Position numbers and translations under genes: made by a program
In this document: positions 1 through 64,000 of the stretch, one piece after another
Position numbering within the stretch: position 1 is the first letter of the stretch
Layout: the number at the start of each line of letters is the position of its first letter
Notes under the pieces: generated by a model
The model's input: the letters and a program-made list of their open reading frames with translations, nothing else
What the model was told of the DNA's origin: nothing
Database searches by the model: none
Assembly (NCBI GenBank): GCA_013115125.1
Contig: JABANN010000026.1
Coordinates: forward strand, 1-64,000
DNA from: Perkinsus olseni
Lineage: Eukaryota
Direction: 5' to 3'
Length of the DNA: 64,000 nucleotides

Positions 1-666
1 CCCATGACTCAATCACTTAGAGCCCTAGAGCCGGGGCACGTAGCTGTCTCTGACACCTCTAGCTACACCAGCCGTTTTGGCGAAATCGTGTTCAGTAAAC
101 TGCATCCAGAACAGATTCTGGAATGGGTTCCAGAATCGGTTCCCAACATGTTCAGTAGGCTACTCCTCTGGCGTAACCTCCCGTACAAGCATTGTCGACA
201 GTCGGACCAATTTTGGGCGCCTGTCGGGCCAGTAGCAGTGATCAACACGGTATTTACTCATAGCAGAAGGGCATTGGCAAGTGCTATTAAGAGTAGTTGA
301 CGTCAACGCGGTATTTAGTGCTGTACTGGCATAACAGAAGGGCACTCGGGAAACCCCCGATGCTCTCATGAAATTTATAATAGGACTGTAAGACTCGAGT
401 GCTTTTGTGATAGTGCTCTCAATGTGGAACGGAGCGCCATTTTGAAAGAGCATTTGCCCTGTTCTGATAAAATTATAAATCCCCTGTTCGTAGCTGCGCT
501 CTACGAAAGAACACTTTCGTCATAAGGGAAACGTTGTTCAAGTGCTTTTGTAACCCTACGACAGGTTTCTGTGAACGCGATGTTTTGAGCCAAGGTGGTT
601 GTGCTCCATTTGTCGATGACGTATATCCATCTCGATGAGGCCAAGCGGTCGGAAGTATGTGGCACG

Positions 667-3515
667 ATGAAAGATGTGACGTAGTAAGGGGTTGTCTGAG
701 CTTTCTCGAGTCATCTCGATAGCAAATACCTTCGTGTTCCTGGTGTACGCGAGTACACGGACTATTTTTGTCGTTACCGTTTCTGCGAAACAGTAGAACT
801 GGTTGGGCATGAGACTAGGTGTGATGAGTAGCATTGTGATGGTACTGACAGTACGGTACTAAGCCATTGTAGGTATTTCTACGAACCTGATCATGGTAGT
901 TATTACTACGGTGAAGGTCATCCTATGAAACCTCAACGAATACGTATGGCACATGACTTGGTCGTAGGCTACGGTCTTTATAAGTAGCGCTTACAGCATT
1001 TGCCGTTAGTTCATGGTGCAAACAAGTCAGGCACATGACGGTCTACCGTCCACATGTCGCCACGGATGCCGAGCTCACTAACTTTCACGGAGAGGAATAT
1101 ATATCGTAAGCGGGCGTAGGAGCGAACGGGCACATGAGGGGCTCAAGACGTGGTGTACGACGGCGTCTTTCAGGTTTCTTAAGATTGCAACTCCGGATAA
1201 TGTCCGTGACTATGCCTCACAGTCCAAACGATTCCGAGTTGGAGATATCATCACCGACTGCCCGGTGTTCGATGGCCTGTAGCACGGTTACGGATTCGGT
1301 TGGTCGGGATTAGGTCCTCACATGCTTGTTGAGGATACTCTAATACTGTACTAGGCTATTCAGGCTGTATCCCCCTAAATCTTATTATTATCAACTTGAG
1401 ATCATCGTGATGCTCGCTTTCGGATGTTATCTCTCTATGAAAGAAAGATTAGAGCCCGGCCACTCGCAACAAAGCGATAAAAACTGAAATAGAATCTTAA
1501 CATGGCGATGGTATAGATTCATGCCCTATTGCCGCTTTAGGCGAGAGCCTTAGTGAATTTTATACTACTACTACGCCCCCTCTCAGCACTCTGTAACACT
1601 GCTCTAGGTACGATTTTCAACGTACCTTAGCAGGGGGAAGCTTGGATGCAGCCCATGAGCTCTGTTCTGAGAACGCTGATATAGCGATTAATTGGTGAGG
1701 GGTGGATCTAAGGTGTCTGCAGTGGAGTCTTGGGTCTTCTGGTGATCAGGGCTGGAGGTTTGCACCATGCCAAGAGGAACGAGGCTTCCGGATTCTGTTA
1801 CGTCAACGACATCGTCCTCGCTATACTCGAGCTCTTGAGGTTTCATCCGCGAGTCCTCTATATCGATATCGATGTAAGACTATGCTTGCGCTGCTGCTGC
1901 TGTTACTACTACTACTTCTACTACTACTCCTATTCTGAATAATTTTGCGGTTCACAATGAATCTCTCAGGTGCACCATGGGGACGGTGTAGAAGAAGCGT
2001 TTTACCAAACATCCAGAGTGATGACGGTCAGCTTTCACAAGTTCGGGGACTTTTTTCCAGGTTTCCATCCGTACTAGCTTCATCGCTCCAAGACACATCT
2101 TTCAGGGACGGGCGACATCAGCGACATAGGGACCGGAGAAGGAAGGTTCTATGCGTTGAACGTGCCACTGGACGAAGGCATTACTGATGACATTTTCTCT
2201 GACTTATTCAAGACAGTTATAACTCGTGAGTGCTGCGCTCTGGTCTGATAGACGATATCGTAGTGGATGGGAAATGAAAGTCCCAGTATAAGATTGAAGT
2301 TTGAGACTCCGGTGATGAGAATGTATTTGTAGGAGTGGTCGAGATTTATCAACCAGGGGCTATCGTATTACAGTGCGGTGCAGACTCTCTTGCTCATGAT
2401 CGGTAGGTTGAATCATGACGGGTATATCTATTTGCATATGTCCTGTGACTCAGACTAGGCCGCTTCAACCTCACTCTGCAAGGCCACGCTAACTGCGTGC
2501 GGTTGGTGAAAAGCTTTGGGATACCATTACTGTTGCTCGGAGGTGGCGGGTAATATCAGCGACTATTACTACCTTGGTTATTGTAGGGTGCCGGCCACGA
2601 TTGCTCTTTCTGCACTTTTCATCATGTCAACACATCAGGTATAGATGTGCTGCATCAGGTATACAATTCGGAATGTATCTCGCTGTTGGGCCTATGAAAC
2701 GGCCGTGGCGCTTGATCGGGACCAGGTAATAGAGGACGAGTTAGCCGTGGTGGTCTCGATCGTCATCGGTTGTAACAAAGTACAGGAGCAAATTCACAAT
2801 CTCAGGATCTGCCCAATCAGCTACCAATGAATGACTTCTGGCACTACTATGCGCCTGATTATAAACTTCAAATCCAGCCCGTAGCTGCCCTTCACAATCT
2901 CAACGCACCTAGCGCTTTGGACAAGGTTAAGACGGAATGTTTGAAGAACGTTGAGCTGCTCGTAAGTGGTTGTTCATCGGAAGCCATCGGTATTGCTGGT
3001 ATTGTCTTGCTTTCTTCTCCGTACAGAAGCATGCTCCGGGTGTAGAGTTCGCCTATTTGCCGTGCGATGTGATTGAGACGGCGAAAAAGAGGGAAGAGTA
3101 AGTGGGGGGAGTAAGCGTGATGATGAGACTTCCAGAGAAATCTTATTCAACGTAGCCCGAAATTTTTCTCAGTATTGCCGTGGCAGGGTTTTTCGAATAT
3201 GCGTGCACGACGGAGGACACACTGGAATCTTATGTGATCGTCTCGTAGGCGGCGGCAAGAGTATCTCCAGATAGCCGCCGAGAAGCAGGAGCTGATGGAT
3301 GATGATGGTGATGGGCAGGTGGGAAGAAGTGGTGTGAGGCCAGCTGTAATAAGTCCCGCCTTGTGGGATGATTCTCACTGATTCGCCCGTGTTGTTGGAT
3401 GCAGTTGCATGCATATAGGAATGCATATCGAAAAGACCATCCGAAAAGACGCCGTAAGAATGGCGATGATGGTGGTGGAGAGGAGGAGGCAGAAGATTCT
3501 GCAGACGGCTCGTGA
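667..3515 (+). CDS. Class I (Rpd3/HDAC1-3-like) histone deacetylase, ~14 exons
   Basis: Spliced exons give [102 protein letters not shown] and [19 protein letters not shown], then an acidic tail ending at TGA 3513-3515. An alternative in-frame ATG lies at 616. Confidence 0.96.
1890..1936. repeat. (CTG)n/(TAC)n microsatellite in an HDAC intron
   Basis: ctgctgctgctgttactactactacttctactactactcc lies between the IDID and VHHGDG exons. Confidence 0.8.
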
Positions 3516-3748
3516 TGCCATGGACCCACATTCGGATTATCACAGTAGTGACAAGCAGCCGCCCCTTCGGTGCCCGAGGGAGACACCAACGTTTGCTATG
3601 AGACATTTCAAAACTTGTAAAGTTTCACACTAACGCCGAAGGAGCTTACATTGTTGAGTCCGGGGCAACATAACAGTCCATTTGAGCTCCCTCTTAGTTG
3701 TGTTAAGTTTTTTCACTCAGTATGCCAGGCCTGGCAGGGAAGGTGTTA

Positions 3749-6700
3749 ATGAAGACGCTGAAGTATGGCGCGGTCGTGAGTGGTACAGCCTTCGGAGGCT
3801 CTTGTGCCTACATATACTTTACCACGCCGGTAGTAATAGTTTTCCTCGCCTAGGGCCCCGCGATGTAATGGAAGCTGCCGCATTCGCGTCAGTGTAATAG
3901 TTCACAAGTTTCACTGACATGGTAGTCGGACTAGCCTCGTTGATTATCATAGCCCATCGGACTAGCCGTCTGTTATGAGCATTGAGCACGGTCTCAGAAC
4001 CCCATTCCCGCAAGTGCCTATCGGAAGACTGTACCACAGTTCGATCGTGGGAAGTCTTTGGAGAGATTGCGCAGGGATAAGTACTGAAAGTGTCGAGTTC
4101 GTGAGTGTGTTGTACTACGCTCTTGCATCAGGTTCGACATTATTGTGATAGGAGGAGGAGCGACGGGGTCCTCTATAGCATTGGATGGGGCATCTAGAGG
4201 ACTCAAAGTTGCGGTATTGGAGCGGGATGATTTTGGCTCTGGGACTAGCAGTCGAAGTAACACGGTCTCAGGCAGCAGCTACTTTACGTAGTCGTTCCTG
4301 TCGTTACCAGGTACGAAGCTCTTGCACGGCGGAATCGGCTATTTAAAACCAGCACTACTGGGTATGGACATGCAAATGTTTCGGATGATTTATCAGGTGC
4401 CAAGTGCTGTAGGGGATATCTCTACATGCGTATCATACTGGGGCAACATGGATATTGTTGCTTAGTCCGTTCGGGAGCGATCTCACATGCTGCATGCGGC
4501 GCCCTATCTAACGCAGCCAATGCCGATATTACTACCAGCCTTTTACCCGATGGAGGCGCTAAAGAGATGGCTAGGCGTTAAGCTGTAGTGACTTGTGGTT
4601 GGCCATGGCCTCTCTATGTCCGCTTACTCCGAAAGAGGTGCCACTGTGAATGATACTCTCGTTGAGCCTCGGTGAACAGCTCAGGTCAATGATTATCTAC
4701 AGGTTTGATACGATGGCGAAGGTGATGTCGGTTTTCGATACCGGAGTACCCAACTCCTACTGGGTCAGCAAATCTAATACCAAATTCATGGTAATATAGG
4801 ATGCCGCCTCCCGAGCACTATTCCAGCTCACCTTCGGCTCAAGGCGGAGGCTTCTAGCTATATTCTGACCTCTTTCACGTGCCGATGAGTAAAACTGCGG
4901 ATGAGTAGAAGTAGTGTAGTCGAAATAATAGCGTAAGCTCTAGCCTTCCGCGGCATGATCTCTGCGGTCTGCAGCATCATATCCCTCAATGATAGACTAT
5001 CATACACGCTATGCACTTTATAACCTTCGGTGTAACATTTTACTGCGGTTCATTCTTCATTTCGCTGTTGACAGTCCGTTTATTCATTCTGTCTCACCTT
5101 TAGTTCCCTTTACTGAGAAGTGAAGGCTTACTTGGTAGTATGCTCTATTATGACGGTCAATTGAACGATTCCAGAATGAATCTGGCCATTGCCATGACAT
5201 CCACAGTAATGCTGCTGACTTGGCCCTCGATATCTCCAGGTAGCTTCCTGACAGGTCGATGGTTACATCGAGGGATGGGTCCCAGCTACAGTAGTCAACC
5301 ATGCTTCAGTGGAGAATGTGAGGAAGGATGCTCAGGGCCGCTGTGACGGAGTCCAGTAATATATAGGCCCACATACACTGCAGTTTCCCTCTAGCCTAGT
5401 CACATCTCGACTGAATATTATGCGCCGTGGCTGGATATGTATGATTCTCTTTACTCAGGGTGAAGGACAAGTTGAACGGTGAGGAGTTTGAAGTATCTGG
5501 GAGTATAGTTATCAACGCTACTGGGGCCAGGACTGATGCCCTACGACGGGATGTGGACCCTGGCATCGAACCTAAGATAGCGGTCAATGCGGGAGCCCAC
5601 ATGATACTGCCGAGGTACTACCAGGGCTTCGCGGACTCTGCCGGGTGATCTGTCGGATGGCTGTCGGGTGGGTTCTTCGTTCTTGCGTTCAATTGTTGCT
5701 GCTTGAATGGCCAGGTCGTATGCACCAAGGCCGTATGGGATGCTCATCCCAACAACTAAGGGCAAGAATGCACTATATTATTTCCCTTGGGAAGGTAAGC
5801 ATGCCACTAACTTCGTATCTTGCCCGGGTGAACCTTTGCTATGCCACTCAGGTAACGCCCTTATTGGCACCATAAATCACAGCGCTGACTTGGCGGATCT
5901 GCCACCACACCCATCGACGGAGGTTTTGGATGTTATACTTGACGAAAGCACCGAGTATCTTAACTTGAACAAGGAGGATCTCATGAAGGTTGGACCACAG
6001 GCCATCCTCTAAGTTTATCCCATCTTCATAATCAGGATATAACAGCCGCTTGGAGTGGTGCAAGGCAGTTATCCAGCGATCCGAATGATCCTCGTTTCGG
6101 GAAGGTGATCATGACTTAGTCGTCTATTCCGTCGCTCCGCATCTGATCGGTCAGGACTTCCGCGGCCACCAAATCATTGTTGACGGAAAGTCGGGTCTCA
6201 TAAGCATATTCGGGGGAAGCTGGACTACATGTCGGTAGTATTCGAGTTTACAGGCGGAGCGAAGCGTGATTTTGCGATTCCCAGATTGATGGCACAGGAT
6301 TGTGTGGACAGAGCGCTGGCTGAGCACGAGGGAGATGTTGTTGCGACGTATCCCTGCCGTACGTACAAGCTGAGACTCATCGGCAGTCAGGACCCGAGGT
6401 TTGTGGATTACATCAGTGCGCTTGCAGAGTGAATCTTGGCGGCGTAGGTTCCCCTCGTGGCATGCAGACTCGTCGCTCCGGGTGAAGAAAATGGCAATGG
6501 AGCTGCACAGGGAGTATGCAGTTGATATGGATGGTATGTGAATCTTTCATGCTCGAGGATCCAGGATCGATCCCTGAGTGCATAATGTTTGCAGATGCTA
6601 CTCACCTAGCTACAACTTATGGGGCCTTATCTCCCGCGGTATGCGAGTTCGGCAAGAAAACCGATAGTCTGAACCCGTTGCTGCCGAATCAGGTAGTGGT

Positions 6701-7250
6701 TGTGTCGTCTGTCTCCCCTGAGTTTAATGTAGTTCAACAGTCCCAGGCGGTTGCTATCATATTTGATCAACACGTAACCCAGGTGTCGGGCTGCTGCAGC
6801 TAGTGTATCTTTAGTCGTATCTACGCACTGAGGTGCTGGTGGCCTGTGACCAAGAGATGGCGGAGTCTGTCATTGATGTCATTGCAAATCGTACTAGGAT
6901 GGCCTTCGTTGACCCCGTGGGCACTCTAGCGATCTTGCCGGATGTAATATTCTACTCGAATCAGCGTGGGATATTGCCGTACTTCGTTGCTACTCGGTCA
7001 TTTGCAGCCTCCATCCTAATTGAGGTGTATTGCAGTCATCGCCCGCTATTGCCTCTAGATTGTTAAAGCCATTGGAGACCGAAAGGGATGGAACACTGCT
7101 AGAAGAGAGGCCGAAGACGCTGAAGCTAGGGATTTCCTCGCTAAAATGACATATGGCAATCAGCCTGCTGATGAGCGCAACTCTGATATGAAGAGACGGA
7201 GAGCCTACCGTGATTTCCCTACCACTGAAGAGACAAAAGTCGAGGAGTAA
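3749..7250 (+). CDS. FAD-dependent glycerol-3-phosphate dehydrogenase (GlpD/GPD2-like, probably mitochondrial), multi-exon
   Basis: FDIIVIGGGATGSSIALDGASRGLKVAVLERDDFGSGTSSRS|TKLLHGG, YYDGQLNDSRMNL, VINATG, FPWEG, AWSG, GGSWTT and EMAESVIDVIANRTRMAF motifs. The N-terminus is MKTLKYGAVVSGTAFGG and the stop is TAA at 7248-7250. Confidence 0.93.
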
Positions 7251-7409
7251 TTTTGTGATGCGATACGGAACTGGGCCGCTGTTAAGTCTCATAATGATTC
7301 ATTCGCCTACCAGCTATCTGAGTTTCAATGCCACTACATAGAGTCTTGTTAGTGTGGTTGGAATCTAGTTCGCCCGGCCCGGTAGGTAGATTATTCTCAT
7401 CTATCTGAG

Positions 7410-9111
7410 ATGGCATCAGACCGCTTGTGTTGGGAGATGAGTGAGTCGGTACTTGGCGGTTTCAACGGAGAGCGTGGATACTGGCGTGGGGTGTATGGAA
7501 CTCGATGGTGTTTGGCAGTCCTTCTTTCCCTATGAGTAACGTATTAACTATGACTCGACCAAGACCCTCGACAGGTGGTGGAGGGAGGAGCCCGTGTAGG
7601 GCCCCAACGGCAGCAAGCTTGGAAGCTGCGCATTTGGAACAGTATTGGGATGGTAGTAATAATAATAATACAACTCGAGAGAGCAGTGGGAGCCCCAGCT
7701 TCCTCAGGTCCGTGCAGGGGATGTGGTCGTCACGATCACGGCCATACAAGCGGCGGCGGCGACCTTGTTATACCGCTTCCAACACCATGTCAACTCTGCG
7801 ATATGAATGGTGGTAGTGGCAGTCCGGGTGGGGGGACGACTGCTGCAAACACGCCGGGTAGAAGTAGCGATGAGGATCGGCAGTCTTCTGCTGTAAACCG
7901 CCGTAACATTATTCCGCGGGCGGCGCGGGAGATTCACAAGAGCGCTCCATGCAAGGCCAGCGGAGGGTACATGGACGCCAATCGGGGGGTATCCGAGGAT
8001 ACGACCGCTGGAGATTCCTCGCCTAGTGACACGAGTAGTTTGGATGATGACATCAGGGAGGCAGCCCTGCAGTCACCTGAATGGGCCAATTCTGATCCAC
8101 CGATCCACCGACCCGAAAGCTACCCGACGGCCAAGTTGTTCTTACCAGTTCCCGTAATGTTAACGAGTGTGACACATCACAGTGACGGTGTGGCCTCGTT
8201 AGATTCGCCCACCTCCGGGCTTCCTTTGTAACCAAGTCCTTACGGACACCGAAGTCCCTCCGTACGGATTGAGTCCAGTGAGCGTACCGGGGGAGGACAC
8301 CCCGGTTGATGAGGACATGGTGGCGACATTCGACAGGTTGAGGTGATAATAGGGTGTGATGGTTGCCTTCTCCTCGAACTTGGGATCATCTCGAACCCTT
8401 CTGAATCTACGCTCTTCTAGGTTCATGGCCATTGGCATATCAGAAACTTCTGGTCTGCACGTACGGCTTCACTACGGTGACCGGAAGCTGGTCAATGCAA
8501 ACTCTGAGAAGTATCAGGTAATATCGATCAGCCTCATCCTTGGATTGAGCTTCGACCCTGAACGTAACTTTATCAGCCACAAGTGGAGGAGCTGAGGGAG
8601 CGTTGGGTACCCGAGAAATGCCCCCCACGTCACTGCAGAGCAAGAAGGCGTCACGCTCGAAGCACGACTTTCGATGGTTATTCGGCGGCTATGACTGGGA
8701 GCATGCCCGCGCCTCCTTGGCCTTCAAGCGCCAGGTTCGACAACGCTAGCCAAAGATGCAGTGGAGTCACTACGGAGTGGAACAAGAGAGCTGCTATAGG
8801 GCGGAGAGGGAGCCCCAATAGAGGTGAGAGGCATGCACCAAGACAATCCGCACTGTAACTCTCCGTTTCCGTCAGATCTTCGGCTAAGGTCAACAGCGAC
8901 CATGGGGATGATTAGTTATAATCGCCGGCTGCGGAAGCAGCAAGTGCGGTCGTTGATGCAGGGAGGTGGAGGAGGAGGGGCAGGATGCCATTCCCGCAGA
9001 GCTTCATCATTGGGGCTTGCCCACAACGGTGCGATGCCGATTGGACCTGGCGGTCTTGAGGAATGTGGCACTAAAGATCGATATTCAACAAAGCTGTCAA
9101 GCTGCAGGTGA
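7410..9111 (+). CDS. Hypothetical low-complexity Ser/Gly/Pro-rich protein, multi-exon
   Basis: Long open stretches (7575-8231, 8583-8858, 8824-9111) are bounded by GT/AG. No domain was recognised. Confidence 0.45.
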
Positions 9112-9790
9112 CGACCCATTCGATGCGCCTCAATGGGCGAGGGGACTTTATCCTTCAGGTTATTCTGAAATCGATCAAGGAAGATAACGATTTGCTGAAT
9201 TTTGGCACGTGAAAGAAATCACGATCGATTTTGACTCCAGCTGTTCTATTAATTTCAATTTTTGAAATTTCGGCTTTGATGATATTATGGGCCCTGCTTC
9301 CCCTACCCCTCTTCCGCGAATGACCCTTGAGAGCGCTACTCCGGTGATCATACCTACCCTAGGTAATCGCAATCAGTATGTCTGTTGATAAAGATCACTT
9401 TCTACCAGCTGCTATATGTTCTGCTACTACCACTACTACTACTGCCTGATGTATCAGCCTGGATTGTCAGGCAGGTCGTTGAAGTTTGTTCTGATCTCCA
9501 TGGTGTGCTCGTGTTTCTTCGTGTCTTGTACTGTATTTTTGTGCTTCTGTTTCACTAGACTTGCAAGCCTCAGGCTGCCAGCCTGTGCTCCAATCATCAG
9601 AGACCGTACTTCTGGTAGACGATTTGCACTTCGTCAATGGGTGTGTCCACACATGATGTCTTACAGTACTTCCACCACCAAACCACACCAGCCTATTTTT
9701 TCGATGTCATCATTTCTGTGCGCGAGCTTGGACCGTTGGGAGTCCTCAAGCCTGTTAGGTCGAAGCGATATTGCGTCACAAACAGGGTTT

Positions 9791-11368
9791 CTATCGATCC
9801 TTGATAAGAGCTGTGTTGAACTGCCGATGGTCAACACTACGGGGAAGTGAAAGGTCTGTGAACAAGACTCCTCTTTCTATTAGACAACTGAATATTCATC
9901 ATCATCAAGTGTCTCATACTCATCGGGGAAGCATATAATGATTTCATGACGTTCCAACAAGGGATGCTTATGGCAGTGGTATCTATCAACTGAGTTGTGT
10001 CACAGTAGTAACACCCTTCACTCACCGCAGAGGCTCGACCTGTTCGATGAAGGACGTATCTTCGGTCCAATAATACATCTGCGAAGCGAAGGCGGAACAT
10101 TTCCAGAAATACGGATCCCGCTGGATACTAAGTTTAATCAGCTGACCTGGTTTTCTGCGTAAATCAGTGGGCGGTCTTTCTTGATCGTTTCCCGGGCTCC
10201 CATTGCCACCAGGTGCTCCATGCCTTCAACATCGATCTTCAAGAAATCTATTTTGCGAGCGAATGAGAACCTAACCCTGACACTGGGAGCTGATTGAGTT
10301 GGTGGGATCAGATGCATTCCACCGCCCGAAGGATGCTCAAGAGACTCCTACGAATCAAGACTGCGTATAGTGATGTTCTCAGTGCCGCTGTAGGCAACGA
10401 GAGCGACCTCCTCCTTCTGCTGTTGGAATACTCGCATTGCCCCTGAGCAGGATGCTCCAGAAAGCGAAGGTGCTCACGCGACCGTGACGAGAGCATCCTG
10501 CGCGGCACTCATCACTTGAGTCGGACAAACGATTCGCACGAACCACTAGCCCGCTGAGAGCACTAATGAACCAGTATTCATCAGGAAGACCCTACCTAGG
10601 TTGCCAATACGACTAGAACTTGGTGCTTGAACTTCGACGACCTTTGCTGGACCTGGCTCACCAATGCCTACGTTGTAAGTGTAGACATTAGACAAGCCAT
10701 TGAGAACCTCCGCAAGTCGACGTATGATGAGGCATTTGTGGGTTGAAATGACCTACCACATTAGCAGTAAGGATTTGATACATGAATCGGAAGGGCTCGA
10801 AGCAGTGGAGTTGCCCAGAAGGGCCCAACTTCTCAGCGAGGGATATAGAGTATCTGAATTAGTCAACGGTCTCCGAGTATAATAACCTGCACATCATAGT
10901 GTGTACAGGAGCCAACCCGGTGTGAATGGTATCCTAGCTTGGCTGCATGCAGGACACTTACGCCCCCACGTTTGCGCCAATCTCGACAACAGTCTGCCCT
11001 GGTTTAATGTAGGATAATAGGAAGGACTCTTCGGTTGGGTCGTAAGTACCGGTCATCTTCATAAAGGCTGATACAACGTAGTCATTACCAGGGAGAGCAA
11101 GGACCTAAACCAGCCTACTGATGTGGCAGGTCGATGCTACAACAGCTCCTTCAACAACTGTCCTACGGAACTAGAACATAGGTCGGATTACTCTTGTCGG
11201 ACTAGTCTGACTGGCTCCTGCGGTGATAAGAACCGGGAAGTGCTGTCCAACTACGGTATCAGGGATGAGTGAAGGTGACGAGCGTAATAAGGTAGAACAG
11301 AGTGCGTACCTGGCAGCTGAGCTCCGCACACTGCGTGGGTCTCGTACCTCTACTTCTGTTGGTCCCAT
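9791..11368 (-). CDS. FkbM-family SAM-dependent methyltransferase, multi-exon
   Basis: Minus-strand exons read IKPGQTVVEIGANVGA|YSISLAEKLGPSGQLHCFEPF...ILTANV|VLNGLSNVYTYNVGIG and IDFLKIDVEGMEHLVAMGARETIKKDRPLIYAENQ. Both ends are approximate. Confidence 0.88.
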
Positions 11369-11899
11369 GCTTCACGCTGCATGGTATTGTTCGCATCGAT
11401 CCAAATGCCGAAGGTGAAATTCTTTATCTGGAAAGCAACGCCGAGCTCCGCTTGAGCATAGTTTGCCGAGGAAATTTGAGAGATCCACTGCCGACGCAGC
11501 CCCTTACAAAATCCGCACAATCACTGCGCTCATCTTCTAGGGGAAGTGAAGCCAAACCGGTGATGTAGAAGGCGAAAAAGACCACGCATGCAAGCCGCAT
11601 CACATGAATCGAATTGAACATCGTAAGCTACTCGAGTTCCGGACCGGCCGGTCGGGGTTCGGTAGGATCTCAGTATTTACCATTTAACCGGTGCATAAAA
11701 CACCGGAGATACCACACAGAGTTCCGTCGTCTACTGCACACCTTTCATTTGTATTAACGTTAAAGCCATCGGTTTTGGAATCCGAGTAAATAATACTCCC
11801 ATTCCGAATTGCCAATCGACTAGCGCAAACACACCTCATCTCATCCAATGAAGTTCACGAAGGGGACCTCACAACATGAAGACATCGTTGGTACACAGG

Positions 11900-13549
11900 T
11901 TACCGCAAGTTGCTTGAAAGTGCTCTGCGGTAGATAACACGGATTGAATACATTGTGAACATGCATGCTATGGATACAAGCGTCAAACTGGTGATCCAGT
12001 AGCTTAGACTCATCAAATGGTCCTTAACTTGGTCATGCTCCATCGCGTTGGCTGCGTAGTTGCTATATACAGAGTCTTCGCTGTGATCAGGAGCCCAGTA
12101 GTCACCAGCAGCATCATCCGACTCTGCCGCAACTTCCTCAGCGATGCCGTCGCTCTCTTGGTATGGGTGGGAGGATGCGCTCTTCCGTGCGAAAGGTTTT
12201 ATCCCAGCTTCCTTTGGTGTTTCTTTTACCTCCATTTCGGGAATAGCGATAAGGTCATCTTCAGGCGATGGGGAACTCGTCAGATTCTGGCCTCCCATCT
12301 TGGCTACAATTTGTTCGGCCAGATGCTGAGCAACCTCCTCGGCAGTGGCTCTAAGATGCTTCTCGGCGGGCTGTCTTAGCGCCTGCACTGTCGTTCCAAC
12401 AATGCCCTGCAGAATTGCTTCAACATCAGGGGTGGCCAATGTCTGGTCCTGCACCGACACCACCTCGTCACTGTACTGTTCCTCCATTGGATCGTCGGAT
12501 TCCCCAGGCGTCGGGGCAGGCGATTCTGTCGTGGTATCCGCTGCCGAGCTTCTGTCAGACCCGCGGAAATTGCTTTCAGAGGTTCGCTCAGATGCGTTCC
12601 TGGGAGGAATCAACTGCCCCGTGACTGCACCAGTGCCGATGACGACCATCCACGCACCGCCGAACTTGTAATTCATCGGCACCTTCTTCATGTTAGTAAA
12701 GTTGATGCCGGGCATGCCTGGTCGGCCGTACTTGAGTTGCAGTGATACCACTGGCTTCCTAGGAACCTTGCAATCCGCATGGTCCTGTACATCCCATCTC
12801 GTAGGGTACAGGTCCTCATAGTTTGCGCAGAGTTTTCCGAACTTCCCGCATAGTCGGCTGCCGTCACTGTTCCCACGGCATTTGCATGGTGCTGTTGGAT
12901 CATTACTCCGATAGAGGAAGAAAAGGTCCACGTGGCAGGCTACCTTCCCAACCCTATGCACCACCCGTAATTCGTCAGTTTCACATCTCTCCCAAGTATC
13001 GTGTTTAATTTCCGACCCCACTCCAGCTTTCACAGCCGTCGCACGATAGCCTTGGCCCGGTAGCCGAGACTGGATCAACTCTGCCATGTTCTTCTGCTCC
13101 GGTCCACCATGCTTCTCGAAAGCATCACGGCATTCTTCCTTTAACAAGGTCATATCAGCATCGACGTCCCAAGGGATGAAGGTTTTACTGTGACGGTACC
13201 ATCCGAGCAGAGAGCCGTCGCTGAGAGAAGCATCGATGCTCAGGTCGTGCAGCACATGAGTCGTGGTATTAACAACCTCTGTCATGCATTCGAGGAACTT
13301 GGACCGAGTTTCCATTGCAAGGATCTCTTCATGGTTCATGCAAAGTGTACCGTTGATGGCGACTTCTTGCATGGGCCAGTTCGACATGTCAACCTCATCT
13401 TTCACCATCGAAGGACATAGGAATAGATTATCGAGGGCAGCAGTCTCCGGCGCGCCATCCGCCACAACCCGAATGAAGGGATGGGGACTAAACATCGACT
13501 TGACCGACCATGCACTGTGCGACACCATGACGAGCAGACATAAGTACAT
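11900..13549 (-). CDS. LicD/fukutin-like phosphotransferase; intronless, with signal-like N-terminus and C-terminal TM helix
   Basis: LicD motif DGSLLGWYRHSKTFIPWDVDAD, plus HVDLF and DLYP. Hydrophobic MYLCLLVMVSHSAWS starts at 13549, followed later by an acidic S/T/P stalk and TM segment YWITSLTLVSIACMFTMYSI. Confidence 0.88.
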   Translation of the reverse strand: MYLCLLVMVSHSAWSVKSMFSPHPFIRVVADGAPETAALDNLFLCPSMVKDEVDMSNWPMQEVAINGTLCMNHEEILAMETRSKFLECMTEVVNTTTHVLHDLSIDASLSDGSLLGWYRHSKTFIPWDVDADMTLLKEECRDAFEKHGGPEQKNMAELIQSRLPGQGYRATAVKAGVGSEIKHDTWERCETDELRVVHRVGKVACHVDLFFLYRSNDPTAPCKCRGNSDGSRLCGKFGKLCANYEDLYPTRWDVQDHADCKVPRKPVVSLQLKYGRPGMPGINFTNMKKVPMNYKFGGAWMVVIGTGAVTGQLIPPRNASERTSESNFRGSDRSSAADTTTESPAPTPGESDDPMEEQYSDEVVSVQDQTLATPDVEAILQGIVGTTVQALRQPAEKHLRATAEEVAQHLAEQIVAKMGGQNLTSSPSPEDDLIAIPEMEVKETPKEAGIKPFARKSASSHPYQESDGIAEEVAAESDDAAGDYWAPDHSEDSVYSNYAANAMEHDQVKDHLMSLSYWITSLTLVSIACMFTMYSIRVIYRRALSSNLR

Positions 13550-13884
13550 GACAAAGCCGCCGTCTCCCGTCTTGTATCTTGTCGATAATCGCGGCGTGCG
13601 CCTCTTGCGAGTGCGCACCTTTTGTCTCGCTCGGCAATGTCGGCGATTCGAGTCGACCCAGGTTCGACTCTCGGCGACCGCAATTCTCGAGTCCAAGAAA
13701 TTCACACTTCACGCGTTGAACCATGCCTCGGCTTCTCACGCGTGCGGCTCTTTGCCGCGCACTTGGGAGCTTGGAGAACTGCGGTGGCAGAATGGTATCG
13801 GCTAGCGCCTCCCAACGATCGCCCTGTGGCATCCGACCGAGCTACGCCGTCGAAGTGTTCCTATCTTGCTTACGCCATTTGAAA

Positions 13885-15190
13885 ATGAATCCTGGTTCTG
13901 GTAGGCCATATACTTCTTCTCTCATGCCATCCAGGAAGCGAAGTCGCTCAGAGGAGATGGTGGCATCGCCGCAAGACAAGGAGAATGGTAACGGCCAGAA
14001 CGTGGAGCCAGCGAAAACCTCCAAGCCGAAGAAACGGGCGAAGGCGTCGAGAAAGTCTGCTCCGGAGACTAATAAGAACAATCTTCCCAAAGTTGTTAAT
14101 GTAGCCTATGGCGAAGTGAACAAAAATGGTGAGAAGGTGCCCATGACGGATCTCGAACGTCATAGGAAGGGGAAGGAGGACTTCACAGCGATAGCATGGA
14201 ACGTTGGTTCCCTCCGCTCTCTGCTCAACCACAAAGTTCATGAGCTTGTCGATCTGTGCAAGAAGGAACAGCCCGATGTGATTGGATTCATGGAAATCAA
14301 ACTGTCTAACGAGGACATGTGCGAGGAGTGTGACAATCTACTCCGTGAGGCGGTTGAGGATATCTTGGGGCCTGTGGAAATTGTATGGAACCACTGTACA
14401 GCCAAAAAGGGCTATTCCGGCACTGCGTTCGTGGTTCGAAAGAGTGCCGGGAAGTTCGAGAGCAAACTGGGTATCGATGGTCACGATGATCCGGAGGGCC
14501 GTACCATCACATTAGAGTTCGATGACATGGTCGCAGTACTGTGCTATGTCCCGAACTCAGGGCAGGACTTGAACAGGCTGGGCTATCGTACTGCTGGTAA
14601 GGATTGCTTTGATGCTGAGCTGGCCAAGTACTGTGAAAGCTTCGATAAGGCTACCTTGCTGCTGGGAGATCTGAACGTGGCGGACCGTGATGTGGATATT
14701 TGGAACGTCGATAAGCCGCACATTCCTAAGAGCGCTGGTACTACATAGGGGAGGAATGACAGCCGCTCATTGAGTGTCACCATCGCAACGTCTATGGGCA
14801 TGAGTACCTCGATTCCGTTTCATATGCTTACTTCGGGACAAGCAAGTTCTTTCCTCACCTCTGCTGGAGTTTTGTTTGATGTCTTCTGCAGGTACCACGA
14901 ATGAGGAGCGAGAGTCCTTCCGGGAGCACTACACGTCCAAGGGCTTCATCGATACATTTGCCGACATGCATCCAGAAGCTACCGGCTGCTTCTCCTACTG
15001 GTCTGTTCGAGCACGCAATAAGCCGAAGAATAGGGGCCTCAGGCTCGACTACGTTATGGCAGCTCCGGGCTTCCCAGCCGATAAAATTAAAGATGCGTTC
15101 ATTCTCGAGGACTTCGCTCCCCACGGTGACCATTGTCCAGTCGGTGTCACCTTTAAGAGGTCTAAGAAGCACCCGCTCAAGCGACTCTAG
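13885..15190 (+). CDS. AP endonuclease, ExoIII/APE1 (EEP) family; 2 exons (intron 14738-14891)
   Basis: IAWNVGSLR, PDVIGFMEIK, KKGYSGTA, EGRTITLEF, YVPNSG, LGDLNVA, FSYWS, GLRLDY and GDHCPV motifs, with a basic NLS-like N-terminus. The start is 13885 or 13925. Confidence 0.95.
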
Positions 15191-15212
15191 GCCCCCAGCT
15201 GCTCCTGACGCT

Positions 15213-18200
15213 ATGGCAGCTGTCATTGTTACCGAGGGCCACCCTTTGTCTTCGCTGGAGGGACTTTTGCACGAAACCTTGTACGATTTTCTATTCAGTT
15301 CAGGGTTGGGTTGAAGTAATGTACGAGCGGGAAGAGGAAGGGCACCCGCTTATGAATCATAAGATGGAGGGCCGTGTAGTTGGCCCCAGGATCGGCCAGC
15401 ATTATTGTTGCCACTATCACCATGGTTACCATTGAGTAGGACGGCAGACGGGCATCAACCTCTCTAGAAGAGGTGCCTCGCTATTAGCAACGGTCTTGTG
15501 TTAGTTGCTTCTGTCAATCAACCGAGAGGCTCCGCTTGAACCGTTATACGGTTCTAAACAATTCCTGGGTGACAGAGCAACACAAAGTGTCCTCGCTTTT
15601 CCTCGCAACTCGAGTAACACAGCTGCTGCCCTGCAACCAGCAGGGGTTGGTGCACCCTGACCTATGGAGTGATACACACAGAGAACGTCTATCAGCTTGT
15701 GTCGCCAAGGCGGTGTCTACTAACCTTGAGATATGTCCGTACAGTCCTCTCATCGTACTGTACCACTACCGCCATCATCATCGACGGCCGGCACGCTGTT
15801 CACTGGGGAGACCACCATCTCCAGTGCAGAGGCTGCTGCTCCTCCTCCCGCCGCTGTAGAGTTAGATCTCTTGATGGGATCCACTGCTAGTCGGTATCCC
15901 AATGTGGTGAGTACCATCCTCGCCGAGGATGCGCTCTCGCCGCTCATCGTCCTCCTTCTGGCAGCTCCACTTCCTACCAACAGACGCCAATATCATAATC
16001 ATGGCGGTGGGGGCGGTAGTGGTGATGCAAGACCTGAGTAACCCTCATGAGCAGACACTTCTCAGGGGCCACGATTCTGAGGTATATATTGTATGGTCAG
16101 CATTGCTGGCCTTATAGCGACCTGTCAGGTCTGTGCCTTGGCAGTGTGCAAGAACGGAAGGTTTATAGCGAGTGGCCAGCTCGGGTCGGAGACTCAAAAG
16201 GTGTTAAGTTAGTGTCGAGGCGTGTTCTGCTATGAATCACCTTACGTCATGCATGAAGCTTGCTGTTCTTGCTCCTCACACCGCGGTCCTCAACTCAGGG
16301 TCAAGTAGCAGCAGTGAAGGTTTGGTCGGTGCCTGACAAGGCGGATATCCTCACCTTACCTGGGATATGCGGCAAGTAGGGTCCGTTGCCGGATAGCATT
16401 CCTGATGCCTTACTGCAGATGCATGGGACTCGCCCTGAGCGATGACGGCAAGTTCCTCGCAGCTGCCGGCCTCAACCAGATGCTGATAGTATGGGATGTG
16501 TCTAGTGGTGGAGAGCAGGTAGGCAGCTCTAAGGACAATCCCATCACTGAGTCGACTGTGCTGCACCACGGATGTGATGCTCGTGCTGTTGCTTGTAGTG
16601 TATCAGTAGTCTGAAGAACCATCAGACGCCTGTCTTATTGACCATTCAGATATATGCCCGTCGAACAGAGCAGCTCTGCAGCATTCTGGCATTACATCTC
16701 GTATCCCAGGCCAACGATGGACCCCATGGTCAGCGGCCCCCTCGAGTCGTGAGAGCTCAGTAAGGGCATGTTCTTCTATCATCCATCCTCACTGCCCGCC
16801 TGGTGTCTATAATGTTCACAGGGGTCAGCTCATCCCGGTACAATCGAACGTGACAGCCACTGTGTTTGCCGCGTAAGGGCAAATCGCCCGCTCAAAACTT
16901 AATCTTAGTCGGTCCATCGAGTTCGAGACCGTTTTGGAGCCGGTCGGGCCATTCGCGCTCTAGTTCCTCTGCCTATGGTCAGGCAGCAGCATCATCAGCA
17001 TCAGTCGAAGTATGTTCTGTGCACAGCCCAGGAGAGTCTAGTTATGAAACATACGATAGAGTTTGATATATCCCAGATGAGCTATGTACTCACAACTCAC
17101 AAGATGCAGATGCCAGGTGATGATAGTCGTGCGCTACGTATCCTCATCACCCGCTTGCTCACATGCCTGCAGGTCACAGCCTGCTACGCAACTACACCTG
17201 TGGTGTCATCATCTCGGGCCAGTTGGTTACAGGAACACAGCAAGGAGAGCTATGCGTATTTAGCTTGGATGCTATGGTAGGTTCCATCGACCTCCCCTCA
17301 CTTCACCACTCTAAGTAAATTATCGACGCGACTTTATAAAGGAGCTCGAATCGATTCAGGTGTTCCGTGCCAGCATGCCGTGCTGTAACGGCACGGTGAG
17401 ATCTCTAGCCCTCATTGGAGGGTCCTTGTATGTGGCAGGAGGGGATGGCAAAGTAGTCAGGCTGAGTGTGATGGCTGTTGAAGCTTCATAGTAGATACGA
17501 TCGTTCGAGGGGTCCGATGTCCAGTGGCATGTGGTGGCCGAGAACGCTGTTGATCCTGCAGCATCTGGGAAAGGTATCCACCCTACCTTCACTATCACCT
17601 TGGTCTGCCCTCAACCGATCTGCGGTGATCGTGGCCGATTCGAATCCTCGACGTCATTTATTGCGGTGTTGCACGGGGTTGAATAATTTGGACTCGCTGT
17701 TTGGATTCCCATCTGTAGGTTCGGGCCTCCTGTGCCTCACACCCTCGCCCTCTGGCAAAGAGCTTCTTGCTACATCATCCAACGGCAAGCTATGGCGTAT
17801 CAAAGCACGCTCATTGGAAGCTTCCCTCTTACAGTCCAGTGTTACAGGAGAGGTCATCACCCACAGGCTCCCGCTAGGCCGATTAACTCCTCTCAAGTCA
17901 GGTGACGTGTGTAGCATTCGGCAAGGACGACAGTAACCATCTGATGTCTGGGTCCTCCTTTGGACGGCTTGTCCTGTGGGACCTCGGTCAGCTCAACCCC
18001 GTCGCCACTGCCCAGGTAGCCTCTCACATCAAATGGCTTCTTTCATCATTGGGATACACCCTCATGGAACGATGCCACCTTTAGCTTATCTCTAATCGAG
18101 CATTCTGTGTATCAATCCGCGCATCTCGTGCTGCGACGTGTCAATCCCGGGCAGCCGAGGGAGCTGTGTTCTGTTCACTCCATGATCGAGTTTTCTATAA

Positions 18201-19968
18201 CACCAGATCCTTCCAACGATTTCATCATTCAATCATTATTGTGCAATATTTGAGGGGCTCCCCACGAGCGATGCTGTCTGTCATGAGTATACCGCTCGTT
18301 GTGTGAACACTGAGGTTCTGTCTTTGCTGCCTCTGCCCAGCATGGTACCATTCGAAATTGGAATTTCCTCAACCCGTCCATGAGCAATAACCTCGTGTAA
18401 TGGCAGGTGAAGTCACGTGTCGAGTGCCTGTGTGCAGGACCGGCAGCTACTTCGGAAGCACTAGGCGGGTGAGTATGATCTACCATCTTTTCTCAGCAAT
18501 CATGTTGCTAGCTATGAGGACGGCTTTGTGAGATGCTGGCGTGTGAGGCTGGGAGACAACAGTGCACTCCTATGGGAGATACCAAACGCTCATCGTACCA
18601 AGGTATCCACGGTAAGATCGGACACCACTCCCCATGCCGCAAACTTGATGTGGTCAGGTTGCGTGTTCATCGCTGTACGTGGTCACTGGTGGTGGACCCG
18701 GCTGTTGCGCCGTCCGGATTTGGCATCGGCAGACGAGGGAGCTGCTCATACAGTTTCAAGAGCACAACCCAAGGTCTCCAATAACCTAGTTTCGTCGGTG
18801 CGACTTCGACCCTATAGGACCTGCCCGACGGGGGTTGTCACCGTCCTGGTCGACGTAACGTCCCCGCATATCGTCCACAGTACCGCGGGTGATGGACAGA
18901 TAGTTACCTTCGATCTGAAGGCTGGGAAGGCGCAGATCAAGCACCTTTGGAAGGGAGGTTGGTAGCGGCTGCAACCCCGACTGATCCATGTTCGTGACAT
19001 CTGACGAGCTTCAGAGTCTTTAAGCTGGTCCGGAAGTCGATTGTTCAGGTCAAGTGACTGGTATGACGCAGAGGTTGGACTCGGAGAATGAGCTCATAAC
19101 CTGCCACATGGATGGTCGTTTGATGTTCTGGGATATCGACTATGCTGACCCTGTTGCTGGCCTTCAAGCGAGCAGTAGGGACTGACGACTCTCTTCTCCT
19201 CAGTTCTCTCGCATTACTCTACTGCTAGGCCCTCATGCACTCCAGCGTGCACTTTCTCGGCTACGATGCGTGACGATGTCTCCTGATGGACGGTAAGGTT
19301 CGCTGGTACCCCTATTCGTCGCTCTGTGCGGTATTGAATCACTCGCCATGGACATTGCGCGCTGTCGGCGCTCAGTAGTTTGGCGATCCTCTAGATCTAA
19401 AAGCTGGACTGGTCGTGAAGAAGGAATAGCCCAACAACGGCGTTGTTTTCTCTACTCTAACGTGTATTATCACTAAGGTACGTGGCGGCTGGTGCGGAGG
19501 ATGGTGAGACGTACATCTTCGACTTGAAGACCTCCCAGCAGCTGCCGCCCACTTCAAGCGGGAAACCCAATGGGCATTCGGGAGGTGGTCATTGGATGAT
19601 GTGTGGACTGCTCTCAGTGTCAACAGCGGTCACGAATAGGGAATGCGTCCTCCTGAGTCTCCACCATCGTCTTGTCACTCACCTCTTGCCGCTTTACTGT
19701 AGCTTTGCAGGAGGCCTCGAGGCGCACTGCCCGTGAGGCGGCCTGGTCACACTGCCTGTGAGGGGCCTGGTCGCACTGCTACCGTCGCTATCTTCCGCTC
19801 TTTTCAGTCGTCTGTTCGATCTGTTGGTCACCAGACAGTCGTCAGCTCGCCACAGCAGCTAAGGATCAGAGCCTGGGCTTATGGAACTTCTATGAGGAAC
19901 CTCATCACGAGGGGAAGACGGAAGGTGAGGACGATGATGGTACGAGGTCTGCTGCTGAGGGAAGCTGA
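15213..19968 (+). CDS. WD40-repeat protein, CFAP52/WDR16-like (flagellar), multi-exon
   Basis: AVGAVVVMQDLSNPHEQTLLRGHDSEV|CALAVCKNGRFIASGQ, LALSDDGKFLAAAG...LIVWD, LMSGSSFGRLVLWDL, WEIPNAH and GHSG|VVCSICWSPDSRQLATAAKDQSLGLWNF. Whether 15213-15740 belongs to this gene is uncertain. Confidence 0.75.
19722..19779. repeat. Tandem repeat of a ~25-nt unit (about 2.3 copies) in the last WD40 intron
   Basis: cgcactgcccgtgaggcggcctggt / cacactgcctgtgaggggcctggt / cgcactgc. Confidence 0.8.
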
Positions 19969-20214
19969 TCTCGCCTGTGTGACGAGGATGATGGTGTTGG
20001 GCATGAGAACATAGGTGTATCTGATCATGGCTGATGTCGTCTGGCTTGCATTCATCAATCATTCCCTTTTGAGTGGAATCCTTCTACGCATGAGTCGTTC
20101 GCTCCATCGTTCGCTCGAGATCTCCAAGATTTATCCGCATCGCCGTCTTGTCAGTTGCGCAATAGTTTGGCCCCGGCCACACGTTTCCCACAGCTCTCAT
20201 CCCCCGGTTATAAA

Positions 20215-21246
20215 ATGTTGTTCTGCGATCGTCGTAGTGCTCCCACTTTGGACCTCCGTCTGATGGAGTCCCTGTGGATGAGGAAGGATTGCAATGTTGG
20301 GCCGATGGTGGAACTCCAGGCCGTCATACAGGAGTTCATTGGCCCCGACAGCCACCAGACGTCCTTGGACTGCTTCACTGAGGTCTTTCCCATCGCCAAG
20401 AAGCCAGACGCCTCCATCGTCCGTAACGGTGAGCCCATCGGTATCTACATCGAGGAGGAGAGGATAACGTTGAGGTCTGTCCTGGAGAATAACCCATTCG
20501 TCATGGAGCTGGAGTCTTCATGCTTGAAGGGCTCCCTGATCGACTTTGCCGCTGCCGAGGACCATCTTATAGTATTCAATAGAGCTTCCAACAGGGTATA
20601 CACCTTCGACCTGCACAGGCGATCCTGCATCGGCATCTGTGAGATTAGGGGGTTACCAGTGAACGGCGAGAAACATGTGGTGATGAAGTGCTGCAAGGGC
20701 CGTGTTTTGTTCTGCTTTGGCTACAAGAGTGTTATACGCCTTTACGATGCAGAATTGAGGGGGAGTACTTCATTCTCACAGGCCAGGAGACTACTATGTC
20801 GATCTACGGTAAATGGAAAGCTGCAGACCATGGACATAAGTTGCCGCCCGTCTGATACCTATCTGTCAGTCCGAATTGTGTTTGGTGATGATTTTGATTA
20901 TTATGCCCTATCTTTGACCTTGAGTGGAGGTGATCGTCCTCAGATTTTCAAGAAGAATCAACGTGCTGTGTTGGAGCGTGACCATCTAAGGCCTGATGAC
21001 GGCTCGGTCAAGTTGGCGGGCCATGATTCTGTCGTGGTGAATGACTGGAAGTACGATGATAAAGTTGTGTGGAAGCTGCTTGACGTGGTTGACCGGAGGT
21101 CAATGAGCCTCCCCATCCCATCCAACGCTGTGGTTGCATCTGCTGGCTGTATGCCCCAGGGTGTCCTATACGTCGCGACGGTGAATTCTCATACCGATGT
21201 ATGGCTCCTTCATTGCTACCAACCCATCGAAGAATCGGAATCATGA
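20215..21246 (+). CDS. Intronless unknown-family protein, paralog 1
   Basis: ORF starts MLFCDRRS and its first ~100 codons are nearly identical to those at 21946 and 24413. The C-terminus is beta-strand-like. Confidence 0.8.
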   Translation: MLFCDRRSAPTLDLRLMESLWMRKDCNVGPMVELQAVIQEFIGPDSHQTSLDCFTEVFPIAKKPDASIVRNGEPIGIYIEEERITLRSVLENNPFVMELESSCLKGSLIDFAAAEDHLIVFNRASNRVYTFDLHRRSCIGICEIRGLPVNGEKHVVMKCCKGRVLFCFGYKSVIRLYDAELRGSTSFSQARRLLCRSTVNGKLQTMDISCRPSDTYLSVRIVFGDDFDYYALSLTLSGGDRPQIFKKNQRAVLERDHLRPDDGSVKLAGHDSVVVNDWKYDDKVVWKLLDVVDRRSMSLPIPSNAVVASAGCMPQGVLYVATVNSHTDVWLLHCYQPIEESES

Positions 21247-21945
21247 TGGCTGTATCTCATATTATTCCAAACTTATCAATCGTTTTCTCAGCGAACTTCT
21301 CTGTCTCGGGTTGGCGGTAAGGTTCAGCAAGGGTTACCATCACAGGCGGTAGCACTCCGGCGGCCTTACTCTCTTCGTTTCACTTGTCTCGCTCGCGCTG
21401 AGTCTGTGTGGCAATGCAGCCTTACGGCTCCTGAGTAGGGGGATCTTCAAGCTGTCGTTCTTTCGCCATCTCTCCATCTTCGTATCGACCAGGAAGAGCT
21501 AATGGAAGCGTCAACCTCCTTAGAAGCGTTCCAGGTCTGTGTGTGCTCCGTAAGGACTTGAGCCATGATCGAACCGCAATTCGTATCCTAGAGACCGCAT
21601 ATCTCCAGTGAAATTAATAGAACACTCAACTCATGCTTCGGTCTTTGTTCGAAGAGTTATCTCTCTACGACTCTGTGACAACCTGAGTGGAGAGTAGGCC
21701 TTGTGAACGGCGCCATCTGAATGCTCTCGAATAATATCTGTTCCATCCTGTAAAGAATTCCTAGTAGCATTCCTTAATGGTTGTTTCTCCGACCAAACTG
21801 CAACTATAATCATCATCATTGGACGGGTGTCAGAGATCGTGGGTTGATCTATCCACATCACTTGATAAGCGAAGATTTGAGAAATAAGTCCCGCTGGCTG
21901 CCCCATACCACACGTTTTCCACAGCTCTCATCCCCCGGTTATATA

Positions 21946-22968
21946 ATGTTGTTCTGCGATCGTCGTACTGCTCTCACTTTGGACCTCCGTCTGATGGAGT
22001 CCCTGTGGTTGAGGAAGGATTGCAATGTTGGGCCGATGGTGGAGCTACAGTCCGTCGTACAGGAGTTCATTGGCCCCGACAGCCACCAGACGACCTTGGA
22101 CTGCTTCACTGAGGTCTTTCACATCGCCAAGAAGCCAGATGCCTTCATCGTCCGTCATGGTGAGCTCATCGGTATCTACATCGAGGAGGAGAGAATAACA
22201 TTGAGGTCTGTCCTGGAGAATAACCGATTCGTTATGGAGCTCGATCCACCCTGCCCGAAAGGCTCCTTCATCGACTTCTCTGCCGACGAGGACCGTCTAA
22301 CCGCGTTCGACAGGAAGGCCAACAGACTGTATCTTTATGATCTCGGGAAGGGGCGGTGCACCAGTGTCGTGGAGATCAGAGGGTTGCCACGAGCAGGCGA
22401 GAAGCGTCTCGTGGCGAGGCATGCTGAGAACCGCTTCTTCGTGTGCTTCGGATTCGAGGACGATTTGTCTATGTATGACTGCGAGGTTCGGGGAGGGTCG
22501 TGGTCCTCACAAGCTAGGAGGTTGATAACATACACGGCTCCAAATGACCGCTGGGAAACCATCGACATGAGTTGCTTCTGGTCGGAAACCTGTCTAGCAG
22601 TGAATGTCATTGCAGGTGATGAAATGGATCTTTATTGCTGCTCATTCGTCCTCGATGAGTCCCGACGTCCTCGTGTACTGAGGAAGATCTGGGGAGGTGT
22701 CTTAGAGCATGCAATCGAGCCACGAGATACCGCCTCTGTTCACTTCGTCTCCCACACATGTTTCATCGTGCGCCGCAGGAACGACGATGATGGTGTGTCT
22801 TGGTACCTCGGAGATATCGACAGCGGTGAACCAGAGCTCATAGCCCTGTCTCGGGAGTCGAGCGTGCTGGCCTCTGGATGCATGCCCCAGGGCGTTATGT
22901 ACGCAATTGAGGATGATAACGAGGTGCCTACTGCTTGCACCATTCGACTGCTCCATCGCTACCAATAA
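21946..22968 (+). CDS. Intronless unknown-family protein, paralog 2
   Basis: Same N-terminus as paralog 1 and shares the GCMPQGV and LLHxYQ C-terminal motifs. Confidence 0.8.
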   Translation: MLFCDRRTALTLDLRLMESLWLRKDCNVGPMVELQSVVQEFIGPDSHQTTLDCFTEVFHIAKKPDAFIVRHGELIGIYIEEERITLRSVLENNRFVMELDPPCPKGSFIDFSADEDRLTAFDRKANRLYLYDLGKGRCTSVVEIRGLPRAGEKRLVARHAENRFFVCFGFEDDLSMYDCEVRGGSWSSQARRLITYTAPNDRWETIDMSCFWSETCLAVNVIAGDEMDLYCCSFVLDESRRPRVLRKIWGGVLEHAIEPRDTASVHFVSHTCFIVRRRNDDDGVSWYLGDIDSGEPELIALSRESSVLASGCMPQGVMYAIEDDNEVPTACTIRLLHRYQ

Positions 22969-24412
22969 GCTAATATTCACCATCTCGTTAGTCTTAGTGT
23001 TGTGGCTCTAGCCGTCCTCTGGCTATGCCTCAAAACCTTCTGTTTCCCGCAGCTCAGCATTGCATTAGTGGAAACTTCGACTGGGGGATCCGCCGAGTGC
23101 CTGTCACCGATTGAGCGATGGACTTGTCGCAGGTGTCTCATTTCCCGTCAACTTGAGTGGAGTCGTGATGGCTCTTGTGTCATTCTGAGTCCCTCAGTTA
23201 AGATACCGATGCCTTTAAGTACGGCGGGCTCAACTCGTTTGGGCGAGTCCAAGCAAGCGCACTCGTAATCTCAGGAATGCGCAGAGACACCTGGTGCATC
23301 GCATCCGGCGTTCTTGTGTTCATAATCCATTCAAGCAAGCAATTAGCGTCGCCGGGCCATAGGCAGGACTAGATCGTTGAAGTCACAAGCTCATTCGTGA
23401 GTCGTGAACCGCGACTCAGTACGGTGACTGCGTGGGTGATGCCTCGTGTCTAACCGTATAAGGAGGCTCGGCTTCTTAGCTGCCACGAGTAAACCGAAGT
23501 CTTGACAGCACTACAACTTCTGCTAGTCAGGGAATGAATAGCGGACTACCACCAATTGAGTCCTCTTCCAACGTTGTTGGTCGACTGTCTGTCGCAAATG
23601 CCCATGGGCCAGTCGCGACGCTCCCGAATGGTGAATGGGGCGATCAGAATCCAACCACTGAGATGGCTACGATTTTCCCTAATCTGCTCTAAATGGAACT
23701 GCACCACTTCCCGTGAAAGCTCGACAAGCAAACAGGCAAGAATAACAGAATCGCCAGGCAAGATGGACAATACACTGGCAGCATCGACAAGTGCCAACAG
23801 AAGTTTTACAGCGCGTTAGTGAACGTGTAGTAGCACACAATCGACCGCGTCAGTACTAGCATCATATAATATGCGAGGGCTCCGTATCAGTGATGCAGTG
23901 TCGCCCAACGTAGTGATCTTCTTTGACCAGCCACGTGTCATTGACCTGGGCGTCAAGGGTGAGGCTTGGTTTCGCAGTGTCCTTTCATCAGCGCTGTGTC
24001 AATCTTGTCTGTGTATTGTTTGTCTCGGTTGCAGTACTGTCATTTCCTTGTCTGTTGACTTGCCGAACTAGCACGAATATGGTGTACTGGCGCTAGAACG
24101 CTGGACCACCCTATTCCATGTCTCCTCGGTCTTGCTTGGGAGTGTGGGAAGAGGGTTTCGCTTGGAGATGCCCAAGTCGACACAAAAACCTAACTCTCAC
24201 TCCGCTATAAGCCGAGATTTCGTGTTGAAAATGTGCACATCCGTGTGCTTGACGGCCGCGGGACTTGTAGCCGTGAACAGTCCCTCTCCCTGATCCTCGC
24301 CGAGACGGTCACGTGAGGAGGACGCTCTCTTTCCATTATTCTCCACTGGGGAATCTCCAGACGAAGTCATGGCGTAGCGTGTTCGTCGTAGTTCCCATCC
24401 CCCGGTTTATAA

Positions 24413-25406
24413 ATGTTGTTCTGCGATCGTCGTAGTGCTCTCACTTTGGACCTCCGTCTGATGGATTCCCTGTGGTTGAGGAAGGATTGCAATGTTGGGC
24501 CGATGGTGGAACTACAATCCGTCATACAGGAGTTCATCGGCCCCGACAGCCACCAGACTTCCTTGGACTGCTTCACTGAGACCTTCCACATCGCCAAGAA
24601 GCCAGACGCCTTCATCGTCCGTAACGGTGAGCTCATCGGTATCTACATCGAGGAGGAGAGAATAACATTGAGGTCTGTCCTGGAGAATAACCGATTCGTT
24701 ATGGAGCTCGATCCACCCTGCCCGAAAGGCTCCTTCATCGACTTCTCTGCCGACGAGGACCGTCTAACCGCGTTCGACAGGAAGGCCAACAGACTGTATC
24801 TTTATGATCTCGGGAAGGGGCGGTGCACCAGTGTCGTGGAGATCAGAGGGCTGGTATTCTGAGAACCGCTTCTTCGTGTGCTTCATCCTCAAGGAGGACA
24901 TGTCGCTGTACGATTGTGAGATTTGAGAAGGCTCCTGGTCATCCCAGACTAGGAACCTCATTACATATACCGCGATGAGTGGCGCCTGGAGCATTGTCGA
25001 TATGAGTTGTTCCTGGTCAGCCGCTCATCTGGAAGTTGATATCGTCTGTGGTGACGGCTTTTATTACGATTACCGCTCGTTGGTCTTCGATGAATCCCCA
25101 CGCCCTCGAATTGTGATTGATATATGGAGAGATATGCTACAGTATACGGGCGAGGGGGGGAGCATGGCCAGCTCAGTTTACTTCGTCAGCCACAAGTGCG
25201 TCTTATTGAGCTATTTGAACGATAAAAACAAAGTGTCGTGGACACTTAGAACTCTCGACAGTAGCAATAAGGTATTATTGCCCATTCCTGAAGCATCGAC
25301 TGTTCTAGGCGCTGGGTGCTTGCCTCACGGCATACTATACACCATCGAAGCGGATAAGGAGGCGCCTGCCGCTTGCACCATTCGACTCCTCCATCGCTAT
25401 CAGTGA
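24413..25406 (+). pseudogene. Paralog 3 of the same family, disrupted
   Basis: Net 32-nt deletion at ~24851 relative to paralog 2 causes a frameshift, and there is an in-frame TGA at 24924-24926. Homology continues to CTIRLLHRYQ*. Confidence 0.85.
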
Positions 25407-25619
25407 GAAGGATCTCGTTATCTTTTTCCTAACACAAGTCTAGCTTGCGTTGTTAAGTATGATAGCATCATAGAGCCAAGCGCGACCGCATCATGAGGTC
25501 TCTATAGTATCATGACATGATAATCATGTCCGATGACAAGGCCATCACGAGCCATGCAAACTGTACAACACAAGTCGATCGAAACCCTAGAAACGTGAAT
25601 TCAGAAACGTGGACTTGGA

Positions 25620-27804
25620 TCATGATAAGCGGACTGCTACCGTACGGGAATAGAGCACTTCGTGATGACCCAGCAAGAAACCTGACAGGAATGCGTAAAA
25701 GTAAGCGCTATATACAGCTCTGACCTGAGGTGGGCCCGACGCTACTCATGCTCCATTCAATGGCGCCAGTCCTCTTTAGAGTACCCAGAGCAAGTACCAC
25801 CTGCAACGAACACGCATGCACTTACGCTCTACCAATCTGTTAACACCATCTGTTCGCTCGCTTTGTCCTCTGCTCGAGACACTAAAGGCGTATGCAACAC
25901 TAGTAGTCCTCCCTTGGCCACCACCCCTGCCGCTGCCTCGACTTTCTTATGCAAACTGAGAGCCGCCACCGAATTAGAGGCAGGGATATCACAGTATTCT
26001 GATACCCCTCAGCAGAGGCAACCAGCTCCCGTCCGAGCTGACCAAATGCGACTCTTTCCCTTTTCTTGATTTCTGGATACGCGTGCAGGATGACGACGTC
26101 GAAGGAGAGCCTGGAGGCGGCCATCGCCTCGAGCTCATTCTCAATGTCGTTCCTCAGGAGTGTTGAAACCTGAGCCCCGAACGAAGCCTCGCGAGCCTTG
26201 AGCTGGGCTATCGAAAAACTCTTGATACCACAACAAGCCGCGGCGGCCAGATCCCGAGACCTTACCTTATCATCCACTTCATTGATCTTAGCATTAGCTT
26301 CAGCATACCGGACAGCTTTGACGGACTCGTCCAGCATGACCACCTCGTTCGCCGCACCCTCCTTGGCTGCTCTGATGCCCCAGCCGCCGTAGCCACAAGA
26401 GATGTCGAGAACAGTTCGGCCCTTGACAGACTGAGCAACAGCGAGGGCTAGTGGGGCTCCTCTGGGGTTCCACTCACCTGTAGCACACGTTGTCGCATAT
26501 CAGCTTCATCGAAGGGCCACATACTCCGATGAGGGACGTCCATGAGGGGTAGCTGGAAATGCGTGCCGCCCTCGATAACGTAGGCGCATTGGAGTGTGCC
26601 TTCACTGCCTCGTTCTAGTGTAGTAGCGAACTCCTGAAGCGAGGCACCAGCGAGGCATCACCTGGCGGGCTAGAATATCCCGCACTATGTCTGCTACGGA
26701 TATGGTACGTCTTAGCAGCCTATGAGAGTCAAGGTTTCGGGGCAAGCATTGGAAGGCGTTACCACTCATGGCGAGCAGGAAAGAGAGGTCCATAAGACGA
26801 ACCTTCCCATCAGCGCCATGCCGCTCCTTCCGCCAGTTCATTTTATGCACAACCACGGCCTTGGTGTCGAGCACTCTGTCACAGACTTCCTCTCGAACAA
26901 TCGAGTCCCACGGGAACTCCTCACCATATGTGTCGTACCTGTCCAGGGCGGCTGATCGACTGTCCTGTGGATGCATTAGTCACTTGAAGACGAGTATGCT
27001 GCCCCCTCCATCATCCTCAGCCACTCGTAGTAGATCGCAGGTGATGCCGGGTAGACCATCAGCCTCGGCAGCAATAAGTCGACCGCAGCGGTCCCGAGAC
27101 ATGCTGGGCAGCTGTAAACTGCGTGCCACCGCCCGATGGGCTCGACGTCGGAGTAGTTTCTGACAATATACTATGCAGGGAAGGGCTCCAACCAGCATCA
27201 TCACACGGAGACACGTATGGAGTCAGAAGGCTTACGAAAGTGGAGCCTAGCAAGATAGTAGCTTACTGTTATATACTCCTCCATAGTAGAGGAGGATGCC
27301 TGCTGCTGTGGTGGTGTACTCCTTGTTAGCACTCGTATTGGTATAGAGCTTGAACGGTTGAGGATACCCAACCCCAGGTCCACGCCATCAGGCGCTAGCA
27401 GCCTAACTATGGAGCCTGGAGGGAGGGGGTTCAACTCCTTTATGTTCTCTATCTGAACACCAGCACCACATCTTCAATATGGGCATTGACAGAGCAAGCA
27501 GGAAAGAACGGCTTTTCACTACAATAGTGTCACTTGAGATAATCCTGCTGCTACCACAGCTTTGGAACGGAGCGAGACAACGACTCAGGGGACCAGCACC
27601 GTGGTATCGAGGCGGCTAATGTACCTCAGGCCAGTAGACCCAGGGATGTCCTGACTCGGTGAGGCGTTGGGGCATGGGGTAGCTTGACTTCACCGAATTC
27701 TTGCGTACCCGGGCGATGGGTAGAGGTGAAGAGAGTGAGGCTAGACAGCGACGTGCCGCTGCGTACGGTGATGGAGAAGTATGTAGCACAGCGGGTAGTA
27801 TCAT
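25620..27804 (-). CDS. RlmI-like (PUA + class I SAM) RNA methyltransferase, possibly organellar, multi-exon
   Basis: GHPWVY, PGSIVRLLAPDGVDLGLG, RLIAAEADGLPGITCD, GRTVLDISCGYGGWGIRAAKEGA...AEANAKIN and FDVVILHAYP motifs, with an Arg/Ser-rich transit-like N-terminus. Confidence 0.8.
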
Positions 27805-27989
27805 GGTTGGAACTGGGGAGACGATAGCTGGCCATCAGAAGCTGTATCACGGCGTAGGGGATACTCTCCACTACCGTATTGCGGCTGTGGTTGTAGCATA
27901 AAGTCAGCGCCGCAGAAGCAGCGCTGTGCTTGCACTCTCAAGTTGAGAACTCAAGTATGTAACGCCATCGAGGGTCTGGACGAGGTTAC

Positions 27990-30215
27990 ATACAGAGAGA
28001 GCTCAGTGAGTGGCTATTGAGGCCTAACTGCATCTGAGCTGGTGCCAAAAGAACAGGTGCTGCCGACGGGCCCTCCCCAGCTGCCCTCACACTACCTGAT
28101 GACTGGAAATATGCTAACACAACCCGAATCATCTCACAAAACAGTAGACGCCTTGATGCTTATAATCGACGGTAGGGTGGGAGCCTTAGAGGGATCCTTA
28201 ACAACCACCATGAGCACCTCCACCAGATCGACTCTACCAAGCGTCGAGAGCTCGGCTGCAACACCAGCCGGCAGCTGCCGCGTGTACGGCCGTATGGTGG
28301 GGAACTCCTCCTTCGACAAGAGCTCTGAGCTACTAAGGATTTCCATCGCCTTCTTGTAGTGTTCTCGATGGTGCAGGAATAGCCACATCATCTGCTGCTC
28401 CGACCAGCATCGTCGGACCACTTCAACCGCCTCCTGACAACAGATCAAATGGGGAGACGGCATCGACCAGGAGTGCCACTCCTATCCTGGCATGAATAAC
28501 ATCGGCATGATGCCACCGGTAACGGAGGTGTAACAGCTAGCCTCTTACCGGTCTCTGGCTGCCATCAACAATGAGGCTAGCAATAGCCTCTACACACGAG
28601 TCACGATCCAAGCTCCGGAGCAGAGGACTGCTGCTAGTAGTAGTAGTAGTAGTAGTAGAAGTACACCTGTATCAAACACAGTCGTATAAAGGCATAACTG
28701 ACGGCATGCCTCACTCGGCGTTAAACTTGCTCATTCCATCCAGGTTGGGAAGGCAACGGGACACATCGCCTGAGGAAGGGCTTCAGGGGCCTCTCAGCAA
28801 CGGCGACACCGTACCATCGCGCTCTGATGCCTCGAAGCAGCTGTAGTAGAACGCAGCTGCTGCTGGTGCGGCCCCAGTGGTGGTCGACGAAGCCATACCA
28901 AGCTGCGAGTACTGTATTGGCGTTGAAGACTGATGAACCCGACAGAGCATGTTAGAGGGGGAAAGGGAATAATTCAAGACAGGGCCATTTGCACCCAGTA
29001 ATGGAGGCCTCCCCGTTCAGTGATATGGGCTGATATATCGTTGAAGGCCTCGGCACTCACCCGATTCCGAGAATCAACAACGAGGCCAGCCCTGATAAGG
29101 AGGGGAAAAGATGGTACTGGACAAGGGTGTCGTTGGCAGTACCTTCGCAGTGCACCTTCTAGTCGACTCAAATGGACCTCTGAGCGGGACTTCCGCCCTA
29201 GACCGTGATAATCTAGGAGTTTAGTAACGAGAGCAAACCTGAGGCGGGGGGCGTCGCTACTGGGGCCTTGGGGACCATGGATAGGGTGATAAAGTGTCCC
29301 GAGTCGTAACGGGCATGGTTTAATTCACTCTATGTAGGAGCGTCAGAGGACTGCGATCGGATGGGAGCCGCCCGTACTAGCTGCTACTTATGAAAACCAT
29401 CAGGTGGTGCACTGTAGGCGTGCCAGAAGTCCTTCATGTCCTCCCGCGTCCAATCGGTGTCGGGTAGGGGTTTGAGGCCTTCAGTGATGAATTCAAAACG
29501 TTCGCCTGTAGTGTTCAGTGGGTTGCATACCTGATCATCATCACAATGCATCAATCTCGCGAGGGCAGCCACCATTGGACGATCGGCGGGTGTTGGGCAG
29601 CCGAAACGCGCACTTGAAGATACCATCTCAGGAAGACGAGGAGCGTAAAGGATCACCGGTAAACTCTCTCTTGACAACGTTCAAAAGTAGCATGAAAGCA
29701 GCCAATTCTGAAGCGCGCACACGCGGGAATTTAGGGCGACTTGAGGCGTCGAAGGAGATTTCGATTAAGGAGGCTGTCATCCACAAGTGAGAGTAAACAG
29801 TTAGGAGAGAAGGAGGGCGGCATCGAACTCTCCCACTGCCATATTATACTCTCGACATAGTATACTTTTCGGGCTTATGATGACGAGAACAATTTCAAGA
29901 TGTACAGATACCGAGTAGGGCGAAGGTCTCGAGGTGAGTCTAGCTACTAGCATGCAGAATGCAAACCGTAGGAGCCGCCATAGGAGAGGTCATGACAATG
30001 TTACTCGAGAAGTAAGGGAGGGCGATGAGAACGCAGTGGCCACTGGTCGGGGTAAGCGAAACAATACACAATTCCGAATCACTCAATTGGTCGTTGAACA
30101 CGCCTTGGAACCATTCCGCCAAGGTTCGATTCTCGTTATATTACCGCCACCACATACCGCGACTGGGATGACGCGGAAGGCCTATTGATGTCGATTGTGA
30201 TGGAGTCGTCCATTA
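27990..30215 (-). CDS. Hypothetical multi-exon protein
   Basis: Series of GT/AG-bounded open segments (MDDSITIDINRPS; LAEWFQGVFNDQ; EGLKPLPDTDWTREDMKDFWHAY; LSRLEGALRRYCQRHP; YKKAMEILSSSELL). No domain was recognised and boundaries are rough. Confidence 0.45.
28629..28662. repeat. (GTA)n microsatellite
   Basis: ctgctgctagtagtagtagtagtagtagtagaag. Confidence 0.85.
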
Positions 30216-30814
30216 TGATGTTGATCCAGATAAAAAACCTACGCCCGGAGAACGTCAATGGCCTAGGCTGATAGCAGTCTCGAAGCCTTGTAGCACGACC
30301 ACCGACGCGGTCGGTCTCGAGAGGCGAGCAATATAGCGTGCAAGAATGCATTGGACGTGAACTTTGTTACCCTACACCTCCCGAAGAGAGCGACCGAACC
30401 GAAGGCCCGGCTCTCAGGCATTACAACTTTAACACAATGCGGTAAACAATACCCATTCCCAAACCAACAGTCTTGGTCCAACACAAGCCCCGCGTGGCCG
30501 ATGTGCGCAGATATCGATCAGTTGGGCGCGCGCGATTGCCGCGCATTATCGGCGCAGGACTCGGTCGAACGACGGGTCGTGCCTGTTTCGAAGGCATGGA
30601 GGTATCAAATAATCCCATGAATATGTCTGTGGCTAGTTCTTGTCGGAACTGGCATTTGAAAGCTTGGATTTACATTGGTAGGTGAAGCCACGGAGCCAAC
30701 GAGGATGAATAAACCTACCTCAAGTTGGAAGAATTTTAGGGTGAAGGGGGGAAGATACACAATAGGTCGTCATCCACGCTATTACGGATTGAGAATCAGC
30801 GCTGTTTTCTGAGA

Positions 30815-31703
30815 ATGGAAGGCCGTCTTTCAAGTGTGAAGCGCCCTCCACCTGTGGCTGTCCCCTCAGGGATATCGGGGCAAGGTAGTACATATTGAGA
30901 GGAGCGGGCGTGTGAAGTCCTCTAAGTAGCGCATCCATCCTTCTCGCTAGGTCCGGTGGAATCATCCTCGATCACTAGTACCGCCTCCCAGCCTCGGACC
31001 CCCGACCGTCGCCCGCGAGTTATTGAAGAGACGATAGCCTCTCGTGATGCCTCACGTAGCCATGTTATTGTTATTCGCAGTGGACGTGCGTTTTTAGTGG
31101 ACACCCCTCACAGCATGATTCTGACACCTCTAGCTGTGGATACTAGCTCACAACCACCACAAAGCCTTACAGGTAGTTTTTACTAGGCCAGGGTCGGACA
31201 AACGGTTCCATCAGAGCTACGGGAACTTCTGCTGGTCTACCGTCGTGATTTGAGGGTATTGAGGAATCAGCTGGGGGCGGTTATGGAGGAAAACGATGAG
31301 CTGAGGTGAGTCGCTGGTGGCGTGGTTCCACGTGCTCCGAGGTGAACGTCAGGCGCGATCTCAAGGCGGAGCGACAGGTGAACGGGGAGCTGAGCGATAA
31401 GTGTGAGAGGATGCGGCAAGAGGTCTCTTCTATGCAGGATGTAATAGTGGTACTAACGCGATGCATAGCATTGGAATTTTATAGACTTTGGAGAGCGAGC
31501 GAGTAACCCATTTATGTCGTCTTATTCAATGGCGTGGTGCGGTATCGATAAGGAACCCTCTGTTGTTGTTGGATATGGCTCGGAGGAGATATGCCACTAC
31601 CGTTAATACGACTGATGATTATGATGAGAATGGTCCTCGGGCTGCCACTTGGAAGATGTCTTTGGGACCGGTGTCTCTGCGGATCACGTGTAAGTGGGCT
31701 TAG
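30815..31703 (+). CDS. Hypothetical short coiled-coil protein, multi-exon
   Basis: Exons read MEGRLSSVKRPPP, LWILAHNHHKALQ|ARVGQTVPSELRELLLVYRRDLRVLRNQLGAVMEENDELR and VNVRRDLKAERQVNGELSDKCERMRQEVSSMQD. Confidence 0.5.
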
Positions 31704-32273
31704 GAAGAAGCCATCAAAGGTTGAAGCTTGAAAGATACAGAATAGGTTAGGTTGGAGAACCAATGGTCTCCAGTCGAATGTTAGCATTTCACTATAATTT
31801 GGTCGTAATTTGCAAGTAGTAAGAACAATTCACACTGTGATCGACCTTGTTCCATTTATAGCGACGCCTAGCAAAGATCTGCCTGAACAAAGGTGTGCTT
31901 AAGACCGCACGCGGAAGATTCAGGGCGGGGTTCGTCGGGAGTGCAAAGGGGGTCTACCTATTGCGGTCCATTTATCGTCACGTGTGTTACTGTAGTAAAT
32001 AGTATTTTTTCTATTCATCTTGTGTTGGGTCGCAGCCGCAGCAACAGTCTTCTGAAAGTTGGTGGTGCATTAGATGAAGTGCCTCGAGAAGGGTAGCCGA
32101 CGATCCGGATTCACCACGCCTTGTCAACGTAGCAGAGCATCCTAGGGTGGCCTCAAGTATCTTCTTCGTGGGTATCATAGGTTGGCCTGTGTAGACCTAG
32201 AGTAAATGGCCTATAGGACTGATAGTATTGGGTAACGACGATGCTAGCGTTCTTGGGGGCCGATTTCCTTTTG

Positions 32274-34140
32274 ATGGGAAACTACTTGACTACAGCGGAG
32301 CGATGCAACTATTGTCTGGGTATCCGCACGAAGCAAAGTAGTGACTTTGGCCCGTTGAAGATAGCCAGGCTGGACCAGAAACGGACGGAGGAAGTAGGTA
32401 CAGCCGTCAGACTGGTCATGTGACGACCCTTCAGTTTCTGACCGCCACCAGCACTCCGGTTGTCGAAGCAGTCGTACTGGTGTGCGAGTCCGAGGTGGGT
32501 GCTTTTGGTCTGTCCGAGGTGGACAATGGACGCAGGTTCAATCCCCGGTGCCGGCAACTACGCCTCGATCGCCTCAGAACAGTGGTTCTGAAGTCGTGAA
32601 TCTTTCGAGTGAGTAAGTATTGAAGGGTGATCCGTTCGAAGGTCGTCTTGCATCACTTAACTATCTCAGATTGCAAAGCATCGCTCCGTCTCCTCCCAGT
32701 GGGTTCAGAGATGGTGACGAGGTGAGGTCTCCCAACTGTATCGTTACATTGGTAGCGCTCATCACGACCATCTCCTTGCAGCCCTCGTGTGTGTCGCCAA
32801 TTCCACTACAACAGGAGGAGGAGGAGCCTGTGGTGGAAGGGGCGGGGATGGCCTCGCCCGAAGTGGTCGGCTTAGACCGACATGAGGATAGCGATGACGA
32901 TCCGGAGAACACCCCTTCTAAGGTGGGCCGCGGGCCTATTCTTGACTGAGTAGTGCATCTCTCGATGCTCGCCGTACGCACAGGAGATGCTATGACTTTT
33001 CTCTCGGTCGAATCCTTCGACGGTTTCGTTCATTCTCGTCGACACTGGCATAGCAGCGGTGTACCCTTTCCGAGAGGGCGTGCACTGTGCCACTTGAAGG
33101 CCATTGCAGTCTGATCTGCATCTCAGTCTTTGATGCCGTTATCGGCTTCCTCTAGTCGAGGCCGTCTGTCTAGCACCACCCCTCGAAGTCGGTCGCTGCT
33201 GTATAGAGGCTCGGAGGCAACGTCATTGAGTGGGTGGGGGGAGGGCATCAGCATTTGTTCCGTGAGGTGTGACGTGCTCGATAAGCACGTTTGATGAGCC
33301 CTGTTCAACCGCTAGGATGCAGGTTTACCAAGCTTGATGCTTGTCACAGGCCGGACTGGGCAGCAGCCTCCCTGTGTGAATTGCAGTAGCCAGTGGTAGT
33401 AGAAGTTGGATATGGCCTAGATAACAGGGCGTTTTCTTATACAAATATCACCTCTAACGGCCGTTGCTCTGAGTGATGGACGCTCATCTTCCCTTCAGTA
33501 ACATCGGAGTACTCCCTCTCGTCATCAGCGGCTGCCTACTTCTCTACAGAGCTGGGCCTCGGTATGCCTGGCTCGGGCGCATCGCTGTTGGGTGCTGTAG
33601 CCAACATCAAGCTTAAAGGCTGGGTACAGAGGAATAAGGGGGGATATTGGGATAGGTGGAAGTGGTAGGCACGCCTGGACGGCCCCGAGCTGCTCCATCG
33701 GGCTGCACTCAAACCTGTTGGGTCGTAACATCAGCATGGTGTACACTGCCAGGTGCTTCGCCGTCTTCATCAGCAATGACGGTAGTAACTGCAGTAGACT
33801 CAGCCTCTGGCGTACTGACCGGGACTTCGAGGACCGTCTAGTGAATGCATTGTCAAGCTGCATGCCATGGTAGGCCTCTCTTGCTCTATCTTGATCTCTT
33901 GTATTTCCTCAACGCCATCGTTACTCTCTCTTAGTGACTCGTTCTCCTTCGGACAGCATGGCAAACATGTGGTATGCGAGTCTGATTGGGGACGGGTGTT
34001 GGTGATATTCGATCATGAAGGGAACCGGTGTGTGAAGATACGGTAGGTCTGAGCGCAGGGCTGAGGGGATTGCTGGTTGAGCTTATGTGATGGTGGCTGC
34101 TAGGAAATGCTCGTGGTTAGATTACAAGAACTCTAGAGAT
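32274..34140 (+). CDS. Hypothetical multi-exon protein with possible N-myristoylation start (MGNYLTT...C..C)
   Basis: Short GT/AG-bounded exons with an S/P/E-rich middle. The 3' end is uncertain. Confidence 0.35.
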
Positions 34141-35522
34141 GGTTAGAATCGTGGATGTGTCCTACTAGTCGCCACCTTACTTGCATCATCTCGGCAGATC
34201 ATCATGCCGGTTGAATTCTCGCTTTTTATCGAAAACACTGAGTATAGATCGAGGTTCTGTGCGACACAGACCGGCTCGCGGTATCTACCCCGTTGTTGTT
34301 CATTGGCGGTCCACTAATGATCAACAACGGAGTCCAATACTAGTGGAAAGCGGTGCTGAGGGTCGGGGAGGGCTGTCACTAAATCGGACTCGGGTCGAGA
34401 GGTTAGGCAGTGCTGCCATAGCTTTTCGGGAATGGATGAAAGATAGAGCTATTGGAAGCCCAGACAGATAACAACTTCGGAGGTGCACGTGAGAAATGGG
34501 CACACCGGTAAACTGTTGAAGCCTCTTTTTACCACGAATATGTCTTACCCCGGTTCTCATTGACCGCTCACTATTCCCCTTTCTCGACCCATCTGTATTC
34601 ACCAAGTCCCCAGGGGTGATGGGTATATGAGAGGGTACCCGTATATCCAACAGTGAATACTTAGCCTTAGTGATAATTCTCGTGCTCTCTGTAAGGTGCA
34701 AAGAGCCCAAGTCCTCCCCTCTTACCACTACTGCATGGTTCGATACTATCAAGTCTATAAACTAAGCGCCCATTGTTATATTTGCTATTCATGATTTTGA
34801 GACTTTGTTCTCTTTTCTGCAGAGCTCCCTTGAGCACTTGCGTAGTCAATGATTACCTTACTACATTCGAGGGAGCTTGGAAGGCCCCGTACTCTCCGTA
34901 ATGCGGTAAGTTATTTCTCTCTCACCATCTGCTCTGTGCTGCCGCCATTCAATATGGCTAGCCTAATGAGAATACTAGTAGTTCCTCGTAAGTGGTGATG
35001 TTAATATTGTGGTCACCTTGTGTATCCTGGTCGTAGCTTCATCATTTCCACGCGGAAGTCATCGCCGATGACATCTAGAACTCCACATGGGTGGGTTCGG
35101 GGGCTACTGTCATAACACTTCCAGCTATTATTATACCCCGTCCGATTTCAATCAGCCTCGCGGCACTCTGGGTCGGCTGTTTGTCCTTCCTTGTCACAGC
35201 CTTGGCTTTACGCCTATCGTCTGAAGAGGCCGCAGTAAGGTAAGCACCATTGCCGTGTTGTTGATCTCTCCCTTACTCTTCTACTCATTCTCAGATCGGC
35301 AGCACCTCCACGCCCTACTTGGGCACCCTACAAAGAGGTCAGTCACCACCATTGGATTCGACACCATGGGAATTTATCGTGAAATCCTCGTTATAATACC
35401 AATAGTGAACTTCCATCGTGCGCCGACCTTTCGTGTTGAGGCGCGAGGGTGGCAAGATACTCGCGAGCTGCCTTTAACGCTCCCTTCCTCAGTGGGTCTT
35501 CGATACTTCGGTGAATATGTCG

Positions 35523-36783
35523 ATGGCCGATGAAGCTGAATGGAAGCGCCTGGCGGTAGCCCCGCCGCGTGGCGGCCGGCTGCCGATCGTACCCGAAATT
35601 AAGGTCAAGGACGATGAGAGCATTAATGCGAATCCTCAGCTCAAGTGGGATGAGCGAAGGTGGGGTGCTGCTACTGCTGCTGTTGCCTGTATCGATGTTG
35701 AACGGATTCCTGTAGTTACCCGGTAGGATTGAAGGCTACGCCGCACCCTAAGGTTGGGGGGAGCTCTCACTTAGATGAGAAAATCGACAAGATGGTGCCG
35801 AGGTGGGTGGGATGGTTTCTAGTGGCGTACACTACTGCGTTCATGCTTTTCATCGTGCTTTTCAGAGTCGCCCAACTGCTGAGTCAAGGGTGATGTGATT
35901 AAGGTATCGCAGCATGGCTGAGCATGATACGATCCCTTCGGCAGAGAGTCTTTGCGTTCATCATAGGTGGAGTATCGAACAGCCTACAGCCTACAGCCAT
36001 TCGCCTTCGATGAGATGCTCTCCTCCTGCCTTTTTCTGACACTTCTAGCTTCCACAAGTTGCCTGGTATCAGTAGGACCGGATAAGGTCGTGAGGGATCC
36101 TCTACCTCTGCCGACGTCAACTGGAGTGACGCAGAAGAAGCCAATGGCACCGACGGTAGGGACCGAGCGGGGCTTATGTAGTGATCCAGCATGCTGGATC
36201 ATAACGCTGCGGCCCGGGAATACCGATACGCTATCTAGCGCATCGTATAGGGTTAATTCATTTTCAGATTGATGGTGTGAGGGTAGACCTAGGGAAGCCT
36301 GTGGATTACGGTGCTCTCATCGGCCCTCCGAGGACGGTGCAAGCGGACCCACCCCCGCCTCCCAGCGTCTTCGAGAAGCCCGACCTATCGTGGAGTCCAA
36401 GGTGGTAGTAGTACGGTCGCCCCACCAGTAGCTGACTTATCGATCATCAGACTTAATACGACCATTGCTACATACAGCATCACTGCTGCAGTGCCTGTGA
36501 GGTCACGAGGCCTCGAGGGATGGCTGCCGAAGAGGGGAAGGTCAGGAGCGGGCCTGTAGAAGCTGTCCTGTCGCTGCGGTCCCTCATGCTGGGAAGGGCA
36601 AATCCTTCCATTCCCTAGCCTACGCCGTCGAACTGCTGCCAGCGACCGCCGCCGTGGATCACCATTCGAATGACTCAAATGAAGCATACCAGAATCGGGA
36701 ATGTCGATTCGGATGGGAAGGCTTCAGGAGATTGTTGCGTAACAGGGGCCGTTGAAGCCCTCAGGTCGAATTCTCAGGCTTGA
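35523..36783 (+). CDS. Hypothetical Pro-rich multi-exon protein
   Basis: Exons read MADEAEWKRLAVAPPRGGRLPIVPEIKVKDD, LKATPHPKVGG, VEYRTAYSLQPFAFDE and VDLGKPVDYGALIGPPRTVQADPPPPP. The probable end is SNSQA*. Confidence 0.5.
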
Positions 36784-36787
36784 ATCA

Positions 36788-39700
36788 ATGTTTTTCCCCA
36801 TTGGGAGTGTTGCTAATAGTACACAGCATCCATATTGCTCTATGCCTGGTGTAACCTTACCCCTCTCGAGCGCATTGATGGCGTTTCAGTCTGACTCGTC
36901 TGCAAGAGGAGACCCCATCCACCTTCACTTCAACCACAGTAGAAGAAGACACCTCTACCGAGAGGAAAGTAAATGCCCTGTGATGCCGTATGCTAGTAGA
37001 TTGCTGCTCGTAACTTCAGCTGAAGAAGATCATCGCCGACCACGACTAGCCAATCGTGATGCATGTGGTGCGGAGCTTTACTCAAGTCGTCATGTGCTGC
37101 ACTGTCTTGTGTTGCGTCAATGATCGGCCCGGTCATGGAACTTCGACCCCTCGGCCTTACTCAGGTGGACATCTTGAAGAGGGACTGGTGGCCGGCGGGA
37201 GTTACCGTGCTTCTGTCAGCCATTACCCCCTTGCCTGTATGTATGTCATTTCGTTATTGCTCATCCTACTACGGAGTGTGTCTCCGAGGACTACCACGAT
37301 GATGCTGAGGATTGCCCGGCCTCGGGCGACGGGATCCCTCTTGGAGGCTCCTGATGATGAGTACGAAGATATCAAGAATCATATAAAAGCTACAAGGGCC
37401 TTACTCGGGCCCGACCTGAAGCATACCGTGGGATATTGGGGCGACTGGATGTAAGAGTTGCCCGCCTTGCTGTTGGTACCGGGTTCGTTTCCCCCGGAAA
37501 GCATTATCTAATCCAGGAATCGTTTCTGCGACGGGAGATATTGGACTGTGACCTGTGGGCAAGTAGCGTTCAAGCACACTAATATGGCGGCTGATATAAG
37601 GAAGAAGCTGGCAGTTGAAGTGAAGGCGGCAACAAAGATGTGAGCACTCAGTGGGATTCCAACCTTTTCTGCATCTTGCACGCTTCGACTTTGGATGCAA
37701 TTATTACTAAATCCTGGCAGGGTGGACGATTTGACGACTCAAGCAGAAACTTTATCGAAGGCGGATCTCCAACCAATGACGGACTTGACGGACATCGAAC
37801 GACAGTGAGGAAGGCTTCGATCGGCGTAGGGGCGCCGTAGTAGTGCTTGTCGTGTTTAGGAAGGGAGAGAAGGGCATGATGGAGCAGGCGGAGGCTGTGA
37901 TGAAGGTCCTGGCCCTACTCCGGCCTGTTGTGGTGAGTTCGGTGCCCTTTACATTCTCACTTCATCGCGGGTTGGGGGGTTTCGCATGATGATGTTGCCT
38001 CCTCCCTTGGGTGATTGACGCTGTTGCGTCAGGTGGAAACTATGACCGGTGAAGAGAGGAATATGAAGGATGTGGAACAGTAGCTTGCTGCTGTTGCTGT
38101 TGACGGGTTGCTACTTATGCCATCCTCAGGGATATCAGGAAGACCGTCTCGCAGGACAAGGAGATGTACGACGAACTCTTCGATGCTGTAGGTCTGCCAG
38201 TCTGGGGTTGGTCCTTAGCGGGGTTAAACAATTTTGCAATCTTCGGAATTCATCTCTATCGACTATCTTGGAGCTGGGTGTTCTGTGAAGTGTCGGTGTT
38301 CAGGATGCGAAAAAGTACGCAAAGATGGCAGAAGAGAAGGGCAAGACGCTGCTGGCTGATACTAAGAAAGTTTACGTCAACCTTATGAAGGTGAGTGGGT
38401 CAGGGAAGCTATCCTCCCTACTGGGCAGAGCTGATGATGATTCACTTCGTTGTTAGTCGATCGCGGTGTTAATCAAGAAGGTTTACAGACTACAAAGAGC
38501 TCTCATCGTCTTGACGGCGCGGCACGCGGTCCACAGTACTCGTGTGTTGGACGAGGTGAGCAGGACGAGCCCGACGACGTGGATGGTGTATTAATCTACC
38601 GTCCTATCAGTTGCAGCGGACGACTCATCTCTTTATAAGGAGGACGGACCGTGCCGACACTTCACTGAGTCGCTTCGTAACAGCAGGCCCTGAGAGGAGG
38701 AAGGCGATCAAGTCGTAAGTCTAACGAGGGTTGCTCTTCGCGGGTTACCACTGGCCGACGATTCTCTGCCTGCCCACTGGCTTTTACTTCTCCGGTGGTA
38801 GCGGTGTCCGAGGGTGGACTCTCATCGTGTTGATGGTGAAGGCGTCATTCTCTTTGGTAGGGTTATATCGCAGCTGGCAGAGTACCAACAGAATGTCGCG
38901 CTGAAAAGATTCCAGCGAAGAGCGGACAAAATGGCCGATAAGGTAAGAGCGTGAAAGTATCTTTCTATTCTGCATGGAAGATGCGAAAGAGGTCAAGTTG
39001 AGAGCGATCATATCTTTCAGACGAAGCGAGAAGTGCATGAAGCTGGCTCGAATGCCGTCCGAGCGTTGAAGCTTGATGATAAGGATCTCACAGGACGCCA
39101 GAAGAAGAGCGATAGGATCTTCAATACTCGGCTCCGAAATCTCCAGCGGAGGAGACAAACTATCGTGCGAGAAACCTTACGGGTAGACCCGCCGGCGATA
39201 TGCTTGAAATGGGGATAATCGTTTTCCCGGAACGCAATTGGTATGAGAATAGGCTGAAGTTGTACACCAAGGGAGCAGCGGAGAAGACCGTTTGCACGTT
39301 TTCGCTTAACAGTGTCTTCCCTCAGGACTTCGGGGTGGCTGATCGTCGCTTCACCGACGAGGCCGGCTCTGATGCCGTCACCAAGTTCCCTTTGGTCAAC
39401 GACCTCCTCCGAGCAGCCGAGCATCAAGCGCTCGCTGTGGATGAGCTCAGGTAACTCTACACGGCTTCTATCGCGCAAGACTACCTTACACTATCGAGAA
39501 GACCGCCGCTAAGGCGGATCTGCACGCATACGCATGTTTTTTCCGAACAACAGTATACAGCTGAGAGTCCTTATGCTTCCCTCTCCCTGCTTACACGGCG
39601 CGGAATCGTGGCCTTTGCAGCGGCGAAGTGAAGGGAATGATCCAAGGGGCGGATGGCCCTCACAAGCTCCTTGGGGAGTCCTTGAAGCAATCTGAGAGGA

Positions 39701-42700
39701 ATATGGAAGCAAAGATCGATCAGGAGACGGCAAGCATTGAGAAAGATGTAAGAAGGCCCAGGTTCGAATCCTGGTGAGAGCCTTTCTATGACTCAGACAT
39801 CTCGAGAGGCAGCCCAGGTGAACTCTGAGTTGAAGGATCTTGAAATGACCGCACAGAACTCGGCAGGCCGGGAGGTAGGACGGCGGGCATGCGGAATTTC
39901 GTGACGCGTGACGAGCGGCCTCGCCGACTCGAGAGTGTTGATGAGGACTTGAGATGCTGTATATCTTTCGAGTTGGTATCTTCCTAGCATCAACCTCGTT
40001 GTTATTTTTCCAGCGTCTCCTGGGCATGGAGAAGGTTCGAGACATCGAGCGTCAGCAGGCGGTAATCGAAGAGGCAGAGAAGACGCAACTCAACGACGCG
40101 GATACCGCTCGAGGGCGGAGCGAAGCAGAAATTAATTCGGATATAAGTCTGGCGTCCAGTCAAGCAGAGTGAGCTCGGCGCCCGCAGTAGCGGTGATGAT
40201 GGTACCACTGTGTTGCTGTCGTCAGTGGTAAGCTTGGGAATATGGCTGAGAACGTGAAATCACGGGAGGAGGCAGAGGGGCGGCTGATTGGATCACAGCA
40301 GGCCGACGCTGTCGAACGGCAGGGGAAGATGAAACGTGAGCTTGGCGGGAATGCTACTCCGGGGCACCCAACGGAGACAGCGCCGCATGCCTTTACTCGT
40401 CGTGACTGCGCAGCGATGGCGAGTGGGGTGGATTAATAGGAGTTTCAAAGCCCTCCGAATTGAGACCGATGTTGTTCTGTTGCAGAGGCCCTCTCGGAAG
40501 GCCAGACTCAGCGGTTGTCGGCCTTGGATGCCAACATGGACGAGTTTGCCGACACCAACAAGGAAGAGTACCGCCTCTTGCAAGATCAGCTCAAGCTGGA
40601 GGAGGATGATGAGGAGAAGGGTGGGTTGGCACAGTGGACGGCGACGACCAGTCGCTCTAGTCCACGCTTGGGAGTGGCTACGTTCGGCAGTCTGTTCAGG
40701 GTTGATGACCTCTTCGTCCTTACTGTCGTTGTTGTTGTTGCAGGCGTGAACTCAACCTCAGCTCTGGTGCGTGGCACTGCCGATGCTGTGCACACCTCCC
40801 AGCATCAAATGGAGGCTCTCCACGACGAGGTGGATACGGCCAATGGCAAGGCTAAGCAGGGTCTCGATAATGCTATCAAGGACCTCGAGCACTTGTCGAG
40901 GTTGGAGCAGTGGCAGGAGCCTCGTTTCGACGCGTTCCTCTCTTAGTGGAGGTACAGCGGACATGGCTCATCTGAAGGCCGATGAGACGCGGGACCTCAC
41001 CAACTCTGTGCAGGAAGTGTCCGCGGCAGCACACAAGGACGTCTCCGAGGCTCGATCCACTACCAAGGTGGGTTTCCCTCTTGTGTAGGGCTTCTAGCGG
41101 CGTTGGTGTCAGGGTCGACTGCGGGAAGCTCTTAGTGAGATCCACGCGAAGATCGGGGCGATGCTGGGCAATGAGCAGGAGATGGACAACGCCCTCATCG
41201 CACTGTCGTCTGATGCGGCTAAGGTGAGGGATGAGAGGAAACCTGCTCCTCTACTGTGCCACGAAAACTTTAGTATAAAGACAAAGTATACAAAGTATAC
41301 TTTGTGCGACCAAGAGCAGAGAGGGCGTGGTCACCGTTAGTATCGCGGCTGCGCGCTGGGAATAGGCGATTCGTGCCCAGGCTACGCTAGGTCGCACAGG
41401 AGCCCTCTGCCAAATTCAAACTCTGTGAAAGTTTGCATTTTCCGTTTATCAGAGGCTCTCAACGCGTGGGCTATGGTAGCGGTTTTCAGGCCCAAACCCG
41501 TGCTGGGGAGATGGCGCACAAGAAGGCTGCCGAGCATGATCAGATTCTTGCTTACCTTTCAAATAGCTACCGGCAGAATCGTGACGACATGTCCAAGGTA
41601 AATGGTATGATAGTTAGAGCTTTAGTCGTTCATTAAAGAGGTATCTGGTTCCATTTTACGAGAATGTATTTCTTTTGCAGCTTCCAGCGGAGGTTGAGAC
41701 GAAAGGCAAGAAGCAGCTAAATGAGGCCAGGAGGATGCTGAGTGATGAGATGAAGACCCGCAACCAGGCGATAGCCACCGCGGCCGCCCAGCACATTGTA
41801 GCCCTAGGGAGTCTGGTAAGTTTAGGGTGGTATTGAGGACGACTGCAAGGGTGGGCTATCAGATGAAGTCGGTGATGGACATGCTTATGAAGGGCCAGAC
41901 GCAGGAGGATGCCAAGAGGCGCCTTCTAGTGGACGCAGAGAGCAAGTAAATAGTCCAGGGCGGGTGGGACGAGTAGCAACACAGGGGTGATGGTGCAGGT
42001 TAGCTGACCTCGAACGCAGCAAGATGAAACTGGAGTCCCTCATGGGTGCCTCTGGGAATGGTACATCAGAGATGACGAGCTCTGTTGAAAGGGCCAAGGG
42101 AGCGCTTGAGTAGGTTAACTGTTCTTAACTGTTAGGTCGAGGTTCCTGTCCCTCAGTCACACTCATGTCGACCTACTGCAGCGTCGTGAGGAGATGGACC
42201 AGAGGTTGAAGAAAGGGCTTGTGTTTCTGGACGATCATATCAATAAGGCACACGACTTCCTAGTCTATCACATAAGGAACCTCGAGAAGGCACTGAAGGT
42301 GAGCATGTGAGCAGCATCCCTTCGCGGCTCGATCTTCGGATGGCAGATAATGATAGACCAATTCCGCAAGATGCTGAACGGAGAGGCAGTCACAGCGACG
42401 AAGGCTGAGCAAGAGGACGGCGTTCGTACGGTAAGGAGCAGCAGGGCCTTGACTGTTAGGGGGCAGAATTGAGCCTTGCGTTGTGGAACAGCGCTCACTC
42501 TCGGGGAGGGGATTTCTATCGTCCGGCCTCTCCTCTCCCGGTTCGCTTTCATCGTAAGTCAGCTAATATGATCTTGTTCGTGCTGTGTCCTCGATTCACT
42601 GATCCGCCTCTTCTTGAATGCAGTGATGGAGAGACGACAAGCGCTCCGTGCTGTTCTCTGGTCAAATACACGGAACCATACAGTCCGGCATGATAGATCA

Positions 42701-45073
42701 TAGGCATCATAGGTTGGACAGGCATCTCTATTCAATCGTACGAGTCCTGTTGAAAATATATTCCTCCTGCGTAGAGTAGCCCTCGTGAGGTGGGAGTGTT
42801 CGACCCTACCTGAGATCTGCTTCTGTGGATTGACTTCAGATCAGCTGATAGTCGGAGAGCTCCACAGCCACTGCGTTGGGCGCTCACGGCCGTTGCTGTC
42901 CTGTAGGCACACAAACTGGAGGACGTTGAGGAGGGTCTCGAGAAGGATATGAAGAGAAATAAGTTCAGGCTGGAGAATATACTCAATGTAAGAAGCTGGC
43001 TCGAGGGGGGTCCTCATTCTGGTCGAATGGAACTTCCGGTTGAACCTGCCCGCTATTTCGTGGAATGTGTTTGTAGAACACTGCATCAGTAGTTAAGGAG
43101 AGGTAATAGAGAAAGTCGAGTATCGAGAGAATTGGAGTTAACAACGGGACGCAAGTAACCCACTTAGGTTGATAAGAAGTCGACCATGAACTTTGTCACG
43201 CTGCTGAGCAACCTCACCGTACAAGCTCAGTAAGAGGGAAGGGTGTCTGCCTGCGGGTATGGGCCATGGCGCATCAGGAGTCTCGGCCTGTCGGGGGATG
43301 AGATGAAGAGCTACATCGAGGAGCAGCTGGCTAGTTTATCGGAGGATACGACAGGGGAGATGGGCACTATAGGGGAGGAAGTTGAGAACGATATGACTGG
43401 TTTTAGGTAGGAATGAGGATTCACAGTTGATTCTCTTTAGTAAAGGGTGTGCTATGTTGTCGTTATCAAGAAGTAAGCCTTACGAGTTCGTCGATAGAAT
43501 TGATTCGTCCTAGAGCTGACGCGTGTAGTGAGGTTACGTTGACGCAGACCCAAACCCCATTGGCTCATCTTCCTCCTCTTAGGGCTACAGCCACTGCTGA
43601 TCGGGATAAAGCCAAGAAGGAGATTGCGGTGAGCCTGATAGGAGCACTTCATCTCGCACACCGTGAATCGATCAGAAAAACGATGACGTGCTGAGGCATG
43701 GGGAGGTTGGAGTGTATGGCCAGCTTGATGGCTTCGGTCAGAAGGTCTCGAGCGAGGCAACGGAAGTTGGCAGCACTATGGGGTAAGAATCTTGCAATCT
43801 TGCTCTTCCTCAACGGTCAAGATACCTCTCACGACCAGATACAACACGAAGGCATTGCGTAATCTCCAGCATTTGGCTGAGGGCCAAGTCGAGACATCAA
43901 GCAATGACCTGAAGGCCCTCATCCACACCGTCTCGTAAGGCGGCATGTCGCATCACTATTGAGACGCTTATAGAGCACCCTTATTTCAGTGCTACTAAGG
44001 ACTCAGTGCTGCAGGAGATGGCCGATAGTCACGGGGCTGACATGAGTGCATTGGGGCGAGTGGAAGACGTTGTTGCCGTGGTCGACTCTCTCACTAAGGC
44101 CGCCTTCGATGAGGTGAGGGCCGCCTCTACGGGCTTCGATAGTATTTATGATGTTATCAGATTCAACAGCATATCGGCCGAAGCCGCAGGGAATTCCGTG
44201 AGCTGGACCAGATGCTCGACACGCTCAGCTCCAGTAGGGCCTTGGGAGGCGACAGTTCTTAAGCATTGTAATGGAGTTTATACTACTGCTTCTCTACCCT
44301 TCGAGCGTCCTCACCGGGAGGTGAATTCCCGGAAATATGGTATGAGTAGTTCGCAGTGATAACGAAGGTGCATCTCGTGGTGCATCGATCCATGGGTGGT
44401 GACGGTGCTCACTATGCAGGTACTAACGCATCAACCGCATCCCTGACCAAGGACGTGGAGGAAGACATAATGAAGTCTCAGAAGTAGGCTTCCCTTCACG
44501 GTGGTCGCGGTAGACTGAGTGCTGCAGGTTCATGGACGGCATACGGCCGATATTGGGCCAGATGAAAGACGATGCTGCTGGGTATGAGAAGAAAGATAGA
44601 GACCTTACAGCTGAGTTCATGTGAGCACAGTTGATACCATAACTTCCGATATTCTCCCTGTGTCGTAGGTCTAAGAGACAGGGGATAGTGAAAACGGTAA
44701 GTGATATTGAGAAGGAGGGTAATGAAGAGAGAGCTAAGGTTTGGAAGGACACTATGAAGTGAGCCGATTACGCCTCCTCACTGACACGCTGTCAGCGAGT
44801 CCAGGCTCGCCGGAATTCTTCGGCGGTTGTGGCTGGTGCGGTAGGGATCTCGAACGTCCCTACCATCTCGAGGTTGCACTATGTGTTTAGTATGCGTGGT
44901 CTCTCTCGCACAGGGGGGCATCGGTGGATTTAATGTTGTCATCGATAACCTTGGCGTTCTGATTCCCGAGCGGAGCGTAGCACCTTCCATGCTGTGTCTT
45001 TCTTTGTAGAGAGCTCGGAGAAAAGAACGCAGAATTCCAAAGAATTGTCTCCGAAGCACGCGGGCAAACGTAG
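36788..45073 (+). CDS. Giant coiled-coil protein A (unknown family), dozens of short exons
   Basis: N-terminal GYWGDW|NRFCDGRYWTVTCGQVAF is followed by continuous E/K/A/R/L-rich helical exons. The last exon reads ELGEKNAEFQRIVSEARGQT*. The start is uncertain. Confidence 0.75.
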
Positions 45074-45324
45074 CTTCGAGAATAGCGTCCCTGAGGTCTA
45101 CTTGCCCCATAGTAGAGCAGCTGGTCCTACAACGACATGACGACATCCAATGATATCGTTGTTGCCATGAATAGGGGTTGAGTACTGCTGACAGGATGGC
45201 TCGGAGCGCTTCGATTCGCTGCCGCTGCTCCTTGGTAGGGTGGGGCGCTACTGCTCGCCCTAGTGCTGCCTCTTAGCCTCGATGCAGCTATTACCATTAA
45301 CTTCATTTTCAAATTGTATAAGTC

Positions 45325-48300
45325 ATGAGAAGCCGCCGAAGAGCACCCTTATGGGTCGCTCTAGCGGTCCTCGTCCTCGGCACTCGATGCGTCGACCTGC
45401 CACGACCATCAGCAGCAGCGGCAGCCTACCCTGGGTCGTCGGTGCCAGGGCACAATGAGAGCCCGCTGGTGAATATGACAGCCGAGGAGGTTACCGCCCT
45501 TCCAGTACCTGTACTGGTATCTCTTACGGAGGGAGTATGGCATAGCCTCACTCCTGCTCAAGTGTCGAGGTTACCAGCACGCACTCTGCATTTGATACCA
45601 GTACAAGCTGTTACACTGGATACACTCACCAGCTACCCTCCGAGGACGTTCAAGCACAGCCCACGACCAACTGAGGAGATGATTGCTAATCAACCCTCCA
45701 TCAACGACCAGCAGCGGATACTGTCCAGTCTGAACTCTGATGCTTCCATCAGTCCAGAGGCCCTCCTGCAGGAAGGGGAGGGGCGAGCTCGGTATATGCA
45801 TGCAGGTCCAGCGAGGGGCTATTGGAGTGACTGGACGTACGAATGCTGCTGCTTCGCTCCGCCGTTATGGTGACGTTTAATCTCAGCAACTGGTACTGTG
45901 ATAAGTACTACTGGTGGCAATGGTGCGGCGAGGTCGCCTTCGTGAGAACTAAGGCACTTGCGGAAAGCATCAAGAAGATGTCTGCTAGAGTGAAGAAGGC
46001 AGCGACACAGTGAGTGCCTTTACCGAAAATCGAACCCACCACCTTTCGATATTCGCTCGCACTGGATATTTGCCGTCGTTCCTCAGGCTTGAGAGCCTAG
46101 ATGCCCAGATCGATGGCTTCCGGTTGAACGAGAGCCTCAGGCTCATCGACCCCACTGGAGAGTAGGCCTTCGGTCAACTGTCGTTGTAATACCCGCCCAG
46201 GCACGACGGATTGACTCCGAGAGCAGCATCCTTGTATGAGGCAGTACAGGTGGAACAACCGGCCGTGGTGAGTTAAGAGAGTCTTTCTGCGTGATGTAGA
46301 TGGTCTCTTGATCAGGAAAGCGCATTCAAGGAGAAGTACCCTGAGCTGCATGAATTAGAGGAGTGGGTTGGGTTTCCGATCGTCGATGCGCTCGAATCTG
46401 TTCGACTGGACTGTTGTCTGTTTTTAGCGCTATCAAAGTACAGGTTGATGCGTCGAAGGACATGATGGGAGAGCAGTTCACCAAAGTATGTGAATCTTGC
46501 TCTCTTAGCTCACCTCACGTTTCCTCAATAGAGTTCCGAAGAAGCGAGTGGGAACATCGAGAGATTGGCCAAGCACTTGCTGGAACAGACCGAAGAGACG
46601 GATAAGAATCTACAAAAAGTGAGGCCCGGCGCGGCGATCGTCATAGCTCAGGGTTCTAGTGACGTCGTTTGTTGGGGTGATGAGGCATTGTGACTGCCTT
46701 CAATTGGATATCCATAATCTAACAAACGCTCAAGTGCTCAGTGGGCGATAGAAGGTTGATTAGAGTCTCAGACCATCCTGTTCGTCACTCGGCCCGAAGT
46801 CGTTTCGATAGCGTATTGAGGTATAAGTGCTACAAAATAAGTATCATTATCGCAGTTAGTGGTAGAGCAAGGCAGTTGATGATAATGACGAGTGGGTACT
46901 ACGCGTATATAAGGGAGTACTTAACGATGCTGTAAGGTGATGGTACTCGCCCCCGCTCGTAAATGCCGATGGTTATTACTGGACACTAGCAAAGGGACAA
47001 ATTCAACAACATCCGTTCGTTGTGCTTTCTTCTTTTCCACTCGCCTGATTCTGCACGGTTGAGTGCTACAGGAGTTCAGATTCGTTGGTGAGCTCCCTTC
47101 CTCGGGAAGCCCTAGGCAGTATACATATACTGCGGAGTCTCGCTCTTGAATGCCGCCCCGTTGAAGTAGAGCGGTGGTCAAATCCGTACGACCCTTAGGA
47201 TGTGCTCTCTCCCCCTACTAATGAATTCATCCATTGCGTGTATTCATTTACTCCTAGTAGTGCTGGGGCTCCACTCGTCGTGCCTTGGAATGCTGTTGGA
47301 TTTGTACTCTCTTGCAGTCAGTAGGCAAGTTGAGCAAGGCAGCTATGAGGGTGCTGAGGAAAGTAGCAAGAGGGAGCTCGAGATCTCTAAGGAGGGTTCA
47401 AAAGGACAACGACAGGGTGAGAGGACGGGGACTCACTTTTGTTCCGTACGACTGGTCTGGTCGAGTGGATATGCTCTCGTATTGTCCATCCTACAGTCGG
47501 CGGTTCAACCCCTGGTTCTGTTGTTGTGAACAGCGGCGCTTCCCATAACTTTCTTCAGGCGTGCTAGGACTTCCTGTCTCTTCGTCCTAGGTTGCTAGCA
47601 GGAGCAGTCGCCTCATCGACGACGCCGCGAATATCATAGCGAAGGTGAATAGGATGATGGCCAGTGCCGGGCCTAGAGAGAAGCATCTGCTGATGTACAC
47701 TCCTGTTGTGATATCAAATGGAGAGTGCCATCATGCAGGGCCATGGTGGGGAAGTTGAGGGAGAGGCTGGTACAGGAGCAGGCGCGGCAGCAGAGGCGGA
47801 TCCGGCCATACGAACGGAAGGTAGCAGTGAGCACTCGAGGGCTTAGCTGGAAAGTATGCGGCGCGCTGTCAGGAGGATAGGGCGTTGGATAGGGAGAGGG
47901 GAAAAATCGGTGGTGAAATGAAGAGAGACATGCTGGCTTTGGACGAAGCCGCTGGGGACTTCGCCAAGAGGGTCCGTCGGAGATTGTCTAAGATAGGGAC
48001 TGAGAAGGCTGTGCTTGAACGCACAGGGAGACAGGTAGTGGAGTTGGGATCGTGGAGCACAGTGGAGCCACTGGAACTAAGCAGGACCTGGCCCGAGAGA
48101 ATCGACGTCTGGCCGACCGGCTGCGGTCCGACGCAGCAAGGGCGGAGTCCGCTAGCAGAAGGGCTGTGAATGCTGAAGAGATGCTTGAACGGCAGCTGGC
48201 AGCCAATGAGTGAGTGCCATGGATTCGTCGCTTTGTCAGCGCTGAGGTTGTCTGTCCTCTTCATGGTCGCGCCGTCTATTCTGCTACTGCCAACCCTCGT

Positions 48301-51300
48301 GCATGGGAGAGCCTTCCGTTCAGGAAGGACATGAAGGATCGTAAGCAGTTGGTAGAGGCTGAGCTGCAGCAGGCAGAATCCAGGATCAAAACAGCTGACA
48401 ACCTTGTGGAGAGCAGACTCGTGTCGTCCACTGATAGGATGCAGAGGGGGGTTCGAAGCACTCCATTTTACTACCGCGCTCTCACGTGCCTCTACTAGTT
48501 ACTGGGCGAGTCCGAGCTTCTTAACACCGACTTGAGGGAGGAGGTGGGGGAAGAAGAGCGTAGGGCTTCCAAGAGGGTGCGGATGATCTCATCTTGGTCG
48601 TGGCTCGAGCACCCCTTCCTCTGCTTGTTCAGGATATGTACTTCAATGGCCGGATCGGCGAACTAGCGAAGCAATCCGCCATCGAGAGGGGGGAGGAGGC
48701 GAAAGAAGTGGCTGGAGCTGAGCAAAGCCTCGCGGCTGAGGAGAGCCAGCTGGATCGTGATATTGCCTCAGCGGGGCAGAAACAGGGGTAGGATCGGAGC
48801 TTGGCATGACGAGGCTGCTCACTTGTAGATGATCTCGAATCTCAGGAGTCGAGTCCGTGGCTTCCATGATCACAGTAAAGGGGAAGTGGATCATGAGGCT
48901 CGTGCCATCGAGGATGAGGGGGAAGATGAGGCCTCGCGACTGGCTAGAGTCATGGGTAGGTAATTAGCTGAAGTGACCTTCGGCCGGAGAAGGGGCTGGT
49001 GTAGAACGGCAATCCTGTTGTGATTGCCGCTCTCAGATTCGCTCACAGCGACTGAGCATGCACTGATGAGTTCGATGGGAGAGGACATGAAAGGCATGAC
49101 AGACTCGGGAAGGGAGGAGTTTATGCGGCTTAGGGAGAGTGTTGATAATGCATACGCGGACTCGGAAGATGGTGAGTGCTCCGGGCTATGGTGTCGCTAT
49201 AGTGCTGCTGGTCGCAGGTATGTCCGGGTTCGGCGGGGTTATCAGAACGATCGGTGGAGGATTGCAATCTTCTATCGACGGTCAAAGGGCAATGAGGGAG
49301 GGTTTGCAAGGAACGATAGGCAACCTCGACAGGGAAGTAGACAATGGCAACGCTGCCATCCGGGGTCTTAGCAGGTGAGGACCAGCGGACAAGGCTGCTT
49401 GAATGATACTCGCATGTCCTCAGTGAAAGCTCTGTTGACTTGAAGCACCAATCAGCAGAGTTCAACAAGAAGGGGGTGGACGCCGTGAGAAGTGCTGATG
49501 AGCTCCTAGCTAACAGCATTGACGGAACTAAGGTGGCCATGAAGGTAGTAGGCTTCGTTAGTGTTTCGTCTACGATGTGAATTGAGGATGTTGTGGTATT
49601 GCGATACCTCTTTAAGTGAGCACACTCGAGTCCCTAGTGCAGTTTTTTATAGGAGTGTGGGGCGTATTTGCATGGCTACTGTGCGTTTAGAGATGATGTG
49701 AGAACCTGATCTTTTGATTTGGTGAATCGACACACGAGGACCTTTAACCTTGTGCTGTACTTTCAGGATCGGCAGAGGGATCGGATGGCAGACCTCAGAG
49801 GGATGCTCGGTGACCTGAGCGATACCAAAGGGGGCATATCAGCCATCAATGACGAGACACACGGAGTGCTGTCCAAGGTGAGCGATGCCGCACTGCTGAC
49901 CTGAGCTGAGGTACTAACCTTCAGGTCCGTGGGGAGATGGGTGAGTACAAGCAGCGATTGATAGGAGAGAGTAATAAGTTGGATGCTTTCCTGGCCAATT
50001 CAGAAGGACATGAAGATCAGACAGCTCTCGAGGTCGAGTCGGATGCAGCTGTGGCACTGTGATTTCAGAGGTTCTTCAGGCTACGCACAGCTTCGAGCGA
50101 GAGCAGCTGGCCAGCATAGCAAGGGCAAGGCAACTCTTGGTCAAGGAGATGAGGCACGCTGAGCAGGGCACCTCGGAGAAGGACGTGCAACGAGCGAAAG
50201 AGCTGAAGGCTAGGGTGGGATGCCTTCACCACTGCGGAGCTGCTTGTGACTAGCGTAACCATCAGGTGGTCGAGATTGACAGTATGCTAACCGCTGGTGA
50301 TCGGAGGGGCGTAAAGAACAGGGCGGCACTTGCAGGCGTTGATCATATGTAAGGGGCTCAACGGGTCGACTAGTTTGTCGAAGAGGCCTCGCAAAAACGA
50401 CTATAGCAAATGGCAATAATAATAGCAATGCTGAATAGCAATTCAGCATCACTGCCTGCCCCGTTCACTGTTCGTCCGCTGTTCAGTGGTAATGTTCTGC
50501 GTGACCGAGCCAGTTCCATTCACGAGCTTGGCCTCCAAGAGATGCAGGACGGCAAGGATGAGGATGAAGCGGTCCATAAGATGCGGAGGGACCTAATGTG
50601 AGGTTTCATACTCAGTCCTTGACGAAGCCGGTCTCGCTTGTAGGCAGCAGTTGGCACACTACAGTATCGAGATAAAGAATACTCGAGGTTCCCTAGACCG
50701 TGGAGTGCAGGCTTTGGATAGTGGGCTCCGAGAGAAGACGACGGATATGCGGAACATTCTGAAGATCGGGAAAGAAGGCCTTTCGGTGAGCTGGAGGCTG
50801 CACTGAGCCCCGCGGCAATTGCTCGTTTCAGCGCGTTATCGGAGTCTTTGCTACTATCCTGCTCAGTGCGGCCAACGCTGAGCTGAGGCATATCCTCAGT
50901 AGCAACATGTCCCAGGTAAGGAGGGATTGTGATGGTCTTGATGATAGTGGCTGTTGTGTCAGGAGGAAAAGATTCGAGCCGTTCTCAAGCTGTTCGAGGA
51001 TGGCCAGGGGCGCTTCGGTCACGAGTTTGCGGCGACGGAGGAGGTACGTCATCACCCGTACGGCTGGTCTCTTGATTTAGCTTCACCTCAGGAGCGCCAC
51101 ACTGCTGCCACCAACCTTGCACACGCTCTTGATAGCATCATCAAGCAGGCGGGGTAGGGCTGTTCGCCTGGCTCTGCTCGTGTAACGTGTTCTCGACAGG
51201 GCACTGGGGTTGACCGGGGACGAGATGCATGACTTCGTCCAGCGAGAGCTCGAGAAGGAGGCAGGAGTTACGGCTGAGGAGTTCGACAAGCTCAAGGCGC

Positions 51301-52988
51301 GGCTTGGCGGGGACATCACTAGATTCCAGTGGGGACACACTCATCATCGCTCAATGGGTCGTAGTATGGCGTGAGGGATAATGCTCGCTAAGGACGTTAC
51401 TCTTGGTGCCGTGTTGGGTCGAGCCTTCCCTTCTCGGGGCTCCTTCGTTCCCACACGCCTGCGATATATCCGAGCCAACTTAGGAGAGTAATCATTGTTC
51501 GGACTGCTTCTCATACCTGACCTTCCTGTGTCCCTAAAATCCTAGGCTGGTGTAATGCAGTACCCCTTAGCGCACACTTCGCGTCTGGAAGTACTTTGCT
51601 TGCAATTAACGAGGTGTGCCAATAGTGGGCTCATGCCTTCCCATCTGGCTTGCTCTGCGTCTTCCCCGCTATGATGTTGCTCCTTCGTCAGGGAGATGCT
51701 TGCAAACGAAAAGTCCACGGCCATCGACCTGTTGAAGGCAGGTTATTATCCTCAGCGGGCCGAGCATGAAGCCTTTCACTATTCAGGAGCAGCAAGTGGG
51801 CGAGGCACTCCGAGGCTCCAGCATTGATGATGGCCTGGGTGACTTCGGTAATGCACTGATGCAGGCAGCTCTCATGGACGGTGGTCAACTCGGGTGAGAA
51901 GGGACTGGAAGTCGCCCCACTGATCAGCTGTAAGCTTGTCAGGTACAATGCTCTGGCCACTGGTCGGTACATCACGGATGCCCGATCAACGGGAGGAGTC
52001 TTCGCCCGCGAGGTTCGAGGCCTGGCTCACATGACTCAGTAAGGGTACGGACCTTGACTACGAGACGAGCAGCATGCGTGTGACGCGATCTACGTGTTGA
52101 ACCGCGCCCTGTGCTGCTGTGATCTCGCGAGAATTCGGGAACATCTACATTGGAGGCCGTCTCTGTTTATGAGAGAATTCGTCGTCGCGACACTGGGGAA
52201 AGGATCACTGCTGTATCATCTCAGTGCGATGGACGAGAAGTTGATGGGAGACATAGCAGCACAGAATGGGGCCAACCTAGAGGAAGCGGCTCGGGTAGAG
52301 CACGCCCAAGCAGCCTTCACGTCTTTGGCAGAGGGCGCAATGCAGGAGGTGGGCGCTGGCCTAGCAAAGGGAGCACGCTGACTCCTGATCGAACAGATAC
52401 AGAGTGAGATGAACCGTACAAGGAATGCCATCGACGGGCTTAGGGGCATTGGGGGCTCCAGCGAGCAAGGTGAGCACACAGCCCCCAGGCAGCGGCTGTA
52501 ACACTGATGTGTCTTAGTTAAGAATGAATTGTCGGATATTGCCAAGAGAACGGCTTCCAGCGGGAGGGAGTTGGACAGGTGACGACCTGAGTGGTTTGTC
52601 GATGGCGCGTCGGCATTTTGTGATCGACACAGGTTGACAACTTCTTCTGATCCTGTTTTTGAAGAGATGAGGAAGGAGATCGGTGCATATCAGAGAGGGC
52701 AGCGGGAAACTAAGAGATCTCAACTGTGAGCTAGCCTCTCCCTCCACCATCCCCTATCCGGTCCCCTCAGGAAGGAGAGGAAGAGTATCCAGCAGCGTCT
52801 TGCGGCAGTCGACTCCCGATTGAAGAAGGCCCGAGGCGAGCTGTGGTCTCGAGTGCAAGGGTGGGTAGCACTCGCGAAGGGAGCGCTTTCAGTAGTGTTA
52901 TCCTCTCAGGAACATTGCCAAGGATGTTCAGGCATATCAACAATCGTTTGCTGAGGATCGAGAGGAGTTCAGTCGGAAGGGAGCGTGA
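45325..52988 (+). CDS. Giant coiled-coil protein B with signal peptide; paralog of A
   Basis: Signal-like start MRSRRRAPLWVALAVLVLGTRC, then GYWSDW|NWYCDKYYWWQWCGEVAF and helical exons through NIAKDVQAYQQSFAEDREEFSRKGA*. Confidence 0.8.
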
Positions 52989-53559
52989 TGATGATCATAG
53001 GCATGCTGCGGGGCTATTTAAGTGTCCGAATGGACTTGTTGTTATATACTCTAGTTGTTGTTTTACCAGTGAGGACAGTTCGGTTAAAATTCGGGCGCCC
53101 AAGGTGAAACAATCAGACAAGAGAGCGCGACTCATAGATGGAACACTAAATACCGCTGTGCGCTGTGTTATCCGGCGTGTTCATATATGCCCATTGCGAG
53201 CTGGGTTTATAGCACTGTATCCTAATGCGCATCGAACCCCTTCTGCCTCTGGGTGTGCGCATTGCTCGAGGCACTCGGTAGCTGTGCGGTCTGAGGCCGA
53301 GCCGATAAGGCTGCTCCGGAGGAGAGCACTGGGATGATCATGATTCTCCAAGAGGCCTGCCAGAGATGTTTTGCTGGACCATGCATGCTCTGCTCACCTA
53401 CCACGTGAGAGATGAGCAATTAGCCAATCTCAAAGAGAAAATTATCCCTGGCGGAATGCTGACGCCGCACAAACCCCTCGCCTTTCCGAACGAATCATTC
53501 TCGAGCATAGCCATGTGCTCACGTTTTCCGTATCCCCCGCAGGCACGTCCAACATCCTT

Positions 53560-54326
53560 ATGATTGCCAATCATTTCTCCCGCGTAATCGTCGTGGCATT
53601 AGTGCTGGTGCCATCGATCGTCTACTGCTCGCTGCGCCTGAACCCCGATCCTCGCCTTATCGATGCCTCCAAGCTCGAGTACCGCCTGGCCACACCAAGG
53701 GATGTTCTGATACACCCGCTATCGCATCCCGGCGATTCTGGAGTATTCGTGGCAGTGGACCCCAAGACTAAGGTAAGTGTAGTGGAATTTATGGTACGAG
53801 CACGCTTTTGAAAGATAAGGACTCCAGGTCGTACTGGGAACTCTCGAGTTCGGTGTCGCCAACAACACCGGTGGAAGTTACCATCTCGTATTCATTCCTG
53901 ATGTTTTCGTACAGGAGGGCTACAGGGGCCAGGGGATAGGCTCAGAGTTGTACAAGCGCTTTATCGAATACGTAAGCCATTGGGGATAACCACGGCATGC
54001 TAGTAGGAGCATCGGTCATTTGGCATATTGATGATCAGGTCGAGAACGTGAGCCCTGAAGTTAATTATATTTGGATGAAGGTGTTTCGTGGTAACGAGGG
54101 CGGTAACTTGGCGCCACTAAAGGCAGGGTTCCAGTTTGAAGGTAAGTGCTGCAGATGACCAGAGCCTCCTAAAGACGCTATTTCGGTAGATCATGGAGGA
54201 GAGTTCATCCACTACTTTTACGAACTCCCCGGTCACTTCGAAGACGGACCCAAGAAGCCTTACAATGGTCCACTTCCCGTCCTTCCTGAAGTTGTTGCTG
54301 AGCTGCTCCAACCGGCCGAACATTGA
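53560..54326 (+). CDS. GNAT-family acetyltransferase with N-terminal signal/TM segment; 4 exons
   Basis: Starts MIANHFSRVIVVALVLVPSIVYC and contains motif A IPDVFVQEGYRGQGIGSELYKRFIEY and IWMKVFRGNEG...KAGFQFE. Confidence 0.85.
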
Positions 54327-55147
54327 AAGTTTACAGGTACCCACAAATTGTGGGTCACAATGATGATGATACTCCATGACTGCTTCACGCATGATGTCAA
54401 TCGCTCACAGTGTTGTTGGTGATGCAATATTTTGTTCACAGTTCTTGAGGTGGTACCCGGGCCGATAGCCAGAAGCTGCGATGCTACTCCTGGGAGACAC
54501 TCTCTCAGGACTCTAAGGGGGCGGAATGCATGAGGATAACTCACTCGTGCAACGTGATGTTCCGTGACGCAATTCCATGTGACTCATGTCAACCATGAAA
54601 CGGGGGATGCAACTCGCGTCAACCCTTTCACTCATTGTCGGCCAGCGGCCGGCGGTCACCTGTACTCATCCCGCAGGCACACTATCTGCAAAGAATAGTA
54701 CAGCGAGGTCAAAGAATGATGGTGGAAACCCTGCCCGAGCCGCATTCTTGAAACCATGTGTTGTCTGTCAACCTGGCAGGCTCACTTGAGAGGAGCTGGG
54801 CCCTCAGACTGGGGCCGACCTCTTCGCAACGGAAGAACCTTAACTGGTCGCGGCGGACGATAGAACATAGTCTCGGAAGAGGGGTCCTGCACGCATGCAC
54901 GGATGTTTTTGACCGCATTCATAGCTGGGGCGGCGGCGGCAGCTGAACTCTCTGGCGAACAACTTCGAGACTGACGCCGGATGATCCTGGTGAGCCGACA
55001 CGAACAGCAATCCTTTTGTGGAGGATGAGTGAACCCGGACCAGAACCGGAGTGGCTCAGATTGCTAAGCTGTCGCTGTCGATGGGAAACTCTCTCTCGCC
55101 GAAGCAGCTTCCGAGGGCTTACGTAGCGACTCTAACCTTTACAAGGA

Positions 55148-55338
55148 TGGATGAAGGGCAGATTCGTATGGTTCTTAAGGTCGACAGTTCCGAGGAATCG
55201 GACGGAGGAAAGTATTGGTTCGGTTGGTTCATACACAAGCTGGGGGAGGCTGTCAAGCGTTTCTGGAAGTACATCTGGGAAAAGCTCGAGGCTATCTTCA
55301 AATATACCGGATCAGACAAATCCAGGGCGAGCAAGTGA
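55148..55338 (+). CDS. Small amphipathic-helix protein 1
   Basis: Contains WFGWFIHKLGEAVKRFWKYIWEKLEAIFKY, a motif shared with the 56326 ORF. The start could be 55081. Confidence 0.5.
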
Positions 55339-56325
55339 ATGCCGGCGTTGGAGGTAGACGAATCCACCTCGTCTGGTTGCTAAATATATTCTCGCAGATG
55401 AGGCCGAATAGTCAAGAGGAAGTCATTCATTTGTTCACAAAGATCAGTCCCGAAAAATTCATTTCCTGTGGCCGAGTTGCTGTCAATCCGCGGAGGTTCT
55501 TGGATAGGCTCTCGGGAAGATAGCTTCGCTCAATCGGACGATGACTCGATCTTTGGTCAGCACATAAGACCGCTTTGGAATCCAAAGCAAAAATCATGCT
55601 CATCCAAAGTTTGGATGAGCATTGAAAAGAAGGGCGATTTTTGACATCGCCCGCTGAGCGCAGCAGGACATAGGCCACCTGCTTCCAGACTGGGCCAGGT
55701 TCATCGATATGGTTTTCCTCAGCGGCGGCGGAGAGGAAACCTAGGCGCAAGCTGGTGACGATCAAGATGATACACTCCCTGAAGGGGAGACATTGGTGAG
55801 AAAGCGGTAGCGCGAGTCAAACATAGGACTTTGTTGCTTGTGCTTGAAGTAAATAGCACCACACGCCAGTCTTTGGGATGTGTACACAATTGGCCCATAG
55901 GCACCTCCCCGAGTATCAAAACTGGCTTACGACCTAGTCAAAGACAACTGTAAGGTGATGGTTGTGGTGGGACAACTGTTCAGCCACAGAGAAAGTTGAC
56001 GAACCCCAAACGCCCGAGCAGAATGAACCCCAGCCGAACCCTCGTGTACTTCGGAAAGAGCTGAGGCTCGGGCAACCACGACCTTCTGGTAGCGTAGCAG
56101 AGCGCGGGGACACTGACTGCCATACAAACGTGTGACACGCAGGCACATAGTTTTTTGACCGCATTGCTGCTGCATCATTAGCTGCGCTGAGCTCCTCGAC
56201 AGAAGAGGTCGCGGCGTGACTCGAAAGAACGTAACTGTGCGGGCGAAGCATGTTAGCGTGGAGAGACGTGACCGAACGAGTCTTGCCGAAGATTCTAGAC
56301 TTGTTCTCGATATTATATCATTGTA

Positions 56326-56595
56326 ATGGAACACCTCAAAGCCAAGCCCATCTCGATTAAAGCTCTGCTGGTTCCGGGTATCGCGATCGGATACCTGTCC
56401 TGCACAACAATCCTCAAGATGGCCTCGATGTCGATCGACGATCTTTGGAATCTAGGGCGTTCAGCCGCCATGGTCTGGAAAGCTCTCTGCAGTCTCTTCA
56501 GAATCATCAGGCATTTCCTCAAGTATATGTGGGAAAAGCTTACGGTCATCTATGGAATGTTCGAACAGATGCAGTCCGGCAGAATGAAGGCCTAG
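56326..56595 (+). CDS. Small amphipathic-helix protein 2
   Basis: Contains WKALCSLFRIIRHFLKYMWEKLTVIY and has downstream sequence similar to the copy at 55148. Confidence 0.55.
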   Translation: MEHLKAKPISIKALLVPGIAIGYLSCTTILKMASMSIDDLWNLGRSAAMVWKALCSLFRIIRHFLKYMWEKLTVIYGMFEQMQSGRMKA

Positions 56596-57275
56596 CCTTG
56601 AGGTCCAGTCGACCCATGCTTCCCTTTGGGAAGACTCAGGAAAGTCACATCTGACCATTTACCGGTTATTGTTCATTATTCCGCAGGTCACGGCCTTTCA
56701 AGCTAAATCCGTCGGTGAAAGATTACTCTACACAACCTCATACTGTATTGTTCAAAACAGTCAGTCCCGAATGATTACACTTCAAGAGTTACTTCTTATT
56801 GCGGTCGAGTTACAGTCAATACTCCCGGAATTCGCTCCCTATTAAGTCCCGTGAGTCACGGGCCGTGACCGTCCGAGCAAGGACTCGACTGTCTCGACTC
56901 ACCGGGGCCTCGAACGGTCATTCTCTTCTAAAAGGATCCAGAGGGCGTGTAAACGAAGCTCGGGTGCCTCTTAAACCTATCACGTTGTTTCAAGAAAACT
57001 GGAGAGACAGCCATCATCTCTCATCAAGACACGATTGCCCGGCGAAGTGAACTCGTGGGAATCGTGACCTTAGATATCCTGGACTTACAATCAGTTAGTC
57101 ATAAAGTCCAGGCTAGTGACGTCTTGACTGCGGCCCGTAAGTACTGCCATCAATCAATAACTTTGTTTTCAGACATGTTGTACTCAGCGTAACTTACTGC
57201 ACGTTCATGTACGCTCCAATATTCCTTGACCGCATTTGAATAGCCAACCTTGTTCGGGCGCGCGGTCGCCAGGCG

Positions 57276-58037
57276 GTGCTCAATACAATCGCCCGATACA
57301 ACCTACAGGTAGTAAGTGGAGCCACATCATTCGACATGACTTATCGCGACCTCCAGCGGCATCTTCCGGACAACCTGAGTGATGATATACGCTGGAATAC
57401 AACTGGGCATGGTGAGGGCGACAGCGAGGACTCCCATCTCTACAATGACGACTGCAGAAACGGTTATGCTCGTAGACACGGTGGGCAGCTTACAAGCGGC
57501 TACGACCAAGGAGTTTCTCCCGATGACGACCTTCTCGACTTTGATAATAATTCCGATCCTTTTCATGAAGATCATTATGATGATATCATTCATGAAGGTT
57601 ACTGTGGAAGGCGGGATGACCATCACGACAGTGACGGCGACTCCGACGAGGATGCCGCTAATGCTTTCTATATTGCATGGTTCGGGCGATGCCTTTGGCG
57701 TAGAATGGCTGATCTGGGTCACAGATTTACAGTATGGGTAGTGGATACTTTCCGCTCCGGCAACAAGGCTTTCCCGTCCACCCACGAAGCAAGACTGCCA
57801 ACCATACTGTACGACAAGTTCGCTGAAGTTCAGAACGAGGTTACGGCCGGTAGACTTGACCCGTCGGAGTTTCTGAGCGACGACCTGAGGTTACTAGCCC
57901 CGGAGGTCCAGAAGCGCCTTTTGCTATCTGTTGTCAGCGATGCTCGTAACAGAATGAGTGAGATATCGAGGAGGTCCGTTTCGCTGGAACCGTACAACAG
58001 CTGGCCCTCCACCCTGCCGAGCCCTGACGCCGGATAG
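57276..58037 (+). CDS. Hypothetical protein with D/H-rich acidic region
   Basis: 253-codon open frame; likely ATG at 57336 or an upstream exon. No domain was recognised. Confidence 0.5.
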   Translation: MLNTIARYNLQVVSGATSFDMTYRDLQRHLPDNLSDDIRWNTTGHGEGDSEDSHLYNDDCRNGYARRHGGQLTSGYDQGVSPDDDLLDFDNNSDPFHEDHYDDIIHEGYCGRRDDHHDSDGDSDEDAANAFYIAWFGRCLWRRMADLGHRFTVWVVDTFRSGNKAFPSTHEARLPTILYDKFAEVQNEVTAGRLDPSEFLSDDLRLLAPEVQKRLLLSVVSDARNRMSEISRRSVSLEPYNSWPSTLPSPDAG

Positions 58038-58592
58038 TGAAGATAGATTATAGTCGAATGATGGGAATTGCTCAATGTCTAGGACTCAATCTCTACCAAG
58101 TTTCACATCACTTTTACTGTCTCTGGCTTGAGATTGAGTGAATTGGCCTGGAGTTTATTGTGAAGGGCAACGCGGGGCTCATCGATACCCGCTATTGATC
58201 AGATCGGAGCAATACAGATTTCCGTTGCCAACTTCGCGATCTGACTCAATAACAAGGCACTTCTCGATTGAGGTGCGGACTTTACTAGCCTGGCTAGTTG
58301 TCGAGCTGCGTGTTGGACGAACGACCCTTACATGATACGTTTACAATAATAGCGACTGGGAGCGGACATGGAATACGACTCGTCTTCGAGGAGTTTCCAA
58401 TGGGAACATGTGACGCGGGCGGGAGTCATTCAAGAGCCTTTCTGATAGTGTAAAACCGTAGCGACTCCGTCGACAGATACCCACCCACAATAGAATCTTT
58501 CTTCGTACCTCGTGAGGTACATGCTACATTTAGCCACATCACTGTACTCAAAGAGCGCCGGTTTGCGACCCCAATGGGGCATAAAATGCAAT

Positions 58593-59810
58593 CTAAGTGA
58601 CTGCCCAGATTGTGCTGGATAGATCTGCAGCGCGGACCACCTTGACCGGAGCTATAGGCTCCCCATGCGTCTCTTTGCTCTCAGCCCTGGGAGCCTCTTC
58701 GAATACTCGCGATAAGTCTAGGGAGGGAAGTACGTCGATGGTACGATACCCAGAAGCCTGATTCCACCGCTCGTCACTACACACAACACGAATGAACAGG
58801 ACAACAGCTTGAACAACATGACTGACTGAGAAGGAGATGGTGATTGTGAACTACTCTGGGAGGGGCGGCTGTGATGAACAAGAGTCGTAGATAGAGGATG
58901 TCGAGCACCTGAACAAAGAGTCAACCTCAACGATCGAACAGCTTTGTTCGGTCATTGTGGACAGTCAGTCTACGGAGTGGTCATCTTACAATCCAGAGGT
59001 GCTGGAGTATGAAGTAGAATAACTCCTCGTCGATCGTGAGCTCCTCGAACATGAGTAACACGTACTGCCGTAACTGGTAGACCTCGAGGAACGAGTGGCA
59101 GCACTACGGTGGGAACGGGATGTACGGCACAGACGAGGTTCCTCAGGGGCTGCGGCGCGCGGGGGCTCACTCTGAGGGCGACGGAATTTCTGAAAGGAAC
59201 GAAAGCACTCCAAGATTTCGCTCGTCACTGAAGCAGTGGCAGCCGGCAAAACCCATATACTCGGCCTGTCGGCGGTCCTTGCTTCCAACACGGCATGAAG
59301 GCCATCTCGTCCTCGGGGTAGTTACCCAGTTGCATGTAGTCTAGAACAAGGGAGGCCGCTGGAGCATCACCGAGATGGCAGCCTTAGCCGGGTGTCCAGA
59401 AGGAGCCAACCGAGCTCACACAGGAGCAATGAGTAGAGCCCACCTGTCCTATATTCAGGGAAGCCCCCTAGAATCGCATAAGGCGGCTGAAGGTCATAAG
59501 GCACTTTGGGCCTGTTGATCGGTGGACGCTGACTTGAATGCCTGAGGAAGACTTACCATAATACCGCTACTAGGAGTTGCGGTTCGACTGCCCCACACGA
59601 GCAATCTTTCGTCCGCATTAACGTCAACAACTTCCCGGAGAAAAGTGAGCATCGAGTCGTGGATAGCCGCTATCAGGAGGGAGCCCGAGTTCACCTCCTT
59701 CTGGTCCTCCTTTTCGATCTTCTCGATCCGGCATCACTCACAACAGCATTGCACTTGCAGCAACGGACAAGGTGCTCAGCAGAACTTTCCTTTGCTTCAG
59801 CTGAGGGCAT
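58593..59810 (-). CDS. Hypothetical multi-exon protein with CxxC near the N-terminus
   Basis: Starts MPSAEAKESSAEHLVRCCKCNAV and continues in further GT/AG-bounded segments. The structure is poorly resolved. Confidence 0.35.
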
Positions 59811-59962
59811 AGAGGCTTTCAAATCTAACAGAGGAAGACCACTCGTGGTCAGTTGAAATTTCCGGACTCCGACTGCACGGTCGGCTGGATTGCCCCCAGA
59901 GAACGAAAGCCGTGAATTTGCGAACACTGGTAAATGGTATACTAAATTCATGCACGCACAAC

Positions 59963-61012
59963 TCAGCGTCTCCGCTTCTTCTGGAACTGCGTAAAGGAGA
60001 AATCCTGCGGGCTAGGCTCGAGGCCCTTCCAAAAGCCCGTATGCTTCTCATAATCAGCCTTGCGACCCATGCTCCACCTCGGCCCTGGTTTGCCTCTAGT
60101 TTGAGCGTAACCGCCAGGACCCGGACCTTAGTGAGGATCATCAACCACTATGAAGCGCCGTAGACTCACCAGGGTTGTCGAGGCCACCGAAGGTTCCCTG
60201 TCCTCTCGGACCGTAGCCAATGCCGGCGCCTTTCTTCGCCTCTATGTTACGCTCGAATATGCTCTTAATTATGTATTGATCTGCAAGCGGGAATGAGGGG
60301 GACCACAGCGGGTTGGGCTCCCATCTTACCTGGCCCTGGTCGGGGCTTCACTGACATCTCATGGTGACCCAAGCCGGGACCCACGGCGAAACCGAAGCCG
60401 GCCTTCCTGGTGTCAGTACCAATGTTTTTATGTCTAAGTTGAATGGATGGCGGAGCGGAGTCTCGATAGAGGTTACCTATGCAAGTAGTAGGCAGGCCCA
60501 GGGGAATCCATGCCCGCCTTGTGCGTGCCAGCTTGGCGGCCCGCAGTAGGTAGACTGAACAGCTTCGAGCTCGGATTGAACACTCGTGTTTCCTCTGGCC
60601 TGAACACCAAGACCCTCTGACCGCTCTCGCATTTTCTTAACACACAGTTTCGGAGTGTAGTCGGTCGGGCCGGGGTTCCGATGTTGCCAAGGTGTGGTCA
60701 TGAACCGGTCACCAGTCTTGCTGCCAAAGCCTCCTGTTGCACATCCCTCCATCATAGTAGATTGAAGAGTGTAAGCGGCGGGTCCTGAGAGATATTTTAT
60801 CAATCTTCTCTTGCCTTGAGAAGAGGACTGTCAGGTCGTTTACCTGGGGATCGTTGCAAGGCCGATGGATCCTGATGAGGAGGGCGTCGAGTCATCGTCC
60901 AACTCGGTGCTTTCTTGTAGGTGGCACTAGCCGTGATGAGAGCTGTCTCACTGACTACCCTCTCGGGGGTAACAGCAGAAGCTGATGGCTCCTTTGCTTC
61001 ACCGCCGCCCAT
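59963..61012 (-). CDS. ODF3/SHIPPO-like (STPG, PGP-repeat) microtubule-associated protein, multi-exon
   Basis: Repeated SGPAAY, NPGPTDY, SPGPAYY, RPGPG and PGPGGY motifs, each preceded by F/W-S/G-F/M-G-type segments. Ends KKRRR*. Confidence 0.75.
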
Positions 61013-61358
61013 ACATCAACTTCAAAAGTGCTGGAACAATCGCGCTCGGCGATAAATTGAGTCTTGCGCTCTTACTCCGCCTTAGTATTCCTCAACGCTT
61101 TTTTGACCTTGGCCACGAAGAAGCTGGGATTTGCTGGTAAGGCTCAATCTTTACCTCGTGTGGTGTCGTCATCGCGTGGCAGTCGGCGGTTCCGAGGGAG
61201 TCCGAGCGTCATCCGCTTCTAGTAGTTCGAGAGCGACTTGTTCGTTCGCTAAGTGCTCTGAGACAGATCAATATTCGGCGCTATGCAGCTTCCCGGGGTC
61301 GAACCCGCGACCTCGTGAATGCTCTAATCTGTTAATCGACAGTGGTCGTTTTACTTTG

Positions 61359-62423
61359 ATGCCGTCTACCTCTACTATCCGGCTAGATTGGGTCGAACCG
61401 ACGCTCACAGACGGGCCGTCAGACGCTAAGGAGATCGCTACATACAACTGGCACCCTTCCTCGACTACTGAGGTCCCACGGATGGTCGTACCTGGCTTGC
61501 CGCCCTTCCTTGTCGATTCCCGAGACCCACCTAAGCTGGAGTACGATCAAGGCACGTTTTTCTGTGATGAAAATCAGTACCGTCAAAAGGAGTCACCGAC
61601 TGAGTCCCTTTTCCAGGCCGTCGCCATTTGCACGCCCAACTTCGACTGGCAGGCGGTGGACATCGTCACAGACCGGAACAACCTACGGAAGCTCATGAGG
61701 GCTCTGCAGCCTCAATGGGACTCCTTTGACGATCAGTCCTTCCAAGTAGATCTCGATGTCGTCGGCAGAACAGTTGTTCTCACCCGAGTCGGGCCAGCGG
61801 AGTCGCAAGTTTTCGGCTGTGGTCACTCCTTTGAGGACCAGATGACCACACCTTCTCCCGAAGGGTCCTTCCGTCGGGTCGTCTCTCTCAACCTCGGCCG
61901 AGTGGCACTCGTCGTGAGGTCCGAGATCGATGCAGTTGACGGTGGTACTTGGCGGTCAGTGTCGCGGAAAGCTGAATGGTCACCCAAGCCGGGCAGTCGA
62001 ATTGAGATCAAACGAGGTGGCGGTCTGAAGAAAGGAAGTGAATGTCCTGAATACTGGGAGCTGAAGACCAAATCCTTGAAGAAGAGGTTCGACTGGGCTG
62101 GTGCGTATGGTCAGCTCTGTCTCGGAGATGTGCACAACTTGCTCATCGCTCGAACCAAATGGACCGAGGTTAAGTCGATGGAGTCTCTCACTCGGGAACA
62201 GGTCGGGGCTCGTGGCCGGTTCTTCGACCTGTTCGGTCGACTAGAGGCATTACTCATGAGTATTCTAGAGACCGTGCGAAAGCCAGCAGATGGCTCGCAC
62301 AGCCGATCCTATGTTGTTACCTGGGACGGTTGGGAGCCTGTGTTGGAGATAAAGCCCCAACGAGCATCGAGAGTGAGCAAGGCGGCGAGGACACTGATTG
62401 GAGAGAAGGGCGGTGTACATTAG
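61359..62423 (+). CDS. DXO/Rai1-like PD-(D/E)XK nuclease; intronless
   Basis: TYNW...VPGLPP, DIVTDRNNLRKL, GHSFE, RSEIDA, ELKT and GQL, matching the order of DXO/Rai1 motifs (R, GxxFE, ExD, ExK, Q). Confidence 0.72.
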   Translation: MPSTSTIRLDWVEPTLTDGPSDAKEIATYNWHPSSTTEVPRMVVPGLPPFLVDSRDPPKLEYDQGTFFCDENQYRQKESPTESLFQAVAICTPNFDWQAVDIVTDRNNLRKLMRALQPQWDSFDDQSFQVDLDVVGRTVVLTRVGPAESQVFGCGHSFEDQMTTPSPEGSFRRVVSLNLGRVALVVRSEIDAVDGGTWRSVSRKAEWSPKPGSRIEIKRGGGLKKGSECPEYWELKTKSLKKRFDWAGAYGQLCLGDVHNLLIARTKWTEVKSMESLTREQVGARGRFFDLFGRLEALLMSILETVRKPADGSHSRSYVVTWDGWEPVLEIKPQRASRVSKAARTLIGEKGGVH

Positions 62424-62845
62424 GTTTCATTTCAGCTTACGTTGAGTGTCGTCTCGTAGTGTTATACTATTATGCTATTCTGCATTGGAACTCAGTTGCG
62501 TTGTTATAGGAGTTGAAGTGATTCGGAGCCGTTACTCCGGCCCACAACAGTGTTGGGGCCTGGGTGTTGGGGGAGGACCTGGGCCTTACATTGGCCTCTG
62601 GCTAGAATGGGAAACGCTGTGTAAAATTAACCTTATTAATCCCTATACATCCACGCGGAGGTCATTGCGCGAATGAGTAGGAACCTCACAGTTTGAAGGG
62701 ACATGCCCAAGTGACGCCGAATCGTTGACGCGATAATTTCACGAGGGACCTGTCCCCTCGTGGAATCATCGTAAAGCGCCCTTCGCGATTTTTAAAGGAA
62801 GATCGTATCCATTAGGATTGGACCATCCCAGGTGTATCGTTAGAC

Positions 62846-63645
62846 ATGCCAGCCCGGTGTGAACTGAAGAGATACCTGTTGATTACGTTAATAGGGCCGG
62901 ACCGACCAATGCCCGTTTCGACACTTTCGTGGCGCGGCTCTGCCTCAGATCGCAGGCGCAAGCCCGCGCCACTCGATCTTACCTTCTCGATGCATACGGA
63001 ACATTCAACTTGGTCCAACGACGACCCCGAGGAGCATTCCTGTCTTGGCTGGGGACTTAAGAAGTCCCCAAGAAGAAGGATAATCGTCGAGGTGTGCTCC
63101 GTAAAGGAAGTTTAATACTACGATTAGCCCTCTTCGTGGTATCATTAGTGGCCTCCATCACGATCGGTTCATCCCCTGTATGGATACCTCACACGTTGAA
63201 ATTATACCAGGCGGGGACTCTCTCCCTCACGGTCGAGAGCTTGGAGATTATTGGCCCTTTCGATTGCGTTCTGTTCAAGTTGAGCAACGACTTCTGCGTG
63301 CACGGTCAGTCGGTCCTGAATGTCACGTATGACGGTTGGGAGCCAGTGACAGTTGCCTACGCGTATGGGCAGGTCGTTAGTCCTGGCGAAGAACTGGATT
63401 GGGCAACCCTCTCCTTCCCCAAGTTCCGAGTTCCGCCTGGAATGAGAGGGATGATTACTGTTCATTCGTTCCTTGTGGTATCGCACAGGAAGGCTTACAT
63501 TCGACAGATCAGGGGGCACGCTAATGCATCCCATAAGTTTGGGCCTTTCTTCGGGCGTTTGCCGCCGGTATTAGACGAGTATCGTGTTTTGGGTACGGAG
63601 ACCGTCCTCGGGCCGGACAACTTGTCATGGAGTCCTATACCATGA
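62846..63645 (+). CDS. Single-TM protein with beta-rich luminal domain (possibly LEA_2-like)
   Basis: Hydrophobic LALFVVSLVASITIG is followed by a beta-strand pattern and FRVPPG. The 5' exons are uncertain. Confidence 0.4.
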
Positions 63646-64000
63646 TGATGGCTGTGCGCTCAACACACTTCGATGTTTTCGGAAAAGTTGTTTCTTTGCA
63701 GGAAGTTTCGCCTCACCATGTACTATTGATAGAATTTACGTTTCCCTATGCGCTGAGATTGTAGTTTGAAAGCAAGCGTTTAATACGTGAACGCCTCCAA
63801 GGGGCAAGTTGCGTCAATACTAGGGATGAGTCGATGCGTTGCCACCCGATTCCCCAACACTTTCATGAACCCCGTTACATTCTTTTTTTCTAAAAACGAC
63901 TTTCATCCCGTGGAACTGGTCCATCCCAATATCCGTGAGTTAGATTCTCGTTTCCCACGAAACGAGAAATGAGACTGAGCGAAACTTTCGTTCAGACTCG

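Follow-up and report, generated by a model that had tools for sequence, protein, structure and literature searches.

Two long genes that lie side by side in Perkinsus olseni raise the question of how they are related and what kind of protein they encode. The window analysed here, the whole stretch of 64,000 nt, contains both on the + strand, gene A (ATG at 37239, stop at 45073) followed head to tail by gene B (ATG at 45325, stop at 52988). Models were built by dynamic programming and then curated by hand against Perkinsus protein fragments. For gene A the curation relied on three P. olseni-like fragments, P0008, P0004 (hypothetical protein FOZ63_030713 of P. olseni) and P0003 (hypothetical protein FOZ62_017503 of P. 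olseni), which correspond to parts of A with 75–100% identity per exon where mapped. Onto gene B, two proteins map colinearly over the span 45325–52979: P0001 (P. olseni hypothetical protein FOZ63_029608), which is the N-terminal part of B, and P0002, annotated as 'coiled coil protein, putative' in P. marinus, which is the B orthologue with 53% identity (687/1292). The public Perkinsus models of these genes are fragmentary, fused or contain retained introns. The gene-level features are as follows.

37239..45073, + strand: coding region of gene A (model), 38 exons and 1313 aa, from six RNA joints, the dynamic-programming model and curation.
45325..52988, + strand: coding region of gene B (model), 38 exons and 1418 aa, from nine RNA joints and the mapping of P0001 and P0002.
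37218..37219, + strand: spliced-leader trans-splice AG acceptor of the gene A mRNA, whose body begins at about 37220 in an RNA contig.
46619..47317, + strand: intron 7 of gene B, 699 nt, the longest intron of the two genes, with two doubtful exons inside.

Both genes are transcribed and spliced. Contigs of run X1 contain at least 15 GT..AG joints, six in A and nine in B among the joints listed, and because these contigs are spliced the run is RNA-derived. X1 has a low RNA depth, and its contigs retain several introns. The joint of the head intron of A (37450|37517) is present in these contigs. The head intron of B (45837–45886) is retained in RNA contig 3, the sole contig among those listed that spans it, and its removal appears probable from homology and from the spliced reading in P0001 and P0002. 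The model of gene B also assumes one GC-AG intron at 51738–51786. The doubtful exons within intron 7 of B (46772–46798 and 46866–46931) are present in P0001 and absent from P0002 and from gene A; RNA contig 4 is colinear with the genome across 47050–47415 in this region. A 15-nt micro-exon of A at 42775–42789 was dropped, since P0003 and P0004 lack it.

The 5' end of gene A was revised. Its start had been placed at 36788 in the initial annotation, a position that is rejected because of the spliced-leader evidence at 37218–37219; the first ATG after this acceptor is at 37239. A loose end of the RNA contig, CTTGGCTCA, precedes 37218, and the + strand of the window does not contain this 9-mer anywhere 5' of that point. 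It matches the 3' part of the Perkinsus spliced leader PmaSL1, ACCGTAGCCATCTTGGCTCAAG, as given in PMC3101222. The 5' UTR of gene A is 19 nt long, with the spliced leader tail directly before it.

Judged by their sequences, A and B are clear paralogues, an ancient tandem pair. The proteins are about 18–20% identical (18.2%, 189/1036 residues, in the aligned part), and at the DNA level no identity was found, the best blastn match having an E value of 0.22, in keeping with the initial annotation. Smith–Waterman alignment of the first-version models scores 472, compared with 100 ± 13.6 for 100 shuffled sequences and 140 for reversed B, so that a significant alignment after splicing, on which the proposed homology had been made to depend, does exist. 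A phmmer search with P0002 reaches A at E 2.4e-32 (Z = 1.84e9), and the P0002-to-A alignment runs end to end, pairing residues 42–218 with 61–242 and 274–1285 with 258–1270. All 37 introns of A pair with the 37 of B, always with the same phase; 29 of them fall in the identical alignment column and the other eight lie at most seven columns apart, again at equal phase, whereas in 5000 trials with randomly placed introns the coincidences averaged 0.3 and never exceeded 4. Internal exons have the same length in nucleotides in 30 of 36 cases, and the hydrophobic positions of the two proteins coincide (phi 0.47 at shift 0, no higher than 0.22 at the other shifts from −7 to +7). The pair thus combines a significant end-to-end alignment with common intron positions, as tandem paralogues do, and the earlier description of two colinear genes homologous over their whole length is borne out. 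The same arrangement recurs in a third species, about 50% divergent and assigned as such by similarity only, in which A and then B are fused as one annotated protein (P0005); the A head and rod start lie within residues 760–1060 of this protein and their B counterpart within 2062–2362.

Matches to the pair were confined to Perkinsus-like proteins, the exhaustive protein search having been made with the N-terminal 389 aa of B. The named relatives, all from Perkinsus and so in line with an alveolate host, are orthologues or near-identical copies of A or B, but they are automated annotations, partial or mis-spliced, and their names record no function, family or paralogy. The failure of the initial annotation to recognise a family was upheld by the profile and structure databases. 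Among seven proteins (P0001–P0006 and P0008), no Pfam match reaches the gathering cut-off (best 16.1 bits against 27), and SMC, myosin tail, SF-assemblin, apolipoprotein, TSP_1 and laminin families are not matched. A phmmer search of PDB sequences with P0002 returned no chain at E ≤ 1, and the profile A4 found only a designed helical protein, at 27 bits. Foldseek with the low-confidence model of P0008 gave no match at E ≤ 0.001, with TM scores of at most 0.32; its rows are generic long-helix bundles and were discounted as evidence. The ESM Atlas gave no usable match for P0002 or for residues 40–240 of P0008, no relative was present among the 368 stretches matched when metagenome contigs were scanned with the head patterns, and scanning the window for Rfam families and tRNAs gave no hits. 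Among the Perkinsus papers found on coiled-coil proteins and proteomes, none deals with the family by title or abstract, those on the secretome or cell wall are irrelevant, and the supplements of such papers might list these proteins; the word 'coiled' is absent from the accessible parts of PMC7053492 and PMC2868825. A and B appear, within these searches, to form a lineage-restricted, uncharacterised family of Perkinsus-like organisms, a new family within the known general kind of long helical rod proteins.

Each protein can be divided into an N-terminal signal-like segment, a small head and a long rod. The features of the N-terminal part are listed below.

37239..37286, + strand: hydrophobic signal-like N-terminus of A (MYVISLLLILLRSVSP), read by eye from the sequence; P0008 starts alike.
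45325..45390, + strand: predicted signal peptide of B (MRSRRRAPLWVALAVLVLGTRC), read by eye, with a positive n-region, hydrophobic core and small c-region.
45391..45816, + strand: B-specific N-terminal extension of about 140 aa, Pro-rich, with LTPAQVSRLP-type motifs; lacking from A in the alignments.
37431..37639, + strand: head of A; GYWGDW ends exon 1, a phase-2 intron follows (37451–37516), and exon 2 carries C-x8-C, CGQVAF and the start of the rod.
45817..46009, + strand: head of B; GYWSDW, a probable phase-2 intron (45837–45886), and exon 2 with C-x8-C and CGEVAF.

The common Cys/Trp head that had been noticed in the two genes holds in all five full-length sequences, in which G65, Y66, W67, D69, W70, C75, C84, G85, A88, F89 and T92 (A numbering) are invariant; all eight peptides on which the initial comparison was based were found on the + strand, at most 3 nt from the positions given for them. 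The mature chains contain two cysteines each, C75 and C84 in A and C175 and C184 in B, all of them in the head and all invariant, and may form a disulfide there. The N-terminus of B, MRSRRR followed by a 13-residue hydrophobic core and TRC, looks classical to the eye and is kept in P0001 and P0006. That of A is hydrophobic although it has no basic residues, and therefore no positive n-region. The initial annotation had assigned a signal peptide to B only; for B a signal peptide is still predicted, but A also begins with a signal-like segment. From these N-termini, secretion of both proteins seems probable. The Pro-rich extension of B has no Pfam match. The thrombospondin type-1 repeat, a motif of the form WxxW ... 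CSxTCG, is found in apicomplexan adhesins, and the succession of WGDW or WSDW and then TCG or WCG in the heads of A and B is a superficial echo of it; the heads have two cysteines instead of six and no predicted β-strand layer, and Pfam TSP_1 gives no match at E ≤ 1.

C-terminal of the head, the rod has nearly the same length in all cases: 1204 aa in A, 1209 in B, 1205 in the B part of P0005 and 1203 in P. marinus B. Its conserved features are these.

43278..43406, + strand: exon 29 of A, conserved LGLSGDEM block; 40 columns with 65% orthologue and 30% paralogue identity.
51200..51328, + strand: exon 29 of B, conserved LGLTGDEM block; 129 nt, equal in length to exon 29 of A.
43676..44113, + strand: exons 31–33 of A, Gly-rich G..GYN block and HGADM...RVEDV block with invariant residues; mapped by P0003.
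45010..45073, + strand: last exon and stop of A; residues 506–526 of P0003 map at 86% identity.
52910..52988, + strand: last exon and stop of B; residues 1270–1292 of P0002 map at 78% identity.

In the Gly-rich block G1109, G1113, Y1114 and N1115 (A numbering) are invariant. The last exons of the two genes had been described as matching, and the phase-2 intron before them is at an equal position in A and B. The rod is predicted to be helical. AF2 models of P0008 and P0003 contain only helices, 57–150 residues long, and no strands, with low confidence (mean pLDDT 52.6 and 52.1, pTM 0.27 and 0.22, respectively; pLDDT below 50 in the head). In these models the helices are interrupted by linkers of 4–9 residues, so that the rod, rather than extending fully, may double back on itself. 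Prolines are few, with seven in the approximately 1200-residue rod of A, and together with the modelled long helices and a strong periodic seam this argues for a long α-helical rod.

The seam is periodic in an unusual manner. Hydrophobic residues recur with peaks at 3.601–3.635 residues in all five rods, with a normalised power of 26–38 against a shuffled maximum of 10.6; at 3.498 residues the power in the gene A rod is 5.0, under that maximum. The mean autocorrelation is +0.16 at lag 7, +0.19 at lag 11, +0.10 at lag 14, +0.19 at lag 18, +0.02 at lag 21, −0.01 at lag 28 and +0.18 at lag 29, and it is also high at lag 36. A canonical left-handed heptad coiled coil, which would have a period of 3.5 and peaks at lags 7, 14, 21 and 28, was rejected on these measurements; a period of 3.60–3.63 suggests nearly straight helices without a supercoiled heptad coil. 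The phase of the seam shifts at several positions along the rod. Internal sequence repeats in the rods do not exceed the shuffled range (top self-scores 63–71 against a null maximum of 67–69). Of the giant coiled coil described initially, the all-helical rod is kept, at the low confidence of the AF2 models, whereas the coiled coil is not of the canonical heptad kind and the proteins, at 1313 and 1418 aa, are large and not giant.

The reading that we favour, tentatively and with slightly less than even confidence, is that A and B are perkinsid-restricted structural proteins of the secretory pathway, consisting of helical rods of fixed length with an aromatic Cys-x8-Cys cap. Each chain would have a cleavable or hydrophobic N-terminal signal, the aromatic head and an uninterrupted helical rod of about 1200 residues; the head, GYWxDW...C-x8-CG.VAF, would carry both cysteines of the mature chain, which has no others, and, stabilised by a disulfide, would nucleate or cap the assembly. 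With a seam repeating every 3.60–3.63 residues (7+11 and 7+11+11 spacing), the chains may pack laterally along it with their registers aligned, forming homo-oligomers, A/B hetero-oligomers or both. The product would be a rod of fixed length, of at most about 180 nm if fully extended, which could build or space an extracellular or organelle-lumen matrix. That about 1200 helical residues stay free of indels and in register at 18% identity points to a strict constraint on length or register.

Known secreted rods offer partial parallels to this arrangement. Fibrinogen α/β/γ and the laminin long arm are secreted multi-chain coiled coils of paralogous chains with cysteine pairs at their bounds; their rods are heptad-based, span 110–600 residues and have globular domains at their flanks. 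Paralogous chains (from clustered genes in fibrinogen) and signal peptides (putative in A and B) are common to these systems and to our pair, and the parallel in-register helical rods and the paired rod-end cysteines that lock the chains in fibrinogen and laminin are proposed for A and B by analogy. A and B differ in the rod of about 1200 residues, the period of 3.6, the single N-terminal C-x8-C and the lack of a globular domain, and Pfam and PDB searches detected no sequence relation. Trichocyst-matrix and granule-lattice proteins of ciliates build the extrusive organelles of alveolates; they are secreted, helical and structural and come in paralogous families, as is known or proposed for A and B. 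They differ in being small processed precursors, no similarity was detected, and to our knowledge extrusomes of the trichocyst type have not been established for Perkinsus.

The analogy with fibrinogen or laminin can be carried further, to obligate partnership, in which A and B would form a parallel in-register heteromer (A+B or A2B2) whose chains are covalently joined at the N-terminal head through disulfides. This sharper form of the favoured reading, which takes up the possible heterodimer of the initial annotation, is possible, if somewhat unlikely. It is consistent with the retention of both copies in the same order in the third species, the near-equal rods (1204 and 1209 aa) with equal exon lengths, the identical hydrophobic register, the two invariant cysteines per head and the presence of contigs on both genes in one RNA run (X1). 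However, separate homo-oligomers of like design would also keep length and register, and the N-terminal extension of 140 aa is found in B and not in A. Between A and B the local charge profiles show a positive correlation (r 0.25–0.55), so that the two look like equivalent subunits and not like charge-complementary ones.

A more specific version of the favoured reading, which we judge unlikely, takes A and B as the two chains of one secreted rod, specific to perkinsids, capped by disulfides and essentially straight, with 18/29-residue periodicity and no supercoil. The length of this rod, up to about 180 nm, would serve as the molecular ruler of a wall or organelle lattice. A ruler role would explain why rod lengths agree within about six residues and 30 of 36 exon lengths are equal despite the change of over 80% of the residues.

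The period itself recalls a different class of protein. SF-assemblin and β-giardin, which occur in alveolates, are cytosolic non-heptad helical rods of about 250–300 aa with a 29-residue repeat. A and B might accordingly be non-secreted cytoskeletal rods of this type, in the pellicle, a flagellar root or the apical complex, with hydrophobic N-termini that are not signal peptides. The likeness lies in the non-heptad helical rod with a period near 29/8 = 3.625 and a lag-29 autocorrelation of 0.18; the N-terminus of A lacks basic residues, and the public annotation reads just 'coiled coil protein, putative'. Against it stand the basic stretch, hydrophobic core and TRC of the B N-terminus, kept in P0001 and P0006, the restriction of cysteines to two in a conserved Cys/Trp head, which is typical for an oxidising compartment, the lack of a Pfam match to SF-assemblin or another cytoskeletal family, and a length of about 1200 aa that far exceeds that of SF-assemblins. 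We therefore consider a cytoskeletal role quite improbable. Secreted amphipathic helices that bind lipid or membrane, apolipoprotein-like or resembling α-pore formers, with the Trp-rich head as an interfacial anchor, are highly improbable: undistorted amphipathic helices have a period of about 3.6, Trp and Tyr are abundant in the head and the Foldseek rows include the toxins ClyA, AhlC and XaxB as well as ApoB100 (of little weight at E > 0.001 and TM ≤ 0.32 with a low-confidence model), but there are neither proline-punctuated 11/22-mer repeats nor internal sequence repeats, the helices span 57–150 residues, Pfam has no apolipoprotein or toxin match, and extreme indel intolerance across 1200 residues is unexpected in a surface-binding amphipathic protein.

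Species of Perkinsus, which diverged close to the base of the dinoflagellate/apicomplexan radiation, are major parasites of oysters and clams. As a conserved and expressed pair for which no relatives were found elsewhere, A and B are candidate structural components specific to this lineage, for example in a matrix of the wall, the vacuole or a zoospore organelle, and could serve as a specific marker. They are also a natural experiment in which the register of a helix is kept at 18% identity and with a rare period of 3.6 residues, which makes their structure worth solving.

All eight peptides quoted in the initial annotation were recovered on the + strand at the positions reported for them, in a region whose composition (G+C ~52-55%) and numerous short open frames have the look of an intron-rich eukaryote. 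Of the words sampled from 40000-49999, 36% were present in a public sequencing run, X1, and its contigs matched 36000-53999 at 99+% identity. The 15 joints listed (six in A, nine in B), to which nine further ones are to be added, each skip 39-186 nt with GT..AG ends throughout. X1 is therefore RNA-derived, and the two tandem head-to-tail genes A and B are both expressed, being transcribed and spliced. Introns are retained in several contigs (at 45837-45886, 47050-47317 and 44759-44947), so the RNA was partly unspliced. One RNA contig end, AGATCGGAAGAGC at 42660, is presumably sequencing-adapter sequence, an artefact of the run and not biology.

Gene models came from an exon-chaining program that scored codon log-odds and splice-site matrices and gave RNA joints a bonus, guided by ungapped tblastn of Perkinsus protein fragments, A being modelled independently of B information and B independently of A. 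Three stretches of retained intron, a false micro-exon and two missing exons were corrected by hand. Among the joints listed, 15 of the 74 introns were directly seen.

Features of the tandem pair and other genes in the window
37239-45073, + strand: gene A, curated model, 38 exons, 1313 aa
45325-52988, + strand: gene B, curated model, 38 exons, 1418 aa
45391-45816, + strand: B-specific N-terminal extension, ~140 aa, Pro-rich, preceding the head
46619-47317, + strand: B intron 7, 699 nt (median 49 nt)
51738-51786, + strand: assumed GC-AG intron of B, the sole choice giving the P. marinus reading (..LK|EQ.VGEALR..)
11903-13708, - strand: LicD-family ORF (E 5.8e-8)
13720-14745, + strand: endonuclease/exonuclease/phosphatase-family ORF (E 5.6e-13)
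25903-26499, - strand: small methyltransferase domain
27204-27473, - strand: PUA-like domain, nearby

The B intron at 51738-51786 is probably of the GC-AG type; this choice gives B exons 30 and 31 of 46 and 107 nt, exactly the lengths found in A. B intron 7 sits in bins of highest RNA depth. Two frames within it are exons in the P. olseni annotation, with none in P. marinus or A; these annotated exons are doubtful: they may be used alternatively, or be an artefact of the annotation.

The start of A had initially been placed at 36788, which lies outside the mRNA. In one RNA contig nine unmatched letters, CTTGGCTCA, precede 37218, and this 9-mer was not found upstream on the + strand of the window. 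Joined to the genomic AG (37218-37219), they read as the 3' terminus of PmaSL1, the Perkinsus spliced leader, ACCGTAGCCATCTTGGCTCAAG (PMC3101222). Trans-splicing of the A mRNA thus takes place at 37218/37220; the first ATG follows at 37239, so that the 5' UTR after the leader has only 19 nt. As mRNAs of this lineage receive a spliced leader in trans, a single primary transcript might give rise to both A and B; among the loose ends listed, none was a spliced-leader junction of B. The gap from the A stop to the B ATG is 251 nt (45074-45324), with continuous RNA depth (3.5).

B exon 1 is 78% identical to a partial P. olseni hypothetical protein (P0001, the N-terminal part of B), a search with which led to 'coiled coil protein, putative [Perkinsus marinus ATCC 50983]' (P0002, 1293 aa), the P. 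marinus B orthologue. One A exon matched two partial P. olseni proteins with identities of 98% (P0003) and 93% (P0004). These matches place the window in P. olseni or a near relative of it. An exhaustive phmmer search of P0001 against 1.84e9 representatives, covering the N-terminal 389 aa of B, returned four proteins at E <= 0.001, each of Perkinsus-like origin and corresponding to part of A or B; the remaining rod was covered by one 42-aa exon, used as query against a word-indexed library. Metagenome contigs scanned with head patterns yielded no relative. The statement that no known family is recognisable was borne out: Pfam gave nothing at cut-off for seven proteins (P0001-P0006 and P0008, the last a part of A), PDB sequences no match for P0002, a PDB profile search a designed helix alone, Foldseek with a weak AF2 model nothing at E <= 0.001, and the ESM Atlas no usable match for P0002 or residues 40-240 of P0008. 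The family of A and B is uncharacterised and restricted to this lineage; it is of a known general kind and has unusual features. The Perkinsus-like protein P0005 (3332 aa), one of the four found by phmmer, is a fusion of an upstream gene, then an A orthologue, then a B orthologue, an order that makes the tandem older than the split of three ~50%-divergent lineages. Frames at 36000-36400 (+), e.g. IDGVRVDLGKPVDYGALI, match the non-rod N-terminal part of P0005 and belong to the upstream neighbour gene, fused to A and B in one public annotation.

A and B are paralogous, homologous from end to end as initially proposed, with phmmer, introns and exon lengths in agreement; DNA similarity is indeed lacking (best blastn E = 0.22). 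Local Smith-Waterman alignment of the first models scored 472, against 100 +/- 13.6 for 100 shuffles and 140 for reversed B. With phmmer E-values referred to a database size of 1.84e9 sequences, P0002 matched A at 2.4e-32 (42-218 to 61-242, 274-1285 to 258-1270), P0001 matched A at 3.5e-8, and P0003 and P0004 matched B at 1.4e-7 and 0.019, respectively. Identity in a MAFFT alignment with orthologues is 19.5% between A and B (248/1271) and 50-53% between orthologues. All 37 introns are paired, 29 at the same column and phase and eight within 7 columns in the same phase; random placement gave 0.3 on average and never more than 4 in 5000 trials. Thirty of the 36 internal exons, including the pair flanking the assumed GC-AG intron, are of exactly equal length, and the other six differ by multiples of three. 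The 30 equal exons share 189 of 1036 residues (18.2%), and hydrophobic positions coincide with a phi of 0.47 at zero shift, against <=0.22 at shifts of -7 to +7. The resistance of the pair to indels is extraordinary. Beyond the head, the chain runs for 1204 aa in A and 1209 aa in B; the corresponding lengths are 1205 aa for the B part of P0005 and 1203 aa for P. marinus B.

Low-confidence AF2 models of the two ends of A, the N-terminus as P0008 (mean pLDDT 52.6) and the C-terminus as P0003 (52.1), are entirely helical, the helices being 57-150 residues long and separated by breaks of 4-9 residues; the predicted form of A and B is a helical rod. The rod period is unusual. The hydrophobicity spectrum has a single sharp peak at 3.601-3.635 residues in each of five rods (normalised power 26-38, shuffled maximum 10.6), with aliased harmonics, and lags 7, 11, 18, 29 and 36 give a positive autocorrelation, lags 21 and 28 one of ~0. 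The coiled-coil claim of the initial annotation thus holds for a helical rod, as modelled, but not for a classical heptad coil, given this period and these lags. The spacing is that of heptads mixed with hendecads, which implies helices that are almost straight. The seam stays in phase for several hundred residues at a time, shifting in some places; the rods showed no internal sequence repeats. Further conserved islands are LGL[ST]GDEM, a Gly-rich G..GYN and a late H/NGA...RVE.

The N-terminus of B consists of MRSRRR, a 13-residue hydrophobic core and TRC, conserved in P0001 and in the Perkinsus-like P0006; that of A, MYVISLLLILLRSVSP, has the start also annotated for P0008. The B-specific extension, without a Pfam match, contains repeated L-T/S-P-x-Q-V/L-S-x-L-P-like motifs and an N-M-T/S sequon, and is present in three of the four B sequences seen. 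The head comprises GYWxDW, a phase-2 intron and N..CD..YW...CG.VAF..T, and five full-length sequences all share its G, Y, W, D, W, C, C, G, A, F and T without variation. Its two cysteines, eight residues apart (C75 and C84 in A, C175 and C184 in B), are the only ones in the mature chains.

The initial annotation is therefore upheld in its observation, with corrections, and in part in its interpretation as a secreted rod system. The charge profiles of A and B are similar, not complementary, which does not decide between pairing of A with B and self-pairing. That the two proteins form a cytoskeletal non-heptad filament is less likely, as is a lipid-binding amphipathic role. Disulfide-bounded multi-chain rods occur in fibrinogen and laminin, and these may offer the closest analogy, by function only. 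In the more likely reading, A and B would enter the secretory pathway, where their chains would assemble side by side and in register as rods of fixed length, the two-Cys aromatic head serving as a putative cap or nucleation site.
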